Program-made: the position numbers and the translations under genes
Shown here: positions 1 through 64,000 of the stretch, in pieces
Layout of the letters: every line of letters starts with the position of its first letter
Numbering within the stretch: the first letter of the stretch is position 1
Notes under the pieces: model-generated
The model's input: only the letters and a program-made list of their open reading frames with translations
What the model was told of the DNA's origin: nothing
Database searches by the model: none
Source: Candidatus Omnitrophota bacterium
GTDB taxonomy: Bacteria > Omnitrophota > Gorgyraeia > B26-G9
Direction of reading: 5' to 3'
Assembly (NCBI GenBank): GCA_043805415.1
Contig: JAZDHZ010000007.1
Coordinates: 93,786-157,785 of the forward strand
Length of the DNA stretch: 64,000 bases

Positions 1-580
1 TTTCGATTCTTAAGGCCCGGCTGGAATTATTTTTCGGCGAGTTCTGAATTAACAACTGTCCGTGAAAAAGATTTTTAAAAACTATTCCCGCCAAGCCGCT
101 CTCTGGTTCCAGGCCGAATACTTTGGCTTTGGGATCAGCGAGAAAAACCCCCTGCCAGACATTATTCATCTCCGGGAAAACCCCTTTTTCCGCTTCACTG
201 AACCATTGCTCATAAGCATCCTTAAACATTATTCCGCTAAATGACTTTGTGATTGCTAATGGTTCTTTAACATCCAAATAAACCACCCAGCCAAAACCAT
301 TGTCAATTTTACTTATCTGCCAAAGCACTCTCAGCGGTAAATCCTCCCAATCAATGGTAATATGCAGAATATCTTGTTTTTCTTCCACCTGCCATATTCC
401 GCTGCTTGTATCATGCCAAGTCCCATTAATTAAAAAAGCCGTATGCAGGCCCAGATCATTGCTGCTCTTTGTTTTCTGATAATAAACCTGGATTTGTTTA
501 TCAGCAATAACCAGCCTGGACATGGAATTAACAAATTTATGTTTATTCAGCTTGGCGATAATTTTTTTTAATATCAGCAT
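1..580 (-). CDS. Partial CDS, C-terminally truncated by the window edge; stand-alone copy of the W-rich repeat domain found in the Wzt C-terminal extension
   Basis: Manual reverse-complement translation from ATG at 578-580 (GGAGA 7 nt upstream) gives an open frame to position 1 (MLILKKIIAKLNKHKFVNSMSRLVIADKQ...IWQVEEKQDILHITIDWEDLPLRVLWQISKIDNGFGWVVYLDVKEP...SFSGIMFKDAYEQWF...). It aligns by eye with NWQVIKTEKDFFLVQGQW...VFGFMFNDQYKHYL of the 5129..9184 protein. The ORF track missed it because no stop lies in the window; the 62..244 plus-strand ORF is antisense to it. Confidence 0.5.
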   Translation of the reverse strand, partial: MLILKKIIAKLNKHKFVNSMSRLVIADKQIQVYYQKTKSSNDLGLHTAFLINGTWHDTSSGIWQVEEKQDILHITIDWEDLPLRVLWQISKIDNGFGWVVYLDVKEPLAITKSFSGIMFKDAYEQWFSEAEKGVFPEMNNVWQGVFLADPKAKVFGLEPESGLAGIVFKNLFHGQLLIQNSPKNNSSRALRIE

Positions 581-600
581 AATAATTCTCCAACTTTTTC

Positions 601-720
601 AGTCAATAGCTAATAGTCAATGGCTTATAGTTAATAGTTATGAATTACAAGTTATTAGTTTCTAGCTCTTAGCCTGCGGCCGTTTAATTCTTACCATTAG
701 CTATGAGCTATAAGCTTTAC
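601..720. repeat. Intergenic TAGC/ATAG-rich repeat element, copy 1; contains AGTCAATAGCTAATAGTCAAT and TGAATTACAAGTTATT
   Basis: Core ATAGTCAATAGCTAATAG recurs at 34921..34938 (+) and as reverse complement at 37971..37993; sub-motif tgaattacaagttatt matches tgaattataagttatg at 34841..34856. Confidence 0.6.
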
Positions 721-721
721 T

Positions 722-1729
722 CTATTCGCTATCAAAATGACAACTAACCACTAAATGACAATTCCTCCGGCAATTATTTATCTGTTCAATATGCTTATCC
801 ATCTGTTCCGACAGACAAATCCGCTCCAGATTCTGCTTATTTTTTATATTATCGATTATTCCCAGCATCTGGCATTTTGACACATTTCCCGCAGGATCAA
901 TATTCAAAACATTGGCCTGAGCCAAATTACATCTATTGCTTTTAATAAAACTCACGGCATCAAAGAAATATTTTTTAAAAATTTTTAACTGGCCAATGCT
1001 GTCCGCGATTTTATAGCCCTGAGATTTAAACTCAATCAGCTGATTGATTATTCGCTCGATTTCCGGCTTATCGTTTGGCCAAAGGCTCTGATATTCATCA
1101 GACTGAAACCAATACTGATCAGCAGCTTCACTATAAGAAAAAGGCTGGGCTATGGCCTGAAAATTAATATACGCTAAGCGCTTGTCATTTTCCACCCACC
1201 GCGTCAGCTCAATTATATCCAAAAGATTAATCCCGCTGATCACAGTATTAATCCCGATACAAATATCCGGATTACTCTCAGCAATATTTTCAATTGCCTG
1301 TAGAACATGTTCCAATGCCCCGGGTTTGCCTCTGAGAAAATCATGAGTTTTTGGATTTAAACTATCCAGCGAAAAACAAATAAACTTTAAGCCAGAGGCA
1401 GCGATATTCGCTGCGATTTGTTTACTTACATAAAACCCATTGGAAATTAGCTGAATTTGAAGCCCTAAACCAATACCGTGTTTTATTAAATCAAATATAC
1501 CAGCGCGCAGTAAAGGTTCCCCCGGTCCGGAAAAATTAACAATACACTTACCGCGGTCCACAAATTCACTGATTTGCTCTAAAACATTCTTCCATTGTTC
1601 GATGGAAAGAATATTATCCGCGGTTAAAGGACTATCCTGCCAAAATTTGCACATCTGGCATTGAAAATTGCACTCATAGGCAATGCCCAAATCGCAATAT
1701 GTTAATTTTATATTATCTATTTTTTCCAT
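722..1729 (-). CDS. Radical SAM/SPASM-domain protein, subtype A (paralog of 2819..3841)
   Basis: N-terminal CNFQCQMC (CxxxCxxC); HDFLRGKPG motif; C-terminal CX13GX4C (CNLAQANVLNIDPAGNVSKC) and CRRNCHLVVSC Cys cluster typical of SPASM/twitch auxiliary Fe-S domains. Confidence 0.8.
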   Translation of the reverse strand: MEKIDNIKLTYCDLGIAYECNFQCQMCKFWQDSPLTADNILSIEQWKNVLEQISEFVDRGKCIVNFSGPGEPLLRAGIFDLIKHGIGLGLQIQLISNGFYVSKQIAANIAASGLKFICFSLDSLNPKTHDFLRGKPGALEHVLQAIENIAESNPDICIGINTVISGINLLDIIELTRWVENDKRLAYINFQAIAQPFSYSEAADQYWFQSDEYQSLWPNDKPEIERIINQLIEFKSQGYKIADSIGQLKIFKKYFFDAVSFIKSNRCNLAQANVLNIDPAGNVSKCQMLGIIDNIKNKQNLERICLSEQMDKHIEQINNCRRNCHLVVSCHFDSE

Positions 1730-1760
1730 TTTCTATTTTCTTTATGTTCTTGTGTCTTGT

Positions 1761-1780
1761 GGCCACGTCACGCCGTGGCC
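1761..1780. other. GC-rich hairpin ggccacg-tcacgc-cgtggcc, 24-43 nt downstream of the stop of the 1804..2838 gene
   Basis: Perfect 7-bp GC stem in an AT-rich spacer; related motif CACGTCAC..CGTGG at 13194..13211. No U-tract follows on the minus strand, so it is not a canonical terminator. Confidence 0.4.
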
Positions 1781-1803
1781 CTACTATTCGCTATACGCTG
1801 CTT

Positions 1804-2838
1804 TCAATCTTCTTCAAAAAAACAATTGATTAAAAAATGACAGTTTTTCTTACAAGCTTTTATATTCTGCCTGATTATTCCGGCTTTTTCCGAGTTCCAG
1901 ATTATATTTATATCCTCCATCAGACGGATATCTCCGATCGGCTCAAAAGCAAAACAATGATAAATCAGTCCGATGGAACTGATATGTATTGCTTTATCCA
2001 TATTACAGCTGGTTTTTTTCACAAAGCTATCTGGATCGGATAAATACTGTTTCATTGCCTTTAGCTGAGCAATACCGTTATTTATTTTATAGCCTTTAGC
2101 TTTTAATTCTATTAACTGATCAAACAATTCACTGACCCGCTGATTGTTTTTCGGCCATAAAAACCCGTATTTGCCCTTCCACCAGTGTTCTTCCGGCAAA
2201 GTATTATTCGGCTGCATCGGCACAGTCAAAGACACATCTTTGATTTTGGGATTATCATTTACCCATTGCACCAGCTCAATTATCCCAGAATAATTCTGTT
2301 CATAAATCACACTGATCAGGGCTATTTCAATATCCGGCGCGAAACAATGCAGATTATCAATCGCCCGCATCAGCTGCGCGTAAACTCCCTCCACTCCCCG
2401 CAAATAATCATGGGTCTGCCTGTCCATGCTATCCAATGATAGTTTTATAGTTTTTAAACCTGATGCTGCCAAACGTTCGGCAGTATTCTGATCAATTAAA
2501 TATCCATTGGAGACTAAATTTGTGCGCAGTCCGGCTTTATCCGCTGCCGCGATCAGAGCGTAAATATCTTTATGCAGCAAAGCCTCTCCTCCGCCGAAAT
2601 TCAGCACAAAATCCTTGCTCACTATTTTTTTTAACTGATTAAGTAAACTCGCATACTGGCTAAGCGTGGGGAAGCAATCAGCCGCGGTATTTTTAATAAA
2701 AATATCCGGCTGCCATTTATAGCACATCTTACATTTAAGCATGCACTGATCAGTAATCCCTAAAGAAGCGAATTCCGCTTTTTCGCTTATTCGCGCCTGT
2801 TTGATTTGTTCCGGGCTATTATTTAACATATTCTTCAC
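1804..2838 (-). CDS. Radical SAM/SPASM-domain protein, subtype B (paralog of 4085..5125)
   Basis: CMLKCKMC CxxxCxxC; SLDSMDRQTHDYLRG motif; C-terminal CKKNCHFLINC cluster; shares KGYKINN and SCNMDKAIHISS blocks with the 4085..5125 protein. Confidence 0.8.
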   Translation of the reverse strand: MKNMLNNSPEQIKQARISEKAEFASLGITDQCMLKCKMCYKWQPDIFIKNTAADCFPTLSQYASLLNQLKKIVSKDFVLNFGGGEALLHKDIYALIAAADKAGLRTNLVSNGYLIDQNTAERLAASGLKTIKLSLDSMDRQTHDYLRGVEGVYAQLMRAIDNLHCFAPDIEIALISVIYEQNYSGIIELVQWVNDNPKIKDVSLTVPMQPNNTLPEEHWWKGKYGFLWPKNNQRVSELFDQLIELKAKGYKINNGIAQLKAMKQYLSDPDSFVKKTSCNMDKAIHISSIGLIYHCFAFEPIGDIRLMEDINIIWNSEKAGIIRQNIKACKKNCHFLINCFFEED

Positions 2839-3841
2839 TTTCGTTAAAGTTGCAGTTAACCAATGACTGACAGTTTTTTCGGCACAATTTTATCTCAGCG
2901 CGCGCCTGTTCTGCGCTCTGACTAAACCAGAGCTCACTGATCCTATTGCTTTTTATATTTCCGATTGCCTGTTTATCAAAGCATATATGCACGTCTCCGG
3001 TAGGCGTAATATTCAGTGCCCGCAGATCAAGATGACAATGATTTTGCTTTATAAAATCATTGGGCTGGGAAAAATATTTACTGAATACGGCAAACTGATC
3101 TTCCGGGTTTTCCAGCACAAAATCCGCGCGCAAATCAGAGCTGTTTTTAAGTTTTGCCAATTGGCACATTGTCTGCCGCACACAATCCTGATCATTGGGC
3201 CATAAAAAAGCGTATTCTGGTTTTTCATACCATTTATCATCAAACTCAGTATTGAACGGCTGGGTAATCGCCTGATAGCCTATGCCGTGAATGCGTTTAT
3301 CTTTATTGGCCCAAAGCGCGACTTCCACCGCGTCTTTGATATTATAACCGGATATTGTGGTTGTAATATCAATAATTATCCGCGGCGCGTATTTAGCCAG
3401 GCTTGCTATAGCCGCCGCAACTTTGTCAAAACTGCCGGGCTTACCGCGGAGAAAATCATGCGTCTTGGGATTAGCTGAATCCAGAGATATGGTTATCTGG
3501 TTTAATCCGGCTTTGGCTAAATCCTCAGCCATCAGGTCATCGAGCAGATAAGCATTTGTTGCCAGCAAAGTCTCAAAACCCTGTTCACGCGCCCAGCTGA
3601 TCAGTTCAATGGTTTCTTTTCTCAGCAAAGGCTCGCCTCCGGCAAAATTAATCCGCGGTTTTTTGGCCAGGCACATCTGCCCCAGATCAGTTATAAACGC
3701 TTTCCACTGGGTAATTGAAGGCTCCCGCGGATCTCTATATTCCACGGAATTATGCCATTTAAAGCACATCTTACAGCGCATAAAACAGCTCTCAAGTAAA
3801 GCAATACAGCAATATGTCGGTAATTTTTTGTTTTCATTCAT
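2819..3841 (-). CDS. Radical SAM/SPASM-domain protein, subtype A (paralog of 722..1729)
   Basis: CFMRCKMC CxxxCxxC; SLDSANPKTHDFLRGKPG; C-terminal CRKNCQSLVNC; its 3' end overlaps the start of the 1804..2838 gene by 20 nt. Confidence 0.8.
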   Translation of the reverse strand: MNENKKLPTYCCIALLESCFMRCKMCFKWHNSVEYRDPREPSITQWKAFITDLGQMCLAKKPRINFAGGEPLLRKETIELISWAREQGFETLLATNAYLLDDLMAEDLAKAGLNQITISLDSANPKTHDFLRGKPGSFDKVAAAIASLAKYAPRIIIDITTTISGYNIKDAVEVALWANKDKRIHGIGYQAITQPFNTEFDDKWYEKPEYAFLWPNDQDCVRQTMCQLAKLKNSSDLRADFVLENPEDQFAVFSKYFSQPNDFIKQNHCHLDLRALNITPTGDVHICFDKQAIGNIKSNRISELWFSQSAEQARAEIKLCRKNCQSLVNCNFNESEEYVK

Positions 3842-4084
3842 GGAACTTTGTATCCTTGCAACTAGCTTATTCCTCGGTCTAGAATCAATTATTTCTGCTC
3901 ATTCTCGCCTTACATCCTGTAAGGCTCCGAGGATAAATCTCTGATTTTGCCAGTCCTAACAAAATCAGGCTTTAAACCCGCAAAATAATTATTCTAGCCC
4001 TTTTTACTTTATCCTTTTTACTTTTTACTTCCATCTGTGTTCATCGATATTTTTTATTAGTGTTTATCACAAAAGCTTCTGCTT
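3842..4084 (-). promoter_or_regulatory. 243-bp structured spacer between two radical-SAM genes inside the operon
   Basis: Nested inverted repeats: cctcgg...[gccttaca tcc tgtaaggc]...ccgagg at ~3871..3925, and tgattttg-N10-caaaatca at ~3944..3969; no ORF of 60 aa or more. Confidence 0.35.
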
Positions 4085-5125
4085 TTACTTTTCAAATTTA
4101 CAGTTAAGCAGGAAATGACAATTTTCCCGGCAATTATTAATTTCTTTTCGCACTAAATCCGCTTTTACGCTCTGCCACATTTCCCGCACTGATTTTTCCC
4201 GCACATCTCCCAAGCATTGATGGCGGTAACACATAAACATATCTCCTACAGAGCTGATATGAATCGCGTGATCAATATTACAGCTGCTCTGCTTCACATA
4301 GGTATCAGGATCAAGCAAATAGGTTTTAAACGCCTGGATATGCTCAATGGGATTACTAATCTTATAGCCTTTTGTTTTCAGCTGAATAAGCTGATCTAAA
4401 ACCGCTTCCGCCTGTTTATAATCCTTAGGCCATAGTTCATTAAACGCCGGGTCTTTCCACCACTGGGTTTGAAGTTCCGTATTATTTGGCTGCATCAGCA
4501 CCATCAGATAAATCATATTGATTTTATTATTTTCCTGAACCCAGTTAACCAGATCAACCATTCCGCCCAGCGTGGGCTGCATAATAATCGAGCAAATACT
4601 GATCTGGATATTAGGCGCGTACGCGTGCACCAGATCAATCGCGTTCATAACCTTATCATAAACCCCGTCAACTCCGCGCAAATAATCATGGGTTTTTCTA
4701 TTAAGACTGTCCAAAGAAATATTGATATAATCAAGCCCGCTGTCGCGCATCTTCTCAACCATTGGTTTATCCACAATGAAGGCATTGGTGGCAATATTGG
4801 TTTTAAACCCCAGTTCATGACAGAACTTAACCAGATCAAACAGCCATGGCACTGTAGTGATTTCTCCTCCCCCGAAATTAATAATAAAATCATTGGGCGC
4901 GATTTTACGCAAAGAAAGAGCGCTCTGTTTCCAGTCGTCAAGCCCCAGCTGTCTGCGATCATCTTTAATGTAAATATCCTGTTTCCACTTTTGACACATT
5001 CTGCAGCCCAGCATGCAATCATCGCAAATACTAAAGCAGCAAAATGTCAGTTTCGGGATCTGGCTGATATTTTCCTTTCTATTAGTAATATTATTCATTA
5101 TTAATCTCCGTAATTGTTTTAACAT
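4085..5125 (-). CDS. Radical SAM/SPASM-domain protein, subtype B (paralog of 1804..2838)
   Basis: CMLGCRMC CxxxCxxC; SLDSLNRKTHDYLRG; C-terminal CRENCHFLLNC; 3-nt gap to the upstream Wzt-like gene, so co-operonic. Confidence 0.8.
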   Translation of the reverse strand: MLKQLRRLIMNNITNRKENISQIPKLTFCCFSICDDCMLGCRMCQKWKQDIYIKDDRRQLGLDDWKQSALSLRKIAPNDFIINFGGGEITTVPWLFDLVKFCHELGFKTNIATNAFIVDKPMVEKMRDSGLDYINISLDSLNRKTHDYLRGVDGVYDKVMNAIDLVHAYAPNIQISICSIIMQPTLGGMVDLVNWVQENNKINMIYLMVLMQPNNTELQTQWWKDPAFNELWPKDYKQAEAVLDQLIQLKTKGYKISNPIEHIQAFKTYLLDPDTYVKQSSCNIDHAIHISSVGDMFMCYRHQCLGDVREKSVREMWQSVKADLVRKEINNCRENCHFLLNCKFEK

Positions 5126-5128
5126 TAA

Positions 5129-8100
5129 TCATTCCTTATCCTTATTAACTTTAATCTTTATCTTAAATTCAATTTTCTTATCCTGAACAGTAATATTTTT
5201 AGTTTTGCTTAATATTACCCGGCTATTATGATTCTCATCCGTATCTTTAATAATATTATCCCAATCAACACTGCACCAAGCTTCCCAGCTAATTTCCGGC
5301 AATTTACTGTTTTCCGCGAAAACTTTCATCTTATTCTTAGACTCAGCGACCTGACGCCAAACATCCGGATTGCTCCGCGGCGCGAACATCCCGAATTTCC
5401 GGGGATGTTCAGATACCTGCCAATTAACAAATTCTTTGTTCAGCATTATTCCCACGGCTATATCTTCAATCAGCGCAGGATCCAACTCGAAATAAATCCG
5501 CCATAATATTTCATTATCATCACCGTATTCAATTTCCTGAGTATGAGCGATTAAACAGTCTGCTTTGAATTTCAGCCGGATCATATCAGCGGTTTTATCA
5601 AGCTGTAATAATAACTGGGATGAATCAAACCAGTAATCTTTTGTTTTCATGGCTGTATACAGGCATAAGCCGTTAGTCAGCTCTTTGCGGTCATAGAACA
5701 ATCTTATTCTAGCCTGATCCAAGACAAGTTTAATTCTGCCTTTGTTCAGTTCCTTTAGCGGCAAAGTTTTTTTCTGAACACAATTATGGTTAAAATCATT
5801 AATTTTTTTCTCTTCCGAAGAAAGCAGAATATTTGCTTTAAATATTTCATGCTTACCGGGTTCAAGAACAAATGCCTGTTCCGCGAGCAAACGTTTAACT
5901 CCCAAAACAATAATCTCTTTGTTCGCTGGCTTAAATATCTGCAGCAGCCATTGCCCCATATCAGCTAAAGGAGCAAAAGCAATTTCCGCTGACTGTTCCG
6001 CGGCTAAATCAGTTTGTTTTAAAACAATATACCGGCTGCGGTTGTCGATAAGGTCTATGGCTTGAAATCCCTGGTCATGATCATTTAAAGCGATTACTCC
6101 CTTACCTAGTTCGCTCAGCCAATGCCGAAAAACTTTGGGTAAAAACATATTTATTGTCAGCGCGTATATTGCTGTTTGTTCTAAAACTTCCAGTTCCACG
6201 ATCCAGGAAATATATCCCGCTTTTTCCTGTAAATACCAGTTCTGGACAAGGAGGGGATTATTATATGTAATTTTAATAAAAAGCGTATGCGGATCCTGTT
6301 TTTTAATCTGCCAGTGCCCCTGGAAAGAATCAAATTCATCATAAGCGCTGACGATTACTGCCAAACCGCAGTCAGCGCTGATCAGCTTATTTTGATAATA
6401 AAGTTCTGTTTTTTGCTGCTTGGCTGTTAATCGGCAAGTCTCTGAACAAACTATAGAAAAATCTTGTTCGCAGTATTCATCTATTCCCTTTTGCCAGGAT
6501 TCCGGATCAACGATATCAAGTTCGGCGCTAAAAACCGGCTTCTGATCGTTTAATTCTCCGGGGTTTAATTTAGCCTGAAACTGCAGGTTCCTTGAACGAT
6601 TTGAATACTGCAGCAAGGGAGTATAAGCAAACTCGCTTAAACTATTATGCTTAAACAGCACGGCGCAGCCGGCATCATCAGTACAGGCTCCCAGCAAACA
6701 GCTGTTTAATTCTGTAAGGTCAATAAGCTTGATTTCCTGCGCGTCATTGCTGAACCTATTTTTTTCATACGCATTAATCCACTGCCGGAATCGCGGATTT
6801 AGTATGATTCCCACTTTATATTCAAAAGCATCATTTAATTCAAGCGGGTCTAAATATACATTCCAAATAAGGCTATGCTGTTTTAATTCAATCCGCCAAG
6901 ACTCTTTTACCTTGGGAAATTTTCTCTGAATGCTTACCAGCAGATAATTATCTTTTTTTTCAATTTTTTTGGCCACACCATGCGATTCATACCAGCGCTT
7001 ATTTAAAAATATTCCGCTGCTAAACCCGGCTAAAGCCGCCGTAATCTCGGTCTGTCCGAAAAATAAACGAATCCTGTCTTGGCCGCAATCAATACGCAGC
7101 GAGTCATTGCCCAGGAGATTAGCGGAATTAAATTTATCTCTTTGCTTGGCAATAAACCGCTGTTTTTCCTCAGACTGTTCAATAACCATCATTCGGCAAT
7201 TAATTGACGCGCTGTCCTGACTGCTGATCCGAATCCGCCGGGTACTTAGTTCCTGGCGGCAATTATACAGATCAATCCGGGCATTATCATCCGCCTCGGC
7301 AATAAAATGCTTATCCTGCCGCGCCTTACTGCTTAAGCCGACAAACCCGCATTTATTATGTTTTAAAATAACCTTTTCGTCAAACTCAATCGCGGGTAGA
7401 AAATCATTTTCCTGAGTTAATTCAAAATACGAATCATAATCATCAGTCAGATCAGCGTCGATCCAGATTAAGCTCTGGCTCTGTTCTAGGCTTTGCCCAT
7501 TTTTCAGCGACATTTTAAGCAATAATTCCTTGCCGGTTAAAATTAAATTTAATCTTACCTGAATCTGTTGCGTAAAAAATTCAGAATCAACCGCGAATTC
7601 CGCCTCACTGATCTTTGTGATTTTCCATTTTCCCTCAAATATATTATAAACATGATTTTGCTGTTTAAATCCGCAAACCAGTCCAAAGCCTTTGCTTATT
7701 TGTTCTGTTCCGTTAAAAAGCTGAAAACTTTTTTCTTCCAGCTTAAGCGTTAAACTATCTTTGCTGATGCGGATTTTTTCCTGCTGCTGCCTGAGCTTTT
7801 GTTCCAGCTGTTTTTTATCCAGCAGCTGAATCAGGGTTTTACATACCGCGCTTTGTTTCTGGTCTAAGAAAACATGCGTTTGGATAATATTTGCCGCGAA
7901 ACCTTCCTGGCGCTGGATCAAACCAAAACCGCGCTGCTGGTCGATATTAAAATTCGCCCAGACCGCGGGGATATCCGAATCAGCCGCGGACAATACCAGT
8001 AAAGCCTCCTTCTGGTCAGTACGATACAAATCCTGGCATTGCTCAGTGGTAAAATTTTCCGCGGCCCGCATAGGTTTTATTTTATCCGCGTCCAGATAAT

Positions 8101-9184
8101 GTTTATATTGATCATTAAACATAAAGCCGAAAACCGCTCTTTCCGCTTTTTGATCAGCCGTCAGGTTAATACTGCCGATACATTCAAATTCTCGCTCATT
8201 CTCCAGTTTAACCTGGATTTGCGCGCTTATCCGATTAGCCCATTGCCCCTGGACAAGAAAAAAATCTTTTTCGGTTTTAATTACCTGCCAATTCGCCTCC
8301 CAGGACATCAGCCATTTATCCCAGAGTTTTAAGCTTAAATACCCGCCAAAATCAGCGGTTATCGGTTTTCCGTCCCAAAGCAAGACAAGCCTTCCGCTAT
8401 TAAAAATAATGCTCAGTTTTTCCTGGTCAATGCAGGCAATAGCCTGTTTCTGCCCCACTGCCTGGACATAGCGGATAATTGATTTATGGATTGAGTCATC
8501 TTTTACTATCTGTCCGGTTTTCAGCAAAATACCCCGGGTGGCAATCCGGCTTAAAGAATCCAGATCATGGGAAACAATTACCACGGTCGCACCTTGTTTG
8601 TTCATTTCCATTATTCGCTTTAAACACTTAGCCTGAAACTCGGCATCGCCCACAGCCAGACTGTCATCAATCAGGAAAATATCCGGATTTACATGCACAG
8701 CCACGGAAAAGCCTAAACGCACGAGCATGCCCTGGGAATAAGTTTTTACCTGAGAGTCAATGAACTCATTTAGCCCGGAAAATTCAACGATTTCAGCAAA
8801 CAGGGCGTGAGTCTGTTTTTTACTCAAACCATAAAGCGCGGCATCAAGATAGATATTTTCTCTTCCGGTTAATTCCGGATGAAATCCCGCGCCTAAATCA
8901 AGCAGTCCCGCTACTTTGCCTTTAACATATATTTGCCCGCTGGAGGGCACCGTGATTTGGCTGATAATCCTCAGAATTGTTGTTTTGCCTGAAGCGTTTT
9001 CTCCGATAATCCCCAGAATCTCGCCTTTTTGCACTGAGAAACTAATATCTTTTAATGCCAAGACCTCGCGCTTGTTCCGGGCTTTTTTAAAAAAAGACAG
9101 AAAATTGCTGACTAAGAATTGTTTCCCTGAATTAAAACAATACTTTTTGCTGATGTTTTTCAGTTCAATAACTTTTTCTGACAT
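5129..9184 (-). CDS. Wzt/TagH/KpsT-type polysaccharide ABC-exporter ATPase (N-terminal ~250 aa) fused to a ~1100-aa C-terminal extension of repeated W-rich domains (1351 aa total)
   Basis: Walker A GENASGKTT; family block KGKVAGLLDLGAGFHPELTGRENIYL; YSQGM signature (Wzt-type YSxGM, not LSGGQ); Walker B FLIDDSLAVGD. The extension carries recurring W-x-(I/V) blocks (WQVIKTEKDFF, WKITKISEAEF, WRIELKQHSLIW, WQIKKQDPHTLF). Confidence 0.8.
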   Translation of the reverse strand: MSEKVIELKNISKKYCFNSGKQFLVSNFLSFFKKARNKREVLALKDISFSVQKGEILGIIGENASGKTTILRIISQITVPSSGQIYVKGKVAGLLDLGAGFHPELTGRENIYLDAALYGLSKKQTHALFAEIVEFSGLNEFIDSQVKTYSQGMLVRLGFSVAVHVNPDIFLIDDSLAVGDAEFQAKCLKRIMEMNKQGATVVIVSHDLDSLSRIATRGILLKTGQIVKDDSIHKSIIRYVQAVGQKQAIACIDQEKLSIIFNSGRLVLLWDGKPITADFGGYLSLKLWDKWLMSWEANWQVIKTEKDFFLVQGQWANRISAQIQVKLENEREFECIGSINLTADQKAERAVFGFMFNDQYKHYLDADKIKPMRAAENFTTEQCQDLYRTDQKEALLVLSAADSDIPAVWANFNIDQQRGFGLIQRQEGFAANIIQTHVFLDQKQSAVCKTLIQLLDKKQLEQKLRQQQEKIRISKDSLTLKLEEKSFQLFNGTEQISKGFGLVCGFKQQNHVYNIFEGKWKITKISEAEFAVDSEFFTQQIQVRLNLILTGKELLLKMSLKNGQSLEQSQSLIWIDADLTDDYDSYFELTQENDFLPAIEFDEKVILKHNKCGFVGLSSKARQDKHFIAEADDNARIDLYNCRQELSTRRIRISSQDSASINCRMMVIEQSEEKQRFIAKQRDKFNSANLLGNDSLRIDCGQDRIRLFFGQTEITAALAGFSSGIFLNKRWYESHGVAKKIEKKDNYLLVSIQRKFPKVKESWRIELKQHSLIWNVYLDPLELNDAFEYKVGIILNPRFRQWINAYEKNRFSNDAQEIKLIDLTELNSCLLGACTDDAGCAVLFKHNSLSEFAYTPLLQYSNRSRNLQFQAKLNPGELNDQKPVFSAELDIVDPESWQKGIDEYCEQDFSIVCSETCRLTAKQQKTELYYQNKLISADCGLAVIVSAYDEFDSFQGHWQIKKQDPHTLFIKITYNNPLLVQNWYLQEKAGYISWIVELEVLEQTAIYALTINMFLPKVFRHWLSELGKGVIALNDHDQGFQAIDLIDNRSRYIVLKQTDLAAEQSAEIAFAPLADMGQWLLQIFKPANKEIIVLGVKRLLAEQAFVLEPGKHEIFKANILLSSEEKKINDFNHNCVQKKTLPLKELNKGRIKLVLDQARIRLFYDRKELTNGLCLYTAMKTKDYWFDSSQLLLQLDKTADMIRLKFKADCLIAHTQEIEYGDDNEILWRIYFELDPALIEDIAVGIMLNKEFVNWQVSEHPRKFGMFAPRSNPDVWRQVAESKNKMKVFAENSKLPEISWEAWCSVDWDNIIKDTDENHNSRVILSKTKNITVQDKKIEFKIKIKVNKDKE

Positions 9185-9208
9185 TATTTTTTCCTTAACC
9201 TGCTCATT

Positions 9209-9988
9209 TTAAGTAAAATCAGCGAAAAATTTCTTATTATTCCTAAATAAAACAATGCCCAATATCCCAAAGCCAAGGCTTATGCCCAGCATCCAGCCAA
9301 GGGCAAAAAAACCGGGAACTTTAGCATAAAGCAAAATATCCCGGTAAGCGTTTATATACAAGCTCAAGGGATTAAGGTAAAAAAATCCTCGGATATTTTC
9401 CGGAACCAAAGACAAAGGATAAAAAATCGGAGTAGCATAAAACCATACCAGCATAATCAGCTCAATAATATATTTCACATCCCGGTAAAAAGTATGCAAA
9501 GCCGCCACAGACAGGCAAAGCCCAACAATAAATACAGTCTGAAGAATGATTATCAGCGGCAGATAAACCCACGGCCAGCTGGGGAAAATTCTAAAATAAG
9601 CTAAAAACGCGAATAGGAGAAACTGGGAAATAAGAAAATTAAACAGATTCGCGCAAACAACGGAAAGCGGAATCACTTCATAAGGAAAATAAGCTTTTTT
9701 AATCAGACTGGCATTATCGACTATTGAAGTCGCGGCCGCGGTTAAAGAAAAATTCAGAAAAAACCAGGGCAAAAGCGCGCTCAGAAGAAATACCGGATAA
9801 TTGGCAATCTGGATCTTCATAATAAAAGTAAACACCAGGCTGAAAACCAGCATTAAAAGCAAAGGATTGAGCAAAGACCATAGCCAGCCTAAGACCGCTG
9901 ACTTATACTTTATTTTTATTTCTTTTTTAGTCAGGCTGATAATCAAATTGCGGTAAGCATAAATGCTTTTTATATAAGCGTAACTCAT
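9209..9988 (-). CDS. ABC-2 type (Wzm/TagG-like) polysaccharide exporter permease
   Basis: 259 aa, about 6 hydrophobic helices; sits directly upstream of the Wzt-like ATPase; start overlaps the stop of the 9985..11277 gene. Confidence 0.75.
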   Translation of the reverse strand: MSYAYIKSIYAYRNLIISLTKKEIKIKYKSAVLGWLWSLLNPLLLMLVFSLVFTFIMKIQIANYPVFLLSALLPWFFLNFSLTAAATSIVDNASLIKKAYFPYEVIPLSVVCANLFNFLISQFLLFAFLAYFRIFPSWPWVYLPLIIILQTVFIVGLCLSVAALHTFYRDVKYIIELIMLVWFYATPIFYPLSLVPENIRGFFYLNPLSLYINAYRDILLYAKVPGFFALGWMLGISLGFGILGIVLFRNNKKFFADFT

Positions 9989-11277
9989 AGTTTATTTATC
10001 TCCTGAGCAATAACCTTTCCATCAATAATCACATCTTCCATTGACATGTATTTCCATTGCCCAAACCGTCCCACGGGAAAGATATTATTCGCTTTTAAAA
10101 AATCATTCAGCGCCTGCATGCTCAGACGATAATTATGATCATATACAACATAGGCATATTTAATATTATGCGCGTGGGAAACTAAAATAAGATCATCCTT
10201 GGTTAAAATCCCAGCGCTGATCAAATCATTTTGGATTATTTTATTTATATCTTTTTTGGGCAAAGGTTTATTTTCGGAATATGATACTTCCGCGTATAAA
10301 GAACTTTTATTCGCGGGAGCAACATTCTGCGAAAAATTCATCGGAAACCCCAGCCGAAAAAAAACAAACTTATCTTCCGGATAATAAATCCAGTGTTTAT
10401 CACTTATCCGCGGCCGGTCAATGCCCAGATTAAGATTATATATTGAGATATATCTAAGCTGGGAAAACGCGGTTTTTACTTTTTCCGGCATCTTATTAAC
10501 AATTAGTTTCTTTAATTCAATCATCGGCAAAGAACAAATAAGCTGCGTAAACTTTTCGGTTCGGCCATTATTAAATTTTACTGTTTTCTGCTCGAGATCT
10601 ATTGCCTGCGTCTCATGTTCAGTATATATGTTTTTGACCTGGTTAGCAAAAGCTTTTGCCAGCTGATCAATTCCCCCGGTTTGCGGATACCAGAATTCAC
10701 TATTATAACCCAAGGCTTTGGTTTTTAAAGTAAATGCTCCATCCAGGACTGTTTTTATTTTTACCTGAGGAACATAATTCACTGTCCAATCAGCTATAAG
10801 CTCTTGCGGCGGCACAGTCCAAAATTTATAGTTATAGGGATACATGAAATATTTTGTTATCCCCTTGCCAAACCTATCTAACATCCACTCGTAAAGATTT
10901 TGCTGGTCATTATCTTTTGTTTTCAATGAGGCTTTGAGCATTCCGAGAATGCATTTTTTTACTATTTGCAAAGGCAAGCCAAAAGTATTTGCCTGAAAAG
11001 GATATTTCGTATAGATATCATGAGAGTAAATCCAGGCATTACGCTTATGGCTAGATAATAAATCCGGCAAAAGTTTATTAATTAATTGTTTAACATAATT
11101 GGTTTTAAAATGCAGAAGATGCCCATCATAATCAAAAATAAAACCATTCACCAAATCAGTGCGGGCAAGACCGCCGACCTGGTCTTCTTTTTCAAATATC
11201 TTAACTTCATCCTGAATATGAAAAGCAGTGCTTAATCCAGCAAGCCCAGCACCTAAAATTATAATTTTCTTACTCAT
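9985..11277 (-). CDS. FAD-dependent oxidoreductase, UDP-galactopyranose mutase (Glf)-like
   Basis: N-terminal dinucleotide fold IIILGAGLAGLSTAFHI; VGGLARTD...YDGHLLHF and PFQANTF blocks resemble Glf IGGNAYTE...YGAHIFHT...PFNMNTF; ATGA overlap with the WecA-like gene. Confidence 0.55.
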   Translation of the reverse strand: MSKKIIILGAGLAGLSTAFHIQDEVKIFEKEDQVGGLARTDLVNGFIFDYDGHLLHFKTNYVKQLINKLLPDLLSSHKRNAWIYSHDIYTKYPFQANTFGLPLQIVKKCILGMLKASLKTKDNDQQNLYEWMLDRFGKGITKYFMYPYNYKFWTVPPQELIADWTVNYVPQVKIKTVLDGAFTLKTKALGYNSEFWYPQTGGIDQLAKAFANQVKNIYTEHETQAIDLEQKTVKFNNGRTEKFTQLICSLPMIELKKLIVNKMPEKVKTAFSQLRYISIYNLNLGIDRPRISDKHWIYYPEDKFVFFRLGFPMNFSQNVAPANKSSLYAEVSYSENKPLPKKDINKIIQNDLISAGILTKDDLILVSHAHNIKYAYVVYDHNYRLSMQALNDFLKANNIFPVGRFGQWKYMSMEDVIIDGKVIAQEINKL

Positions 11278-12290
11278 TCATTTATTTCCAATCGGCTTAA
11301 TTTCATTCCGACTAAACACATAATGCTAATAACCAATAAAAACATAAATAAACCCAAAGTATTTGAACCGAGAAAAATCACTAATGCGCAGCAATTAGTG
11401 ATAATCGCCAGGATGATCATTATCCGCAATATCGATCCCTTGGAAATTCCGATTTTAAGCATTCTGAATACAAAATGATCATTACTTTTCATAAAAATAG
11501 ATTTTTTTTGCCTAAACCGCACAAAAATAACAAAAAGCATATCAAAAAGCGGTAAAGCCAGGATTACTAGAGGGATAACCAAACCGATTTCATGACCTGT
11601 GGGCGCGAAACTTAATGATATTGCCATTACTGCCAGGGAAAACCCCAAAAACTGACTGCCCGCATCACCCATAAATATCCGCGCCGGAGGCAGATTATAT
11701 TTTAAAAAAGCAATTAAAACCGCACACTGAAGTCCGGCGATAAGGATAACAAAATGATTGTTTGTTAAAACCGCAAAAATCAAAAAAACAATCGTACTGA
11801 TTAAAGCCACGCCCCCAGCCAGCCCATCAAGTATATCCAGCAGATTAAACGCGTTAATCAATAAAATAATCCAGAAAAAACTCAAAACTATATTAAAAAA
11901 AGTGTTCAGATAAACAATCTCTGTTCGCATCACAAAACCAATTAGCAGCATTGCCCCGAGGAATTGCCCTGCCAGTTTTTCCCTGGGATTCATTTCTTTA
12001 ATATCATCATAAAAGCCAAGCAATGTGATAATCGCGGCTGCCAGCATAAACATACAGAATCCAAATAAGTCAATCGAGAAACAAGGAAAGCGGACAAACG
12101 CGAAACCAAGAATTAAAAACACACTGAACATGCCGATTCCGCCAAGATAAGGAACCTGTCTTGGATCTATTTTTTGCGGAGCAGGACCAGTAACAAAACC
12201 CTTAGCTTTCGCGAATTTTTCCAACAAGGGCAATAAAAAATAGCATAAGCCAAAAGCACTGATAAATAATAAACCAATAGTACTGGACAT
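11274..12290 (-). CDS. Glycosyltransferase family 4 polyprenyl-phosphate sugar-1-phosphate transferase (WecA/MraY family)
   Basis: Polytopic membrane protein carrying the family signature NAFNLLDILDGLAGG and the DD-containing FYDDIKE motif; first gene of the operon. Confidence 0.75.
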   Translation of the reverse strand: MSSTIGLLFISAFGLCYFLLPLLEKFAKAKGFVTGPAPQKIDPRQVPYLGGIGMFSVFLILGFAFVRFPCFSIDLFGFCMFMLAAAIITLLGFYDDIKEMNPREKLAGQFLGAMLLIGFVMRTEIVYLNTFFNIVLSFFWIILLINAFNLLDILDGLAGGVALISTIVFLIFAVLTNNHFVILIAGLQCAVLIAFLKYNLPPARIFMGDAGSQFLGFSLAVMAISLSFAPTGHEIGLVIPLVILALPLFDMLFVIFVRFRQKKSIFMKSNDHFVFRMLKIGISKGSILRIMIILAIITNCCALVIFLGSNTLGLFMFLLVISIMCLVGMKLSRLEINE

Positions 12291-12625
12291 AATTTAAACC
12301 TTATATATTTTAATTCAGAACAGAGGTGACTCCCCACTATAATTTACAGACAATACAATTAATACAGGGCTAGATTAGCTTGCTTAGATAAAAACAGCCT
12401 GTGCTTTGCTGAAAATTGAAGCTAATTATTCGCAACACCTTGAAATTATAAATAGTTAGACTATTTTCGTGTAAAAATAATATAGCAAAAAACAGCTAAG
12501 TTGTCAAATGAATAGAATCTGTAAATCAGAAAGGAAAACAGGAGAAATAAAGGAATTTTAAAAGTCAGGAATTGCTATGGAAATATGGTTTATTCCGCGG
12601 ACTCAACTTAAGACAAACATATAAC

Positions 12626-13009
12626 TTATGACGACAGCTCTAATCCTTCGAGAAAATCATCAACAATTTTTTTATTCTGGTCATTTTTCCACCAGGAAAA
12701 GCTTATCCCTGATCTATATTTATCAGCATCCTGGTAAGTCCATTCCACTTTGCCGAAAACTCTTATTGGGCTAATAGTTTCATTTAGTAAAATATCTATA
12801 CTTAGACGTGTGCCAACAGCCATTGTTTCTTTTGAATAAATTCCTGCGCCGAAAAGAGTAAAATCCCGCAAAAAGCATTCTGTTCCGTTCCAATAGCGAA
12901 ACCATGCCTGCGGATCTAAGGGCCTAACCTGTACAGCTGATTTATCAGCTAATTTTCTTATATTCGCTCTCTGTTCCTTTGCGATAATATCCATATTTTT
13001 TTGCTCCAA
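12626..13009 (-). CDS. Small stand-alone PilZ-domain protein (putative c-di-GMP receptor)
   Basis: RANIRK (RxxxR) and DFTLFG (DxSxxG-like) motifs; paralog of the 37540..37899 protein (RPLDPQ.WFR.WN...VFGKVEW...G.SFSWWK shared). Confidence 0.6.
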   Translation of the reverse strand: MEQKNMDIIAKEQRANIRKLADKSAVQVRPLDPQAWFRYWNGTECFLRDFTLFGAGIYSKETMAVGTRLSIDILLNETISPIRVFGKVEWTYQDADKYRSGISFSWWKNDQNKKIVDDFLEGLELSS

Positions 13010-13193
13010 TTCAGCTTATTTCAGATTAATAGTTTCTTTAATTTATTTGCTCTTATTTAATCTATTTTTCAAACCCGCAGAGAATAAATCAAAACTATTT
13101 CCCATAGTTTTATAAAGCCTTTTTAAATATTTCATAAGTTTACACTAATGTTTAATTTTTTGCAAATTATTTTTTAAAAATGACAACCATTTT

Positions 13194-13211
13194 CACGTCA
13201 CCGCGTCGTGG
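13194..13211. other. GC-rich hairpin-like motif cacgtcaccgcgtcgtgg, ~50-70 nt downstream of the pilin-like gene stop
   Basis: Shares CACGTCAC..CGTGG with the 1761..1780 hairpin; the stem is shorter here. Confidence 0.3.
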
Positions 13212-13262
13212 AACGGTTGCAGCCAAATGGATGAATTAAGTATTGTGTCCCTTTATTTACCT

Positions 13263-13937
13263 TTATTTAGGCAGGGAAATTGTAGCAGTATAGTCATTTT
13301 TGTAAAATTCAGGGTTTGTTGTTTGTGTGCCCATGCCCATTTCTATGGTAATCAATACTTCTATCTTGCTCGGCGCTCCGTCAGTTCGTGAATCCCAGTC
13401 AATGAATGGAGCTCCGGAGCTGTCAAAAAAAGTAAATTGTAAATCAGTGATATTTTCGGAAAATGGATCGCTTGATCCAGTATTAAAATTAAAATCAAAA
13501 CCAACCGGATCTAAGGTTTTTCTACCGTCAGTAACATAAAATCTTTCTAATACATCATCATTTAATTCCGCGGTTCCCTGCCCATCCAGCCAGAATCCAA
13601 CTTCACATAAATCGGATTTATCAGCTTCATTTGGATTTAAAGCAGCAATAAAATAAAGTTCATCGCCAATGCTATCTGTTCTCCATCCGCTGGGAGTGGT
13701 TTTATCAAATCCTAAACAATAAAAATTATTACCTTCTCTAATCACCGCGCTGGAAATCTCTCGAGTCATTCGATCTAAAACAACCCGCGCGATAGTCGTA
13801 GATTTTAAAATATTATCCGCCTTTTTCCAAGCACGCAAAGAAACATTAAAAACCGAATACAAAATCGCTATCAGTAAAGCAAGAATTCCGATAGAAACTA
13901 AAAGCTCAATCAGGGTAAATCCTTTTTTTAAAACCAT
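13263..13937 (-). CDS. Type IV pilin / pseudopilin-like protein (prepilin N-terminal cleavage/methylation domain)
   Basis: N-terminus KKGFTLIELLVSIGILALLIAILYSVF: class III signal with G-1, F+1, E+5 and a hydrophobic helix; start codon overlaps the stop of the upstream 767-aa gene. Confidence 0.7.
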   Translation of the reverse strand: MVLKKGFTLIELLVSIGILALLIAILYSVFNVSLRAWKKADNILKSTTIARVVLDRMTREISSAVIREGNNFYCLGFDKTTPSGWRTDSIGDELYFIAALNPNEADKSDLCEVGFWLDGQGTAELNDDVLERFYVTDGRKTLDPVGFDFNFNTGSSDPFSENITDLQFTFFDSSGAPFIDWDSRTDGAPSKIEVLITIEMGMGTQTTNPEFYKNDYTATISLPK

Positions 13938-16240
13938 TAAAATGTTCCCTCATAAACAACTCGAACAATATGCCGGGTATCTAAAACAGCGCTCTGCCAT
14001 CCCAGGCCTTTAATATAATCACCCAGATCGCTAAACTGCAAAGAAATTTTACTATTTTCATCACACTGATAAATACACTCAAAATAAAGATTATGGTGTC
14101 CAACAACATCCCCATCTCTTCCATAATCTGAGACACGGCTATAGCGGTAAACAAGGCGGGTGCTTACATCTTCATTCAGCCAGTAACGAATATCCGCTCC
14201 GGTATAATTCATAAAATCATCTAATGTCGCGGCATAATTAAATTCATTATAAGTATATTCCAAGCCTATCTCCGTCCATTTATCCGGAGTTATAACCAAG
14301 CGGGTTTTACTAATATAATAATACGGATAAGGCGCCTGCGGATTAATATCAAGCCAGGTATAAAGATAATCGGGAAATTCAGGATACTCATTAGTTTTTT
14401 CTAATATTTCCTCTAAACTCAGCCATTGATTAAAATCATATTTAAATCCCGCTGATACTGTGCTTATATCCGGGCTTTTACCTTCAGCCGTGTCCGGACG
14501 ATTGTGCGCGAGCATCAAAAACTTGTAAAGCATTTGTTCGCTTGCTTGATAAGCCACCTCGCCTCTTAAAACATTTTCCACAAATGAATCATCTGTGGCA
14601 TTGCTGACATTGCGGAAATTAAGATAAACATCAGTGCCTTCAAATTTACCAAAATGAACATCGGCTGCTGAGACTTTTCTGTCTTTATCAATACTATTGC
14701 CAATCCGATAGTTTTCTTCATCATCGCCGCGGCGAAAAAATGCTATATGTCTGCCCCATTGCTGATCGTTTTTAGTGTAGTTATACGCTGCCAAGGGAGC
14801 TTCAAATTCCCGGCCCATTTGAGAGTATGAAAAACTGGAATCAATCGGCATTTCAAAAGGATCGATTTTACTTTTAAGCGCGACCGTATACGCGTCATCG
14901 TCGCTCTTTACTTCATAAGCTTCATTATTAGTATTATGTTCGGTTTTCGAAATCGCGGCTTCGGCTTTTATGGCGTGATACTCATTAATTTGATAAGAAG
15001 AATCAATGGCCATGGCCTGATCAAACGCGTCCTGACTATCATTATTAAACCCTACTCTTGAACTATAAATTGATCCCAGCATGAATTGATCAGAAAATTC
15101 TTTTTTAAACCTAAAGGCTAAAGGAATATTATTTACTTCAGTATAATCATCCCAAAGATCTAAAGGCGCTGCCATCATAAAATCCGTATAAATGCTGGCA
15201 ATTTCCCCTTCAAACCGAAAAGCTCTGAGCAAAGTAAGCCAGTTGCCGGCGCTGTCTCTTAAAACTTCGTCAGCCTGCCAGGCTCCGCTTGTCCAGCCTT
15301 CGGCTGTATATAACCTGCCGGGTATCCATTTATACAGCCACGGACTTGCCTGCCAAAAAATATGATTATTGACTAATTTCAGCGGATCATCGGAATACAT
15401 TGATATATTTTCTTCGGCATATAAAAATAAAATCATCCGGTATTCATCTTCTTTATAATCAAACCATAAAGCTTTTATTGGTTTTAACTCCATATCAACT
15501 TTTAATTCCGGAATGTCTATTCTATGCGTATCTGATCCATATGATCCAAAAACAGTTGTGGGCGGGGCAAAGCCGTTGGAGACTTTTGCTTCCGGCAAAT
15601 TAAATGTATCTCCGGCCGCGGAACGCACTGTTTGCGGATATAGATTACCCGTATTAGACCAGTATTTTAACTGAAACTCTACTGGATCCGCGCCATCAAC
15701 CGCTCCATACCAGCTAGGCAAAGTGATTTTTTGTGACTTACCGACAAAAGCCCAGGGGTCGATGGATATTTTTGTATACAGGGAAAGCTTATCATTTATC
15801 GGAGCATCAATGCTTAACTGCAATTGATTGTAGATGGAAGGGTCATAAGTATTATAACGGTTCTCGCCATAAACCCAACGCCAGGAACGCTCCCGCTGAA
15901 GATAATTAGCGTCTTTCCAAATTAAGTCCGAAGTATCGGATCCTAAATTAAACCGGAAACTCCCTTTTACTACCGGCTCATAAAGCAGTTCATCTTTCGC
16001 GTAGTCTTCCTGAGCCAGCGCGTAAACATCAGGATCATATAGGTCGGAATACTCCTGATCAATAACTTCACTGCTTTGATCTTGAGCAAAAGTAAATGGG
16101 CAAAAAAAGATATAGTTTAATCCTAAAAATAAAATTATGAATTTAAACAGATAAGCTGATAAGCCGCTACCGCTAAAAAAAAATCTCTTTAGCTTCTTTA
16201 ACTTCTCAAGTAAAACATTTTGATTTCGCATATTTATCAA
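13937..16240 (-). CDS. Large secreted, aromatic-rich protein, possibly an outer-membrane beta-barrel (767 aa)
   Basis: N-terminal signal peptide ending ...PFTFAQ|DQ; Y/W/F-rich, alternating-polarity sequence; C-terminal ...VYEGTF ends with Phe as many OMPs do. Confidence 0.4.
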   Translation of the reverse strand: MINMRNQNVLLEKLKKLKRFFFSGSGLSAYLFKFIILFLGLNYIFFCPFTFAQDQSSEVIDQEYSDLYDPDVYALAQEDYAKDELLYEPVVKGSFRFNLGSDTSDLIWKDANYLQRERSWRWVYGENRYNTYDPSIYNQLQLSIDAPINDKLSLYTKISIDPWAFVGKSQKITLPSWYGAVDGADPVEFQLKYWSNTGNLYPQTVRSAAGDTFNLPEAKVSNGFAPPTTVFGSYGSDTHRIDIPELKVDMELKPIKALWFDYKEDEYRMILFLYAEENISMYSDDPLKLVNNHIFWQASPWLYKWIPGRLYTAEGWTSGAWQADEVLRDSAGNWLTLLRAFRFEGEIASIYTDFMMAAPLDLWDDYTEVNNIPLAFRFKKEFSDQFMLGSIYSSRVGFNNDSQDAFDQAMAIDSSYQINEYHAIKAEAAISKTEHNTNNEAYEVKSDDDAYTVALKSKIDPFEMPIDSSFSYSQMGREFEAPLAAYNYTKNDQQWGRHIAFFRRGDDEENYRIGNSIDKDRKVSAADVHFGKFEGTDVYLNFRNVSNATDDSFVENVLRGEVAYQASEQMLYKFLMLAHNRPDTAEGKSPDISTVSAGFKYDFNQWLSLEEILEKTNEYPEFPDYLYTWLDINPQAPYPYYYISKTRLVITPDKWTEIGLEYTYNEFNYAATLDDFMNYTGADIRYWLNEDVSTRLVYRYSRVSDYGRDGDVVGHHNLYFECIYQCDENSKISLQFSDLGDYIKGLGWQSAVLDTRHIVRVVYEGTF

Positions 16241-16278
16241 CCGTCCTTGGCTAAACTACACTATTCATAGTTAATTTC

Positions 16279-18231
16279 CTAAAATATATTATACTCCTCT
16301 TTGGCAAAAATTGCAAAATTAGTGCCCGCGGCTGAGATTGAGCCGCTATCCGGCGTATACCAGCCATGTCCGGTATCAACAGCGCTATTACTGGCATAAG
16401 GCAAGCCTCCGCTGCCTTTGCTTAAACCAAAGGCTGAACGCACAAGCATCAGTTTTTCCAGCTCGCCCAGATAATAATCCGCTCTGCGCTCATATTTATC
16501 CGCCTTAGCCGGATCTGATTGCTGTTTATAAAAACTGCTGATCTGGCGAAAAGCGACAACCATTTGCGCTGTCCATTCTACTGAAATTGTTCCGCTTCTG
16601 CTGATGCTTGAAGGCGCGCAAAAATCAAAACCGCTTATGTTTATTTTTTTGCCTGAAATATTTTTAACATTTATAGTGGTCTTGCAATTTTCCTCCGCGC
16701 AGTCGATCAGATCATCAATTGTAACTCCCATATCTTCCAGTCCTTCCGGGCCAAAAGCCATAATGCTCAGGGCAATCGTATCAGTCGCGATCATCCGATC
16801 ATCAGTACCGCGATTAAATCTTTTTAATGTTTTATTATAAGCGGTATCTTTAAGCCAGCCATGTATTTTCCGCGCGGCCAGAGCATAGCGCTGATCATGC
16901 TCGGTTTTAAATAGGGTTTTAAAAAATATATACGCGGCAATATTCTGCTCTGTACCGGCCCAACTAACCTGAGGCCCTCCCGGCAAAGATCCATCACTAT
17001 TTTTGTTTTGCAAATCAAGCAGCCAATCAGCTATTTCATAAACCAGTTTGCTATAGGTATTTTTACCAGTAGCTTGTTCATAACGCATAATTGCCAGGCC
17101 TAAATAGATAACTGGTCCGGTGTGCACAATATATTCTGAAACATTGCCGGTAATTACATCATAGGCATTAGCAAACCCGCCTTGAACTTTTTTAGCGCGG
17201 TTATTAAAAAAATCAAAAATAAGTTCCGCCTTTTCAAACTGTTTAAAATTAATAAAATTAAACGCGCTCAGAGCCTGGTCATAAGTAAATCCGACATCGA
17301 TTAAAGCATGATCATTATCATAACTTACAATAAGCCCGGTCTTACTGCTTTGCGAAGCAATAAGCCATTGCCGCATTAAATCCAGAGTCTTATCTTCTAA
17401 AACAACTCTTTTATCACTGATTTTCTCAAGCTTGGTCTCCAAAACAGCCTGGGTATCAGTGTATTTATTAAGCTTAGTCTGCATCTTTTGTTTTTCCGCG
17501 AATAAGTCAGCGAGCTGTTTTTTTAGCTTGCTTTGATCTACCAGCAATTTTTCAACTTCTTCAGTATTCTGCTCGCCGGCTTGCTGATTTTTAAGCGTCT
17601 CGATCTTTGCTAATTTTTCCTTCATCTGATTTTCCGCTTTTGAACTATTATTCAGCATATTGGCTAAAATAAACTTTTCCGCTTTAATTTTATCCAGTTC
17701 TTGGTTTACCATAAACTGTTCATCATTTAACTGTCCCAGATGCTGAACAAGTAAACTATTATCGCGGGTAAGCCGGATATTGTCATAAGCTAAAAACCCG
17801 CAAAATAAGACTAATAGCAAACCAGCCAAAGCAATCATCCGCGGAATAGCCAGCATAATCTTAGCAAAACGGATTATGCGTTTTTGTTCAACTTGATCAA
17901 TCGCTTCATACGCTAATCCGAGCATATAACTTTGGGGATAGGGAGCGGCGGTTTTTTTTGACCAGGCAACACGCGCGATGGCTTTAATTGGGTTTTGGGT
18001 TAAGGGAATATTTAAAAATACTTGAAGTTTGTTTTTGTTGTTTTTCAGTAATTCAGTATGCTCCTGGCTTAAACTGTTTATTTCCACGCATACACCTGAA
18101 AAACTTACGTCCCGGGTAAACCCCTGCATTAAATCGCTGATCGGCTTATTTTGAGCATCAACTATTTTTAATTCAACCGGAAATATCTTATTGAGCCGAA
18201 CGTATTTTCTTTGATCATTTATCATAGGCAA
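16279..18231 (-). CDS. PilZ-domain / transmembrane / coiled-coil / (alpha/alpha)-toroid-like fusion protein (650 aa)
   Basis: N-terminal RKYVRL...DVSFSG PilZ motifs; TM helix IMLAIPRMIALAGLLLVLFCGFLAY; long Q/K/E-rich coiled coil; C-terminal ~330 aa with repeated hydrophobic-helix/Gly-Trp blocks (GWLKDTAY, HGWYTPDSG). Confidence 0.5.
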   Translation of the reverse strand: MPMINDQRKYVRLNKIFPVELKIVDAQNKPISDLMQGFTRDVSFSGVCVEINSLSQEHTELLKNNKNKLQVFLNIPLTQNPIKAIARVAWSKKTAAPYPQSYMLGLAYEAIDQVEQKRIIRFAKIMLAIPRMIALAGLLLVLFCGFLAYDNIRLTRDNSLLVQHLGQLNDEQFMVNQELDKIKAEKFILANMLNNSSKAENQMKEKLAKIETLKNQQAGEQNTEEVEKLLVDQSKLKKQLADLFAEKQKMQTKLNKYTDTQAVLETKLEKISDKRVVLEDKTLDLMRQWLIASQSSKTGLIVSYDNDHALIDVGFTYDQALSAFNFINFKQFEKAELIFDFFNNRAKKVQGGFANAYDVITGNVSEYIVHTGPVIYLGLAIMRYEQATGKNTYSKLVYEIADWLLDLQNKNSDGSLPGGPQVSWAGTEQNIAAYIFFKTLFKTEHDQRYALAARKIHGWLKDTAYNKTLKRFNRGTDDRMIATDTIALSIMAFGPEGLEDMGVTIDDLIDCAEENCKTTINVKNISGKKINISGFDFCAPSSISRSGTISVEWTAQMVVAFRQISSFYKQQSDPAKADKYERRADYYLGELEKLMLVRSAFGLSKGSGGLPYASNSAVDTGHGWYTPDSGSISAAGTNFAIFAKEEYNIF

Positions 18232-18285
18232 ATAATATCGGGTATCAGTTGATTTAGGGTTTCAGGTTAAATGACTTAAGGTTTA

Positions 18286-20109
18286 TTATTCGATCGCGAA
18301 CGAAAACTTTTTGCTTATTTTTTTATCTTTAATCGTAATTAAAAGCTCCGCTTGATAATCGCCGGCCTGCTCAAATACATGGCTAAAACTTCTTTCCTGA
18401 GAAAGCACCAGCTCTTGGCCGTTGATATTCCAGCTCCACCGCATATCTTTTTCCTGAATGCTTGCTGGAAAAATATTAACGCTAAACTCAACTGGCTGAC
18501 CTAGTTTAGCTTTCTTGCCAGCAGGCATATTGATAACTATATCATGCATCCAAACACTTCGGCAAACAGCATTCTCACTGCCCTCTGTTTTAGCGCTAAG
18601 ACATAAAAGCTTCGGCAGCGCTGCAGCATATGTGGTGCTGAATTCAGTAACATTGCCCGGTAAATTATTTGAACCTTTATCCCAAAACCACTCAAAATTA
18701 AATGTTGGCTGAACTGTGCCCACGGAAAAATCCTGGGCCGTTGCCTGCCAATTTACAGTTTCTTCCAAAAACCCGTTCTGAGGTATGCTTTTTAAAGTCA
18801 TTACGATATTAGAACCTTGCGCGCTAAACATCATATCCAGCGGATAAGCCACTTCATTTTTTATCGGAATTTCATTATCAATCTCTTGTTTACGCTCAGC
18901 TGCCTGGAGGGAAAAAGCCTTGGCTTTATTAATCAGGCGCGTGAATAATTCACCTGCCTTTTGCTTATCACCCTTCCATTGCGTAACTAAACCAGCCTGA
19001 TAAGCGCAGAAATCAGCATAGTCAGAATCAGCAAATTCATTATTTACTTTTTCCAGATAATCTAATCCTTGGTCTATCTGTCCAAGATAAAAAAGATTCA
19101 AAATCCCCAAACGGGTATAGACTTCAGCTAAAAACTGACTTTGCGCGGAACTTTTAATAAACTGCTTATATTCTTCTTGGGCGCGTTTATAATCGCTGAG
19201 TGTTTCCAGATTAAGCCCTCTATCAAAAATTTCCGCTTCCGTAAAAACTTCTTGGCCAAAACTTTTTTCGGCTTTAGCGTATATTTGCTCAGCAAAGTCG
19301 GCGTCTAAGGCCGGGCAAAATCCATAATCGCGAAATTTATCACAGATATTCATCAAAACGATCTTGGCATCAAGTTTAGAATATCTTAGCAAAACAAAAT
19401 CAATATAATGACCATAAACAACAATTGCCATATCAATTTGCCCGGCACTTAGATATCCATCCGCGATTTCCTGTAAACGCCGCGCGGAAGAAGCATCAGC
19501 ATTATTGGCGATTAAATAATCTTTATACGCAACAAATAATTGATTAAGCTGGTGCTTTCTTCCTTCGGAAGCAATAATTTTAGCAACTTCCTGGAATTTT
19601 TTAATATCCCCGGTTTTTTCGGTATACGCGATAACATTATTGACAAAATTATCAAATACTTCCTGCGATGCTTGCTCATTCTCATCACGCAAGTATGCTT
19701 TTTGCGCCAAATACTGCAAATCAATCAACTCTCCAGTTATTGCCGCGCTGGCATATTTAGCTGCTGTCTGAATTATTTGTTCATCCAACTCATCCATATT
19801 GTCATAATAATCCTGCCAAAGCTCTTTTTTTTCCAGGTTATCAAGATACAAGGAATCAGCCAAAGCTAAATAGTATTCAATTAAAAAAATATCATCTGAT
19901 TCTATGGCTTGGGTTTCAAGCTGATTAAAATATTCCCTCAGCCCGCTAAAATCTTCTTTGGAAACAAAATCAACAAAACGAGCTTTTATTTGATCAGCAG
20001 AAAAACCATCTTCGGCTAAACCCAGAGTTCCGCTTAGCATAAAACTTATTAGCATAAACATTACCCACACTAAATCCAATTTTTTGCGATTAAAAACGAA
20101 ACTATTCAT
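18286..20109 (-). CDS. Secreted TPR-like helical-repeat protein with a C-terminal PKD/Ig-like domain
   Basis: Signal peptide; helical repeats rich in Y/A/L; C-terminal SFSHVFEQAGDYQAELLITIKDK resembles the PKD consensus. Confidence 0.45.
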   Translation of the reverse strand: MNSFVFNRKKLDLVWVMFMLISFMLSGTLGLAEDGFSADQIKARFVDFVSKEDFSGLREYFNQLETQAIESDDIFLIEYYLALADSLYLDNLEKKELWQDYYDNMDELDEQIIQTAAKYASAAITGELIDLQYLAQKAYLRDENEQASQEVFDNFVNNVIAYTEKTGDIKKFQEVAKIIASEGRKHQLNQLFVAYKDYLIANNADASSARRLQEIADGYLSAGQIDMAIVVYGHYIDFVLLRYSKLDAKIVLMNICDKFRDYGFCPALDADFAEQIYAKAEKSFGQEVFTEAEIFDRGLNLETLSDYKRAQEEYKQFIKSSAQSQFLAEVYTRLGILNLFYLGQIDQGLDYLEKVNNEFADSDYADFCAYQAGLVTQWKGDKQKAGELFTRLINKAKAFSLQAAERKQEIDNEIPIKNEVAYPLDMMFSAQGSNIVMTLKSIPQNGFLEETVNWQATAQDFSVGTVQPTFNFEWFWDKGSNNLPGNVTEFSTTYAAALPKLLCLSAKTEGSENAVCRSVWMHDIVINMPAGKKAKLGQPVEFSVNIFPASIQEKDMRWSWNINGQELVLSQERSFSHVFEQAGDYQAELLITIKDKKISKKFSFAIE

Positions 20110-20149
20110 GCGCGATCACTTCCTTTGGTTTTGTCTGATTATTTTTACT

Positions 20150-21439
20150 TTATTTTTTGCCTGTTTCTTTGTCCTGTTCAGGTTCTTTATCCTGATATTC
20201 TTTATTCCAAAGCTTACGCAAAACATAATAAGCTTTCCTTGGGTTTCTTTTATTTAAACCATTGGCATCAAGCTCAGGATCTAAGCCCACAATCCCGAAC
20301 CATTCTTCATTCATATTCTTGTCCGCTTTAGCGTCAAAATCATATGAACCCATGCCCCAAGCAGCGACATTATCATGAACCCACCAGCTGTTTCGATCGC
20401 TTTCCGAGCTTTTCCACCATTCATCATTCCATTCAAATACAACTCCGCCCAGACAATTACCCACTCCCTCGCCGCCATCCATGTTGTTTTGAATGTCAAG
20501 CCATTGACTTTTCAAAAATTTTGCCTGGTTTTTCTGATCTTCTTGTTTTTTCACCATATTATAGGCGTCACAGCCAAACTCGGTTAAAATAACCGGCCGG
20601 TCAAACTTACGTTTTACTTCTTTAAAAAAGTTGCCAAATACCTTACCGCGATAGACAATACATCCAAGCAAATCAATATCCGGACAATTTTCCGCTGCTA
20701 TTTTCAGACCAACAGTCTCACCATTGCCTAAAGAGACCAGATGGATAGGATCAATTTCCTTTATTTTTTTAGCCAGTTCATTAACAAAGGAATAATATAT
20801 TTTAGCCCGCGCGTCTCTTTTTTTGCCAAAACTATCCATTGCGTCGATTTCATCGCTTGACCAGGGATTTATTCTGCCGTCAAAACTATAATTATTTTCA
20901 TTGCCTAAATTCCAGATTAGTATTCCAGGGGTATCTTTAAAATATTCTACTGTATTTAAGACTTTCTCCGTGATTTCTTTTCTAAACTCCGGATCAGCAT
21001 AATTAGCAGGAGGATAATCCCAAAAACCAAGCGTATAGCCTAAAATAGTCCGAATCCCGTATATCTTATATAAGTCCTCAATCATTGTCCGACAAAATTC
21101 CAGCTCATCTCCGCTATGATAGAGTCTGATCGTATTCACACCCATTTCTTTCATTAATTTTCCATCAACTAACCAGGGTCGCTTCGGGTCGCAGACAAAA
21201 TTATATAAAATTCCCTGCTGACCTATGGGCACTGGGGAATAACAAACCCCTTTTACAATAAACGGTTTTTTATCAACAATCAGCTGATAGTTATATTTTT
21301 GTTCATCTTCTCTGCTTTGTTTTTTAATTTTTATTTTCTTAATATAAACCTTACCCTTAGGCTCTTGTTTTAACAGACTGCATCCTGTGATTAATAAAAA
21401 AATTAATAATAACGTAATTTTACGAATTTCCATATTCAT
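20150..21439 (-). CDS. Lipoprotein glycoside hydrolase, clan GH-A TIM-barrel (GH5/GH72-like catalytic motifs)
   Basis: Lipobox LLITGC; WNLGNENNY (acid/base NE motif) and ILTEFGCDAYN (nucleophile TE/SE-x-GC motif as in GH72); paralog of the 23063..24955 C-terminal domain. Confidence 0.55.
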   Translation of the reverse strand: MNMEIRKITLLLIFLLITGCSLLKQEPKGKVYIKKIKIKKQSREDEQKYNYQLIVDKKPFIVKGVCYSPVPIGQQGILYNFVCDPKRPWLVDGKLMKEMGVNTIRLYHSGDELEFCRTMIEDLYKIYGIRTILGYTLGFWDYPPANYADPEFRKEITEKVLNTVEYFKDTPGILIWNLGNENNYSFDGRINPWSSDEIDAMDSFGKKRDARAKIYYSFVNELAKKIKEIDPIHLVSLGNGETVGLKIAAENCPDIDLLGCIVYRGKVFGNFFKEVKRKFDRPVILTEFGCDAYNMVKKQEDQKNQAKFLKSQWLDIQNNMDGGEGVGNCLGGVVFEWNDEWWKSSESDRNSWWVHDNVAAWGMGSYDFDAKADKNMNEEWFGIVGLDPELDANGLNKRNPRKAYYVLRKLWNKEYQDKEPEQDKETGKK

Positions 21440-21550
21440 ATTAAAAAAACCTTTCCCCTGATTTTAAAATTATTACCCAATACATCTCTTCACTCTTGCT
21501 TTGAAAAATCACCCATCTAAGCTAAATTACAATCTCATATAGCAAATAAG

Positions 21551-21585
21551 GGTAGGAACTAGAATCAGGCCCCTACCCTTACTTG
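21551..21585 (-). terminator. Candidate stem-loop (taagggtagg-N15-cctaccctta) just downstream of the 21608 stop
   Basis: 10-bp perfect stem; the minus-strand downstream sequence is only moderately U-rich. Confidence 0.3.
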
Positions 21586-21607
21586 TTGATATTTATCAAT
21601 CTAATAA

Positions 21608-22297
21608 TTATTTTTCGTAGCGGATATCATCCAGGTAGAAAACAGCTCCATCTGGATTAGAATCAGCATTAGATGCCCAGCAGAAACCGCCATTTATATA
21701 GGACAAATCAACATCTGTCAAATCAATAGTATATTGCAGCCAGTCAGCAGTAAGGTCAATCGGCCCAATTCCTACAGAATCAGAATCGCCATAAGTTCCT
21801 CCGATACCGCCCATTTTAAATTCCATGATGCGTTCATTACCAACTTTACCTTTTGCCCAGAATGTAATTTTTTTTGCTCCGCGCAGATCAAATCCGCCTT
21901 TTTTCTCACCCCAGTTGTTTGCCGGGTTCTGCCAAAATACTCCGGCCCAATTTGCCCCTTGTTTGCCTTTCGCGGTATAAATAAACTCTATACAGGTCTT
22001 TCCCTCATGAGGAGCTACAGCACAATTAAGATCCATTTTTACATCCCCGGAATCTCCCATCCAACCCGAAGGTATATAATGATTTACTCTATCGCCTCTA
22101 TCTTTATATACATAGAAATTTCCGTCCTGAAAATCCCCGGCTTTACCCAACAGTACTTCATCCGCTGCTTCATCTTCCAAATCCTGCGCGGCAACTATCG
22201 GAGCACAAAGCATCAAGCTCACACATAAAATTGCCATAAACCAAACTAACTTTTTCATCCCTTCCTCCTTTAAATGAGCGCTTGACTTACGGAGCAT
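21608..22297 (-). CDS. Secreted carbohydrate-binding-module-like beta-sandwich protein
   Basis: Signal peptide; GANWAGVFWQNPANNWGEKKGGFDLRGAKKITFWAKG...FYLDDIRYE; paralog of 22396..23022. Confidence 0.45.
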   Translation of the reverse strand: MLRKSSAHLKEEGMKKLVWFMAILCVSLMLCAPIVAAQDLEDEAADEVLLGKAGDFQDGNFYVYKDRGDRVNHYIPSGWMGDSGDVKMDLNCAVAPHEGKTCIEFIYTAKGKQGANWAGVFWQNPANNWGEKKGGFDLRGAKKITFWAKGKVGNERIMEFKMGGIGGTYGDSDSVGIGPIDLTADWLQYTIDLTDVDLSYINGGFCWASNADSNPDGAVFYLDDIRYEK

Positions 22298-22395
22298 TTT
22301 TGCGGCGTCAAGTCAACCAGCTCGAATTTAGTCCGAAATGTCTGCGGCCTAGCAGGCACTTTCGGAATCATTATTAATTCTAAGCCATTAAACTA

Positions 22396-23022
22396 TTATT
22401 CATATTTTATATTATCCAGGTAAAAAACACAACCTTTTCGATTATGCGCCTTAGTCAGAGCAAAACTAAACCCAGCAAAAATATACTTCATATTTCTTTG
22501 CGAAACATCCACGGAATACTGTTTCCAATCGGGAGTTAATACCACTGGCCCAATCCCATGATTATCAGAGTCAGGATAATTCCCTTTTAAACCGCCTAAT
22601 CTAAAAACAGCTATATGTTCACCTCCTTTTTCTCCTCTGGCCCAAAAAGTAAGCTTTTTTGCAAAGCGCAGGTCATAGCCACCCTTTTTCTGCCCCCAGT
22701 TACCCGGAGGATTAACCCAGTAAAGGCCAGCCCATCCAAAGTCTCCGGTTGCGTCATATTTTATCTTAACACAGGTATTGCCGGATTGAGGATTTTCCTT
22801 ACACCCCTCATCAACCACAATCGCCTGTCCATCACCAATAGTCTGGGAAGGGAAAAAACTGTTTTCCTTTGCCTCTTTATCTGAATAAACTATTTGCTCA
22901 GTAATCGCCGATACTTGCGCTTCTGGGGCTGGTTCTTTGTCTAAGTCTTGCTGCGCAACGGCATAACTATTTATAGCAGCTATCAAACTGACCAATAATA
23001 TCAGCAAGAAAATCTTTTTCAT
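22396..23022 (-). CDS. Secreted carbohydrate-binding-module-like beta-sandwich protein (paralog)
   Basis: DFGWAGLYWVNPPGNWGQKKGGYDLRFAKKLTFWARG...FYLDNIKYE; collinear with the 21608..22297 protein. Confidence 0.45.
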   Translation of the reverse strand: MKKIFLLILLVSLIAAINSYAVAQQDLDKEPAPEAQVSAITEQIVYSDKEAKENSFFPSQTIGDGQAIVVDEGCKENPQSGNTCVKIKYDATGDFGWAGLYWVNPPGNWGQKKGGYDLRFAKKLTFWARGEKGGEHIAVFRLGGLKGNYPDSDNHGIGPVVLTPDWKQYSVDVSQRNMKYIFAGFSFALTKAHNRKGCVFYLDNIKYE

Positions 23023-23062
23023 TTTTATCTTTTTCCTTAATTTGCCTGATTGCTAAACAATC

Positions 23063-24955
23063 TTATCCCTCAACCCAAATCTTTTGCAATTCAAAGTAAG
23101 CTTTTTTAAGCTGCCGCATAAACGGAGAATCTGTTCCATCGCCTTGGCTGGTAATCCCAAACCATTCTTCATAATACCATCCGTCGACAAACGGTCCGCC
23201 GCAATTAGGGGTAACATCCTGAATTATATCCGGAAATCCCGGAGGAGCTCCGGTCTTCCACCACTCATCAATAAATTCAAACACAACCCCTCCCAAAGCA
23301 TTGCCAGCACCAAAACCCGCGCTGTTTTGCGCAATATCCTGCCAATTGTTAACCAGATAATCAGCCTGAAAGTTTTCAGCATATTCCCGGCTGTATCTAT
23401 GCCCATAAGATGGACATCCATATTCTGTGACCATTGCCGGTTTATCAGCAACTTCCTTAATTGGCAGCCATAAATTAAAATAGCCAAAACCATGCTTGCC
23501 TCTATAGGCATTTACTCCTAGAATATCAATGTCCGGACAATTTCCCGCGAAAATATCGAGAAAATGGATATCGCCATTGCATAAAGCTACCGGATGATAG
23601 GGATCAACTTCTTTAATCTTTTTTGCTACTTCATTTACAAAATGATAATAAGCTTCTGGGTTTTTAGGTGAATTATTGGCTATCCCATAATTATTTTCAT
23701 TGCCCAAAACCCACATCAGCACACACGGTTCATCCTTATAGTTATTAACCATCTTCATTACTGAATCAAGCATATTACTCTGATGTTCTGGATTAGAATA
23801 GTCAGTTCCCGGAACCCAAGAAGCCTTTGAACCAACCGCGTACATGCCCAGGAAATCACCAATAATAATCCGAATACCATAGTCCTTATATAAATCTACA
23901 AACAGCTGCTTGTTTTTTACAAAATCATGGTGGTAAACTCTTAACACATTTACTCCCATATCTTTCATAATCTGAAAATCACCAATAGCCGGCTCATCAC
24001 CTTCCTGGATATTGTTCCTGTTCTTATCAATCCAAGCGTCATAAGGACCATCAATCTTATTATTTTGGTTCTCATCAGATAAAGACCAATCTTTTAATGT
24101 GCCGATATCCGGACTCTGTCCGATCTTAGTTGGCTGATAAGCCATGGCTTTGATTATAAACGGCTGACCGTCTACTTTCATCTGCCAATGACCATTTTCA
24201 TATTTTGTCAAAGTAACATGCCCATAGACTTTTTGTTGTTTGACTTTCAGGCTGGACATATTTATTTTTTTATCCACTACCTGATTGGGCTCAACCTTAA
24301 TTAATTTTCCAGGATTAATACTAAACACATCGTTTCTTAGATCTTCATCGTATCTATTTTCAATCGCGATCCTGGCATCAACCAGCTTAATTCCCAGTTC
24401 AGGATATTTTTTAGTTAAATACATGATTCGATCTAAAGCTGCCGGTCCGACATACCAGGGAGTTCCCCAGTAAGTAACACCCATGCTCTTGGGAAAATGT
24501 ACTGCCGCGGCATAATAAGCTTTTATTGCCTGGCTAATATGCCCGGCATTTTCCAATATTTCCGCGGTATAAAACAGTTTTATTCCCTGATCCTCAGCAG
24601 CGGTTGCCCATTTATAAAATGCCGCCTGATAATCAAAAATATTTACAAATGACCAGTGGCTGCCCAGGAGTTTTTTCGCTTTATTAAACTCCTTGTATTG
24701 AGGATCCTTGGTTACATTGGTATTTGGGAATATGCCTTCGCCAACCGCGGCAGATAATCCTTTGGGATCTTTTAATTGGTATTTATATTTGGCTGTATTT
24801 AGATTCTTAAACTCTCCGTACTTTTCATAATCGATAATAATTTCCGGACCCTGATTCTCCAATTTAAAAGTCGGCTCAGGCAGCGCGAAAACATCGCTCA
24901 AATTATAAATAAAACTAAGAATTAAAAATGTAAAAACCAGTTTTTTAAACCGCAA
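23063..24955 (-). CDS. Secreted glycoside hydrolase, clan GH-A TIM-barrel with an N-terminal accessory domain (630 aa)
   Basis: Signal peptide; WVLGNENNYG, MVTEYGCPSYG and GVVFEFIDEWWKT blocks parallel the 20150..21439 protein. Confidence 0.55.
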   Translation of the reverse strand: MRFKKLVFTFLILSFIYNLSDVFALPEPTFKLENQGPEIIIDYEKYGEFKNLNTAKYKYQLKDPKGLSAAVGEGIFPNTNVTKDPQYKEFNKAKKLLGSHWSFVNIFDYQAAFYKWATAAEDQGIKLFYTAEILENAGHISQAIKAYYAAAVHFPKSMGVTYWGTPWYVGPAALDRIMYLTKKYPELGIKLVDARIAIENRYDEDLRNDVFSINPGKLIKVEPNQVVDKKINMSSLKVKQQKVYGHVTLTKYENGHWQMKVDGQPFIIKAMAYQPTKIGQSPDIGTLKDWSLSDENQNNKIDGPYDAWIDKNRNNIQEGDEPAIGDFQIMKDMGVNVLRVYHHDFVKNKQLFVDLYKDYGIRIIIGDFLGMYAVGSKASWVPGTDYSNPEHQSNMLDSVMKMVNNYKDEPCVLMWVLGNENNYGIANNSPKNPEAYYHFVNEVAKKIKEVDPYHPVALCNGDIHFLDIFAGNCPDIDILGVNAYRGKHGFGYFNLWLPIKEVADKPAMVTEYGCPSYGHRYSREYAENFQADYLVNNWQDIAQNSAGFGAGNALGGVVFEFIDEWWKTGAPPGFPDIIQDVTPNCGGPFVDGWYYEEWFGITSQGDGTDSPFMRQLKKAYFELQKIWVEG

Positions 24956-25007
24956 TTAAATCATCCCTTTCATATATCCGCCAAAATACTCAAAAAATCT
25001 TATCCGC

Positions 25008-26447
25008 TTAACAGCCGCGGCGTTCTTCCAGTATCCTGCGCACTTCCAGTGCTTTTTCTTCTGTTCCTTTAAAAGTAAAAATTGTTATCACCGCGATCAG
25101 TGAGGTTATCATCGGAACACTGATATCAAATACTCTTAAAAGCAATAATGTTTTAACTGTCTGCTGTCCGCCCAAATCAACCCTAAAGCCAGTCGCATTA
25201 AGCAGATGTCCTGACATGGCAAAAGCCAAAGCCATGCCCAGCTTTACCATCCACCAGTATATTGATCCAAACATGCCTTCTCTGCGTTCGCCGGTTTCCA
25301 ATTCATCAACATCGCAAACATCAGCCATCATCGCTCCCATTAAGGTGAAAAGCCCGCCAAGACCAAAAGCAATAAACGGCGCGGGGATAAGCAGCATTTT
25401 CGGATGCCCCGGCTGATAGCAAAACCATTTCATCGCGTATCCAATAATCGATACAGATGTTGAGAAAATAAAAGCCTTTCTTTTTCCTATTTTTGTGGAA
25501 ACCCAAGTAATAAAAGGAATTACACAAAAAGTAGAAATCGATGAAACCGTGCCGAATAAGCCCATATATGTAGCTCCGGCATCACTATTACCGCCAAAAA
25601 CATAATAAATAATTACATATGAAGAAAACGCGGAAACCAGCATAAAACCATTAAAAACCAGGAATGTTGAAGTGCAAAGCTTAAGAAATGGCTTGGATTT
25701 AAGCGTAATCAGAAACCCTTTAAAAAACTTTACAATATTTTTACCCAGACCAGCAATAACTACTGTTTGTTTATGCTTGGCGTCTTTTATATTGCCAAAT
25801 CTTTCTTTACAGAAAATCGCCGGCATTATCCCGGCAACCATAACAAATACTCCGACCATGATCGCTAATCCGCGCGCGCCTTCCACAGGATTAGCAAACC
25901 ATTTATCATTTTCCATGATTTTCCAAAACCAGGGAGCAATAACCCAGGCAAATTGACCAATCCAGTTGCTAAAACCCATAACCCGAGTACGCTCATGATA
26001 ATCCGGCGTCATTTCATATCCCAGGGCTACCCAAGGCGTAGCAAAAACAGTATAGGCAAGATAAAAAATTATCGATACAATCAGAAAATACCAAAAATAA
26101 AAATTTTCGCTTCGCCCGGAATGCAGCTGCCACATCATCGCAAAGATAATTCCTGAGGATATCGCGCCCCAAAAGATATATGGTTTGCGCCTGCCGAAAC
26201 GCGATCTGGTATTATCAGAAATATATCCCATGATCGGATCAGTTAAGGCATCAGTAAGCCGCGGCAATGCCATGAGCGTCCCAACCACTGCCGGATTTAT
26301 TCCCAGTCCGAGATTCAGCACAATCGCCATACAGCCAACAGCAGCTCCCAAAAGATTATTAACTAATCCCCCAATGCCGTACACTAATTTCTGCCCAATA
26401 CTTACACGATCTTGGGGAGCGGTCTTCCAATCCTTGATCTCACTCAT
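25008..26447 (-). CDS. MFS glycoside-pentoside-hexuronide (GPH/MelB-type) sugar:cation symporter
   Basis: GPH signature DNTRSRFGRRKPYIFWG; ~12 TM helices. I took the start as the internal ATG at 26447 (MSEIKDW) because AGGAGC lies 5 nt upstream; the ORF-track start at 26525 has no RBS. Confidence 0.7.
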   Translation of the reverse strand: MSEIKDWKTAPQDRVSIGQKLVYGIGGLVNNLLGAAVGCMAIVLNLGLGINPAVVGTLMALPRLTDALTDPIMGYISDNTRSRFGRRKPYIFWGAISSGIIFAMMWQLHSGRSENFYFWYFLIVSIIFYLAYTVFATPWVALGYEMTPDYHERTRVMGFSNWIGQFAWVIAPWFWKIMENDKWFANPVEGARGLAIMVGVFVMVAGIMPAIFCKERFGNIKDAKHKQTVVIAGLGKNIVKFFKGFLITLKSKPFLKLCTSTFLVFNGFMLVSAFSSYVIIYYVFGGNSDAGATYMGLFGTVSSISTFCVIPFITWVSTKIGKRKAFIFSTSVSIIGYAMKWFCYQPGHPKMLLIPAPFIAFGLGGLFTLMGAMMADVCDVDELETGERREGMFGSIYWWMVKLGMALAFAMSGHLLNATGFRVDLGGQQTVKTLLLLRVFDISVPMITSLIAVITIFTFKGTEEKALEVRRILEERRGC

Positions 26448-26552
26448 TTGAGCTCCTTCCCTATTTTTGTAATTAGCGGCGATCTTCGTCCTTGCTTTAA
26501 TAAACTTTACGAATATTTTCAGCAATTTTTTTGGATCAAGCCCTGCTTAAGT

Positions 26553-26584
26553 AAATAAAAAAGCCCATATAAGTTTATATGGGC
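26553..26584 (-). terminator. Rho-independent terminator (minus strand)
   Basis: Perfect 9-bp stem gcccatata/tatatgggc with a 4-nt loop; on the minus strand it is followed by TTTTTTATTT. Confidence 0.5.
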
Positions 26585-26829
26585 GTGACAATTTTATGAT
26601 TAATTGACAAACTATTGAATATAAATTGTTTTTGCAAGTAACAATTAGACATATTTTTCCTTTGAAAACTTAATTTCGGGGAATTTCCTTCCTTATATAA
26701 ATAGGTATTAATTGAACCCTTTTTATAACATAAATCAACTTTCATGTCAAGCTGAATAAACCTTGCGTATTTTTGTACTGATATTAAACCGTAAACAGTA
26801 TGTTTTTTATTATCCTGCCCTAAACATTA

Positions 26830-29800
26830 TCAAATCGCGCTTTCGATCCGCGGCGCGGTTTCAAAAGATCCATTGTCTTGTTGGCTTTTAAACGGGAAAA
26901 CATTGAAAAAGCCTTCATGTTCTTTTGTTCCTAAAACAGACAAGATTTCATCGCTGATCATTTCCGTGTTTTTTCCGCTGATATAGATCACCCGGTTCTT
27001 CTGCACATCCACTCGGCCATTAACCATGTCCATCCCTTCGGGTATGGTGTATAAGTCCATATCCGCAATAACATCCAGATCAATCGGAATATTCAGTGAC
27101 CTTTCCTCCGGGGTCCCGCTTAGTATGAACTGGAACAACCCCGGGGTGTCCTGCCAGAGCCGCGGGCCAATAGCGTAGATAACTCCCCGCCACATTTTTG
27201 AATCTTTAATGTCTTTTCTTTTTTCCAAAAGAAATTGTTCAATCATAGTGTAAAACCGGGGATCATTGGCAATGGTGTGGAGGAATTTCATAAAACTGGT
27301 ATGGCTAAATTTTGCCTGAATTTCGCGGCGCAGCGTAATAGACTGAGCATCAGCCGCGTCCGCGGGCAGATCAATCGACATATTATCGATAAACAAAGTA
27401 TCTTTCGTAAAATCCATTCTTTTCGCGAGAAAATCGCGGGAAAAATCAATCAAAGCTTCTAAATATTGTTTTTTAAATTTTTCCAGTTTTTTTATATTTC
27501 TTCTTACTTCCGGGTCAAATATTTTTTGAGGATCAACCTTATCCCAGTTTATCCCCTGAACAGCCTTTTCCAAAGACATTGGGCCTCTTTCCGTGATCAC
27601 ATCAAAATCCTTAAGCATAAAATAGCCCAGTGCCCGAATAACATCGCCGACAACAATGTTTTTATAACCTTTGCGGCTGCCGATTTTAAATGACGCCGGT
27701 ATCCGCAGGGAACCGGCAGTCCCGCCGATAGTCAGGGAAACAAACTCTGCCTGCGGCTCAGGAATACTTAATTTTCGGATATTAGCCTGTATCGGCAAAT
27801 ATATTTTAAAGATGGCACAGGGTTGGGTCGTTTTTTTATACGGCGCAGCCGGTATTACCTCCCAGCGGCCGCCGCTAATATGCGTAATTTCGGAAAAAAG
27901 GGCTAAATTGCAGCAATACTTACTGTCTTTGCTAACCACATCCACTTTCGGCCGAATCGCGTAAATCTCGATCGCCAATTCCCGGTTTTGTTCGCGCACA
28001 TCTATTTCCACTTCTTCGGCCCGGGAAAAAGCCGCGCTATTGAGAAATTCACTAAGCATAATCCGCAAACCAGACTTATAACTCAGCACTTCGCCTAATT
28101 CGCCGGTCTTATTTAAAAAATTAATCCGTAATTTGCCTGCTTCCGGCAAGCGGTGCCGGAAATCGGCAATGATCTCCTGGATCGCAGTCTTGACCTCAAA
28201 ACTTTCCGTGGTCCGGTAAGAATAAGCCAGGATCTCCGTGATCTTACGCATTAAATCCGTTGTCCTGCTCTTCAAATCCTCGGCCGTAATCGTATGAATA
28301 ATATTATTCAGAATATTGATCAGCCGGCCTTTTTCCACTGTATTGTTCAGCAGATACTCCCGCTTATCATCCTCCAATTGCTTAACAATCGCGGAAGCGT
28401 TGATCAAGTCACCCCTTTTCTCTAGCTGATCAATCGCCGTTAAGATATGGGTGAAAATATTAACCGCCATATCCTGCGTGATCGCTAACTCCTTTTGCAG
28501 ATTTTCCCTGGTCTTACCGCTGGTAATCGCCCATTTAACCATAGAGTTATTTTCAGCGTTTTGTAAATACGACATCAAGGCCTTGACGATTAACAGCTTC
28601 TTCTTTAACGGATATTTGCCGATCATGAAATTGGCGATCATTAAGGGAGAAAACTCTTTGATTTTTCCTTCCTTAATGTCTGATTCGATTTGGCGTCCGG
28701 CTTCCCTTACTGTCTTGACCATATCGCGCAGCTCTTCTTGAATGACATGAACATCCGCTGCTGCCAGATGATGTTCCAATTGTTGACTGGAAATATTTTT
28801 AAAGGCCTCAATCAGATTAAAATCCGATGATAGATATTCAAGCTCAGATATCCGGTTATGAACTTCAAACACGTTTTGTCTTTTGGCCCGCAGAATTTTC
28901 AAAAAATCCGACAAACCAAATCCTTGCGTTCCGGCGCGATATTTGCGAATATAATTACTTATGTCCCTCAGCAGACGGCCGTAGGGCGCAACTACTATCT
29001 TACCTTTCGGATTATCTTTGAACCAGGAGCGGATAAGCCTTATTTCCTGATAAGCCTTTCTGCTCAGTTCATGCAAACTTTCTATATCGCGGTTTAACAC
29101 CTCCAGCCGGCCGACAACCGGGATTTGCATTGTTAATTCAACCCATTGTTTTTTTTGTTCATCGATCAAAAGCTGTACGTCGGTATTACCGCCGCCCGCG
29201 GCGATCGAGCGCCGCAAGTTCCAAAGATCCGTATTTAAAGAGTGATCATGGGTAAACAATTCAAACATGTAATATATGGACCCCGGGGCAATATTTTCCC
29301 CGTCATATTTAACCCTTAATTCTAAAACATTATAAACCGGTTCCAGTAATTCTCCGGCCACATTTATTGATTCTGCCGTGATAAAAACCTGCTTAGCTCC
29401 GCTGCTGAGCGCGTTTTTAATGATCGTGTTCAAATACGCGCTGAATTCTTCACAAACAACGACTTCGCTTTTGCGCGGCATTTTGTTATCCCAAAAAATA
29501 GTGATCCCAGGGCGTTTTCTCTCGAATTCTTTTTTGCAATTACCGATCAATTCGTCAAGATCCTGCCGTTTAAATTTTAAGGCCCCGCTGGTTACCGTGC
29601 TGAGGATATCAAAATTATTGGTTGCTTCGCGGAAACGCGCTATCCCGGATTCAATGATACTGGTATATTTCGCGGCGTGAGAATTCTCTTTTAAATCCCC
29701 CCAATATTCTTCCAGCTTTTCAATATACCTGCCCATCTGCTCCTGTAATTCATAAACGTATTCGTCGGCGCTGATGCCTTTGGTGAAAATTTCATCTTCA

Positions 29801-31098
29801 TTTACCGCTATTGTTTTCAAAATCTGAACCTCTATTTCCTGAAACAGCTTCAGCATCTCGAATATCACTTTTAATGATTCTGCCTCTTTGGAAGAAAGCT
29901 TATAGTCTGGAGAATCACTGATATGATCAATGCATTCCATAATACTGCGCGTGTTCATAGATTTTATTTCTTGTTTTTCTTTCTCCGGGATATCGGCATT
30001 GTTTAAAATACTCCGGGCAACGCGTACAAGAAAAGGAGCGAGAATATGCACGGGATTACGCATCCTGTCTTCGATCCCGCCGTTGATTTGAAGTTTACGG
30101 GCAAAATTAGTCCGGGTTTTCAATGCCTCGGCGCTTACTTCTTCAAAAACGTCTTTGCTTAAAATACTGATTAGTTCCGAAGCCACTGGGGAAGGATCGA
30201 AATTCTTTAAATCCTTAGCCAGCATATGGCGGATCTGAGTAACCGGATAACGCGCCAGCTCATTTAAAATTTCATGGGCTTTTTCTCCTATGTTTTTATT
30301 GGCATAATATAACATCATCTTCAAGGCATAGATTCTGTCCCAACTATTGCTTTCGTTATTCAAATAAGCGTATTTATACCCTTTTTCATTTTTTGTCCCC
30401 AGGCACTCCTTGCTCATCTCTTCTTTACCAATAACCACATCTTCAATATTTATTTCCGGCAAAGGCTCTCCAAAAGCGGTTGCATAAGCCGGCTTGTCCT
30501 CAAAAGCTGTATGCACGTAAAAAGTCGGCATAATTATCCCGGAAGTCAAAGGCATATTCTCAATTTGGATCCTGAATCCCACGCCGCGGATATCCTTGAT
30601 CCGCGCAAGTTCCTCTGGCGTAATCAGCTCTTCCGGCCTCTTTTTCCGGCTCCAGATGGGATTGGGATTGCCGAAGGCGTAAACATCCACCACATTTATC
30701 CTGGCCTGGCTTTCGTCTACATAGCAAGAGGTTTTGGAAACATTCACCGGCTTGACATTGATAATGATCTTTTTTTGCCGGATTAATTCCAGAAATTCTC
30801 CAATTGACATCTCCGGGCCGTAAATATTACCGTAAAGAAAAAAATTGTCTTTAAACGTGACTGGCTTTAACGGCCAAAACCCGATTTTTTCCACGCTGCT
30901 GATATGCAGCGGATTAGAACTAGCTTGCAGCGCGAATGAATCCATAAACAATGCTAAATTCAAATTTAATTCAGGAGAAAGACAGTCTGTTTGTTTGCTG
31001 AATAGCAGCTCTGTGCCTCCTGCCCAGGCAATATCTAACAGTAAAAATAAATTTATCAGCAATAAGCCAATTATTTTTAATACATTATTTTTTCTCAT
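26830..31098 (-). CDS. Very large secreted protein of unknown function (1422 aa) with a conserved signal-peptide cassette and a weak GHKL-ATPase-like block
   Basis: Signal peptide ...LLLDIAWA|GGTEL shared with the next gene; NTIIKNALSSGAKQVFITAE...KYDGENIAPGS (29381..29460) resembles the N-box/G1-box of histidine-kinase-type ATPases, weakly. Confidence 0.4.
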   Translation of the reverse strand: MRKNNVLKIIGLLLINLFLLLDIAWAGGTELLFSKQTDCLSPELNLNLALFMDSFALQASSNPLHISSVEKIGFWPLKPVTFKDNFFLYGNIYGPEMSIGEFLELIRQKKIIINVKPVNVSKTSCYVDESQARINVVDVYAFGNPNPIWSRKKRPEELITPEELARIKDIRGVGFRIQIENMPLTSGIIMPTFYVHTAFEDKPAYATAFGEPLPEINIEDVVIGKEEMSKECLGTKNEKGYKYAYLNNESNSWDRIYALKMMLYYANKNIGEKAHEILNELARYPVTQIRHMLAKDLKNFDPSPVASELISILSKDVFEEVSAEALKTRTNFARKLQINGGIEDRMRNPVHILAPFLVRVARSILNNADIPEKEKQEIKSMNTRSIMECIDHISDSPDYKLSSKEAESLKVIFEMLKLFQEIEVQILKTIAVNEDEIFTKGISADEYVYELQEQMGRYIEKLEEYWGDLKENSHAAKYTSIIESGIARFREATNNFDILSTVTSGALKFKRQDLDELIGNCKKEFERKRPGITIFWDNKMPRKSEVVVCEEFSAYLNTIIKNALSSGAKQVFITAESINVAGELLEPVYNVLELRVKYDGENIAPGSIYYMFELFTHDHSLNTDLWNLRRSIAAGGGNTDVQLLIDEQKKQWVELTMQIPVVGRLEVLNRDIESLHELSRKAYQEIRLIRSWFKDNPKGKIVVAPYGRLLRDISNYIRKYRAGTQGFGLSDFLKILRAKRQNVFEVHNRISELEYLSSDFNLIEAFKNISSQQLEHHLAAADVHVIQEELRDMVKTVREAGRQIESDIKEGKIKEFSPLMIANFMIGKYPLKKKLLIVKALMSYLQNAENNSMVKWAITSGKTRENLQKELAITQDMAVNIFTHILTAIDQLEKRGDLINASAIVKQLEDDKREYLLNNTVEKGRLINILNNIIHTITAEDLKSRTTDLMRKITEILAYSYRTTESFEVKTAIQEIIADFRHRLPEAGKLRINFLNKTGELGEVLSYKSGLRIMLSEFLNSAAFSRAEEVEIDVREQNRELAIEIYAIRPKVDVVSKDSKYCCNLALFSEITHISGGRWEVIPAAPYKKTTQPCAIFKIYLPIQANIRKLSIPEPQAEFVSLTIGGTAGSLRIPASFKIGSRKGYKNIVVGDVIRALGYFMLKDFDVITERGPMSLEKAVQGINWDKVDPQKIFDPEVRRNIKKLEKFKKQYLEALIDFSRDFLAKRMDFTKDTLFIDNMSIDLPADAADAQSITLRREIQAKFSHTSFMKFLHTIANDPRFYTMIEQFLLEKRKDIKDSKMWRGVIYAIGPRLWQDTPGLFQFILSGTPEERSLNIPIDLDVIADMDLYTIPEGMDMVNGRVDVQKNRVIYISGKNTEMISDEILSVLGTKEHEGFFNVFPFKSQQDNGSFETAPRIESAI

Positions 31099-31139
31099 TA
31101 AGCTCTTCTTTGATTAAATATTTATCATTAACTAAAATA

Positions 31140-34100
31140 CTAAATCGCTTGTCCAACTAAAGCCAATCCTGAATTCAAATTAAGATCAGCTGGTTTGATC
31201 ATGCCAAAGGTTAGGGATTGATCAACAATAACTTGCTTAGGACTTTGCGTGTAAATAAAATTTATAAATGAATCAAGCCATACATTAGCAACCACGCCTT
31301 TGGCATCCAGATAATCGCGAAGGCCTTTTTCAGTTTGGAATACTCGTTCGCCGTCAATTTTTACCCCTAGACTTAAGTTAAACAATGACTGCTTGAGTTT
31401 TTCTTTAGCATCTGGGTTAAGGTTGAACACAGCATGAGTTAATTGCTTCCAATATTCATCAGGAACAGCGTCAAGCCCTTGTTGGTCACCATACAAAGGC
31501 ACAAGGTCACCTTTGGCACTGTAAATAATCAAGCGCCCTGACTCTAATGCCGCCATTTCAATAATCTGCTCCTGGCTAAGCTTGCTGGTATCCCAATCAG
31601 TTGTATAACTAATTCCGGTAACACCCATATCCTTCCACTCATCTTTAAACCGATTAAAAGTAGCCTTGGTTCTAAATTGCTGATAAGGAACCTGCATATA
31701 GGCAACCTTGATTTCATCTTTACCCAGATCTTTTTTGATCTGTTCAAGATAAGGCATTGCCAGCTTGAAATTTTCCGGAGTATTAGTTGAAGTGGTTTCA
31801 AGGTATAAGTCATCTGGAGCAATATCAATATCCAGCATCTTTGCCAAAGCATTCATAATCTGATAAATGATTTCTGATTCAGAAAGCGGAATGACTTTTT
31901 TATACTCTGACCTATCGGGCTGAGCATCCAGCACATCAAGATCAACCGGATTTTCCATGCCAGCCAGCTGTAACATTGTTAAATCATCTGTTGAGTTAAT
32001 AACAATATCTTTGTTGATTCTAATATTAAAACCCATTTTCTGCGCTGATTTAAGCAAAGGCAAAGTCAATCTGCCATATCCGCCAGTAAGCAATATTTTC
32101 TTAATTTTCCCTGCTTTGTATAATCGAAGAGTTTCTTTAAATGTACCGATATCATCATTACCGCACAAAAGCAGAACATCAGCGTTTAATTCATTGAATG
32201 TGCTAGATTGTGCGTTAAGCAATGATTTGACAGATATAAGCGTTTCTGTTTGAGGTTGATAAACAGGTTTCGTAGAACTCATAGGTTTTTCTTCTTCAAC
32301 TTTATCTATTGGTTTAACTGGATTTTTGTGTTCTTCTTCTTTTTTTTCATCTTTAGCTATAATTTTTTTTAATCTTTTTTCCACTTTGGCAAGCTCAGCT
32401 TTTTCTCGTTTTAAATCCTTGTCTATTGCTTCTTGTGGCCTACCCACATATCGCCAAGCTGGACCTAAATTTGCATCATATTCACCCCAACCATTCGGAC
32501 CATAAATTGTTTCGCCTGATACATAAGCCCCATCGGGAACAGTACTGTAAACCTTTCTTTCCGGCTCTTCATTTTCAAGTGTTTTAAGTCTTTCTACAAT
32601 TCTGTTTCTTTTACTCAGAAGTCTTCTATTGCGCGTAATTCTTCTGTGAATTAGTGTTACAGCAATCACAATAAATGGAACACCTAAATACCAAGCATCA
32701 GTTGACAACGCAGTCATAGGTAAAATTCCATCCCCTGCCCAGCTAAATTTAGAGCTTAAAGCAATGAGTGCGGGGGCAAGAAGAGCAGGGATAAATAGAG
32801 ACTTTAAAGTGGAGTTTTTATGAAGCCCCTTTCCTTTCTTTGATGCTTTTTCAACTGCTTTAGGATCAGCTTTTTTTGAATCATTACTCCCGTATTCTTT
32901 AAACTTTTCAATCAATTCCCAATTGAAAGAGGATTTGCCCCTTGTATCAAGAATTCCTCCTAGTATTTCCTCAATGCCTTTTACTGCAGCAATCTCTTTT
33001 AAAATTCCATTTTTCAGCATAGGAATTTCTCTCTTTAGCCTATCTCTTAGCGAAAATTTCATTTCATTCTCACGAAAGAAAAAGCTTTTAATTATACTAG
33101 TTTCCTCTTCGTCAAGCTCTATCAAATTTTCTATTCGCGTTAATAGCATTACTCTTTCTTCAATACTCAAATTCTTGATGCGTTGCCTCACATCTAAAGA
33201 GGCAATAAAATAATTATGATTTTCTGCTAATAGCTGTTCATAAAAAACTCTCACGTCATACTCAAGATTAACATTCTCTGTTTCTTTCGATACTTTCGCA
33301 AATATTCTATCTACCTCTTCTCCTCCTAAAAACTTTAGCAATACCGCCGCTGTCATTTGATTCCGCCGGTTAGAATCTAAATCATACCATCTCCATTTAT
33401 ACCCTGAGACAAAAACTTCAATTAAATATTCTCTGATCTGCTTTTCCAATCCTTTTTCCTGGTATTCACGAATTATTTGCTTAGCAATACTGTTCACGCT
33501 TACTCCAAAACTCACATCATTCCGAAAAATTGCCTCATAAAATTTGGCTTTCTCATCTCCTAACCCCGCCAGAACTGATAATACCGCGTAATCCACTTGC
33601 CAATTACCATTATTCAGCATTCTTGTTTTTAGATGTTCCTCTGCTTTTTTATTACCTATTTTACCTAGAGCAAGAATACAATTAATTTGAACATTTGCAG
33701 AAGAATCAATCAAATCCGTGTATTTAGGCCAATGAGCAGAGATATAATTATTTAATAAAGGGTAATCGTTATAGTTATCTTTTTTTGTAGAAGCAAATAT
33801 CAATTCCTCTACAGCTTTTTCACTTCTTAATTCTCCCAATGCCCACGCAACTGCCGCTCTTAATTTATTGGCCGGCAGGCGATCAATCTTAATAGGGTGG
33901 ATGTATCCAAATTCTAGACCCGATTTACCGGTTATATTAACTATCTTAAATGCGTTTAATTGTTTTATTAGAGTGCTCTCTACATTTTTGTGTCTAAGTT
34001 TACTTAGCTTTAAAGCTGCTTGAACCCTGTTTTCTTCCGGCTCATTTTCATTTTCTAAAATAGCAGCCAATTGTTTAAAGCTTTTCATTTCCTTACTTGT

Positions 34101-34715
34101 TTTTAAGAACGCTTCAGCATCACTATCAATGCCCTGATAATCAATAGTAGCTTTACCTATATTTTCAATTTTATTAAAAGCACACCCTGTAAAACCTGAT
34201 ATAATAACAACTGCTGTTAAGAAAACGACCGCTCTTCTTAACGGTGAAGGGACCTTGGCGGTAAATAAAATTGAAAACGCTGCAGTAATGGCTATTATTG
34301 CTGTTATTATTGACAAGTTCACAATAACCATTCCCCCATTTACAAAAACAGAACCTCCAACCAATATAGCCCAAAAATATTTTGAGCTTGTAGTTTTCTT
34401 CACCCCTACCAGTATTGTATTTGCCAACTGGTCTGCAATCTTATTAAATTTCATTTTTGAATTACGCTGTGTTTTGGGAATTTTTTGATTAGCAGTTTTC
34501 TGAACAGCTGCCTTAGAAGTATTCATCTCATAAAGTCTGCTGAAACCCGCATTAAACATCTGCTGTGTGATTTGAACCGGAGCAGCAAGTGTATCGGAAT
34601 TTTTTTGCAGATTAAGTTCTGTGCCCCCTGCCCAGGCGATATCAAGCATTAGAAATGAATTAATTAAAACTAAACATATTAACTTAAACCACAAACAATC
34701 AACTAATTTTTTCAT
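31140..34715 (-). CDS. Large signal-peptide, multi-TM, HEAT/PBS-repeat protein with a C-terminal DUF218 (YdcF/ElyC/SanA)-like domain (1191 aa)
   Basis: N-terminus ...FLMLDIAWA|GGTEL; HEAT-like repeats (ALGELRSEKAVEELI, ALGKIGNKKAEEHL, LAGLGDEKAKF); TM segments; K/E-rich coiled coil; DVLLLCGNDDIGTFKETLRLYKAGKIKKILLTGGYG resembles DUF218. Confidence 0.45.
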   Translation of the reverse strand: MKKLVDCLWFKLICLVLINSFLMLDIAWAGGTELNLQKNSDTLAAPVQITQQMFNAGFSRLYEMNTSKAAVQKTANQKIPKTQRNSKMKFNKIADQLANTILVGVKKTTSSKYFWAILVGGSVFVNGGMVIVNLSIITAIIAITAAFSILFTAKVPSPLRRAVVFLTAVVIISGFTGCAFNKIENIGKATIDYQGIDSDAEAFLKTSKEMKSFKQLAAILENENEPEENRVQAALKLSKLRHKNVESTLIKQLNAFKIVNITGKSGLEFGYIHPIKIDRLPANKLRAAVAWALGELRSEKAVEELIFASTKKDNYNDYPLLNNYISAHWPKYTDLIDSSANVQINCILALGKIGNKKAEEHLKTRMLNNGNWQVDYAVLSVLAGLGDEKAKFYEAIFRNDVSFGVSVNSIAKQIIREYQEKGLEKQIREYLIEVFVSGYKWRWYDLDSNRRNQMTAAVLLKFLGGEEVDRIFAKVSKETENVNLEYDVRVFYEQLLAENHNYFIASLDVRQRIKNLSIEERVMLLTRIENLIELDEEETSIIKSFFFRENEMKFSLRDRLKREIPMLKNGILKEIAAVKGIEEILGGILDTRGKSSFNWELIEKFKEYGSNDSKKADPKAVEKASKKGKGLHKNSTLKSLFIPALLAPALIALSSKFSWAGDGILPMTALSTDAWYLGVPFIVIAVTLIHRRITRNRRLLSKRNRIVERLKTLENEEPERKVYSTVPDGAYVSGETIYGPNGWGEYDANLGPAWRYVGRPQEAIDKDLKREKAELAKVEKRLKKIIAKDEKKEEEHKNPVKPIDKVEEEKPMSSTKPVYQPQTETLISVKSLLNAQSSTFNELNADVLLLCGNDDIGTFKETLRLYKAGKIKKILLTGGYGRLTLPLLKSAQKMGFNIRINKDIVINSTDDLTMLQLAGMENPVDLDVLDAQPDRSEYKKVIPLSESEIIYQIMNALAKMLDIDIAPDDLYLETTSTNTPENFKLAMPYLEQIKKDLGKDEIKVAYMQVPYQQFRTKATFNRFKDEWKDMGVTGISYTTDWDTSKLSQEQIIEMAALESGRLIIYSAKGDLVPLYGDQQGLDAVPDEYWKQLTHAVFNLNPDAKEKLKQSLFNLSLGVKIDGERVFQTEKGLRDYLDAKGVVANVWLDSFINFIYTQSPKQVIVDQSLTFGMIKPADLNLNSGLALVGQAI

Positions 34716-34840
34716 AACTTTTCTCCTCGTTAAGAATTAAAGCTCTTTATAAAGATTACAGAAAATGCGATAAAGTATACCATGAGTTTTGGGATAATGC
34801 AAATGTGTAACGATTTGATAATAAACGGTTTAAGGAGTTA

Positions 34841-34945
34841 TGAATTATAAGTTATGGGTTGGCGAGTTTGCCAGTTAGGAAAGCAGCGAGTAGTGTTTAG
34901 GACTTAGCGTAAAGTGATCCATAGTCAATAGCTAATAGAAAAATG
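34841..34945. repeat. Intergenic repeat element, copy 2 (TGAATTATAAGTTATG ... ATAGTCAATAGCTAATAG)
   Basis: Exact 18-mer ATAGTCAATAGCTAATAG at 34921..34938; 5' sub-motif matches 641..656. Confidence 0.55.
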
Positions 34946-35037
34946 GAAGATGGGAAAAACTAAAAAAGTTTATAAATAAAACCAGAACTCGTGAACGCGC
35001 TAACGCGCAAACTGGTTAACACTATTGGTTAACACTA

Positions 35038-35151
35038 CTAATTTACATTTACCAATTTACCCAGATACTCTCCCACTAATTGATTATCTTTTACTTCTTC
35101 ATACCCTTTGATTATTAATATTAAATCCCGAACAATCTGCCCATTAGCCAT
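35038..35151 (-). pseudogene. Remnant of a PilZ-paralog 3' end (37 codons), immediately downstream of AbiEii
   Basis: Minus-strand translation MANGQIVRDLILIIKGYEEVKDNQLVGEYLGKLVNVN*; the last 17 aa match the C-terminus of the 37540..37899 PilZ protein (KDDQDKQLVNEYLGKLLNIN); shares the 14-mer aatttacccagata with 37567..37580. Confidence 0.5.
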
Positions 35152-35159
35152 AATGTAAA

Positions 35160-36059
35160 TTATTCTGTTACCAGTTCAAACCTAGTCCCACTTTCCATAG
35201 CGTTATTAATTCTGGTAAGAGCCTTATCTAGACTGAAATTATCCCGCTCATTGAGCGACAAAACATCAAATAGCTCTGCTTCAATGCGTGAATTCATATC
35301 TTTTATTTCTTCATCTGATCTGCCAAGATTTTTTCTGTATTTAACTAAATCTGTATCGGCATCATCCTCCTGAAGTTTCTTTTTAAACAGCGTCATTACT
35401 TCTTTATCTGCTAAATCAAACTTATTGCGAAGAATAAAGTCAATATCGTAGAAATCGCGCGGAGCTATAATTTGACGTGTCGCGCCTGCGCGTAACTTTT
35501 CTGAAACAATCTCTTTTAGTGACATACACTGAATCTCGCCACTAGCAAACAATGGCTCATCAGTAAAAGAGTGTTTGAATTTATGCTGTACCGCTCTTTT
35601 TTCAGTGTCTAAAATAGGGTTAAATTTCAAACCTACTTCAAATTTAATTGTCTGCTCAGAAAGTGTTGTAACAGAATCATATACGATATGGTACACATAC
35701 TGCTTTGATTCATTTCTCCCGGGATTACCGGCATCATCAATCCTCATGCTAAATTGCTTCACAAACCTCTCAATACCATTCTTAACCGGCTGGATGCATT
35801 TACGCCTCTCACCTCGTGTAGCTTGATACCGCGGAAGCATCATACTAAAATCAAGATCTTCACTCAAACGATAATATGAATAATATATCTTATTGAGACA
35901 GGTTCCTCCTTTAAAAATAAGATTACCTGACAATTCATGTATACGAGAAAGCAGTAATGTTAAATAATAATCTTTTTCTATCAGCGGCGCATAAAATCCC
36001 GTTAATGACGCGATACGATCAATAAGAATAAAAAATTGTTCTTTATCTTCGTGTATCAT
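35160..36059 (-). CDS. abiEii: AbiEii-family nucleotidyltransferase toxin (type IV TA / abortive-infection AbiE system)
   Basis: N-terminal hallmark IEKDYYLTLLL...LIFKGGTCLNKIYY...RLSEDLDF (KDYxL...FKGGTxL...R.SEDxDF); ~300 aa; overlaps the upstream AbiEi gene by 17 nt. Confidence 0.75.
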   Translation of the reverse strand: MIHEDKEQFFILIDRIASLTGFYAPLIEKDYYLTLLLSRIHELSGNLIFKGGTCLNKIYYSYYRLSEDLDFSMMLPRYQATRGERRKCIQPVKNGIERFVKQFSMRIDDAGNPGRNESKQYVYHIVYDSVTTLSEQTIKFEVGLKFNPILDTEKRAVQHKFKHSFTDEPLFASGEIQCMSLKEIVSEKLRAGATRQIIAPRDFYDIDFILRNKFDLADKEVMTLFKKKLQEDDADTDLVKYRKNLGRSDEEIKDMNSRIEAELFDVLSLNERDNFSLDKALTRINNAMESGTRFELVTE

Positions 36060-36856
36060 TAATAATAATTCTCCATTTTTTATTTAACGTACCTTTTCTT
36101 GATTCTGACAATGAGGCAATCGACGTTTCTTTGACACTTTTTACAAGTGATCTCAATAATAGATCACTAATTCCACATTTTTCCAATATGTACCCCATAT
36201 ACTTACGAGTCTTTATATTGGGAAACCGAGTCGCATAGTCAATAAGCGTTTTTATGTCACATTTTTTTTCTGTTACAAACCTCTCTACTATCTGGCCTGC
36301 GGCAAAAAAACCGCCTACCGGCTTATTAAAATAAATAAGATCAACCAATGTTTTTTCTTTTGAACTAATGCAAACATTAACGCCTCTTATAATTTTTTTT
36401 TTCAATCCCATACATTTGAGCCCGAGACACATTTATAAACTTAAACAGAATTCCCGCAATCTTTTTTTCCTTGCTCAAGCTCGTATTAAGAACATACACT
36501 TTCTGGAATTGCTGATCTGTAAAGCTGTAATAGTTAAACATTGTAGAATATCCAATATAGTAATCCCCCTTAGGAAAATAAATTGATGGTATTATAAACT
36601 CACTAATACGGCGTCCTGTAGGAACTGATTCAAGAGGAACAAATATATATATGCCGCTTTTAATAGGAATTAAAATATTTTTTGTTTTTAACCTGAATAC
36701 AAGTTGTCTTCTATAAGAAAAATCAGCAGGCAAAAAAGCATCCAACTCTTTTGCTGTTACGATCTCTTTTTTTTCATAGACAAGCCGCGCGATAAGTTCT
36801 GTCTCTGTTTGACTAAGCGAACTAAATGTTTTTTTATTTGGCATATGTACCCCCAC
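36043..36856 (-). pseudogene. abiEi: AbiEi-family antitoxin/transcriptional regulator, interrupted by a -1/+1 frameshift in an A10 homopolymer (T-run 36393..36402 on the plus strand)
   Basis: Two overlapping ORFs: 36377..36856 (N-terminal wHTH-like LVFRLKTKNILIPIKSGIYIFV) and 36043..36432 (C-terminal ...CISSKEKTLVDLIYF...). Removing one A from GAAAAAAAAAAT fuses them into one ~270-aa AbiEi (GIEKK|IIRGVNVCISS). Confidence 0.65.
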
Positions 36857-37330
36857 AGTTACATTGAACTAACGATAATACATTAATATAGTAACATATA
36901 AGACTTATAAGTCAATGGAAAACTGTATTACATGGAAAACTGTATTATTAAAGCCGCAAAAAAATGCTCATACTATAATTCTTTATATTAATTACCTCTA
37001 CTACATTATTAATATTCAATCCTAAACAATCTGCTCAAAATAAAAAGCACACAAGAGCAGCGTATAGCGAAAAGGAATGTTCATTAGTTAAAAGTTTATA
37101 AAGTGAAAGGCGGAAAGCGTAAACTACTTAGCTGATGGCTCTTGGGAAAAACAGGAAAAACAGATAGAGTAAAAGTTTGTAAAGTTCTCGAGTTTAGCGA
37201 TTGGCGGGTCACAAGAAAAGTCACCAGGACACAAAAAAAATAGTATTGAGCATTGCGTAAAACCGAAGGATGAGAGACGATCGCTGCGCTAGGACGACGG
37301 ACGGAAAAGCAGGAAGCATAAAAAACATGC

Positions 37331-37368
37331 TGGCTCATGGCTAATAGCTGATAGCTAATGGTCAATGG
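37331..37368. repeat. Intergenic repeat element, degenerate copy (tggctcatggctaatagctgatagctaatggtcaatgg)
   Basis: Same GCTAATAG / TCAATGG building blocks as the copies at 601, 34921 and 37971. Confidence 0.4.
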
Positions 37369-37476
37369 TAAAAAAATAAAGAAAATAGTATTGCGTATCG
37401 CGTATTGAGTATAGCGTAAAGCAAAAAGAGCTTAGCGGATATCCCTTCGACTTCGCTCAGTGTAAAGATTACAAGC

Positions 37477-37511
37477 AAAAAAAGCATGAAGCTTATTGCT
37501 AGCTTCATGCT
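37477..37511 (-). terminator. Rho-independent terminator downstream of the PilZ gene (also a weaker plus-strand terminator)
   Basis: Perfect 11-bp stem agcatgaagct/agcttcatgct with a 7-nt loop; preceded on the plus strand by AAAAAAA, i.e. a U7 tract after the hairpin on the minus strand; lies 30-60 nt past the 37540 stop. Confidence 0.65.
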
Positions 37512-37539
37512 TTAAAGTATTTTATACTAAATATTATAA

Positions 37540-37899
37540 CTAATTTATATTTAATAATTTACCCAGATATTCATTAACCAACTGTTTATCCTGGTCGTCT
37601 TTCCACCAGGAAAAACTAACTCCGGTTCGATACATTCCAGCATCTTCGGTTATCCACTCCACCTTACCGAAAACCCGGATTGTACTAATATCCTTGCTCA
37701 GGCGCAAGTCAATGCTTAACGGCGTGCCAATCGGTATTCTTTCATTGGAAACCACTCCCGCGCCAACCATGCTGATATCGCGCATGGAATATTCTGCGCT
37801 GTTCCAAAACCTGAACCATACCTGAGGGTCAAGCGGGCGAAGACTTATTGAACTGTTCTTAGCTTCCTTGCGTGCGCTATTGCGTCTATCCTTATCCAT
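37540..37899 (-). CDS. Small stand-alone PilZ-domain protein (paralog of 12626..13009)
   Basis: RRNSAR (RxxxR-like) and DISMVG (DxSxxG) motifs; collinear with the 12626..13009 protein. Confidence 0.6.
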   Translation of the reverse strand: MDKDRRNSARKEAKNSSISLRPLDPQVWFRFWNSAEYSMRDISMVGAGVVSNERIPIGTPLSIDLRLSKDISTIRVFGKVEWITEDAGMYRTGVSFSWWKDDQDKQLVNEYLGKLLNIN

Positions 37900-37920
37900 T
37901 GTGATTACTCCTTTATCAGC

Positions 37921-37993
37921 CTATGGCTGATAGCTTATGGCTAATGGCTCATAGCTTATAGTTTTTTACTATTGACTATTAGCTATTGACTAT
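37921..37993. repeat. Intergenic repeat element, copy 3 (inverted orientation) between the giant-ORF stop and the PilZ gene start
   Basis: 37971..37993 is the exact reverse complement of ATAGTCAATAGCTAATAGTCAAT (= 601..621); flanked by tagcttatgg / ctaatggctc units. Confidence 0.6.
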
Positions 37994-38024
37994 CGACCTG
38001 GTGTCCGTGACCTTGTTTCTGCTT

Positions 38025-41000
38025 TTAAATCGCATTATTAACAAGCTCTCTGGTATCTTCCGGTGATAACTTCTTATCGACACCAGGGATTGCAGCATCC
38101 AAAGCATCTACAGTTGCCGGATCAGCCTCAGGCTTAATTATCATTTCTGGGGTTAAGTCAATTATCTCTTCCCCTTCTTTAGCATCAGGCTTACCGTCTT
38201 TTACCATATCAGTAGGCTCAGTTACTTCTTCCTCTGAAGCCTGGATTTCTGCCGGTGCCGGAGAGATAGCTTCATCGTTTATTGATGATGTTTCATTTTT
38301 AAGAGTATAAGTTAACAATTCTGCCTTGGCTAAAATACCTGTTAAAGTGCGGATTGCCTTTTCAATGCCTTGTTGTTCCCAATATTGTGTTAACCTGTAA
38401 GAATCTTCACGGAATTTTTCGATTTGTTTACCTGCATACTCCATAATATCCTGAGGAGTATTTAGTTTTTTTCTATCTCCCCCATCAAAAATAATATGCA
38501 TACTATCATAGTATCCAATTCTGTCTGATAACTCACCCCACATAAAATATATTTCTTGGTTAAGCGCTTCTATTTTCTGCTCCAGACTTTGCTCGGGCTT
38601 TGTTTCCTCAGAAGAAACCTCAGCAGCTTGTTCTGTAGCATCAGCTGGCTCCACATTTTGATCTGCGCTTACTGCGGAATCTGTTTCATCTGTATTATAA
38701 CTTGTATCAGTTACCGCAGCAGGCAGATTATTTCCACCATTTTGATCCTGCGGACCATTAGGTGGCTTACTATCAGTAGATGATTGACCTTGGCTAGCAG
38801 CAGCTTCTTGGGCTTTAGCCTGCTCAGCTTTCTCTTTATCCTCTTGTTGTTTTCTAATCTTAGTATCTTCCGCTTCACCAAGTTTCTTAATTTCAGTCTG
38901 TATGGCGATACCTAATTTATTATCCACGTCTTTTTTAATCTGCACAGAATTACGCTTTGCAGCAAACATCATATCTTTTGCTGCCTGATCATCTCCTGCC
39001 AAATCCTTATAGCTTTCTTTAACTTCGTCCGGCATAATTGCCCACAAAGAATCTTTAAGCAGTTTTTCATTACTTTCCTTGCTTATTAAATTATACATTT
39101 GCAATGCCGTTTCGCTATTTTTGCTGATCAGCTCCTGGGCGATCTTGGCTGGTTTTGCGCCTTCTCTGTATTCTTCAATCTGCGCTCCATCTACATTCTC
39201 AAAGGTCAGGATTTCATCCTCTGCCTCTACCTGCATCCAGAAAACTATTTTATTAAATAAATAAAGTTTTGCCTGATCTTTATTAAATGCTTGCACAAAA
39301 CCATTTGGAATCATATCCTGAGCAGTCATCAAAGCCAGCAGATCTTCAACTACTTTTTCTTTCGCATCCAAAGCATCATTCCGCGCGCCTCTTATACCTG
39401 TTCTATTCTGTGCAATAAAATCATTTACCGCACTAGTGATAAGAAATTTTCCGTCATAGACTTTACCAAATTGACCAAGATAAACATTTTCAAAATATTC
39501 TTGCATGAGTTTTAAGAGCGATGCTTTTGGATTTTCCTCCTTATTCAAAACATACTTAATATAAGGATCTACGCCAACAGCATTCCAGATCAAATCAATA
39601 TTATCCGGCACCTGCATAGCCAGAATTAATGATTCCATGTTATTTAAAACTAATGCAGGGATATTATCCTGTTTAATATCATTAATCAGATATTTCATGA
39701 GCTGATTCGCAATAATCTCTTTCTGATTGTCTTGATATTTCTCTATTATAGTATTCTGTTTACTTGAGATTGCCTGCTTTAAATTAGTTATTTCATCTTC
39801 AATCGCTTTTTGACGCGAAGCATCTTCTGTTATTTTAAGCTCTTTCTCAAGAGCGCTGAGAAGCTTCATTCTCTGGTCAATTTCTTTATTTTCATTTGCT
39901 CCGGTAGTCAATACTATCATCTGAAAAACAATACGCTCAAGATCATCTCCAGCTTCATTCCATATAACCGCATACAGGTTTTCTCTTAATTTGCTAAGCG
40001 CTGTTTTGTATTTCTTCTCTATTTCTTTTTTCTCTTCATCGCTGCCTGCGGCTTTTAACTGCTTATTGAATGCCTCGTTTAATGTAATCTCCCGCGGGAT
40101 CAGTTCCTTTAACACGTTTTTGTATTTAAATACGATCATAGGCATATCAAAATCAACCACCCTTTGATATTGACTCTTTATTGTTTCATCAGTTTTTTTA
40201 TTTAATTGTTCAAGCAGGTACTTGTTTATTTCCTGTTCATCAAAATTATTAGCCATAAGCAGAAAATATACAGCTTCCTGAGGTAATTGCTGCCAAAGAG
40301 CTTTAATTGATTCCGCTTGATTAGCGATATATTCATCCTGAGATATTTTTGACCCGTCCTTATTCATGTATTGAACGCGGTTATCGATCTCTTTTTGTGT
40401 GAATGCCGATAGTTTTTCCGGTAAAACAATGTTTTCAAAAGCAAATTTATAATTATTAACAAACTGCGCATCAGCAGTAAACAGCTCTGCGAATAAGGCT
40501 TCTGCTGCCTGTTCTTGATCTATTTGATAATCATTTGACCAGAGTTTCTTTTGATCCGCGTCTAATTTGTTCCATATCTCTGTCTTTAATTTATTTTTAA
40601 GCTCTACATCTTTTTGTTTATCCGCTATATATTTACCAATATCGCTTTTAATTCCTTGATATTTCGCATCTAAAAATATCTTGCCCAGAATATCAATCTT
40701 AGACATTTGTTTCGCGGCAATCAGCGCATCTGCAGCTGCTTTTTCCAAACTAAATTTCTCTGTTGTTTCCTTCTGGATTTGAGCACTTTTCGCATCAAAT
40801 TCTTGCGCTTTATTTATTTTCCCTTCTAACTCCGCATTCCGCAAATCCTTAGATCTCTGGAAGAAATAGCTCGGACGCGGACTATAGCGCTGAATAATTC
40901 CTTCAAAAACCAAAAAGCCCAAGAGTAGACCTAATCCCGCTATAAAATTCGGCGCGAATATAAGAATAGCCAGAAACTCAATAATATAACGCGCCGGCCG

Positions 41001-44000
41001 CACCCCGGCATCCTGGGCTTTTTCCCATTTTGCTTCATCATATTCTTGAGCGCTATACTTGGGAGTCATCATCAAGCGCAATGCCGGATATAAAATTGCC
41101 AGTGTCCACAAAGGCGCCGCGAACACGATAAAAGAAGCAAAATAAGAACTGGCCACTAAGGTGGCTACGAATGCTAAACCAAAAATAATATACGGCGCCG
41201 CAAAATAATTTCTGTCAAAAAATTGGCCATCTTTAAATAGCGGGACCCCGTGGGCTTTAAGCCAAGCTTGCTTACCGCGCCACATCGGACGGATATAAAG
41301 ATTTTTAATTCCGTTGAATATTCCGGAGAAGAATGCCTGATCCCACATGCTTTGATCGCGCTCTGACTTCCAGGCATCGCGCAAGGATTGAAATTTTGTC
41401 TTGCCTCTAGACTTCCACAAAGTACTGAACACACTGCCAGCACCTTTTAAAATTCCGGATTCAACTACATAGGTAAGAATATAAGGCCCAAATAACCAGC
41501 CAATCAGCGCGAAGAAATAAAGGAACCAGGTGGAAATAAGCATAGTGGTTACCGGAACAATAAGCATTGTAATCGGCAGGAGTATGGCCGCGATCTTTGC
41601 CGGCCAGGTCGCCAGGCTCTGACGGTAATATTTATTAAAATCCTCGTTCATTGTCTTAAGCCGTACTTCTTTTTCTGTGTAAAGAAATACTGGTCTGGCA
41701 TTAACCCCTTCGGCAATTCCCTGAACCACATAATGAGGAATAAGTATATTAAAGAAAATAAAATTCTTCGCGATCCCGGACAGAGTTACCCATATCCCTT
41801 TAGCATAACTGCCTTCGGATGCAACGTGTGCCCAGTAGGCAGGAAGATTAATCGCTTCAGCAAAGACAAAGCCGACAAATACCCAGAAATAAGGGAAGAC
41901 TAAGGCTAGGAACGGATTGACTGGAGCCAAAAGCCCGGTAAGAATAAGCCCGATGGCTGTAAAGGCAACCACGCATAGAATAACCAGTGGTTTTTTCCAA
42001 TAATGCCAAGCAGAAATAACTGTTCCCCATTTTTCATTCCAAGGGATTATATTACTGCTGATAAAACGCTTAAACTGGCGCCTCATAAGAAACTCCACAC
42101 TGCCGGCAGCCCATTTTGCCAGAGGAACTAATAAATCACTGAGAGACGGCGGCATACGCCATTGGAGTTTCATATATTCCACATGTCTGGTAACCATGCC
42201 GAAAAGCATAAATAGCAAAGCGCTGATCAGATCTTCAGATACATAATCATCCTGCAGCCCTTCGTATTTATACATAAAATCTCTTCGATAAACACCCTTA
42301 CCATAATAACCCAGAGTATCCACAGTTTCCTTAATCCGCATTACCGAACTCTGCCATGCCTTTTCCGCGAGTGCCAGGGCGCGTCCGATTGAATTAAGCT
42401 TTTCCACAAAAATCGTAACTGTAGTCAAAACAATCCCTAATTTGGGATTACGGTTGAATTCTGTTAAGACACGGAACATATTCGGCGTTTCTTCATAATT
42501 AATTTCAAGATGCGTATCCATACCCCAAACAATCTCACCGCGCACATAAGGCTGGGCAACAGCAGCGTCACCATATTTGGAAAAACGGATCTGATCGCCC
42601 TCAAAATCACGAATCTGCCCCTTTGGATCTCCTTTAGCAAGCATATGCGTATATTCACCATTATAGCGCTTAAAATCAAGCAGGAGTTTTCTTACCTGCG
42701 CATCACTTATATTCAGACTCTTAATATCCTCTTCGCTCATGGTATCAAAATTAATATTCAGGAATTGATCGATTGCCGGGCCTTTACTTTTTACCAGATT
42801 ATCTGTGGCAAAAAACTGGAACTTCAAGGTTACCAAACGCTGATATTCTTTGGCGGTTTGCAGATAATAAGACAGTTCATCAGCTGTTATCTGTGCTGCC
42901 TGAACAAACAGTTCTTTTTGCCGAGTATCAAGCGCCTTACCTTGCGCATACATCTGGCTTACAGCTGCCAGCTCTTTGGCTAATAAATCCGTGGAATCAG
43001 ATTCAAAACCCAGAATTCTAAATCTATTTAATATAACATCCAGCTGTGCTTTTGTTTGCTGATAACGATTATTTTGATAAAAATGCTCCACATACTCACG
43101 GTAGCGCTGGCGCATATAATGCTGCGACTGGACCCAGCGCCAGGTTGTCGGCATGCGGTAATTTACCCAATCCTCGATCATGTGAATAATTCCGTCAAAT
43201 ACTTCTATTCCCTGAGGCTGGGTTAGTTTTGCGCGAAGCTGCGCGATCTTTACATCTAAAGCTGCTTTTTCTCTAGAGCCCGGCATTGTTGAAAATAATA
43301 CTACTAATTCTTCCAGCGCAGCCTGATCAGCTGCATTGAGTTTGCCTTTTTCTCTGGTCCAATACTTCTGCAATAGAGCTATTTGGTTTTCATATTCATC
43401 TCTAAACCGTTGCGTCAGATGGTGGAATTTTGACGCCTTTTCCCCTTTTTCTATTCGAATAACCTCATCAAGAAAATAATAGTACTTTTCTCCTCCTCCG
43501 GCTAAAATAAAGATACTGAATACCGGCAGTTTTTCAAAGCCTTCAATGCCAGGCTGGAATCTAAAATAACCAGACATAAACCTGAGCAAACGCTGATTAG
43601 CCTCTTGATTTTTCGGCCTAGACAACTTCATCCGGTCTAACTTTGCTTTTACTGCTTCAGCATCAGTCATCTCATTCGCCGTGAACAGATAATCATTTCG
43701 TTCCTGCTCACTGATCTTTGCCTGTTCAAGCAGATGATTAATCGCGTCGTTCCAGACCTCAACCCTTAATTTACCCGAGAAATCTTCGACTTTCAGCTGA
43801 TTATTATCATCAATAAAAATCTTTTCAAGCCGGCCTTTTAAGCGCTCCGAACGCCAGGTAAATATTCTTCCGGTTAAAGGCGCTATCTTCTTGCTAAAAT
43901 GCACAGTCCAGGCGATAAAAAATGCGCCGATTTCCTTGATCGAAAAATAGGTCAAAGGCAAGAACAGCAAAAACGGCAGAACAGTTATAATGGCAAAACT

Positions 44001-47000
44001 AATTCCAAATCCCAGGCCAAGAGAACTGGTAAGCGAGCTGGCCCAAAGCATTCCGTAACTTCCAACAACATAACCCATAAAAATATTATACAGCACTGTG
44101 ACAATCATTGTCTGGCGCCAAAAACGTTTGGCCTTTAATGTCTTTAAACCAGCTGGGCCTTTTTCCGTGCCTTTGGTCCAGAAACGGTCTTCTTGTCCAA
44201 AATTAAAATTAGGATTATATTCAGAATTAAATTTTTCTATTCTATCTTTATATTCAGAAGGTAATAATTTCAAAAATAAATTAAGATAATCCGGCTGAAA
44301 TACTGTTACAATAAACGCAATAATCACAATCACACTCACCAATAAAACACTTGGAAAGAATAACGAAAGCAATCCACCAATAATAATCGTCGCGACAGTT
44401 GACAAAGCTCCGATAGGGCTAGTAAATTTATTCAGCCAATTAGCAACTTTAGTATTTTTAGCAATAGTCTTATTCGCCAATGACACAAACGGAACCATGA
44501 GTTCCCCAAAGAAGGCGATCCAGCCAATTTTATACATTTTAAGATATGTTTCATTATCTTTCAGGGCTTTATTCACTGCTGGTTTAAGCTTTGTATCCAC
44601 CAAATTCTGTATAAGCTCAGACGCTTTTGCCTCAGCGTCTTTGGCTTCTTTTGGTGTTTCTTTTAGCGGCTTTTTGGGAAGCGCGCCTAGTTCTTTGCTC
44701 AGATCAATATCCAGTTCTTTGATCGGGTCCTCATAATAACGGAACAGATCATCCATATCCTCTTGCCCAAAAAGTATGGTTGGATCAGCCAGCAATCTGC
44801 CGGTTACAGTAACTTCTTTCCTTCTATATCGCTCCAGCTTGCTCTGAATCTGATCAATAATAACCCTTCTCCAGAAACCAGCATGCAAACGCATCAGACT
44901 GACAATCTCGCTTTGTTTATCAACCTTATAAAGCGCATATGATTTGCGCATCAGGTAGCGAATTAATGGTGTACGACCAGATAAAGAACTGCCTAATCCA
45001 TAAGGCTGGCGATAAGGCAGCATAAACACTCTTTCCCACAGCTTAAACCGCAAAAGATTCGGAGTTTTCTCACCTTCAAAAGCCTCACTTTTCATAGCAT
45101 TCGCTTTATCCAGACCGATTAATTCAGGTTCCTCTATCTCAAATTCCTGATCATAAGTACCGCCTTGGATTTGCCTTATTCCATAAGGATTTTTTATTAA
45201 AACAGATAAAATTTCAGCCAGGCGTTCTCTGACGATACGATCGTATTCAGCTGTAAATTCTCCACGTGTATCAATATCAGCAAAATATTTATTGAGGTAT
45301 GGACTAAAAGCCGCGTCTATGCATTCTTCAATAATATAATAATCAATTGCAGAAGGGATTCTCTCATTATTTTGCAGTTTTTGGATAAGATCGTTAATTA
45401 CAGCTTTAAATTGTTCAAGGGTTAATAATCCAAGTCCTTCTTTATCATCTAAAAGGTTTTTAACAATTGAAGCAATCGGCGGAGTAAACATCGCGTCAAA
45501 GGAATCTTTTGGTTCCGGCAGTTTATCAGACAAAACTTTATTAAGTTCTTCAATACCCTTATCCGCGGCTAAAACTATCTCCTTCAGCTCAGCTATTACC
45601 TGCAGTCTTGATTCGCCGGAACGGGGCGGGGCGCGCAAAAGATCGCCTGAGCCGAAAATTGTATTAAGTATTTTATAATCAATACCCTGCTCATTTAAGA
45701 ACTTCTTTGCCTGATCAAGAGTTGCAAATCCTTTTTTCTTAAGATCATTAGCCGGCAATTCCTGAGCAAATGCCGTTGCCGCTGATATTGCTATATCTTT
45801 GTCAACTCCGGCAGCAGTCAACATTTTCTCCAGCTCTTTTTCATTTGTTCTGTTCAGCTGCTGCAGCCTTAAATTCGCATCATCATAGAAATCAGGGATT
45901 ATATCAGCAACCACAATATTATCCAGTATACTTGCCTTGGTTTCCGGATCAACTTCTTTTTTATCAAGAAATTCACCCAGAGCAGCTTCATCCATAAAGC
46001 TTTTTTCTTTGCGTCTTTGGTATACTATTTGGCTTGCTATATATTTTGCATTGGTTTCTGCCTGCGATAAAAGTTCTTCTCTTTGAGCTTCACTCAATTT
46101 ATCATCTTGCGCGGACTGTTCTATTTTTTCCTTATCAAAGATGAGGTTTACAATCTCATCTTCGTTCATGAGATTGATATTGTTCTTGCCTTTTTTCTTT
46201 GCCTTGTCTGCCTTTTTCTTCCAGACCAAGCCAGTAATAACATTAGCACCTACTAAATAAACCGCTAAAACAATAGGAATCACCAACCATGGAAAATAAA
46301 AACTAGTAAATGGAAGTCTGACTTTATAACTAAATACCTGTACAAATTTAAACCCTAAACCTTTGGGGCCAATAGTTACTTCCCGCATTTGACTGTCTTT
46401 ATCAAGATATTTTATTTTTACTCCATCGCCCTGAAGATCATCTTTCTTTTTCTGCTCGTTTGCCTGAGCTAATAATTTCTCAAATAATTTTTCGTCTCTA
46501 AACTTCTCGCCTTCTAACTTAATATGAAACAGTTCCAGTCCGCGTTTGCCCATATTGGCAGTCTGACTGATAACATTATTCTGAAATTTATCAAAATATA
46601 GCCACCAAAGCTGACTATTGATCATCTTTTTGCCTTCAAAAGGCACTGCTTTATCAGAAAAATGCTCTTTTTGCGACAATCCCAAACTCTGATGCATGTT
46701 TGCCCCTTTAATCAGCGGGCTGCCATTGCTTAAAAGCAGTGCTTTCTGTCCGCTTAACGAGGACAACCAGGAGGACAACCAGGACGTGCTGGTTTCGCCA
46801 ACTGAATCGGTAAGCACAAATGTATATGCATTCTGGTCATGAATACTATGATGGATTTCATATGGATGCCAGTTTTTGAGCCCGGCATTAAGATTATCGA
46901 TAACTTCCTCAGGATTATGTGAAGTATCATCACGCAATGTTGCCACCAGGTTCTGGCGCTCATCAAAAACATCGATTCTCCATCTGGGATCTTCACCCAG

Positions 47001-50000
47001 CATTTTCTTGGATATCTGGAACTTGATTCTGCCATCAGGATAATACAATGTTCGTACTTGAGCCAGCTTATCTTTGCGCATATCTTCGATATCATAAACC
47101 ATAGTCGCGTCAGGACGTAAGAAAAGATTTTTTGAATTAGCCCGAGGTTTAAATTTAGCTTTAAAGTCTTTAACTATCTGTTCTGTTGATAAACCGCTTT
47201 GCATTAAAGCTGGATTAAAATCAAAGGTATTGCTGCCCTGTGATAATCCCATATTTTTCTCTTTAAGATACTCAAGAAAAGTTACATATGTTTTTTCAAG
47301 CTCCATCAGCTTAATTTTGTCCTCGGGTCCTGACTGATAAGTACGGTCAACATAACCGTTAAATATGATTTCAAGCTCGCCTTTATTATTCTTGATTTCC
47401 ATCCACATCTGAAGCACTTTCGGGATATCCGCTGCATTAGCATCCTTAGGAGCAACAGCAATTGTCGCTGTCCGTTCCCTCATGCCTTTATCAAGCAGTG
47501 TGATAAATGCTTTATCTTTAGCATTGGAAGGATCTAATTGAATCTTCATTTTTCCCTCAAGACCAGCAAAGAAAGCAACCACATCCGCATCATCTTTAAA
47601 CCCGCCTGTCTTATATTTCTCATCAATCATCTTATCAACAATATCTTCCGCAGTACCCTGTTCCGTGCTTGTTATATCAATTAATTCTTTTATTAGATTT
47701 GCTCTGGATGCCGGCAAACGGAACAATACCCACGAATCTTCAAACTTTCGCTCCATCTTATCGGCTTTTGATTCATTTATTCCTAAGGCAGCGTTTTTGT
47801 CTTCAGGAACAAGTGTCTTTATAACCGCATAATCAACAGCGCCTGTTTTTCTGGCAAGATTAATTGCTTTTGAATAGTTAAACAATGTCCAGCCTTGTTC
47901 AGTTAAAAAAGCTGTTGTAACATCAGCAATTCCAAATTTACCATAATCAGTATCAAATCTTGCCCGCAATTGCATTATGCCTTTAAAAACTTTTTTAGCA
48001 TCCCAATATCCCCAGATATGATTTATAACTCTTCCCAATCTATCCTTTGTTTTGCGATAATGCACATCTGCTTTTGAGAAAACCTTATCGCCATCTCTAG
48101 TGAATTCTGATTTCCAATACTCGATTCCTTCATATTGTATACTGCCTTGCTTATCAAGATACCTATCTATGGAGGTCAGATGGTCAGCATACAATGCCTC
48201 TTTTGCTTTAGCTTCATCACTGTATCGTTTAAGCCATTTAGCTTGCTCTTTTTCACTTAGCTTATCCCAGAATTCCTGCTTTTTCTTAGCTTTAAACAAA
48301 GTTTCTTTTGCCGCAGCTTCATCACCTTTAGACTCTTCAAGTAATTTGTTTCTGTCTTCAATACTAATCGTATCCCAAATTGCTTCTTTTTCAATCTCAA
48401 TAAGCATTGACCTGCTGACTTTTTCCTCAAATAATCCGCTGCACATACCAGCAAGCTGATCCTGAGTAAAAGCCTTAAGATTAAACTGATCTTTCTTTTT
48501 ACTAGCTGCTATTATATCTTCAGCTATATATGCCGGTGAGATAAACCTGAGGATTTCTTTTTGATCGCTGTAATCTGATTTCAGAATACCCAGAACAGCT
48601 TTATGGAAATTATCAGCAACAATAGCTTCGCCGCCAGCAGCAGTTATTGCCGCGTTAAAAGCAGCGAGTTTTTCACCACTTAAAGTTTCCCTGTATACAT
48701 TTAAAGCCGCCCTTGCTTTGTCAAAAGTTGTTTCACCTAAACTCTTAAGAATGTCCGCGTTAGAGCGGAAGAAGAAAGACTCTCCTCTATTGGCAATACC
48801 AGCCGCATCCAGATCATCATCTTCAAAATAAGAAAATGACATTATATTTCTTTTGAAAGATTCGTACCTTAACGCCTTTTCCGACGTCAATAAACCATCA
48901 AATAAGATAATAATTCTGCCTTTATTATCTTTTACTTCCTGATAATCAAGGTTTCTCTTTCGTTGGTGCATATGGTAAATAACATTTCCTCTTTTATCTA
49001 TAAATTCCAAGTCTGATTTAGGCACATTTGACCCGGAATTAAACGGCGCGATCTGTGATTCTGTGATTAATGATTCTCCCTGATCAAATTCATGATTGAT
49101 ATTATAAGCAAAGTATTCTAAAAGCACATCAGTCACGGCAATTGTCAGCGCCTTCTTATCAGCTTTCAAGTTTGAAAGCTTCTCAAGTCCCGCGATTATT
49201 TTTTTGGCGTGATATTTCCCCTGTGTATAGTTTTCTAATTTAGCTTCAATCAGCTTAGCATCAGTTCCGCTGTTAATTATAATATCCACGATTTCAGGAG
49301 CAAGCTGATTAAAATCAATTTCTTGTTTTTTGTTTTCCTTGTTATCAAAATAAAAATATGATTGAGAATTAAAAGCAAGACCTAAAGCTCCTAGATTCTC
49401 CTTGTATTCATCAGGCCAGTCATAATTTAATTTAGAAACCCAAACCCAAATAAAATTACCATTAAATTCATATCCTGAATATTTAACCCGGATATTGCCC
49501 TTATTATCCTTTAAACCTTGCCATAACAGTTTACTCTTAGCATCATAGATTAAGGCCTTTACATATCCAGCATCATTAAGGTAATCAGTTTCTTTAAAAA
49601 CCTGCATGATAATATTTCTAAAATCATTATCTTTTAAACCTTTAAGCTTAAGCTTATTTAACTCTTCCGCAATGCTCTGAGCAGTAATAAACGCGTTTTC
49701 ATTGATTAATTTTTCTGTTGCCCGGATAATTGATTCATGTAAAGTTTTAAGTGTTTCAGCGTCAACAGTTAGTTTTAGTTTTTCTAATATTGGACTTAGC
49801 TGCTGCATCTTTAAATTAAGCAAACTACTAACTTTAAACTCATCTAAATTTTTATATTCATTGGTATCAAATTTCTGTAATATTGATAATGCCAGTAATT
49901 TATTTTCGCCTTGTTCCAATAAATTCATATCAGGATTAATCCCATAGTCATAATTCTTATCATATAAATACGTGCTGCCCAAAGTAGCTATATCAAATTT

Positions 50001-53000
50001 CCCCAAACGCTGCATCGCGCTTCTGATTTCAATACGCATCAGTTCTGGGTCTGTAATCCCCAGAGTTTTCCAGGCTTTGGCCATCTTTCCGGCAATAAAA
50101 TCAAATAGTCTAGGGTCATCATCATAATAGAATCTGGTTGATTTTTGCGGCACAAATATTCCATCTATTTTTTTACCGTCAATAGAAACAAGTACGCGGC
50201 CATGAGCATCTTTCACTTCTTGCCAAACAAGCAGAGTTCTCTTATTATCCAGCTCAACAATCATCTCGCCTCTATTGTTGAAATAATCGCTCAACTGTGT
50301 TCCCGCTTTGCCTTTATGCGGCTTCAGTACAGAAACTGAAACCGGCATGGCTGGTTCTTCTTTTGTGGTTTTATCAAGCAAATAAGTTTCACCGGACATG
50401 GCAAACCCAACCCGGCCCAGATCATTCATAACCTTTTCATTTACGCCTAATTCACCGAACTTATCCTGCTGATAAACATAATGGTATTTTGTTACTTTTA
50501 TCGGATAGTATTTATTGTCTTTGCCCTTCTCATAATCATATACTTTAATCGGACGCCCAAAATTATCTTTTATTTCTTCCCAGGTAAGCTGCTGTTTAAG
50601 ACGGACATTCTGTATCGAGATATTTCCCTCTTTACTGAAATAGTCTTCCACTTTAATAAGTTTGCTTGCCTTAACAATCTCGGTAAGCTCCGCTTGTGTG
50701 ATTTTAACTTGATATTTAGTCCCTAATAATTCTGTTAATGCTTTAACCGCTTCAAGAAATTTCTGCTCATCAGATTGTTCCAAAGCAGATACTTTATTTT
50801 GAATATCCCTTAATAACTCTTTATTCTCGGGAGCTAACTTTAATCCCGCGATAATCTTGCCGGCTAGTGTTTCCATGGTATTTAATGTTGAAAAAGCAAG
50901 TACTTCTGTATCCTCTTTAGTATCTTGATCATAAAGAAAAGTAAAACCATACAAAGCAATATTCCGGCGGCCAAGCTCATCCATTATTTCCTGGGATTTA
51001 CCTTCTTGAAGCTTGGGCAGCTTCTTTTCCCAAGCATCAAGAGCTGCTTTAAGTTCAGGATGCGCCTTGCGATAGTTATTAAAGCTTTCATAATCATAAA
51101 AATAATATGTTTTCTGATTCCTGAAAAATTCGCCGTTTTTCACAACTCCATCAAATTTAACCTGTATTTTTCCTGTGCTGTCTATCTGTTCCTCCCAATG
51201 GAGATTATTTAAAACATTTTTCATTTCCACAAGCACTTCGCCGTTATTATCGATATAAACATCGCGCGTCTTTTCCCGGCCCTGGACATCTCGGTAAGTT
51301 TCCTTCCTGTGTTTTTTAATCCGGGAAACCGACATCAGCGCGGTTTGCTCGTTCTTCTCCTGGTCATAAATATAGGTAGCGCCAATAAGCCCTACTCCAA
51401 ATTTTCCGTAGCGGTTCAGGTCGCTGACGAAACTATCATTAAACATATCCTGTCCGGATTTTATATATTCATCAACAACCGCTTTAATATCCGCGTCTTT
51501 GCCTGCTTTTTTCCGATAAGTTTCCAGGGTTTTCTTAAATTTGTCGCTCAGGATATCCCAGCCTAATTTTTCATATTCAATAATCAGCTGCCTGTAAAGT
51601 TCCGGGTTTTCTTTGCTAAATTGCTGAATTTGCTGCAAGCTGTAGAAAAAGCGTGAGGCCTGCGCCTTTTCAAAAACTTTTGTCTGCACATCAAGTTTGC
51701 CCAGGTACCGGATTATTGTTCTTCCCAGATTATCAATAAGGTCCTGACGGGTCATCCGCTGGTTAGCATTGGTCATCTGAACAAGTATGTTCCCCTGGTC
51801 ATCAACATAACTCTCTTTAATTTTTTCCGTATGATCTTTCTCATCAATATAAGCCTTTTTAAATTTCACCAGGAATGAATGTCCGACTAATCCGCCGGTT
51901 TTACCGGTTTTAGCATCGTAAGTATGGGTTTCTCCAATCATCGAAACACCATAAAGCCCGAGAATATCCATGTCCAGAGCAAAACGCGCTTCAATCCCGT
52001 ACTTTTCAGCAAGGTCTTTCTCATATTTGTAGTGGAATGTCGTTACTTTTTCAGGAATAACTCTTCCGGTTTGTTTATTGAATTTTCCGCTGTATTTAAT
52101 TTTTACGCGGCCATTACCGTCAATCACCTGCTCGCTGATTTCTTTCTTTTGCGCGTCTTTATTTAAGACCTGAACATTGCCGTCTTTGGTTAAATATTTG
52201 CCGTTCGCGTCTGCTTTTACCACTGAACCAGCGACCAAATCAAAAGGCACCGCTGCTTTTTCATCAAAGCTGAAAGTCGCGCCAATAAGCGCGATGTCAA
52301 TTTTCCCCTGACGATTTAACTCTGCCAGCAATTTCTCATCTTCTATATTGATATTTAAAGTGCTTAGTTCATCCTTAAGCTTTTTATAAGCATCCGGGAA
52401 TCTCTTCTTAAATTGATTCAACTGGTTAACACTATAAAAAGAGTGGGAAACTTTTTCCCGCACAAACTGCTTTGTCTGAGCGTCAATATGCCCGTAATAA
52501 TCTACTGTCTTTCTTCCCAGATTGTCGACTAATTGCTGCCATACCAGCTTTTGCTTAGGAGCATACATCTGCAGCAATACATTACCTTCATTGTCAAAAT
52601 AACGTCCGTCTTTAAACGGCTGGGCAACAGACCTTCCCACTGGTTCATCACTTACTCTTATTCCCCGGCCATTTTCAAACTTATACAAATAAGTTTCACC
52701 GACCATGGCTACACCCTGCAATCCCAAAGTGTCCATTGTATCGGGATCAACACCAAAAGCATCAAACTGCTTCCGCAGTTCCCTGGACTTGGCATCTTCT
52801 CCGCCGGGATATTCATAGTAAAAGGTGGTTTCTTTTTCCACGTTAAAACTCATACCTGTTTGTGAATCGCGGGCATCAATCTCAAAGGGCTTGTTTTGTC
52901 CATAGGGGATTACCTGCAGCCGGTTTTCTTTACCAGTAGCTTCTCCCATGCTCCCATCATACTTTTTAATCAAGCGGCCGTATTGGTCACGCACTTCCAG

Positions 53001-56000
53001 AAAACGTTTATTTCTTTCGTGGTCAATAACCAGTTTTGTTGACCATTTGGAATGTTTATCCCAGTAAACCGTATTTCCTTTATCTTTATCCGCAAGCGGC
53101 AGCACCTTTGAACTAAGCACAGGCTTATCTTTATCCCAGCGCGGTTTTTCCAATGTGCCGGTATTTACATAGGTTTTACTTTCCTGCTCTCTGCCCCATT
53201 GGTCAAATTTAATTCTGGTAACATATTTTTCATTAAAAGTCATTACCGGCAGCTCATAATCTTTATATACTTCATAAGTTACCGCTTTAGAATCCGGATC
53301 AATAACTTTTTTAATAAGTATCGGGCTCTTTATCTTTACAACTTTTCCTTTGTTTTCTTTGCTAACTCCTGCCGGATCCTCAAGGTTTTCATCATAAGAA
53401 ACTGTTTCAGTTCTTTTCAGTTCTTTTCCTAATTCAGCATCCTTTCTCACTTCACCGGAGTTGTTAATATATACCTTGCTTTCAGACTCAAGATCATACT
53501 CATTGTATTGCATTACAACAATTTTATCTTTTGTGATTACTCGCTCAAGTAAGCCGCGTTTAAAAACCCGCATTTCCCAGTCATTAGTTCTTCCGTTTTC
53601 TTCTTCGCGTATGTATTCCCGATGGAAAGGAAATTTTAAAGTAACTGTAATATCGCGTTTTTCTCCGTTAATTTCAACTGCCTGGGAGCTTTCTTTGGGA
53701 ATATGAAATACCCAGCGGTCGCGCATAATCTTCTGCATTTGGGCAGCGTCGATCTCATCATTAGCCACCATTTGTTTTATTCTATCCAGGTAATCTCCCA
53801 ACGGGTCATAGTATTGCTTTAAACTTAATTTATCTTTTTCTATTGTCAGAGAACCAACTGATTTAAAAAAATCAAAGCAAACAGCGCTTATTTGCTGATC
53901 AGTTAAGAAACCTATTGCCAACTCCTGTTTTTGAGCAATTAATTTTTTAGCCAATAGCTGCGGATCAATAGTTTTTTCTTTCATCGCCTTAGAGACTTCG
54001 ATAAAAGCGCTTATAATTTTTGATACATTCGCGTTTGGCACTGTTTCTGATTTTACACCGGTTATTCTGGCAATGCTCTTGCGAATAGCTTCTCTCTTGC
54101 CGGAGGCTATTTCTAAAAGCCTTCCAGATTTTAAATCAGTAATAATCGCTCCGCCTTCATCTAAAGTTTTGTATTGCTCCGCGGCGTTCGCCTGCTCATT
54201 TTCTCTTTTTTCTCTTGAAACTTCTATTGCCTTAGCCGGGGCGATTAAAGTAACTGTAATTAGAGAATTGTCCTTAGCATTAAGATATTGATATACACCC
54301 TTGAATATATCCACGCTGATAAGCTTATCCGGCCCATATCCAGCAGCCTGCTGTTTTAAGCTAATAACCTGTTCTTTAGCTTGCGCGAGCTTAAGCTGTT
54401 CATCAGAACTCAGCTTTCCTGCTTTGCTTTTAAGTTCAAGCCCTATGATTTCCTGGTTTAATTCTTTAACCTGGTCTTCTAAATATTTCTTTTCAGAAAG
54501 AAAACTAAGCTTTACCCACCCTTTGTAATAAGGATGCGCTGCTTTTTTATCTTCCAGTTCTTTCTTTTCGCTGTCGCTTAGTTCTTCCCCGCGGGATTTT
54601 TTCTTTAAAAGCACAATAATTCTATCCAGGGTTTTTTCATCCGCGCTTGATGCTGTGAATGTCGTACCTTTAGTGTACTGGATGATCATTTCATTGATCT
54701 GCTGTTTTGCTGAACTTAAATTTTTCTCATCTTCTTTTGTCCAGGCAGCGGGATCAATCTTTTTCCTGGACTGGAGTAAATCAATTTTTAGCTTCTGATC
54801 AATAATCGAACTGTCAAACCCTTTTCCGCTGCTGATTCCCAAAGGAACCACGGGAATGCTTTCCGCCCTGCGGATATCAAAAGGATTAACATCGCTCATT
54901 GCCAATAAAATCCATAAAGAGTTCATACTGGCCAGGGAAACTGTATGAAAATTGCTATCCTTATATCTCTGGATCTGACCGTTTACCGCGTCCTTAGGCA
55001 AGGTGCTGTCCGGGAAAAATACCCCTAATTCAGTCCGAACCTCTAAAGGCTGGAGATTTAAGAGCAGGGTTTCTGATTTTTTCCTCTGCTCCTGGGCAAG
55101 TCCTTCCTGAAACATAGCTGTATAGAAATTTGCCATTATCTTGTGCGCTTTAGCTACATGCGCGGTCATTTCCGGGGATACTACTTCCAAGCGGCCGCCG
55201 AGGCCGGGTTTATCTGTATAGCCATAACCGGAAACCTCAACAACTTTACCCTTGTTATAATGCTTTGCTTTTATTACCTTGCGCTTTTCAAGAGAGCTCA
55301 TTATTTTTTCCGCGGAGTCTTGGCCAAAAACATAAGCATTGTCTTTATTACGTAAATTATTCAGGATTTCCGGCCCCAGCACAATAACCGCCAGAGCATT
55401 GACATCTGTCGCGTAAATATCGTCTTTTTCCCAACGCGGCTTATCCTTATCAGTTGAAGTATTCCGCATACCGCGGGAGAAAAATCCCTCTTCTTTGTTG
55501 TACACACTCGGCAGCCAGTTTAATATTTTTTCCGCCGCGTCTTTATAATCATCATTACCGGTTAAATCATAAAGCATCATGAACACGCCGAACGCGTTTA
55601 TGTTTTCTTCTGTTGATTTGCTGTCAAGCTGCGTAGGCCCTTGGCGAATGCCGCCGTCTTCATCCTGTAATTTAATCAGGAACGCGCCAAGCTTTTCCGC
55701 TAATTTCAAAGCATCTTTTCCTTTATTATCCAGTGATTCGCGGAATTCAGAAACTCCTGAAGAAGAAAACCATCCCGAATCTCCTCTTCCTTTAAATATT
55801 TGGTCTGCTTTTCCTTCTCTGCGGAAATCAGCAAGCGCTTTTGTCACCTTTTCTTTTTGGCGATCAAGTACTGCCTGCCATTTTCCCGCGGGAGCATGAC
55901 GCATTAAGTTTTTAATCAGCATCGCGGCTAGCCAGTTACTGCTGCCGGCATTATAACGGAATTCCGCGATCGGTTTTTTTGCTTCTGTAAGCAGCTGAGA

Positions 56001-59000
56001 CGGGTCAATCGCGTTGCAGACTGCTCCGTTAAAACCATCTTTTTCTCCCTCGCGGAACAACCAGGCGTTATTGAGAAAATAATCCATCCATTTATCAGCG
56101 TGGTCGTTTAAGCCGGCTCCAGACAATACCATGGATCTAAGCGCCAGATCATAAGTAAATGCCATGTTAACACTATTAGTGTCCACAGCTGAATCATATA
56201 AATGGCTGATCGGGATCCCAGTCAAAGGATGTTTAAAATTCAATGTCCCGGAAAGCATGTCCCCAGGTAATTTCTGCGCCCAGATTAACGGAGCAACCGA
56301 TTGGTTTTGCTGCTGATACCTTGAAAGCATTGATTCAAGCACAATCCCGCCGTCATAACCTTTTTTAACAATCCGGCCGCCGCCCTTATCCATTAACATC
56401 ATATACTGGTCAAAAAGGCGTACGTCTACTTCAAGTTTTTGCAGCTTGCTCTTGTAGCCTTCGTCTCCTAAAAATACAATGCCTCCGGTTTTCGCGTTTA
56501 GATAATACACGCGCCGTACTGGCTGTTCATTGTCTCCTTCGGATACTACCTCTCCGATTGGAAGTAATTTCAGTTGTTCAAATTCAGTTTGGGTGTATGT
56601 TGTTACCTTATCCATCCACCATTTTTTACTAAACGGATTCGCGCTGCTTTCCATCTCAAAGGCAAATGAACCGGATGATTTAATAAACGCTTGGGTATTT
56701 TTAAGATCAAACCAGGTCATTACCGGCAATCCGAGAAAAGAAATTCCAAAAGCGCGTCTGCGCGGAATTTCCGGCGCATAGTCAGATACCTTGGGTATTT
56801 TTAGTATTCTCAGCAGGGCTTTCGCGTCAAAAGTAATCCCGACAAAGTTAGCATAGTTTGTCAAGGTATTTCCCCAGCCTTCACGAAACGCCATCATATT
56901 CACTCCGGCGCCAAGCGCGTCGTTTCCGGTAATCGCGCCGATTACTGCCATTACATTTACTTCTCCGGTTAAACTAAAATAGCGGCTGGCTAAAATATTC
57001 CGAAAAGCATTTCCTTTTTGATTAAAAGATTCATGATTCAAACGCGCCAGGTTATCCAGGATTCCTAAGCTGAACACGGTAATGGCATAATTCCTTTGCC
57101 CCTGGACATAAGCAACAAAGCTTTTACTGGCTTCATCATCCATAGCCATGGTAAGCCAAAGATTAAGGTCGGATTTTTTATTAGCTTTTTGCTCTTCAAC
57201 ATACTTGCGGAATTGCTCGTCGGTTATAGTTAGGTTTCCGCCTGAGTCTTCCCGAGTAACTTTATCCAGTCCTTTTTCAGTTCTATTCTTTCCCGGCCCT
57301 TTGGAGAAAAACAGATAACTGGAAATAAAAGTTTCCACGGTATTCTTGCTTGGCGGACCCATCATTTTCGCGCCGCTCGGCATTTCCCAGGCAGTAAAAA
57401 GCATATCATATATTAAACGCATGCCTGCTTGCGCGAAAGGTTTGGACAGCGTCGCAATAATGTTGCCGCCGATACCCAATCCGCCCAGGACATTAAGCGG
57501 CAGCATTGCCGTTTCAAATATCATACTGCGTTTTAGTTTCTTAACGGTTTTGTGGGCGTCTCTGACCGCGATCTTGTGCATTAAAGTGCCGATAGAGACA
57601 TTAAGGATTTCTTTATTTATCGCGTTTTTGCCAAACTTGATCACATCACTTTGCGACCAGTCGCCTTTTGCTTCTTTTTCCGGATTGGTTTCCAGAACAA
57701 TTACATCATGGTCAGATCTGGCATTGACTTCCACCAGCTTTGCCTGGCGGTTATAGCTGAGAAAACGCATTCTTCTCTGCTGAAGCTGACCTTGCTCATC
57801 CTTATAAAAATAATAAACATTATCAAAGCCTTTGCTCTTTTGTGCCTGCTGCCATACTTCTAAAAGTTTTTGTTTTTTTTCAGGAGTCAATTTAGATTGT
57901 TCTAATATTTTTTGAAAGTTGGATTCAAATTCAAGAAAACGCGACTCTTTATGTTTTTGCTTTTTGAAGAACTCTGTCCAAGAAGTATCATCACCAAATA
58001 TTTGCGTTATAGCTGCCTTGAGAATAGAGCCATCATTTAGTTCTAACAACGATAATTCCTTGATTAGCTCCTCTTGACCTTTATACTTTTCTCTTATCTG
58101 ATTATTATATGTTTTTATGTAATTCTGATTCAGGTTGTCACTTTGAATATAATCTTTAACCTTAACCGAACTGCCTTCTTCCTGCTCGAAAATTGCCGCG
58201 ATATACGGACTTTGCTTCATCAGCGGATTTTTGGGAACATTGCCGGCAGCATTAAACACTCTGGCTTTTGTACCAAAGGGTTCTACCCCGGATTCATTCA
58301 GCATGTCAATTTTGTTTTTCTGCGCTTCAATATCCAGGTTGCCTAAGATATTACCCACAACTTCAACATCCAATGCCCTTGATAATCCATAGCTTTTTAC
58401 TCCGGCAAGTAATTTATCTGAGGCAAATTTGCCGTAATTCAAACGATAGGCATACTTACCGCCGGCATCCTCGCCTTCAATCCAGATATCCGGATAATTT
58501 CCTGTCTCCTGATACTCCGCGATTTCTTTCGGACGGGTTAATCTTTCTCCGCGTCCGAACTGATCTCTTTCTTCAAACTGTTTTGGGAATTTATAAAAAC
58601 GCAGCAAATGCTGGACATTACTGATATCCACCACAGAATCAAAAACAAGTTCTTTGCCTTGGCTAACCGGAATGTATGGCTGGGCTCCTTTTGCGCCTTT
58701 TTTGCCAATCCATATTTCAATGTTTTTAACATTAGAAATAGTATTATTATCCACATCCTGTTTGATTAATTCATAAAGAGTGCCTTTTTCATCATTGGAA
58801 GGAATTTCTTTATTTGTTCCTTTAACATAAAAATAAATGTTTTTCTGCTCTTTTAATTCTCCCTGCAATATAGGATTTTCCGCGATCGCGAAACGTCCTA
58901 CTTTTTCTACATTAATCAAAAGTTGGACGATTGCCTTGGCAAGGCCGCGTTCGTAATTGCGCTCCGGAGTTAAAGCAGTGGGAGAATATATTTTTCCAGG

Positions 59001-62000
59001 AGTTACTTTATCCATCAGCTCTTGGATTCGACTCGCGAACTTATCATCTGATTTAGCGGATATCACAGGAACAGCCGCTGGAGCTGCTCTTAAATTTTTT
59101 TGCTTTGGCGGTAATGGAGGAGGGCCTATTTTTTTACCGCTGTCTATGCCAGGATTCTCGCGTGCCTGCGGCGTCATTAACGCGGCAACATCTTTGTCAA
59201 TATTTAGTGTTAATTCCTTACCGATTACTATCAGCGATCCTTTGATCTTTGAATCTGGATGCTGATTATTATAAATTTCCCGCAATTTTATCCAAAGACT
59301 GGCACTGCCGAATAATTTCTGGGCCAAGCCTCTAAGTGTATCACCCTTTTCAACCACATGTTTCCACTGTTTTTGCTGGAACTCACCAGACTTGGCTTCA
59401 GGAGTAGAAACAGCTAATTGCTTTGCTTCAGGAGTTGATGTATCTAAAGAAACAACTAATTGCTTTGCTTCGGGAGTCAGTAACGCCGCGATTTCTTCAT
59501 TAATGGTTAAAATAAGGCTTTTTCCTAAAATAATCGTTGTGTCTTTGATGGGATTTTCCGGATGCTGCCGGTTGTAAATTTCTTTAAACTTTATCCGAAG
59601 ATCTTGATTGCCGAAAAATTTTTGGGCAATTTTAGAAAGAGTATCGCCTAACTTTACCTCGTGAATTATTCTCTTGCCAACTATGCCATTTACTTGTACA
59701 TTTAACTCTGCGGACTTTGTTCTTTCTTGGTTTTCTCCCTCTACTCCCCCGGCATCAGTCACTACTACTTCTTTTTTAGATATTTTTGCTTTAGCAAAAG
59801 GCCCCACAGGTGCTTGCTTATCGCTTTTTATCGTGGTTGGAGCGGTTTTGGCCAGGGCCTGAGCACGCTTCTCTTCGCTGTAATTAGCGAGCTGATGAAG
59901 ATTCGCGCCAAAAACTTTTTCCGGGTCATTAGCTTCAATGTTAAGAAAGTCCTGATAATTTTGTTCCTGATTTTTATGATTAATCTTTTTATCTGATTCG
60001 CGCATTTCAAAATGCAGATGGTCATTTATCAGATCCGCGGCATTGCCAGTCTTTCCTACCCTGGCAATCGGCGTATTCCAATTAACTTTATCCCCGATCT
60101 TTACCAGATTTTCACTATTATGCGCGGCTGTCGCATAAAAATACGTCTTACCGCCTTTGCTATTACTTACTTCGTGCCTGACAATAACCAGATTCCCATA
60201 ACCCGTACCTTCTCCGGCAAAAATAACCTCACCAGGCGCTACCGCATAGGCAATCTGGTGACTTTCTTCCCCTGTCTTGCCTGCTATCTGCGGCATATTA
60301 AAGTCAAACCCCTTGTGCTCGCGCGCACCCTTTCCTCTGGGAGCTCCGAACCCGGATACCGGGGTGGTTGTATATTTGCATTTTATCGGCAAACGGAACT
60401 GCTGCAGGAACTGCTCTAAAGGCGTGGCACTGACAATTCCCGCTAATATGTCTATTTCCGGAGTTTTGATATTAAGAGGCTGCTGCTGAGTATTGATTGA
60501 AGCCAACATAAGATCAGGCTTCATTGCCTGAGCAGCTAGGTCAGTATAATGCGCTTTGATTGCTTCCGGCAGGTTTTCTTCAAGTTTTACATTAGCAGTA
60601 TTATACGGCTTTTGCGCGTTTTGGCTATCTGATGCTGCTGCTAAAGTCGGCACAGAAGCAAGCATACTTGCTCCCATAAACGGCATAATCGAAACCTGTA
60701 AAGCTTTGGTAAGTTTTTCCGGATTTGTGGCAATACCCAATAATCTATTTAATCCCACCTTAGCCAGATTAAGCTCAACCAATAAAGCAGTGACTGCTTT
60801 TCTAAAAGCAGGACGCTGCTGAGCAGTTAAAGCCTCAGCAGGAATCTTGGCAACCATATGCTTTATTTCAGCGCTGGAGAAAAAACTGCCGTCATTGGGG
60901 CTGGAATTCTGTACCGCGGTAAGAAAAGTCCGCAGCATTTTGTCTTTTTCCGCCATGCCGTTCAGCAGATTATAAGCTAAATCAGTGGGATTGTGGGAAC
61001 TTGCTACCTCTTGTTTAAACTGATTAATAACTATACCGATATTATCGGAAAAGTCACTAAGTCCCACATTATTCAGCTGAGACTGTATCCCGGAAAAGTT
61101 TTTTAGTTTATGTTTAGCCAAAGACGAATAGTCTGTAGGGGTTTTTGAAATTTTTGATATAAACCGCTTGGAAATAAAAGTAAAACCGCCGGCCAAAGCA
61201 ATAAGCGGCAGCAGAGCAATTAACTTTGCCCCTAATATCGGAACTCCTACGGTAATCAGCGGAGCAATCCATCCGCCGACAAATAATAAGGCTAATCCCA
61301 TAATCGAACCAGTAGTAATCATAACCATTCGGGATTGAAGCGCGGAAGCGCGAGCCATTGACATAAGCGTAAATATTGTTTGCTTAGATTTTTTTGCTTT
61401 GCCGTCAAATCCAACTTCCTGCCTAGCAATTTTCCGCGCGGTAGAATATTGCGCTTTAAAAAACATTATCCCTTGTAAAGAAAATAAGCCGGTAACTAAA
61501 AGTCCAACCGCCTGAAGCAGGCTGCTGCCCTGCATCACTCCGGTACTCATAGCAATTCTAATTGAATCAAATACCTGAACTCCCAGAAGCGGAACAATGC
61601 CTAAAACAATCGCCGCGCTGGCAGCGATTCCGGCAACAAATCCCAGCAAAGGAACCCAGCCTTTAACCGCGATATTATCACTGCTGCGGGCAAATATTTT
61701 TCTGGCGATCAGCATACTCACCGCGATCGCGGACATGCCGGCAATAACCGGCAAACTAAAACTTCCGCTGGCAACAAAACCAAAAGCATACAGACCTAAA
61801 GTAACTAAAGAACCAAAAATTCCACCTTGGAAAAATCTTTTCGCGCTAGTCATCGGCAGCATGGGAGCGGATTTTAAATCTTTACGGCTGGTAAACAGCA
61901 AGAGAGTTGATGAGATTACCCCGACAACCCCCAATACTGCTGATGCCAGCAATACTGTACTTCCAATACTCCCGGTAATAAGCGTTGCTGAACCAATATA

Positions 62001-63998
62001 GGAAAAAAGCGTCATTGCCGCGACAAAAGGAGCAAAAGAAGCAGTTGTGGTAAGTGTTTTTCGCCAAGCAGTTAATCCTACTGTTTTTCCAATATCTTTT
62101 AAAGACTGCCGATGACCAATAGCAATCGCATCAGCCATTTTAGTGATCGTAGAATCAACTTGCGATAATCTTTTTACTTGGGAATTAAGCGCCCAGCCAA
62201 TCATTACTGCCCCGATAGTCACCGCCACCAAAACAACCGGGCCTAAACCAAGAAACAAACTAACCGCGCTGCCAATAACCGGCAAACCAACCGCGCTGCC
62301 GACACCGCCGATACTTAGAGCTTTAAATACCACCCCGATTAAAACAGCAAGCGCGATATTTGCCGAGATCGCGACTGAAGCAGGAATTATCTTTACAGCT
62401 AATAATTTCACGCGTTCTGAAAAAGGAATTCGATTAATTTTCGCGGCTTCTGCTTGAGCTTGATTCATCTCTCCATCTGTCGGAGCTTGCTGAGCAAGCT
62501 GAAAAGCAAGCCCAATAACATTTTTACCCAGATCATTTGCTGTATCTTGTTTCGTCTGTTCAAAAGCAGCCGCTGTTATCCGCTTGATTTCCGCGTAAAT
62601 CATCTGCGGCCTTATAAACTGTTTCTGATATCCGGAACGTGAAGATATTTTCTCTAATCTATGTTTTTTCCATTCAGATTCACTTAAAAACCGCATCCAT
62701 TTCTGATCAACAATTTCTAAAGCGCGGTTTTTAAGAATATCTTCTATAATCGCGAACAAAGCTTTTTCCAGATTGTAATCAGCAGCTTCCAAAGCGCTAT
62801 TTATTGTTTGGGCTTCTATATTACTTAATCCAAAGTCATTGTTTAAAATTTCATTTATGATTAATTCATATTGAATTTCCTGTCCAAGATCAACTCTATC
62901 ACTAATCGCCTGAGCGATTTTTTCCTTGATTGATTCAATAACATTTCGCGGGATGCCCAGCGCCGTTAAATCCCCAGTAACTATGTTTCTTCTAAACATT
63001 ACATGCTCTCTGGCAAATCCTTGACCTTTGCCCGCGCCGCTGGCCTCTTGCCACAAGAACTCACCAAAAGATTTTTGTTCTTTCTCCATGTTCTGTTTAC
63101 TATCATTAATACTTTTTCGAATTGCCGAAACAACCTTCTGGCTCTGATTAGCTGACTTAGGATCATTAGTCATGATAAACGTATGCGGCTTACCAACACT
63201 AACCTTGCTGGTTAAATAAGCTAATTTCTCGGAAATAAGCTCTTTATAATTTAAAAAATCTTCCGGCGACCAGAACCCAAAAAAGAAACCTTCTCTGCCA
63301 TCTCGTCCGCTGCGGCCTCTTAACTGAATATCTGTTTCTTCAGAGGCATCGGCACTTAATGACATAACCACCATTTTATCGCCTTTAAAATCAACTCCGC
63401 GTCCGGATATATTAGTGGATACAATAATTACTTTACTATTTTTAGAAAGCTCTTCGACCTTGTCTTTTAACATTTTTGTATCTGAAGTGGCTTCATGATT
63501 TTTAGAAACAAATTCAATAATAACATTGTCCACAGCATTATCCGCGATCAGCGAATCCAAATCATCCAAAGTCACATTTTCAATTTCATTGCCTTTTGCA
63601 TCAGTAATCTTTCCCTCCTGAGTAATCCGCGCGATATTCCGCCGCGCCATGGCCGGTTTAGCCAAAAGTTTATCCGTAAAACTTGCTACCTGATTTTCAT
63701 CATCACAGCGGACAAGTACAGCTCCGGCTTGTTCAGGAAGTCCCCAATCAGACATTTTCCTTGTCGCGCTTTGATCTGTCTTTAGAACAACTATCGCGTC
63801 AATCGCGTTTCCGATTGACTCTTCTTGATCAGAACTCAGAATAATCTGTTCTTTTCTTTTTGAAACCTTATCTAATCCGCTAAGATCTTTAAACTCTAAT
63901 CCATAATTATCAGCTGTCTTCTGTCCAATGGTAGCAGAAGCAGCGCTAATTCCGGAAACAAGCCCCAAATTATCACTCAAAATTACCGGCAAAATCAT
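38025..63998 (-). CDS. Giant multidomain membrane-associated protein, partial (>8657 aa); the N-terminus lies beyond the window end
   Basis: A 25,974-nt ORF without stops in AT-rich DNA. Contains a SecA-like ATPase region, four or more TM clusters, an M23 peptidase, two LysM domains, seven or more ~190-aa tandem repeats, a Pro-rich linker and an acidic low-complexity C-terminal tail. Confidence 0.85.
   Translation of the reverse strand: [8657 protein letters not shown]
48900..52770 (-). repeat. Region of giant ORF encoding seven or more tandem ~190-aa repeats (G-[AV]-[MS]-[IV]-GET-[HY]-[LT]-Y ... L-x-W-[QE]-[EQ]-[ILV]-[KD]-D-N-[LKF]-G-R ... F-[YF]-Y)
   Basis: Repeat units visible in translation: [133 protein letters not shown], each preceded by a G(A/V)(M/S)(V/I)GETYLYD-like block. 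Confidence 0.6.
59210..59670 (-). other. Domains in giant ORF: two LysM peptidoglycan-binding modules separated by a TPEAKQL-repeat linker
   Basis: [52 protein letters not shown] and [52 protein letters not shown]. Confidence 0.65.
59990..60380 (-). other. Domain in giant ORF: M23/LytM-family metallopeptidase
   Basis: KGFDFNMP...YGNLVIVRH...INDHLHFE; the HxH motif is encoded at 60005..60019 (plus strand ttcaaaatgcagatg). Confidence 0.7.
62440..63998 (-). other. Domain in giant ORF: SecA-like ATPase NBD2 plus helical scaffold region (aa ~1-520 of the in-window ORF)
   Basis: [14 protein letters not shown] and [23 protein letters not shown] parallel SecA TNMAGRGTDI / [54 protein letters not shown]...Y..E parallels the SecA HSD block [36 protein letters not shown]. 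Confidence 0.55.
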
Positions 63999-64000
63999 CG

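Follow-up and report, generated by a model that had tools for sequence, protein, structure and literature searches.

An assembled AbiEi antitoxin gene of a Candidatus Omnitrophota bacterium is split by a +1 frame break in a run of ten adenines

Results

Two neighbouring genes of a Candidatus Omnitrophota MAG, both deposited as 'hypothetical protein' (MFH1061687.1 and MFH1061686.1, locus tags V1747_02215 and V1747_02210), together make up a single gene for an AbiEi antitoxin. The two pieces are separated by a +1 frame break inside a run of ten A's, next to an AbiEii toxin gene that is full length. In our view this arrangement is best explained by replication slippage that recently, and in this lineage only, mutated the antitoxin gene of an AbiE toxin-antitoxin/abortive-infection operon which is intact in other respects; we assign this explanation a probability of roughly 0.5.

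The 64-kb stretch of DNA that was analysed (hereafter the window) bears closely packed genes, all of them on the minus strand. MFH1061687.1, MFH1061686.1 and the toxin MFH1061685.1 are encoded on one 182-kb contig of the MAG. As a side observation, this Omnitrophota genome also carries giant genes.

Direct reading of the window gives ten T's on the plus strand at 36393..36402, corresponding to an A10 homopolymer on the coding minus strand that lies inside abiEi and shifts the frame by +1 after codon K150. The 5' segment of abiEi (36377..36844, minus strand; MFH1061687.1) runs from an ATG at 36844..36842, which is extendable to a GTG at 36856, to a premature TAA at 36379..36377 and encodes 155 aa. 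Its product ends with ...MYGIEKK-NYKRR*, of which the last five residues (NYKRR) are out of frame, and comprises AbiEi residues 1-150, i.e. the wHTH and the first half of the C-terminal domain. The 3' segment (36043..36392, minus strand; MFH1061686.1) lies in the +1 frame, covers codons I151 to R266 and ends with a TAA at 36045..36043. This frame is open from 5' of the run up to that stop, reads ...KKK-IIRGVNVCISSKEKTLVDL... and encodes 122-129 aa, while the protein as deposited comprises 122 aa and starts from an internal ATG at 36411. If one base is removed from A10, a single ORF of 266 aa results. The frame is also restored by two additional bases, which leads to one extra Lys (267 aa); with one additional base (11 A's) it stays broken and a stop follows at once. 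Because the restored protein aligns without gaps across the junction, the frame switch can be placed inside the run, between K150 and I151. Thus the assembled gene is a frameshifted allele of the AbiEi family, in which no uninterrupted frame encodes both AbiEi domains. The original prediction had proposed both the split of an AbiEi gene by a frameshift in a 10-nt A/T run and its repair by deletion of one A. Both points were borne out: the T10 run separates the 155-aa from the 122-aa ORF, and the repaired frame has 266 aa where about 270 had been expected.

To classify the restored protein, COG5340, the Pfam families AbiEi_1/3/4 and the PADLOC AbiEi profile served as family references. The PADLOC profile PDLC02267 was matched with an E-value of 1.6e-44 by residues 10-263 on profile positions 2-242 of 252, and the match to Pfam AbiEi_1 was marginal (22.6 bits at a cut-off of 22.2). 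In total, 486 homologues were found at E <= 0.001, the best of which share 86-91% identity and comprise exactly 266 aa. The restored protein is collinear without gaps with more than 100 full-length homologues of up to 91% identity. Twenty-three close homologues, many of them exactly 266 aa long, are gapless over the junction, where ...MYGIEKK/IIRGVNV... in the window (the slash marks the junction) is aligned with ...MYGIEKK/LVRGVDV... in a homologue. Searching the PDB by sequence alone with the AbiEi profile gave no match and fold comparison was needed. An AlphaFold2 model of the restored protein (101 sequences, mean pLDDT 88.5) had 1ZEL (Rv2827c; TM 0.63, E 1.5e-7) and 6Y8Q (Streptococcus agalactiae AbiEi; E 2.5e-7) as top PDB matches in Foldseek. 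In this model the wHTH is predicted for residues 1-68 approximately and the C-terminal domain from near residue 95 onwards. The break after K150 accordingly interrupts a predicted beta-strand (residues 147-152) halfway through the C-terminal domain, and not at a domain boundary. The gene order is that of the AbiE family as well: abiEi (36844..36043) is located directly 5' of the co-oriented DUF1814 gene abiEii (36059..35160), a layout common to the related loci L001-L011 that are described below. Profile match over the whole length and modelled fold thus agree with the earlier assignment of the gene as an AbiEi adjoining AbiEii.

The toxin gene abiEii (35160..36059, minus strand; MFH1061685.1) encodes a DUF1814 nucleotidyltransferase of 299 aa, which was recognized by Pfam (PF08843: 99.7 bits, cut-off 22.5, E 3.3e-28) and by PADLOC (AbiEii: E 3.6e-38). 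It overlaps the 3' end of abiEi by 17 nt, and the identical 17-nt overlap is found in L001-L010. Wherever 23 homologues agree on one residue, the window AbiEii has it as well, including the positions of the NTase motifs I-IV. These motifs are defined as hG[GS]x15DhD with an Arg (I/II), K..R (III) and +DxxD (IV), and mutagenesis has demonstrated that their residues are required for toxicity (Dy et al., 2014, PMC3985639). In the window AbiEii, motif I/II reads FKG51G52...R64 L S66 E D68 L D70 F (G51 G52 x15 D68-L-D70, with R64), motif III reads E K188 L R A..R195 and motif IV P R201 D202 F Y D205. The only departure from near-invariant columns that was noted is the conservative exchange of R145 for K. 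MenT4 (6Y56) was matched weakly and at the level of motifs. Judged from its sequence, the AbiEii toxin is full length and its catalytic motifs are intact, which settles the state of the catalytic residues that the original prediction had named as a point to verify. A disabled toxin as reason for the survival of the cells was consequently rejected.

For a detailed comparison of the run itself we used 91 loci, 80 from species-representative genomes and the eleven loci L001-L011. The nearest relative at the DNA level is L011, a 3.2-kb JGI contig with 92% nucleotide identity over the cassette. At the site of the run it reads GGG ATT GAA AAA AAA CTT ATA AGA GGC (A8-CTTATAAGAGGC), L001-L010 read ...GAA AAA AAA CTC GTA AGA GG (A8-CTCGTAAGAGG) and the window reads GGG ATT G-A10-TT ATA AGA GGC (A10-TTATAAGAGGC). 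The relatives hence carry GAAAAAAAA-CTT or -CTC (A8) where the window has A10. Since A8 is followed by C in the relatives, two events are needed to arrive at the window sequence: a change from CTT to ATT at codon 151 (Leu151 to Ile), which outgroup comparison places on the window's own branch and which turns A8 into A9, and the subsequent gain of one A. The site was scorable in 45 of the 91 loci, where the A-run comprises 2, 4, 6 or 8 nt and never more than 8; likewise, the longest A/T run anywhere in the scored intact abiEi homologues is 8. All of the genome loci (80/80) were matched over essentially full length and none is frameshifted. Given runs of at most 8 at the 45 scored sites and 80 unbroken loci, the slippery run is a private and recent feature of this lineage. 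The tract is therefore not a conserved slippery site or contingency locus, as all 80 related genome loci are unbroken. A cluster look-up found the exact window proteins in one NCBI MAG record and none outside it, and an exact-protein look-up of the window AbiEii in the contig index returned nothing. DNA pattern scans with a variable-length gap over the tract gave only the A8-C relative Ga0209633_10040057 in metagenome_contigs and nothing in genome_contigs.

Compared to L011, dN/dS amounts to 0.12 before the shift, to 0.06 after the shift if the restored frame is used and to 0.21 for abiEii, and the 116 codons 3' of the shift are free of a second lesion. On the window branch we counted 7 synonymous and 6 nonsynonymous substitutions (3 + 2 in the N-terminal part and 4 + 4 in the C-terminal part), numbers that are too small for dating or for telling relaxed from constrained evolution since the shift. 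Because purifying selection is strong downstream and further lesions are lacking, the shift must have occurred very recently, unless it is not real. Judged from these values, the frameshift would be young if real, and the module is free of decay.

Besides the coding regions, the upstream elements of the operon seem to be in place. A consensus scan revealed a putative sigma-70-like abiE promoter at 36888..36915 (minus strand), comprising TTGACT at 36915..36910, a 16-nt spacer and TG-TACTAT ending at 36888; its -35/-10 region aligns with L001 and L015. The leader from the -10 element to the ATG (36845..36887, minus strand; AATGTATTATCGTTAG..CAATGTAAC..GG.G.TACATATG) carries repeated ATGTA/TACAT motifs together with a G-rich ribosome-binding site. 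It is kept in L001, L011 and L015-L018, down to 76% protein identity, and might represent a candidate AbiEi operator. The -35 element is abutted by a perfect tandem duplication of TAATACAGTTTTCCAT (two copies; 36915..36947, minus strand; 16-nt unit, 17-nt period; family D16), a unit that L001 possesses in single copy. The 92% homology to L011 is limited to 36902..35154, which delimits the cassette, while the flank toward the gene of 1191 aa is about 79% identical. A 33-nt direct repeat (88% identity) flanks the cassette at 35111..35143 and 37005..37037, and the relatives' neighbours include IS200/IS605-type transposase and GIY-YIG genes. The limits of the cassette, the direct repeat and the transposase neighbours would fit a mobile defence cassette. 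Relatives of the window AbiEi were not found in viral_contigs, and thus we have no evidence of a phage-borne cassette.

No other homopolymer of the window is as long as the A10/T10 run. Under an iid composition model of the window, 0.67 runs of at least 10 nt are expected and one is observed, and for runs of at least 9 nt the numbers are 2.2 and two. Hence the length of the run itself is no statistical anomaly, while chance does not explain that the frame break falls exactly within it. Within 59.5 kb of unbroken ORFs we found 55 A/T runs of 7-9 nt (43 of 7, 11 of 8 and one of 9). The ORFs that bear them include one of 26 kb (at least 8657 codons), and the run of 9 is an in-frame T9 at 16175..16183. 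Since all 55 runs are in frame, the indel accuracy of the assembly is high.

Discussion

If the extra A is real, the history of the locus could be envisioned as follows. The ancestor would have carried GAA AAA AAA CTT (E K K L, A8), as the nearest relatives do, the C-to-A substitution (Leu151 to Ile) would have lengthened A8 to A9, and strand slippage on A9 would have added one A. The zero frame of the resulting A10 would terminate five codons on and leave a 155-aa product that retains the wHTH but only one half of the C-terminal domain, which is required for toxin neutralisation. For the AbiEi of S. agalactiae it was demonstrated that the C-terminal domain alone is enough for antitoxicity, that N-terminal fragments with only the wHTH are unprotective, and that truncations are unstable and without autoregulation (PMC3985639). 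Because such N-terminal fragments fail to protect, the 155-aa product is most probably inactive. The allele might consequently be on its way to a pseudogene, although a leaky hypomorph is more likely.

Leakiness would arise if RNA polymerase, and ribosomes on AAA-AAA-AAA, slip on A10: from a minority of transcripts that comprise 9 or 12 A's, complete AbiEi (266 or 267 aa, respectively) would be translated. Nine A/T suffice for efficient RNA-polymerase slippage in bacteria, and such slippage mostly adds bases (PMC5009743). Furthermore, an A11 run restores the frame of tssM1 of Citrobacter at 20-25% (PMC4256274), and ribosomes are reported to slide on AAA-lysine runs as well (PMC4363877). Some full-length antitoxin is thus probably formed by slippage on A10, provided that the mutation is real. 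However, given the bias of bacterial A/T slippage toward additions, the most frequent product, with one additional A, would run into a stop immediately, and only -1 and +2 would be productive.

According to the original prediction, an inactivated antitoxin next to an intact toxin would be toxic unless the toxin was impaired as well. This view overlooks slippage on A10 and two further aspects. First, AbiEi is reported to neutralise AbiEii by inducing auto-phosphorylation of the toxin (bioRxiv 10.64898/2026.01.19.700257). Since neutralisation is induced auto-phosphorylation, little AbiEi may suffice; from this preprint we infer that AbiEi could act sub-stoichiometrically, and even a small amount of antitoxin may keep the cells alive. 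Second, a constructed abiEi mutant of Mesorhizobium huakuii is viable, with poorer growth (PMC8436566). Lost AbiEi autorepression would at the same time raise transcription of the operon. One might further speculate on polarity of the premature stop on abiEii translation.

The strongest competitor of a real mutation is a miscounted homopolymer. In this case the genome would comprise A9 (GAA AAA AAA ATT) and encode an AbiEi of 266 aa, the consensus would be one base too long, and the operon would be fully functional with nothing unusual about it. Several aspects fit to such a sequencing or assembly artefact. No homopolymer of the window is longer than the one that contains the break, and length miscalls are concentrated in such runs. 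Downstream, the frame is fully preserved (dN/dS 0.06) and without decay, just as a miscount would leave it, while promoter, leader, toxin and 17-nt overlap are all intact. It is also biologically awkward for a toxin to remain intact when its antitoxin is broken. In addition, A10 lacks a second assembly in the collections queried, as the proteins occur in one NCBI record only. On a long-read platform, an error profile in which only the run of 10 is wrong and those of up to 9 are right would be plausible. However, not one of the 55 runs of 7-9 nt that were found in 59.5 kb of coding sequence disrupts its frame, the T9 and those of the 26-kb ORF included, and in short-read data the majority consensus is seldom wrong at a 10-mer. 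Moreover, +/-1 indels that arise by replication slippage in runs of at least 9 nt are among the most frequent spontaneous mutations, and accessory defence genes are commonly inactivated. A real +1 mutation and a consensus miscall are inseparable from the sequence alone; we put the former first and regard the latter as a serious, if somewhat less probable, explanation.

Mononucleotide runs of 9 or more in coding regions are a classical substrate for reversible slippage. Phase variation was proposed in the original prediction. In such a scenario, a tract flipping between 9 or 12 A's (ON) and 10 or 11 A's (OFF) would switch the supply of antitoxin and thereby the abortive-infection or growth-arrest state. 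The run is indeed located in the coding region of a defence-related gene where +/-1 toggles the frame, the tract was lengthened by a substitution in the window lineage, and the gene is without decay, as expected if it was often ON. However, the comparison with relatives speaks against this scenario, since so long a run is confined to a single lineage, where it arose from A8-CTT by substitution plus insertion. At all 45 scored homologous sites the run has at most 8 A's, no intact homologue contains an A/T run of 9 or more, and 0 of 80 loci are frameshifted. An alternation of ON and OFF among relatives was not seen either, as the only close relative is A8-C. Long runs are not enriched in the window (two of at least 9 nt with 2.2 expected), and OFF antitoxin combined with ON toxin would be a costly state without obvious benefit. 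Phase variation is therefore not supported and unlikely. Slightly less likely still, A10 might be a newborn reversible switch, in which a tract length that varies in the Omnitrophota population and RNA-polymerase slippage would together set the ratio of AbiEi to AbiEii and pre-arm, or partially trigger, the response in a subpopulation. If true, this would be the first toxin-antitoxin defence module whose tuning relies on a homopolymer within the antitoxin gene.

Evolved recoding or a functional split, i.e. separate polypeptides for wHTH regulator and antitoxin or a fixed ratio of short to long product by programmed slippage of the kind described for Thermus dnaX and Citrobacter tssM1, is very improbable: A10 is long enough for efficient slippage (at least 9 A/T, PMC5009743) and the C-terminal domain alone neutralises the toxin in S. 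agalactiae, yet the arrangement is unique among about 200 homologous proteins and loci inspected, with all relatives in a single frame, and the internal ATG at 36411 is, by direct reading, without a convincing Shine-Dalgarno sequence. The 83 nt 3' of the run fold no better than shuffled sequences (z = -1.0), which provides no sign of a stimulatory RNA structure, and an Rfam search of 34700..38050 at E <= 1 found no family, save a spurious tmRNA match of 12 bits. The split gene in particular was rejected because the break falls within a beta-strand amid the C-terminal domain and not between domains, and because no homologue is split.

Leaving the frame break aside, the locus resembles known systems in most aspects. 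Like the AbiE of S. agalactiae and MenA/MenT of Mycobacterium tuberculosis (for example Rv2827c-Rv2826c), it is a bicistronic operon in which the antitoxin gene precedes the toxin gene and overlaps it. As in AbiE and MenAT, the antitoxin is built of a wHTH and a C-terminal domain (the fold of 1ZEL and 6Y8Q) and the DUF1814 toxin possesses motifs I-IV. With 266 aa, the window AbiEi is nearer in size to Rv2827c (295 aa) than to S. agalactiae AbiEi (195 aa). In contrast to both systems, its frame is broken by the +1 in A10, and its host is an uncultured Omnitrophota bacterium.

With genes that use poly(A) slippage, such as the 'savior' cases of Buchnera and Blochmannia, tssM1 of Citrobacter rodentium (A11) and dnaX of Thermus thermophilus (A9), the window abiEi shares at least 9 A's at the frame change and a zero-frame stop shortly 3' of the run. 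However, tssM1 and dnaX are functional and a second slippery tssM is found in Yersinia, whereas the window run is confined to one lineage and very recent, and slippage on it is predicted. Unlike those slippage genes, the window abiEi would also need -1 or +2 products and not +1.

Phase-variable mononucleotide tracts are found in surface and restriction-modification genes of Haemophilus, Neisseria and Campylobacter. Such contingency loci share with the window a coding homopolymer, here in an accessory defence-related gene, in which +/-1 toggles the frame. In contrast to them, the window shows neither conservation of the tract nor enrichment of long tracts, and OFF would remove an antitoxin and not a dispensable surface or modification function. 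Taken together, we see at this locus an AbiE defence module of the standard type with an ordinary +1 in a homopolymer, be it a young mutation or a miscount, and not a new kind of system.

The main value of our finding is one of annotation, as MFH1061687.1 and MFH1061686.1 should be treated as one AbiEi gene. Beyond that, the locus illustrates how one synonymous-like substitution (A8C to A9) makes a harmless run of lysine codons a mutational hot spot. Should reads confirm the extra A, the locus would provide a modest case from nature of an antitoxin allele that leaks. Provided that this base is real, the allele would also be a natural experiment on the minimum of antitoxin that a toxin-antitoxin system of the phosphorylation type (Type VII) requires.

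Borders of the abiE cassette and neighboring repeats

The sequence surroundings of the abiE cassette suggest that it was inserted or exchanged as one unit, because repeats flank it and the identity to its nearest relative drops outside of it. A 33-nt direct repeat is present with one copy on each side (35111-35143 and 37005-37037, 88% identity), and the identity to L011, the closest relative at DNA level, falls from 92% in the cassette to approximately 79% beyond it. The repeat search furthermore delivered two similar stretches of 63 nt (35037-35099 vs. 37539-37601, 75% identity), the first of which lies downstream of abiEii and resembles the 3' end of a gene encoding a small PilZ-domain protein. 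This gene (37540..37899, minus strand; Pfam E-value 8.9e-10) is located just upstream of the abiE operon and is followed by a strong terminator-like hairpin with a 13-bp stem (37481..37513, minus strand). Between this gene and the abiE promoter lie about 500 nt of non-coding, repeat-rich DNA.

In the surroundings of the cassette and of the PilZ gene, a family of short intergenic repeats with TAGCT(N)AT(G/A)GCT(N)ATGG units is found in direct as well as inverted orientation. They occupy several non-coding stretches (34918-34938, 35138-35153, 37129-37145, 37328-37378, and 37914-37996; families D1, D4, I1, I2, I9, and I16 of the repeat search) and look REP-like.

Promoter, leader, and antitoxin alleles

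Adjoining the -35 hexamer of the putative abiE promoter, a perfect tandem duplication was detected (36915-36947; 16-nt unit with a period of 17 nt, TAATACAGTTTTCCAT on the minus strand). The related locus L001 comprises only one copy. The duplication is a second small lineage-specific rearrangement at the abiE locus.

The 5' leader from the -10 element to the ATG (36845-36887, minus strand) was aligned with the related loci L001, L011, and L015-L018, and its conservation extends to relatives with 76% protein identity. It contains the motifs ATGTA...ATGTA...TACAT. The leader is a candidate AbiEi operator unlike the one reported from S. agalactiae, which consists of 23-bp inverted repeats.

The AbiEi of L011 (JGI Ga0209633_10040057, 649..1398; 249 aa) is another altered antitoxin allele adjoining an intact toxin: 17 codons, corresponding to residues 228-244 in the C-terminal helical region of the window protein, are deleted in frame.

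Homopolymer runs outside the cassette

A giant gene on the minus strand (38025..63998) runs to the window edge as one continuous reading frame of at least 8657 codons and contains many A/T runs of 7-8 nt without any frame break. Giant genes of a similar kind have been reported for Omnitrophota.

According to a homopolymer count across the whole window, the sole run of at least 9 nt besides the A10 in abiEi is an A9 on the plus strand (16175..16183; T9 in the mRNA). Within an ORF of 764 aa it lies in frame close to the N-terminus, where it encodes ...KRFFFSGS..., and it represents a useful internal control for homopolymer accuracy at the read level.

Follow-up and report, generated by a model that had tools for sequence, protein, structure and literature searches.

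We found that a giant open reading frame (ORF) of an Omnitrophota genome carries an M23 peptidase domain, catalytically intact as judged from its residues, and two LysM modules at the start of a variable passenger region. They stand behind a conserved head composed of a SecA-like ATPase, a polytopic membrane domain, a soluble linker and a weakly hydrophobic, signal-peptide-like segment. Specific to this lineage, the M23-LysM cassette is swappable and does not accompany the membrane domain throughout the family. We put slightly less than an even chance on the reading in which the producer's own wall is opened by it to admit a passenger of ~4,800 aa. The window (the whole stretch of 64,000 nucleotides analyzed here) had been described at 59200–62410 as encoding a membrane domain, an M23 peptidase and two LysM modules in a single ORF. 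All three elements were located on the minus strand within one ORF (38025–63998), and that account of the domain makeup was confirmed as correct. Its interpretation as a whole, namely peptidoglycan binding plus cleavage by one giant envelope protein acting on its own or a foreign wall, was partly supported: wall-binding and wall-cleaving modules are indeed present behind a polytopic membrane domain. Absent from it were the SecA-like start, the published class to which the protein belongs, the swappable nature of the cassette, and the linker and signal-like segment.

The giant ORF (38025–63998, minus strand) encodes 8,657 aa plus a stop codon, and its N-terminus is cut off at the window edge. 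Residue numbers used here are window-relative, counted from the first Met in the window; in the homologues, the Met aligned with it is internal. The alignment to two homologous proteins (P0001 and P0002) extends upstream of this Met, and homologous ORFs open 550–624 aa upstream of the match. Using the homologues, we estimated that ~577 N-terminal aa are missing, which would give a full protein of ~9,200 aa. Hydropathy analysis revealed four transmembrane (TM) clusters in the ORF. Matches to GH76 and GT2_3 were weak, both being under the Pfam cut-offs, and the remaining 7,000 aa gave no match to PDB with phmmer.

Relatives were found by an exhaustive search of representative proteins, and homologous loci by an alignment-based contig scan (7 loci). 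The closest loci belonged to Omnitrophota metagenome-assembled genomes, with 55–80% identity. Protein homologue searches with aa 501–1620 and with the linker alignment yielded no match, and neither did a scan of genome contigs with the M23-LysM cassette alone. A metagenome scan yielded nothing beyond duplicates of two of the loci, L001 and L006.

The C-terminal part of the SecA-like ATPase occupies aa 1–536 (62391–63998, minus strand) and was recognized by Pfam Helicase_C, SecA chains in PDB and the NCBIfam SecA profile. This region includes the NBD2 motifs TNISGRGVDF and QLRGRSGRDGREG as well as a helical region. Residues 166–301 matched the PDB SecA chains, and aa 189–501 corresponded to positions 477–778 of the 789 in the NCBIfam profile. 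The window carries NBD2 and the C-terminal part only; the SecA_DEAD and SecA_PP_bind domains are found upstream in homologues L001, L002 and P0002. In addition, a signal-like leader is present at the N-terminus of the homologues, ahead of the SecA-like domain.

The SecA-like part is followed by a family-specific polytopic membrane domain (aa 537–942; 61173–62390, minus strand), defined by hydropathy and loop charges, with Kyte-Doolittle (KD) 19-mer means of 1.5–2.5. The original prediction of a G/A/V-rich helix cluster held (G+A+V account for 34% of the cluster vs 20% of the whole protein), but its length had been overstated, as the domain spans ~406 aa by hydropathy and not ~470 aa. The cluster is kept at 38–80% identity in six independent homologous loci. 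In each of the eight aligned sequences, every other loop is rich in K/R and those in between are very short and uncharged, a positive-inside pattern. The domain most likely forms 10 crossings, arranged as five helical hairpins, its N- and C-terminal ends both being cytoplasmic. It had no match in Pfam, NCBIfam or PDB, and the AlphaFold model built from three sequences was unusable (pLDDT 47). A SecY-like channel was considered in view of the 10 helices, the N-in/C-in arrangement and the position beside a SecA-like motor. This candidate was not supported: no Pfam match was obtained in any of eight members at E ≤10, and hhalign of the family alignment against an approximate E. coli SecY sequence returned a probability of 0.1%.

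Behind the membrane domain lies a conserved soluble linker of ~160 aa (aa 943–1102; 60693–61172, minus strand), delimited by family alignments. Its invariant motifs include DYSxLA, FK..V, P.DG.F.S..EI and LVE(L)NLAK.G..R. The linker contains 20 K/R vs 12 D/E, with four K/R in its first 15 residues. We infer a cytoplasmic location because of the alternation of K/R-rich and uncharged loops in the eight sequences.

The head ends in a weakly hydrophobic, signal-peptide-like segment (designated H12; aa 1103–1124, SIMPFMGASMLASVPTLAAASD; 60627–60692, minus strand), which was delineated by conservation and hydropathy. H12 was present in all six homologues that reach this point, in the form MPxMGxSMLASAPxAAVVxxSQ. 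Despite its internal position, it resembles a Sec-type (type I) signal peptide: a positive n-region, a hydrophobic h-region, a helix breaker (Pro at the h/c border) and small residues at −3/−1 were readable in 6 of 6 homologues. Its KD value is 1.47 in the window protein, where it contains two prolines, and ranges from 1.36 to 1.80 across the sequences. On these sequence features, H12 is a candidate export signal or anchor. It also marks where the conserved head gives way to the variable passenger: homology to four of the loci (L002, L004, L005 and L006) ends ~40 aa past H12. Separate translation of the passenger from the conserved Met1105 was considered and was not supported, as no convincing Shine-Dalgarno sequence was found upstream.

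The location of the cassette relative to the membrane was assessed with charge and hydropathy rules applied by hand. The next clear TM helix (aa 5895–5927; 46218–46316, minus strand) was found by hydropathy, with KKKADKAKKKGK directly after it. Its C-terminal flank is KKK-rich, which would place the residues up to aa 5894 outside. With the linker inside and this stretch outside, an odd number of crossings is needed between them. H12 is the sole candidate crossing with family-wide conservation and a hydrophobic core devoid of charged and amide residues. Two weak hydrophobic stretches (aa 2163–2184 and 2861–2879) were not supported as crossings, since they contain E, N or D and lie within conserved soluble regions; one of them sits in the GH76-like domain. 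The M23 and LysM domains are therefore most likely extracytoplasmic, a placement that follows from the charge patterns, with the helix cluster ending inside and the stretch before aa 5894 lying outside. In all, four indirect lines favor this location over the cytoplasmic one that would have counted against the original description: the positive-inside pattern, the KKK flank, H12 and the architecture of a related protein, P0004, described below.

The M23 (LytM-type) zinc metallopeptidase domain (aa 1227–1340; 59979–60320, minus strand) was identified by Pfam, alignment and structure. PF01551 matched with 61.1 bits (cut-off, 28.7; E 1.2e-16) over profile positions 2–95 of 96. As had been predicted, the catalytic core is complete, with HxxxD (60303–60317), the catalytic His1293 (60120–60122) and HxH (60012–60020) all retained on the minus strand. 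The original prediction would have fallen had the catalytic residues proved absent on alignment; they are present, and H1228, D1232, H1275, H1293, H1327 and H1329 occupy columns that are 92–100% conserved among the window protein and 145 M23 matches. By these residues the domain appears catalytically intact. The M23 core was modeled by AlphaFold with pLDDT 86–97, and Foldseek matched it to LytM, EnvC, DipM and lysostaphin (E 4e-9 to 1e-7; target TM-scores 0.71–0.76, against single-domain chains). Foldseek also matched phage cell-puncturing M23 proteins, namely phi29 gp13 and the cyanophage A4 pre-ejectosome. C-x-H stands in place of H-x-H in L001, P0004 and P0005, which are the closest relatives of this M23 subfamily.

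Two LysM modules follow, in agreement with the earlier description. Module 1 (aa 1442–1499; 59502–59675, minus strand) is of the Kbp/YgaU type and was supported by Pfam, self-alignment, structure and NCBIfam, and module 2 (aa 1543–1600; 59199–59372, minus strand) by self-alignment and structure. The two copies share 52% identity (E 2e-20), and both were predicted to adopt a beta-alpha-alpha-beta fold (pLDDT 81–92). The summed Pfam LysM (PF01476) score was 25.6 vs a cut-off of 20.9, with no single stretch significant alone, and the best NCBIfam match was the Kbp/YgaU-type model (E 2e-7). Related LysM pairs were found in L001 and P0003, and one related LysM in P0004. The TPEAKQL repeats between the modules were checked as a possible DNA tandem repeat, and none was found.

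Distribution of the cassette was examined in the six family members that are readable past H12. The cassette occurs in the window protein and its closest relative, L001, only. In L002 its place is taken by an SLT transglycosylase domain, and neither the cassette nor SLT is present in L004, L005 or L006. Identity between the window protein and L001 was 72–80% in the head, 34% in the stretch before M23, 47% in M23 and 64% further downstream. M23 is located ~100 aa past H12 in the window protein and L001, and ~500 aa past the TM segment in P0004; the SLT domain of L002 is located ~770 aa past H12. Every wall hydrolase found thus sits early in the passenger, the readable passengers being at least 3,300 aa long. 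Since four of the six members lack the M23-LysM cassette, wall cutting in cis is not a general requirement for export, unless the activity is supplied in trans.

P0004 (MCG2711626.1, annotated as Omnitrophota 'peptidoglycan DD-metalloendopeptidase family protein, partial') is an independent SecA-fused protein that resembles the window protein in having a SecA-like N-terminus and a hydrophobic segment, followed by M23 and a LysM belonging to the same special subtype (IYN.Q.P..PIK). Against the query, it scored 96 bits and generic M23 proteins at most 63. However, its SecA domain departs far less from the canonical form (240 bits), it has a single, borderline hydrophobic segment (KD 1.43) in place of the 10-helix cluster, a coiled coil of ~500 aa precedes its M23 domain, and it has C-x-H rather than H-x-H and one LysM rather than two.

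The pairing of LysM with M23 is characteristic of enzymes directed at the wall of their own cell, for example DipM, NlpD and MepM. The Gram-negative LysM+M23 enzymes and regulators (DipM, NlpD, MepM, ShyA and Csd1-3) share both domain families and the M23 fold with the window protein. In contrast to it, they are stand-alone proteins of 250–650 aa bearing an ordinary signal or lipobox at the N-terminus, and their order is usually LysM followed by M23 rather than the reverse. Scores against the NCBIfam models of DipM, NlpD and MepM were weak and reflected domain-level similarity. As all NCBIfam scores were far under the equivalog cut-offs, the window protein is no orthologue of any of these proteins. 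By analogy with them, its expected substrate would be the peptide cross-link of the producer's own sacculus.

Dedicated wall hydrolases are also known to open gaps for flagella and secretion machines, and SLT and M23 are interchangeable in FlgJ-type flagellar hole-makers. As in FlgJ, VirB1, EtgA, phi29 gp13 and the cyanophage A4 protein, a wall hydrolase is here associated with a large structure that would need to cross peptidoglycan, being built into it or delivered with it. The interchange of glycosidase and M23 modules is likewise shared (SLT in L002, M23 in the window protein). However, no sequence kinship extends beyond the M23 fold, and the window protein differs in carrying the hydrolase on the same polypeptide as a SecA-like motor.

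Based on this arrangement, the following model can be proposed for opening of the producer's own wall. The conserved head, i.e., the SecA-like ATPase, the membrane domain of ~10 helices, the presumably cytoplasmic linker of ~160 aa and the signal-like aa 1103–1124, would export a passenger that extends to about aa 5894 and varies by lineage, its first module here being M23, then two LysM. The cassette would be the first part of the passenger to enter the periplasm. The LysM pair may hold it on peptidoglycan while M23 cuts peptide cross-links in the producer's sacculus, and the resulting local gap could let the ~4,800-aa passenger pass or assemble. The N-terminal signal-like leader of the homologues is not explained by a simple model of this kind, and a surface weapon or relaxed constraint would account for the faster divergence of the cassette than of its flanks just as well as opening of the producer's own wall would.

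The cassette might instead act as a weapon, displayed on the surface or released at the signal-like site, that binds and cleaves host or prey peptidoglycan when an ultra-small Omnitrophota cell attaches to a bacterium; we regard this as the main rival, somewhat less likely than opening of the producer's own wall. If signal peptidase cuts H12, whose end bears a conserved AxA/VxA-like site, the cassette would form the free distal N-terminus of a passenger whose anchor lies at aa 5895, and such geometry would suit attack; unless cleaved, it sits at the membrane-proximal end of the passenger. Lineage specificity, the SLT domain in its place in L002 and faster evolution than the flanks are as would be seen for a host-range module, and the matches to phi29 gp13 and the cyanophage A4 pre-ejectosome point the same way. 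By contrast, the LysM+M23 architecture is the usual one for own-wall enzymes, although the NCBIfam matches to DipM, NlpD and MepM are weak, and no toxin/immunity-like partner is visible. Giant proteins of this phylum have been viewed as tools for attachment and prey-wall degradation, with SLT in some of them (West-Roberts et al. 2023; Seymour 2023), and LysM has been mentioned in Omnitrophota giant proteins (Burroughs et al. 2025). However, the prey of the sole relative in culture is an archaeon lacking peptidoglycan (West-Roberts et al. 2023; Seymour 2023).

It is improbable that the cassette is kept away from peptidoglycan, either because H12 does not cross the membrane and the cassette is cytoplasmic, or because M23 cleaves glycine-rich linkers of the giant protein in which it resides. 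This would be compatible with the reported unreliability of topology predictions for giant proteins and with the proteolytic processing proposed for them (West-Roberts et al. 2023). The hydrophobicity of H12 is marginal, and a Gly-rich stretch lies upstream of M23 in P0004. In addition, the best LysM model is Kbp/YgaU, and Kbp is cytoplasmic in E. coli. However, parity with the KKK-flanked TM helix at aa 5895 needs one crossing, for which H12 is the sole conserved candidate, and in P0004 M23 is preceded by an N-in segment, albeit the borderline one. Moreover, M23, LysM, GH76 and SLT are, to our knowledge, all extracytoplasmic families. Finally, a non-catalytic LytM-type regulator that activates amidases or other autolysins (as EnvC, NlpD and DipM do) is very improbable: the top structural and NCBIfam matches are indeed EnvC, DipM, ActS and NlpD, and C-x-H occurs in the three relatives mentioned above, but the window copy retains the zinc ligands and catalytic His (H1228, D1232, H1293, H1327 and H1329), which degenerate LytM factors lack.

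The preferred reading, opening of the producer's own wall, can be extended to a broader and rather unlikely proposal, in which the head would be a self-contained export device acting in cis, with interchangeable cargos of several thousand residues joined to it at an AxA-type site, and with M23 and the two LysM modules cutting the own wall for the remaining cargo. If this were true, a motor, an internal export signal and a wall-breaching enzyme would all reside on one giant polypeptide. The export and role of Omnitrophota giant proteins are a recognized puzzle, and this locus offers a clearly readable example, with an apparently intact wall endopeptidase and wall-binding modules at the start of the passenger and behind a head that ends in a signal-like segment. 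Topology and possible cleavage around aa ~1124 and the wall specificity of M23-LysM are amenable to study with small recombinant fragments and bear on self-export versus predation.

The giant protein matches the published 'Archaeovorin-type' class of Omnitrophota, which includes the 39,678-aa protein of V. archaeovorus (West-Roberts et al. 2023, bioRxiv 10.1101/2023.11.21.568195), and is a new example rather than a new kind. It shares with this class the giant size of the ORF, a divergent SecA-like ATPase (in the window, its NBD2 and C-terminal part) and numerous TM helices, along with dispersed domains for peptidase (here M23), glycosyl hydrolase and glycosyl transferase functions (GH76 and GT2_3, both weak), a PilZ gene directly downstream, pilin-like genes nearby and Omnitrophota as the closest relatives. 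On the other hand, at ~9,200 aa the window protein is below the range on which that paper focused (>10,000–30,000 aa), its SecA similarity seems to reach the helical scaffold region, and the 10-helix head, linker and signal-like border are not described there. The main texts searched on Omnitrophota giant proteins mention SLT and generic peptidases and not M23, and among them LysM is mentioned by Burroughs et al. 2025 only; no entry for M23 or LysM appears in the supplement of a 2026 Omnitrophota preprint. The finding alone leaves the current picture unchanged: the protein class and its SLT and LysM domains have already been reported, and a related SecA-M23 protein is annotated in GenBank. The PilZ-domain gene, a hallmark of Omnitrophota giant-gene loci (West-Roberts et al. 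2023), is located at 37540–37899 on the minus strand (Pfam PilZ E 8.9e-10), directly downstream of the giant ORF. A pilin-like N_methyl protein is encoded at 13263–13937, and an AbiEii protein was also observed among the neighbors.

A single open reading frame on the minus strand (38025-63998, 8,657 codons) contains nt 59200-62410, the region in which the original prediction had placed a membrane helix cluster, a complete M23 peptidase core and two LysM modules. The frame is open to the window edge, and its first Met corresponded, in alignments, to a Met within homologous proteins that reach 550-624 residues further upstream; this extension, together with the frame meeting the window edge, indicated a full protein of about 9,200 aa. 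Residue numbers for this protein are window-relative, as its true N-terminus lies outside the window. We found that Pfam Peptidase_M23 matched aa 1227-1340 (61 bits, E 1e-16), and that in an alignment with 145 M23 proteins the columns of H1228 and D1232 (HxxxD), H1275, H1293, and H1327 and H1329 (HxH) were 92-100% conserved, with no catalytic residue missing from the giant protein. LysM exceeded the Pfam summed cut-off, with no individual stretch significant by itself, and the two modules, of the Kbp/YgaU subtype, were 52% identical to each other. In an AlphaFold model built from 54 sequences, the M23 core had pLDDT above 90 and the LysM modules formed two beta-alpha-alpha-beta units (pLDDT 81-92). 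Thus, the M23 and LysM domain calls of the original prediction held. Foldseek matches for M23 included LytM, lysostaphin, EnvC, DipM, ShyA and Csd1/2. The giant protein was not orthologous to DipM, NlpD, MepM or EnvC, as it scored far under the cut-offs of those models. Judged from its sequence, this cassette has everything required by an active M23 wall endopeptidase, plus two predicted wall-binding modules.

The region upstream of the cassette (aa 1-536) corresponds to the C-terminal half of a SecA-like ATPase, with motifs TNISGRGVDF and QLRGRSGRDGREG, and was matched by PDB SecA chains and NCBIfam SecA profiles. The SecA N-domains of the window's own protein fall outside the window; among relatives whose N-terminal region was scanned (loci L001 and L002, protein P0002), SecA_DEAD and SecA_PP_bind lie upstream of the window-equivalent part. 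The NCBIfam alignment to aa 189-501 (62496-63434, minus strand) was weak (32 bits), and reached position 778 of 789, thereby passing NBD2 and entering the helical scaffold. This weak scaffold match differs from the giant-protein SecA domains described by West-Roberts et al. (2023; bioRxiv 10.1101/2023.11.21.568195), which are reported to lack the scaffold and wing domains. A dense hydrophobic helix cluster follows at the predicted place (aa 537-942 by hydropathy), with G+A+V at 34% versus 20% in the whole protein. This membrane domain had no match in Pfam, NCBIfam or PDB and no similarity in a comparison with SecY, and its structure model was unusable (pLDDT 47). In an 8-sequence alignment, conservation spanned the SecA-like tail, the helix cluster, a linker of ~160 aa with many invariant residues (aa 943-1102) and a weakly hydrophobic boundary segment (aa 1103-1124, consensus MPxMGxSMLASAPxAAVVxxSQ). 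In the four more distant loci with sequence available past this segment, homology ended about 40 residues after it, and they carry a common coiled-coil module instead. Because homology ends shortly past the segment and the continuations differ, we considered everything up to it a conserved head, and the downstream sequence variable cargo.

Six independent relatives were found by an exhaustive HMMER search and a GTDB genome scan, most of them labelled Omnitrophota; a metagenome scan gave no relatives beyond duplicates, and the family sample is small (seven lineages). Two homologous loci were labelled outside Omnitrophota, L004 as a Planctomycetia MAG and L006 as a Clostridia MAG, possibly due to mis-binning, mis-classification or a broader family distribution. 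M23 and two LysM modules after the head occurred only in the window and its closest relative, L001. The passenger of L002 contains an SLT lytic transglycosylase, located about 770 aa from its start (about nt 15680-15960), and L004, L005 and L006 showed no wall-related domain across about 3,360 aa. When the window was compared with L001, conservation was much lower in the cassette than in its flanks: identity was 47% in M23 and 34% in the stretch before it, versus 72-80% across the head and 64% farther downstream. The nearest relatives of the cassette were P0004 (MCG2711626.1, a partial Omnitrophota protein) and P0005, at 96 and 92 bits versus ≤63 for ordinary M23 proteins. Both, as well as L001, contain C-x-H (GGCVHFE; about aa 1600 in P0004 and about nt 7250-7300 in L001), suggesting that they belong to an M23 subfamily whose catalytic site is altered; the window protein has the canonical H-x-H (DHLHFE). 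In P0003, a fragment from Omnitrophota, a weak SLT match (aa 648-686) occurs alongside two LysM modules that share the special subtype of the cassette. Considering this fragment and the SLT domain of L002, LysM pairs seem to accompany either kind of wall hydrolase in Omnitrophota.

In all eight aligned sequences, K/R-rich loops of the helix cluster alternate with loops of 1-23 residues holding 0-2 K/R. By the positive-inside rule, we infer 10 crossings arranged as five hairpins (counting the 40-residue stretch 565-604 as one crossing), which would leave both cluster ends and the linker in the cytoplasm, where the ATPase would also be expected. KKKADKAKKKGK comes after the next strong TM helix (aa 5895-5927), so the C-side of this helix should be cytoplasmic and the preceding sequence outside. 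A cytoplasmic linker and an outside stretch before aa 5895 would require the chain to cross the membrane an odd number of times from aa 1103 to aa 5894, for which the boundary segment is the only conserved candidate. Other weak hydrophobic stretches were rejected because of their E, N or D residues and their location in conserved soluble regions. All six sequences reaching the boundary segment have upstream lysines, a short hydrophobic core, a border proline and small residues at -3/-1, which we read as features of a Sec signal peptide. An independent parallel comes from P0004, in which SecA and a single borderline hydrophobic segment (KD 1.43, positive N-flank) precede M23 and LysM. M23 and LysM are thus most likely extracytoplasmic. 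A second signal-like element, AFLLxDIxWAAGGDLRWL, opens the giant homologues before the SecA-like domain (N-termini of L001, L002, L005 and L007). Two large downstream proteins, one of 1,191 aa with HEAT repeats (31140-34715, minus strand) and one of 1,422 aa with no Pfam match (26830-31098, minus strand), start with the same leader (...LLINxFLxLDIAWAGGTEL), apparently a signal peptide particular to this lineage, with an AWA|GG site. Its placement in the giant family is odd and unexplained by the topology model, since it precedes an ATPase expected to stay cytoplasmic.

With this topology, the cassette would be exported ahead of the rest of a ~4,800-aa passenger and would face the periplasm, and we tentatively favor a role in locally opening the producer's own sacculus. 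Every wall hydrolase seen in these giant proteins lies early in the passenger. LysM combined with M23 is the usual design of enzymes acting on the cell's own wall, and glycosidase and M23 modules are swapped among flagellar hole-making enzymes. Omnitrophota also possess a complete peptidoglycan pathway (2026 Omnitrophota preprint), which likewise argues for own-wall opening. It is nearly as likely that the cassette attacks the wall of a bacterial partner: it is dispensable in relatives, swappable and fast-evolving, and if cleavage occurred at the signal-like site, the cassette would become the passenger's free tip. Improbable alternatives are that it works in the cytoplasm or in self-processing and, even less likely, that it has a purely regulatory LytM-type role, which the intact active site contradicts.

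By most criteria, the window protein belongs to a published class of Omnitrophota giant proteins. West-Roberts et al. (2023; see also Seymour et al., 2023) described Archaeovorin-type proteins that are rich in TM helices, sometimes include SLT domains and have PilZ genes downstream, and in which a divergent SecA domain was proposed to power self-export. Burroughs et al. (2025) mentioned LysM in such proteins. Locus type and protein class are the same here, and the window protein falls short only on length, its SecA N-domains lying beyond the window edge. No mention of M23 in Omnitrophota giant proteins was found in the literature texts searched; the GenBank name of P0004 is “peptidoglycan DD-metalloendopeptidase family protein”. 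What is added is descriptive, namely a conserved boundary between head and cargo that carries a signal-like segment, the proposed hairpin topology, and variation at the cargo start (M23, SLT or neither).

Three further TM clusters (aa 5895-5927, 6525-6695 and 7333-7704) lie in the C-terminal third of the giant protein (aa 5895-8657; 38025-46316, minus strand), one adjoined by a weak GT2_3 glycosyltransferase match (about aa 7236-7373), an arrangement reminiscent of membrane-embedded polysaccharide synthases. A 119-aa PilZ protein (37540-37899, minus strand) lies directly downstream, and a 650-aa protein at 16279-18231 (minus strand) has an N-terminal PilZ domain. Judging by these two proteins, the locus may be under c-di-GMP control, which has been reported for other giant genes of Omnitrophota. 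A pilin-like gene is also near the giant ORF. Besides, an AbiEii toxin gene region (Pfam E 3e-28) occupies 35160-36856 (minus strand), where two overlapping small ORFs upstream of the toxin gene (36043-36432 and 36377-36856), without Pfam match, may represent a split or divergent AbiEi antitoxin. Within 722-12290 (minus strand), four radical-SAM genes in a row, two with SPASM domains, are followed by genes for a 1,351-aa ABC ATPase-domain protein, an ABC-2 permease, an amine oxidase-like flavoprotein and a GT4 (MraY/WecA-like) transferase, which may form a peptide- or glycan-modification cluster.
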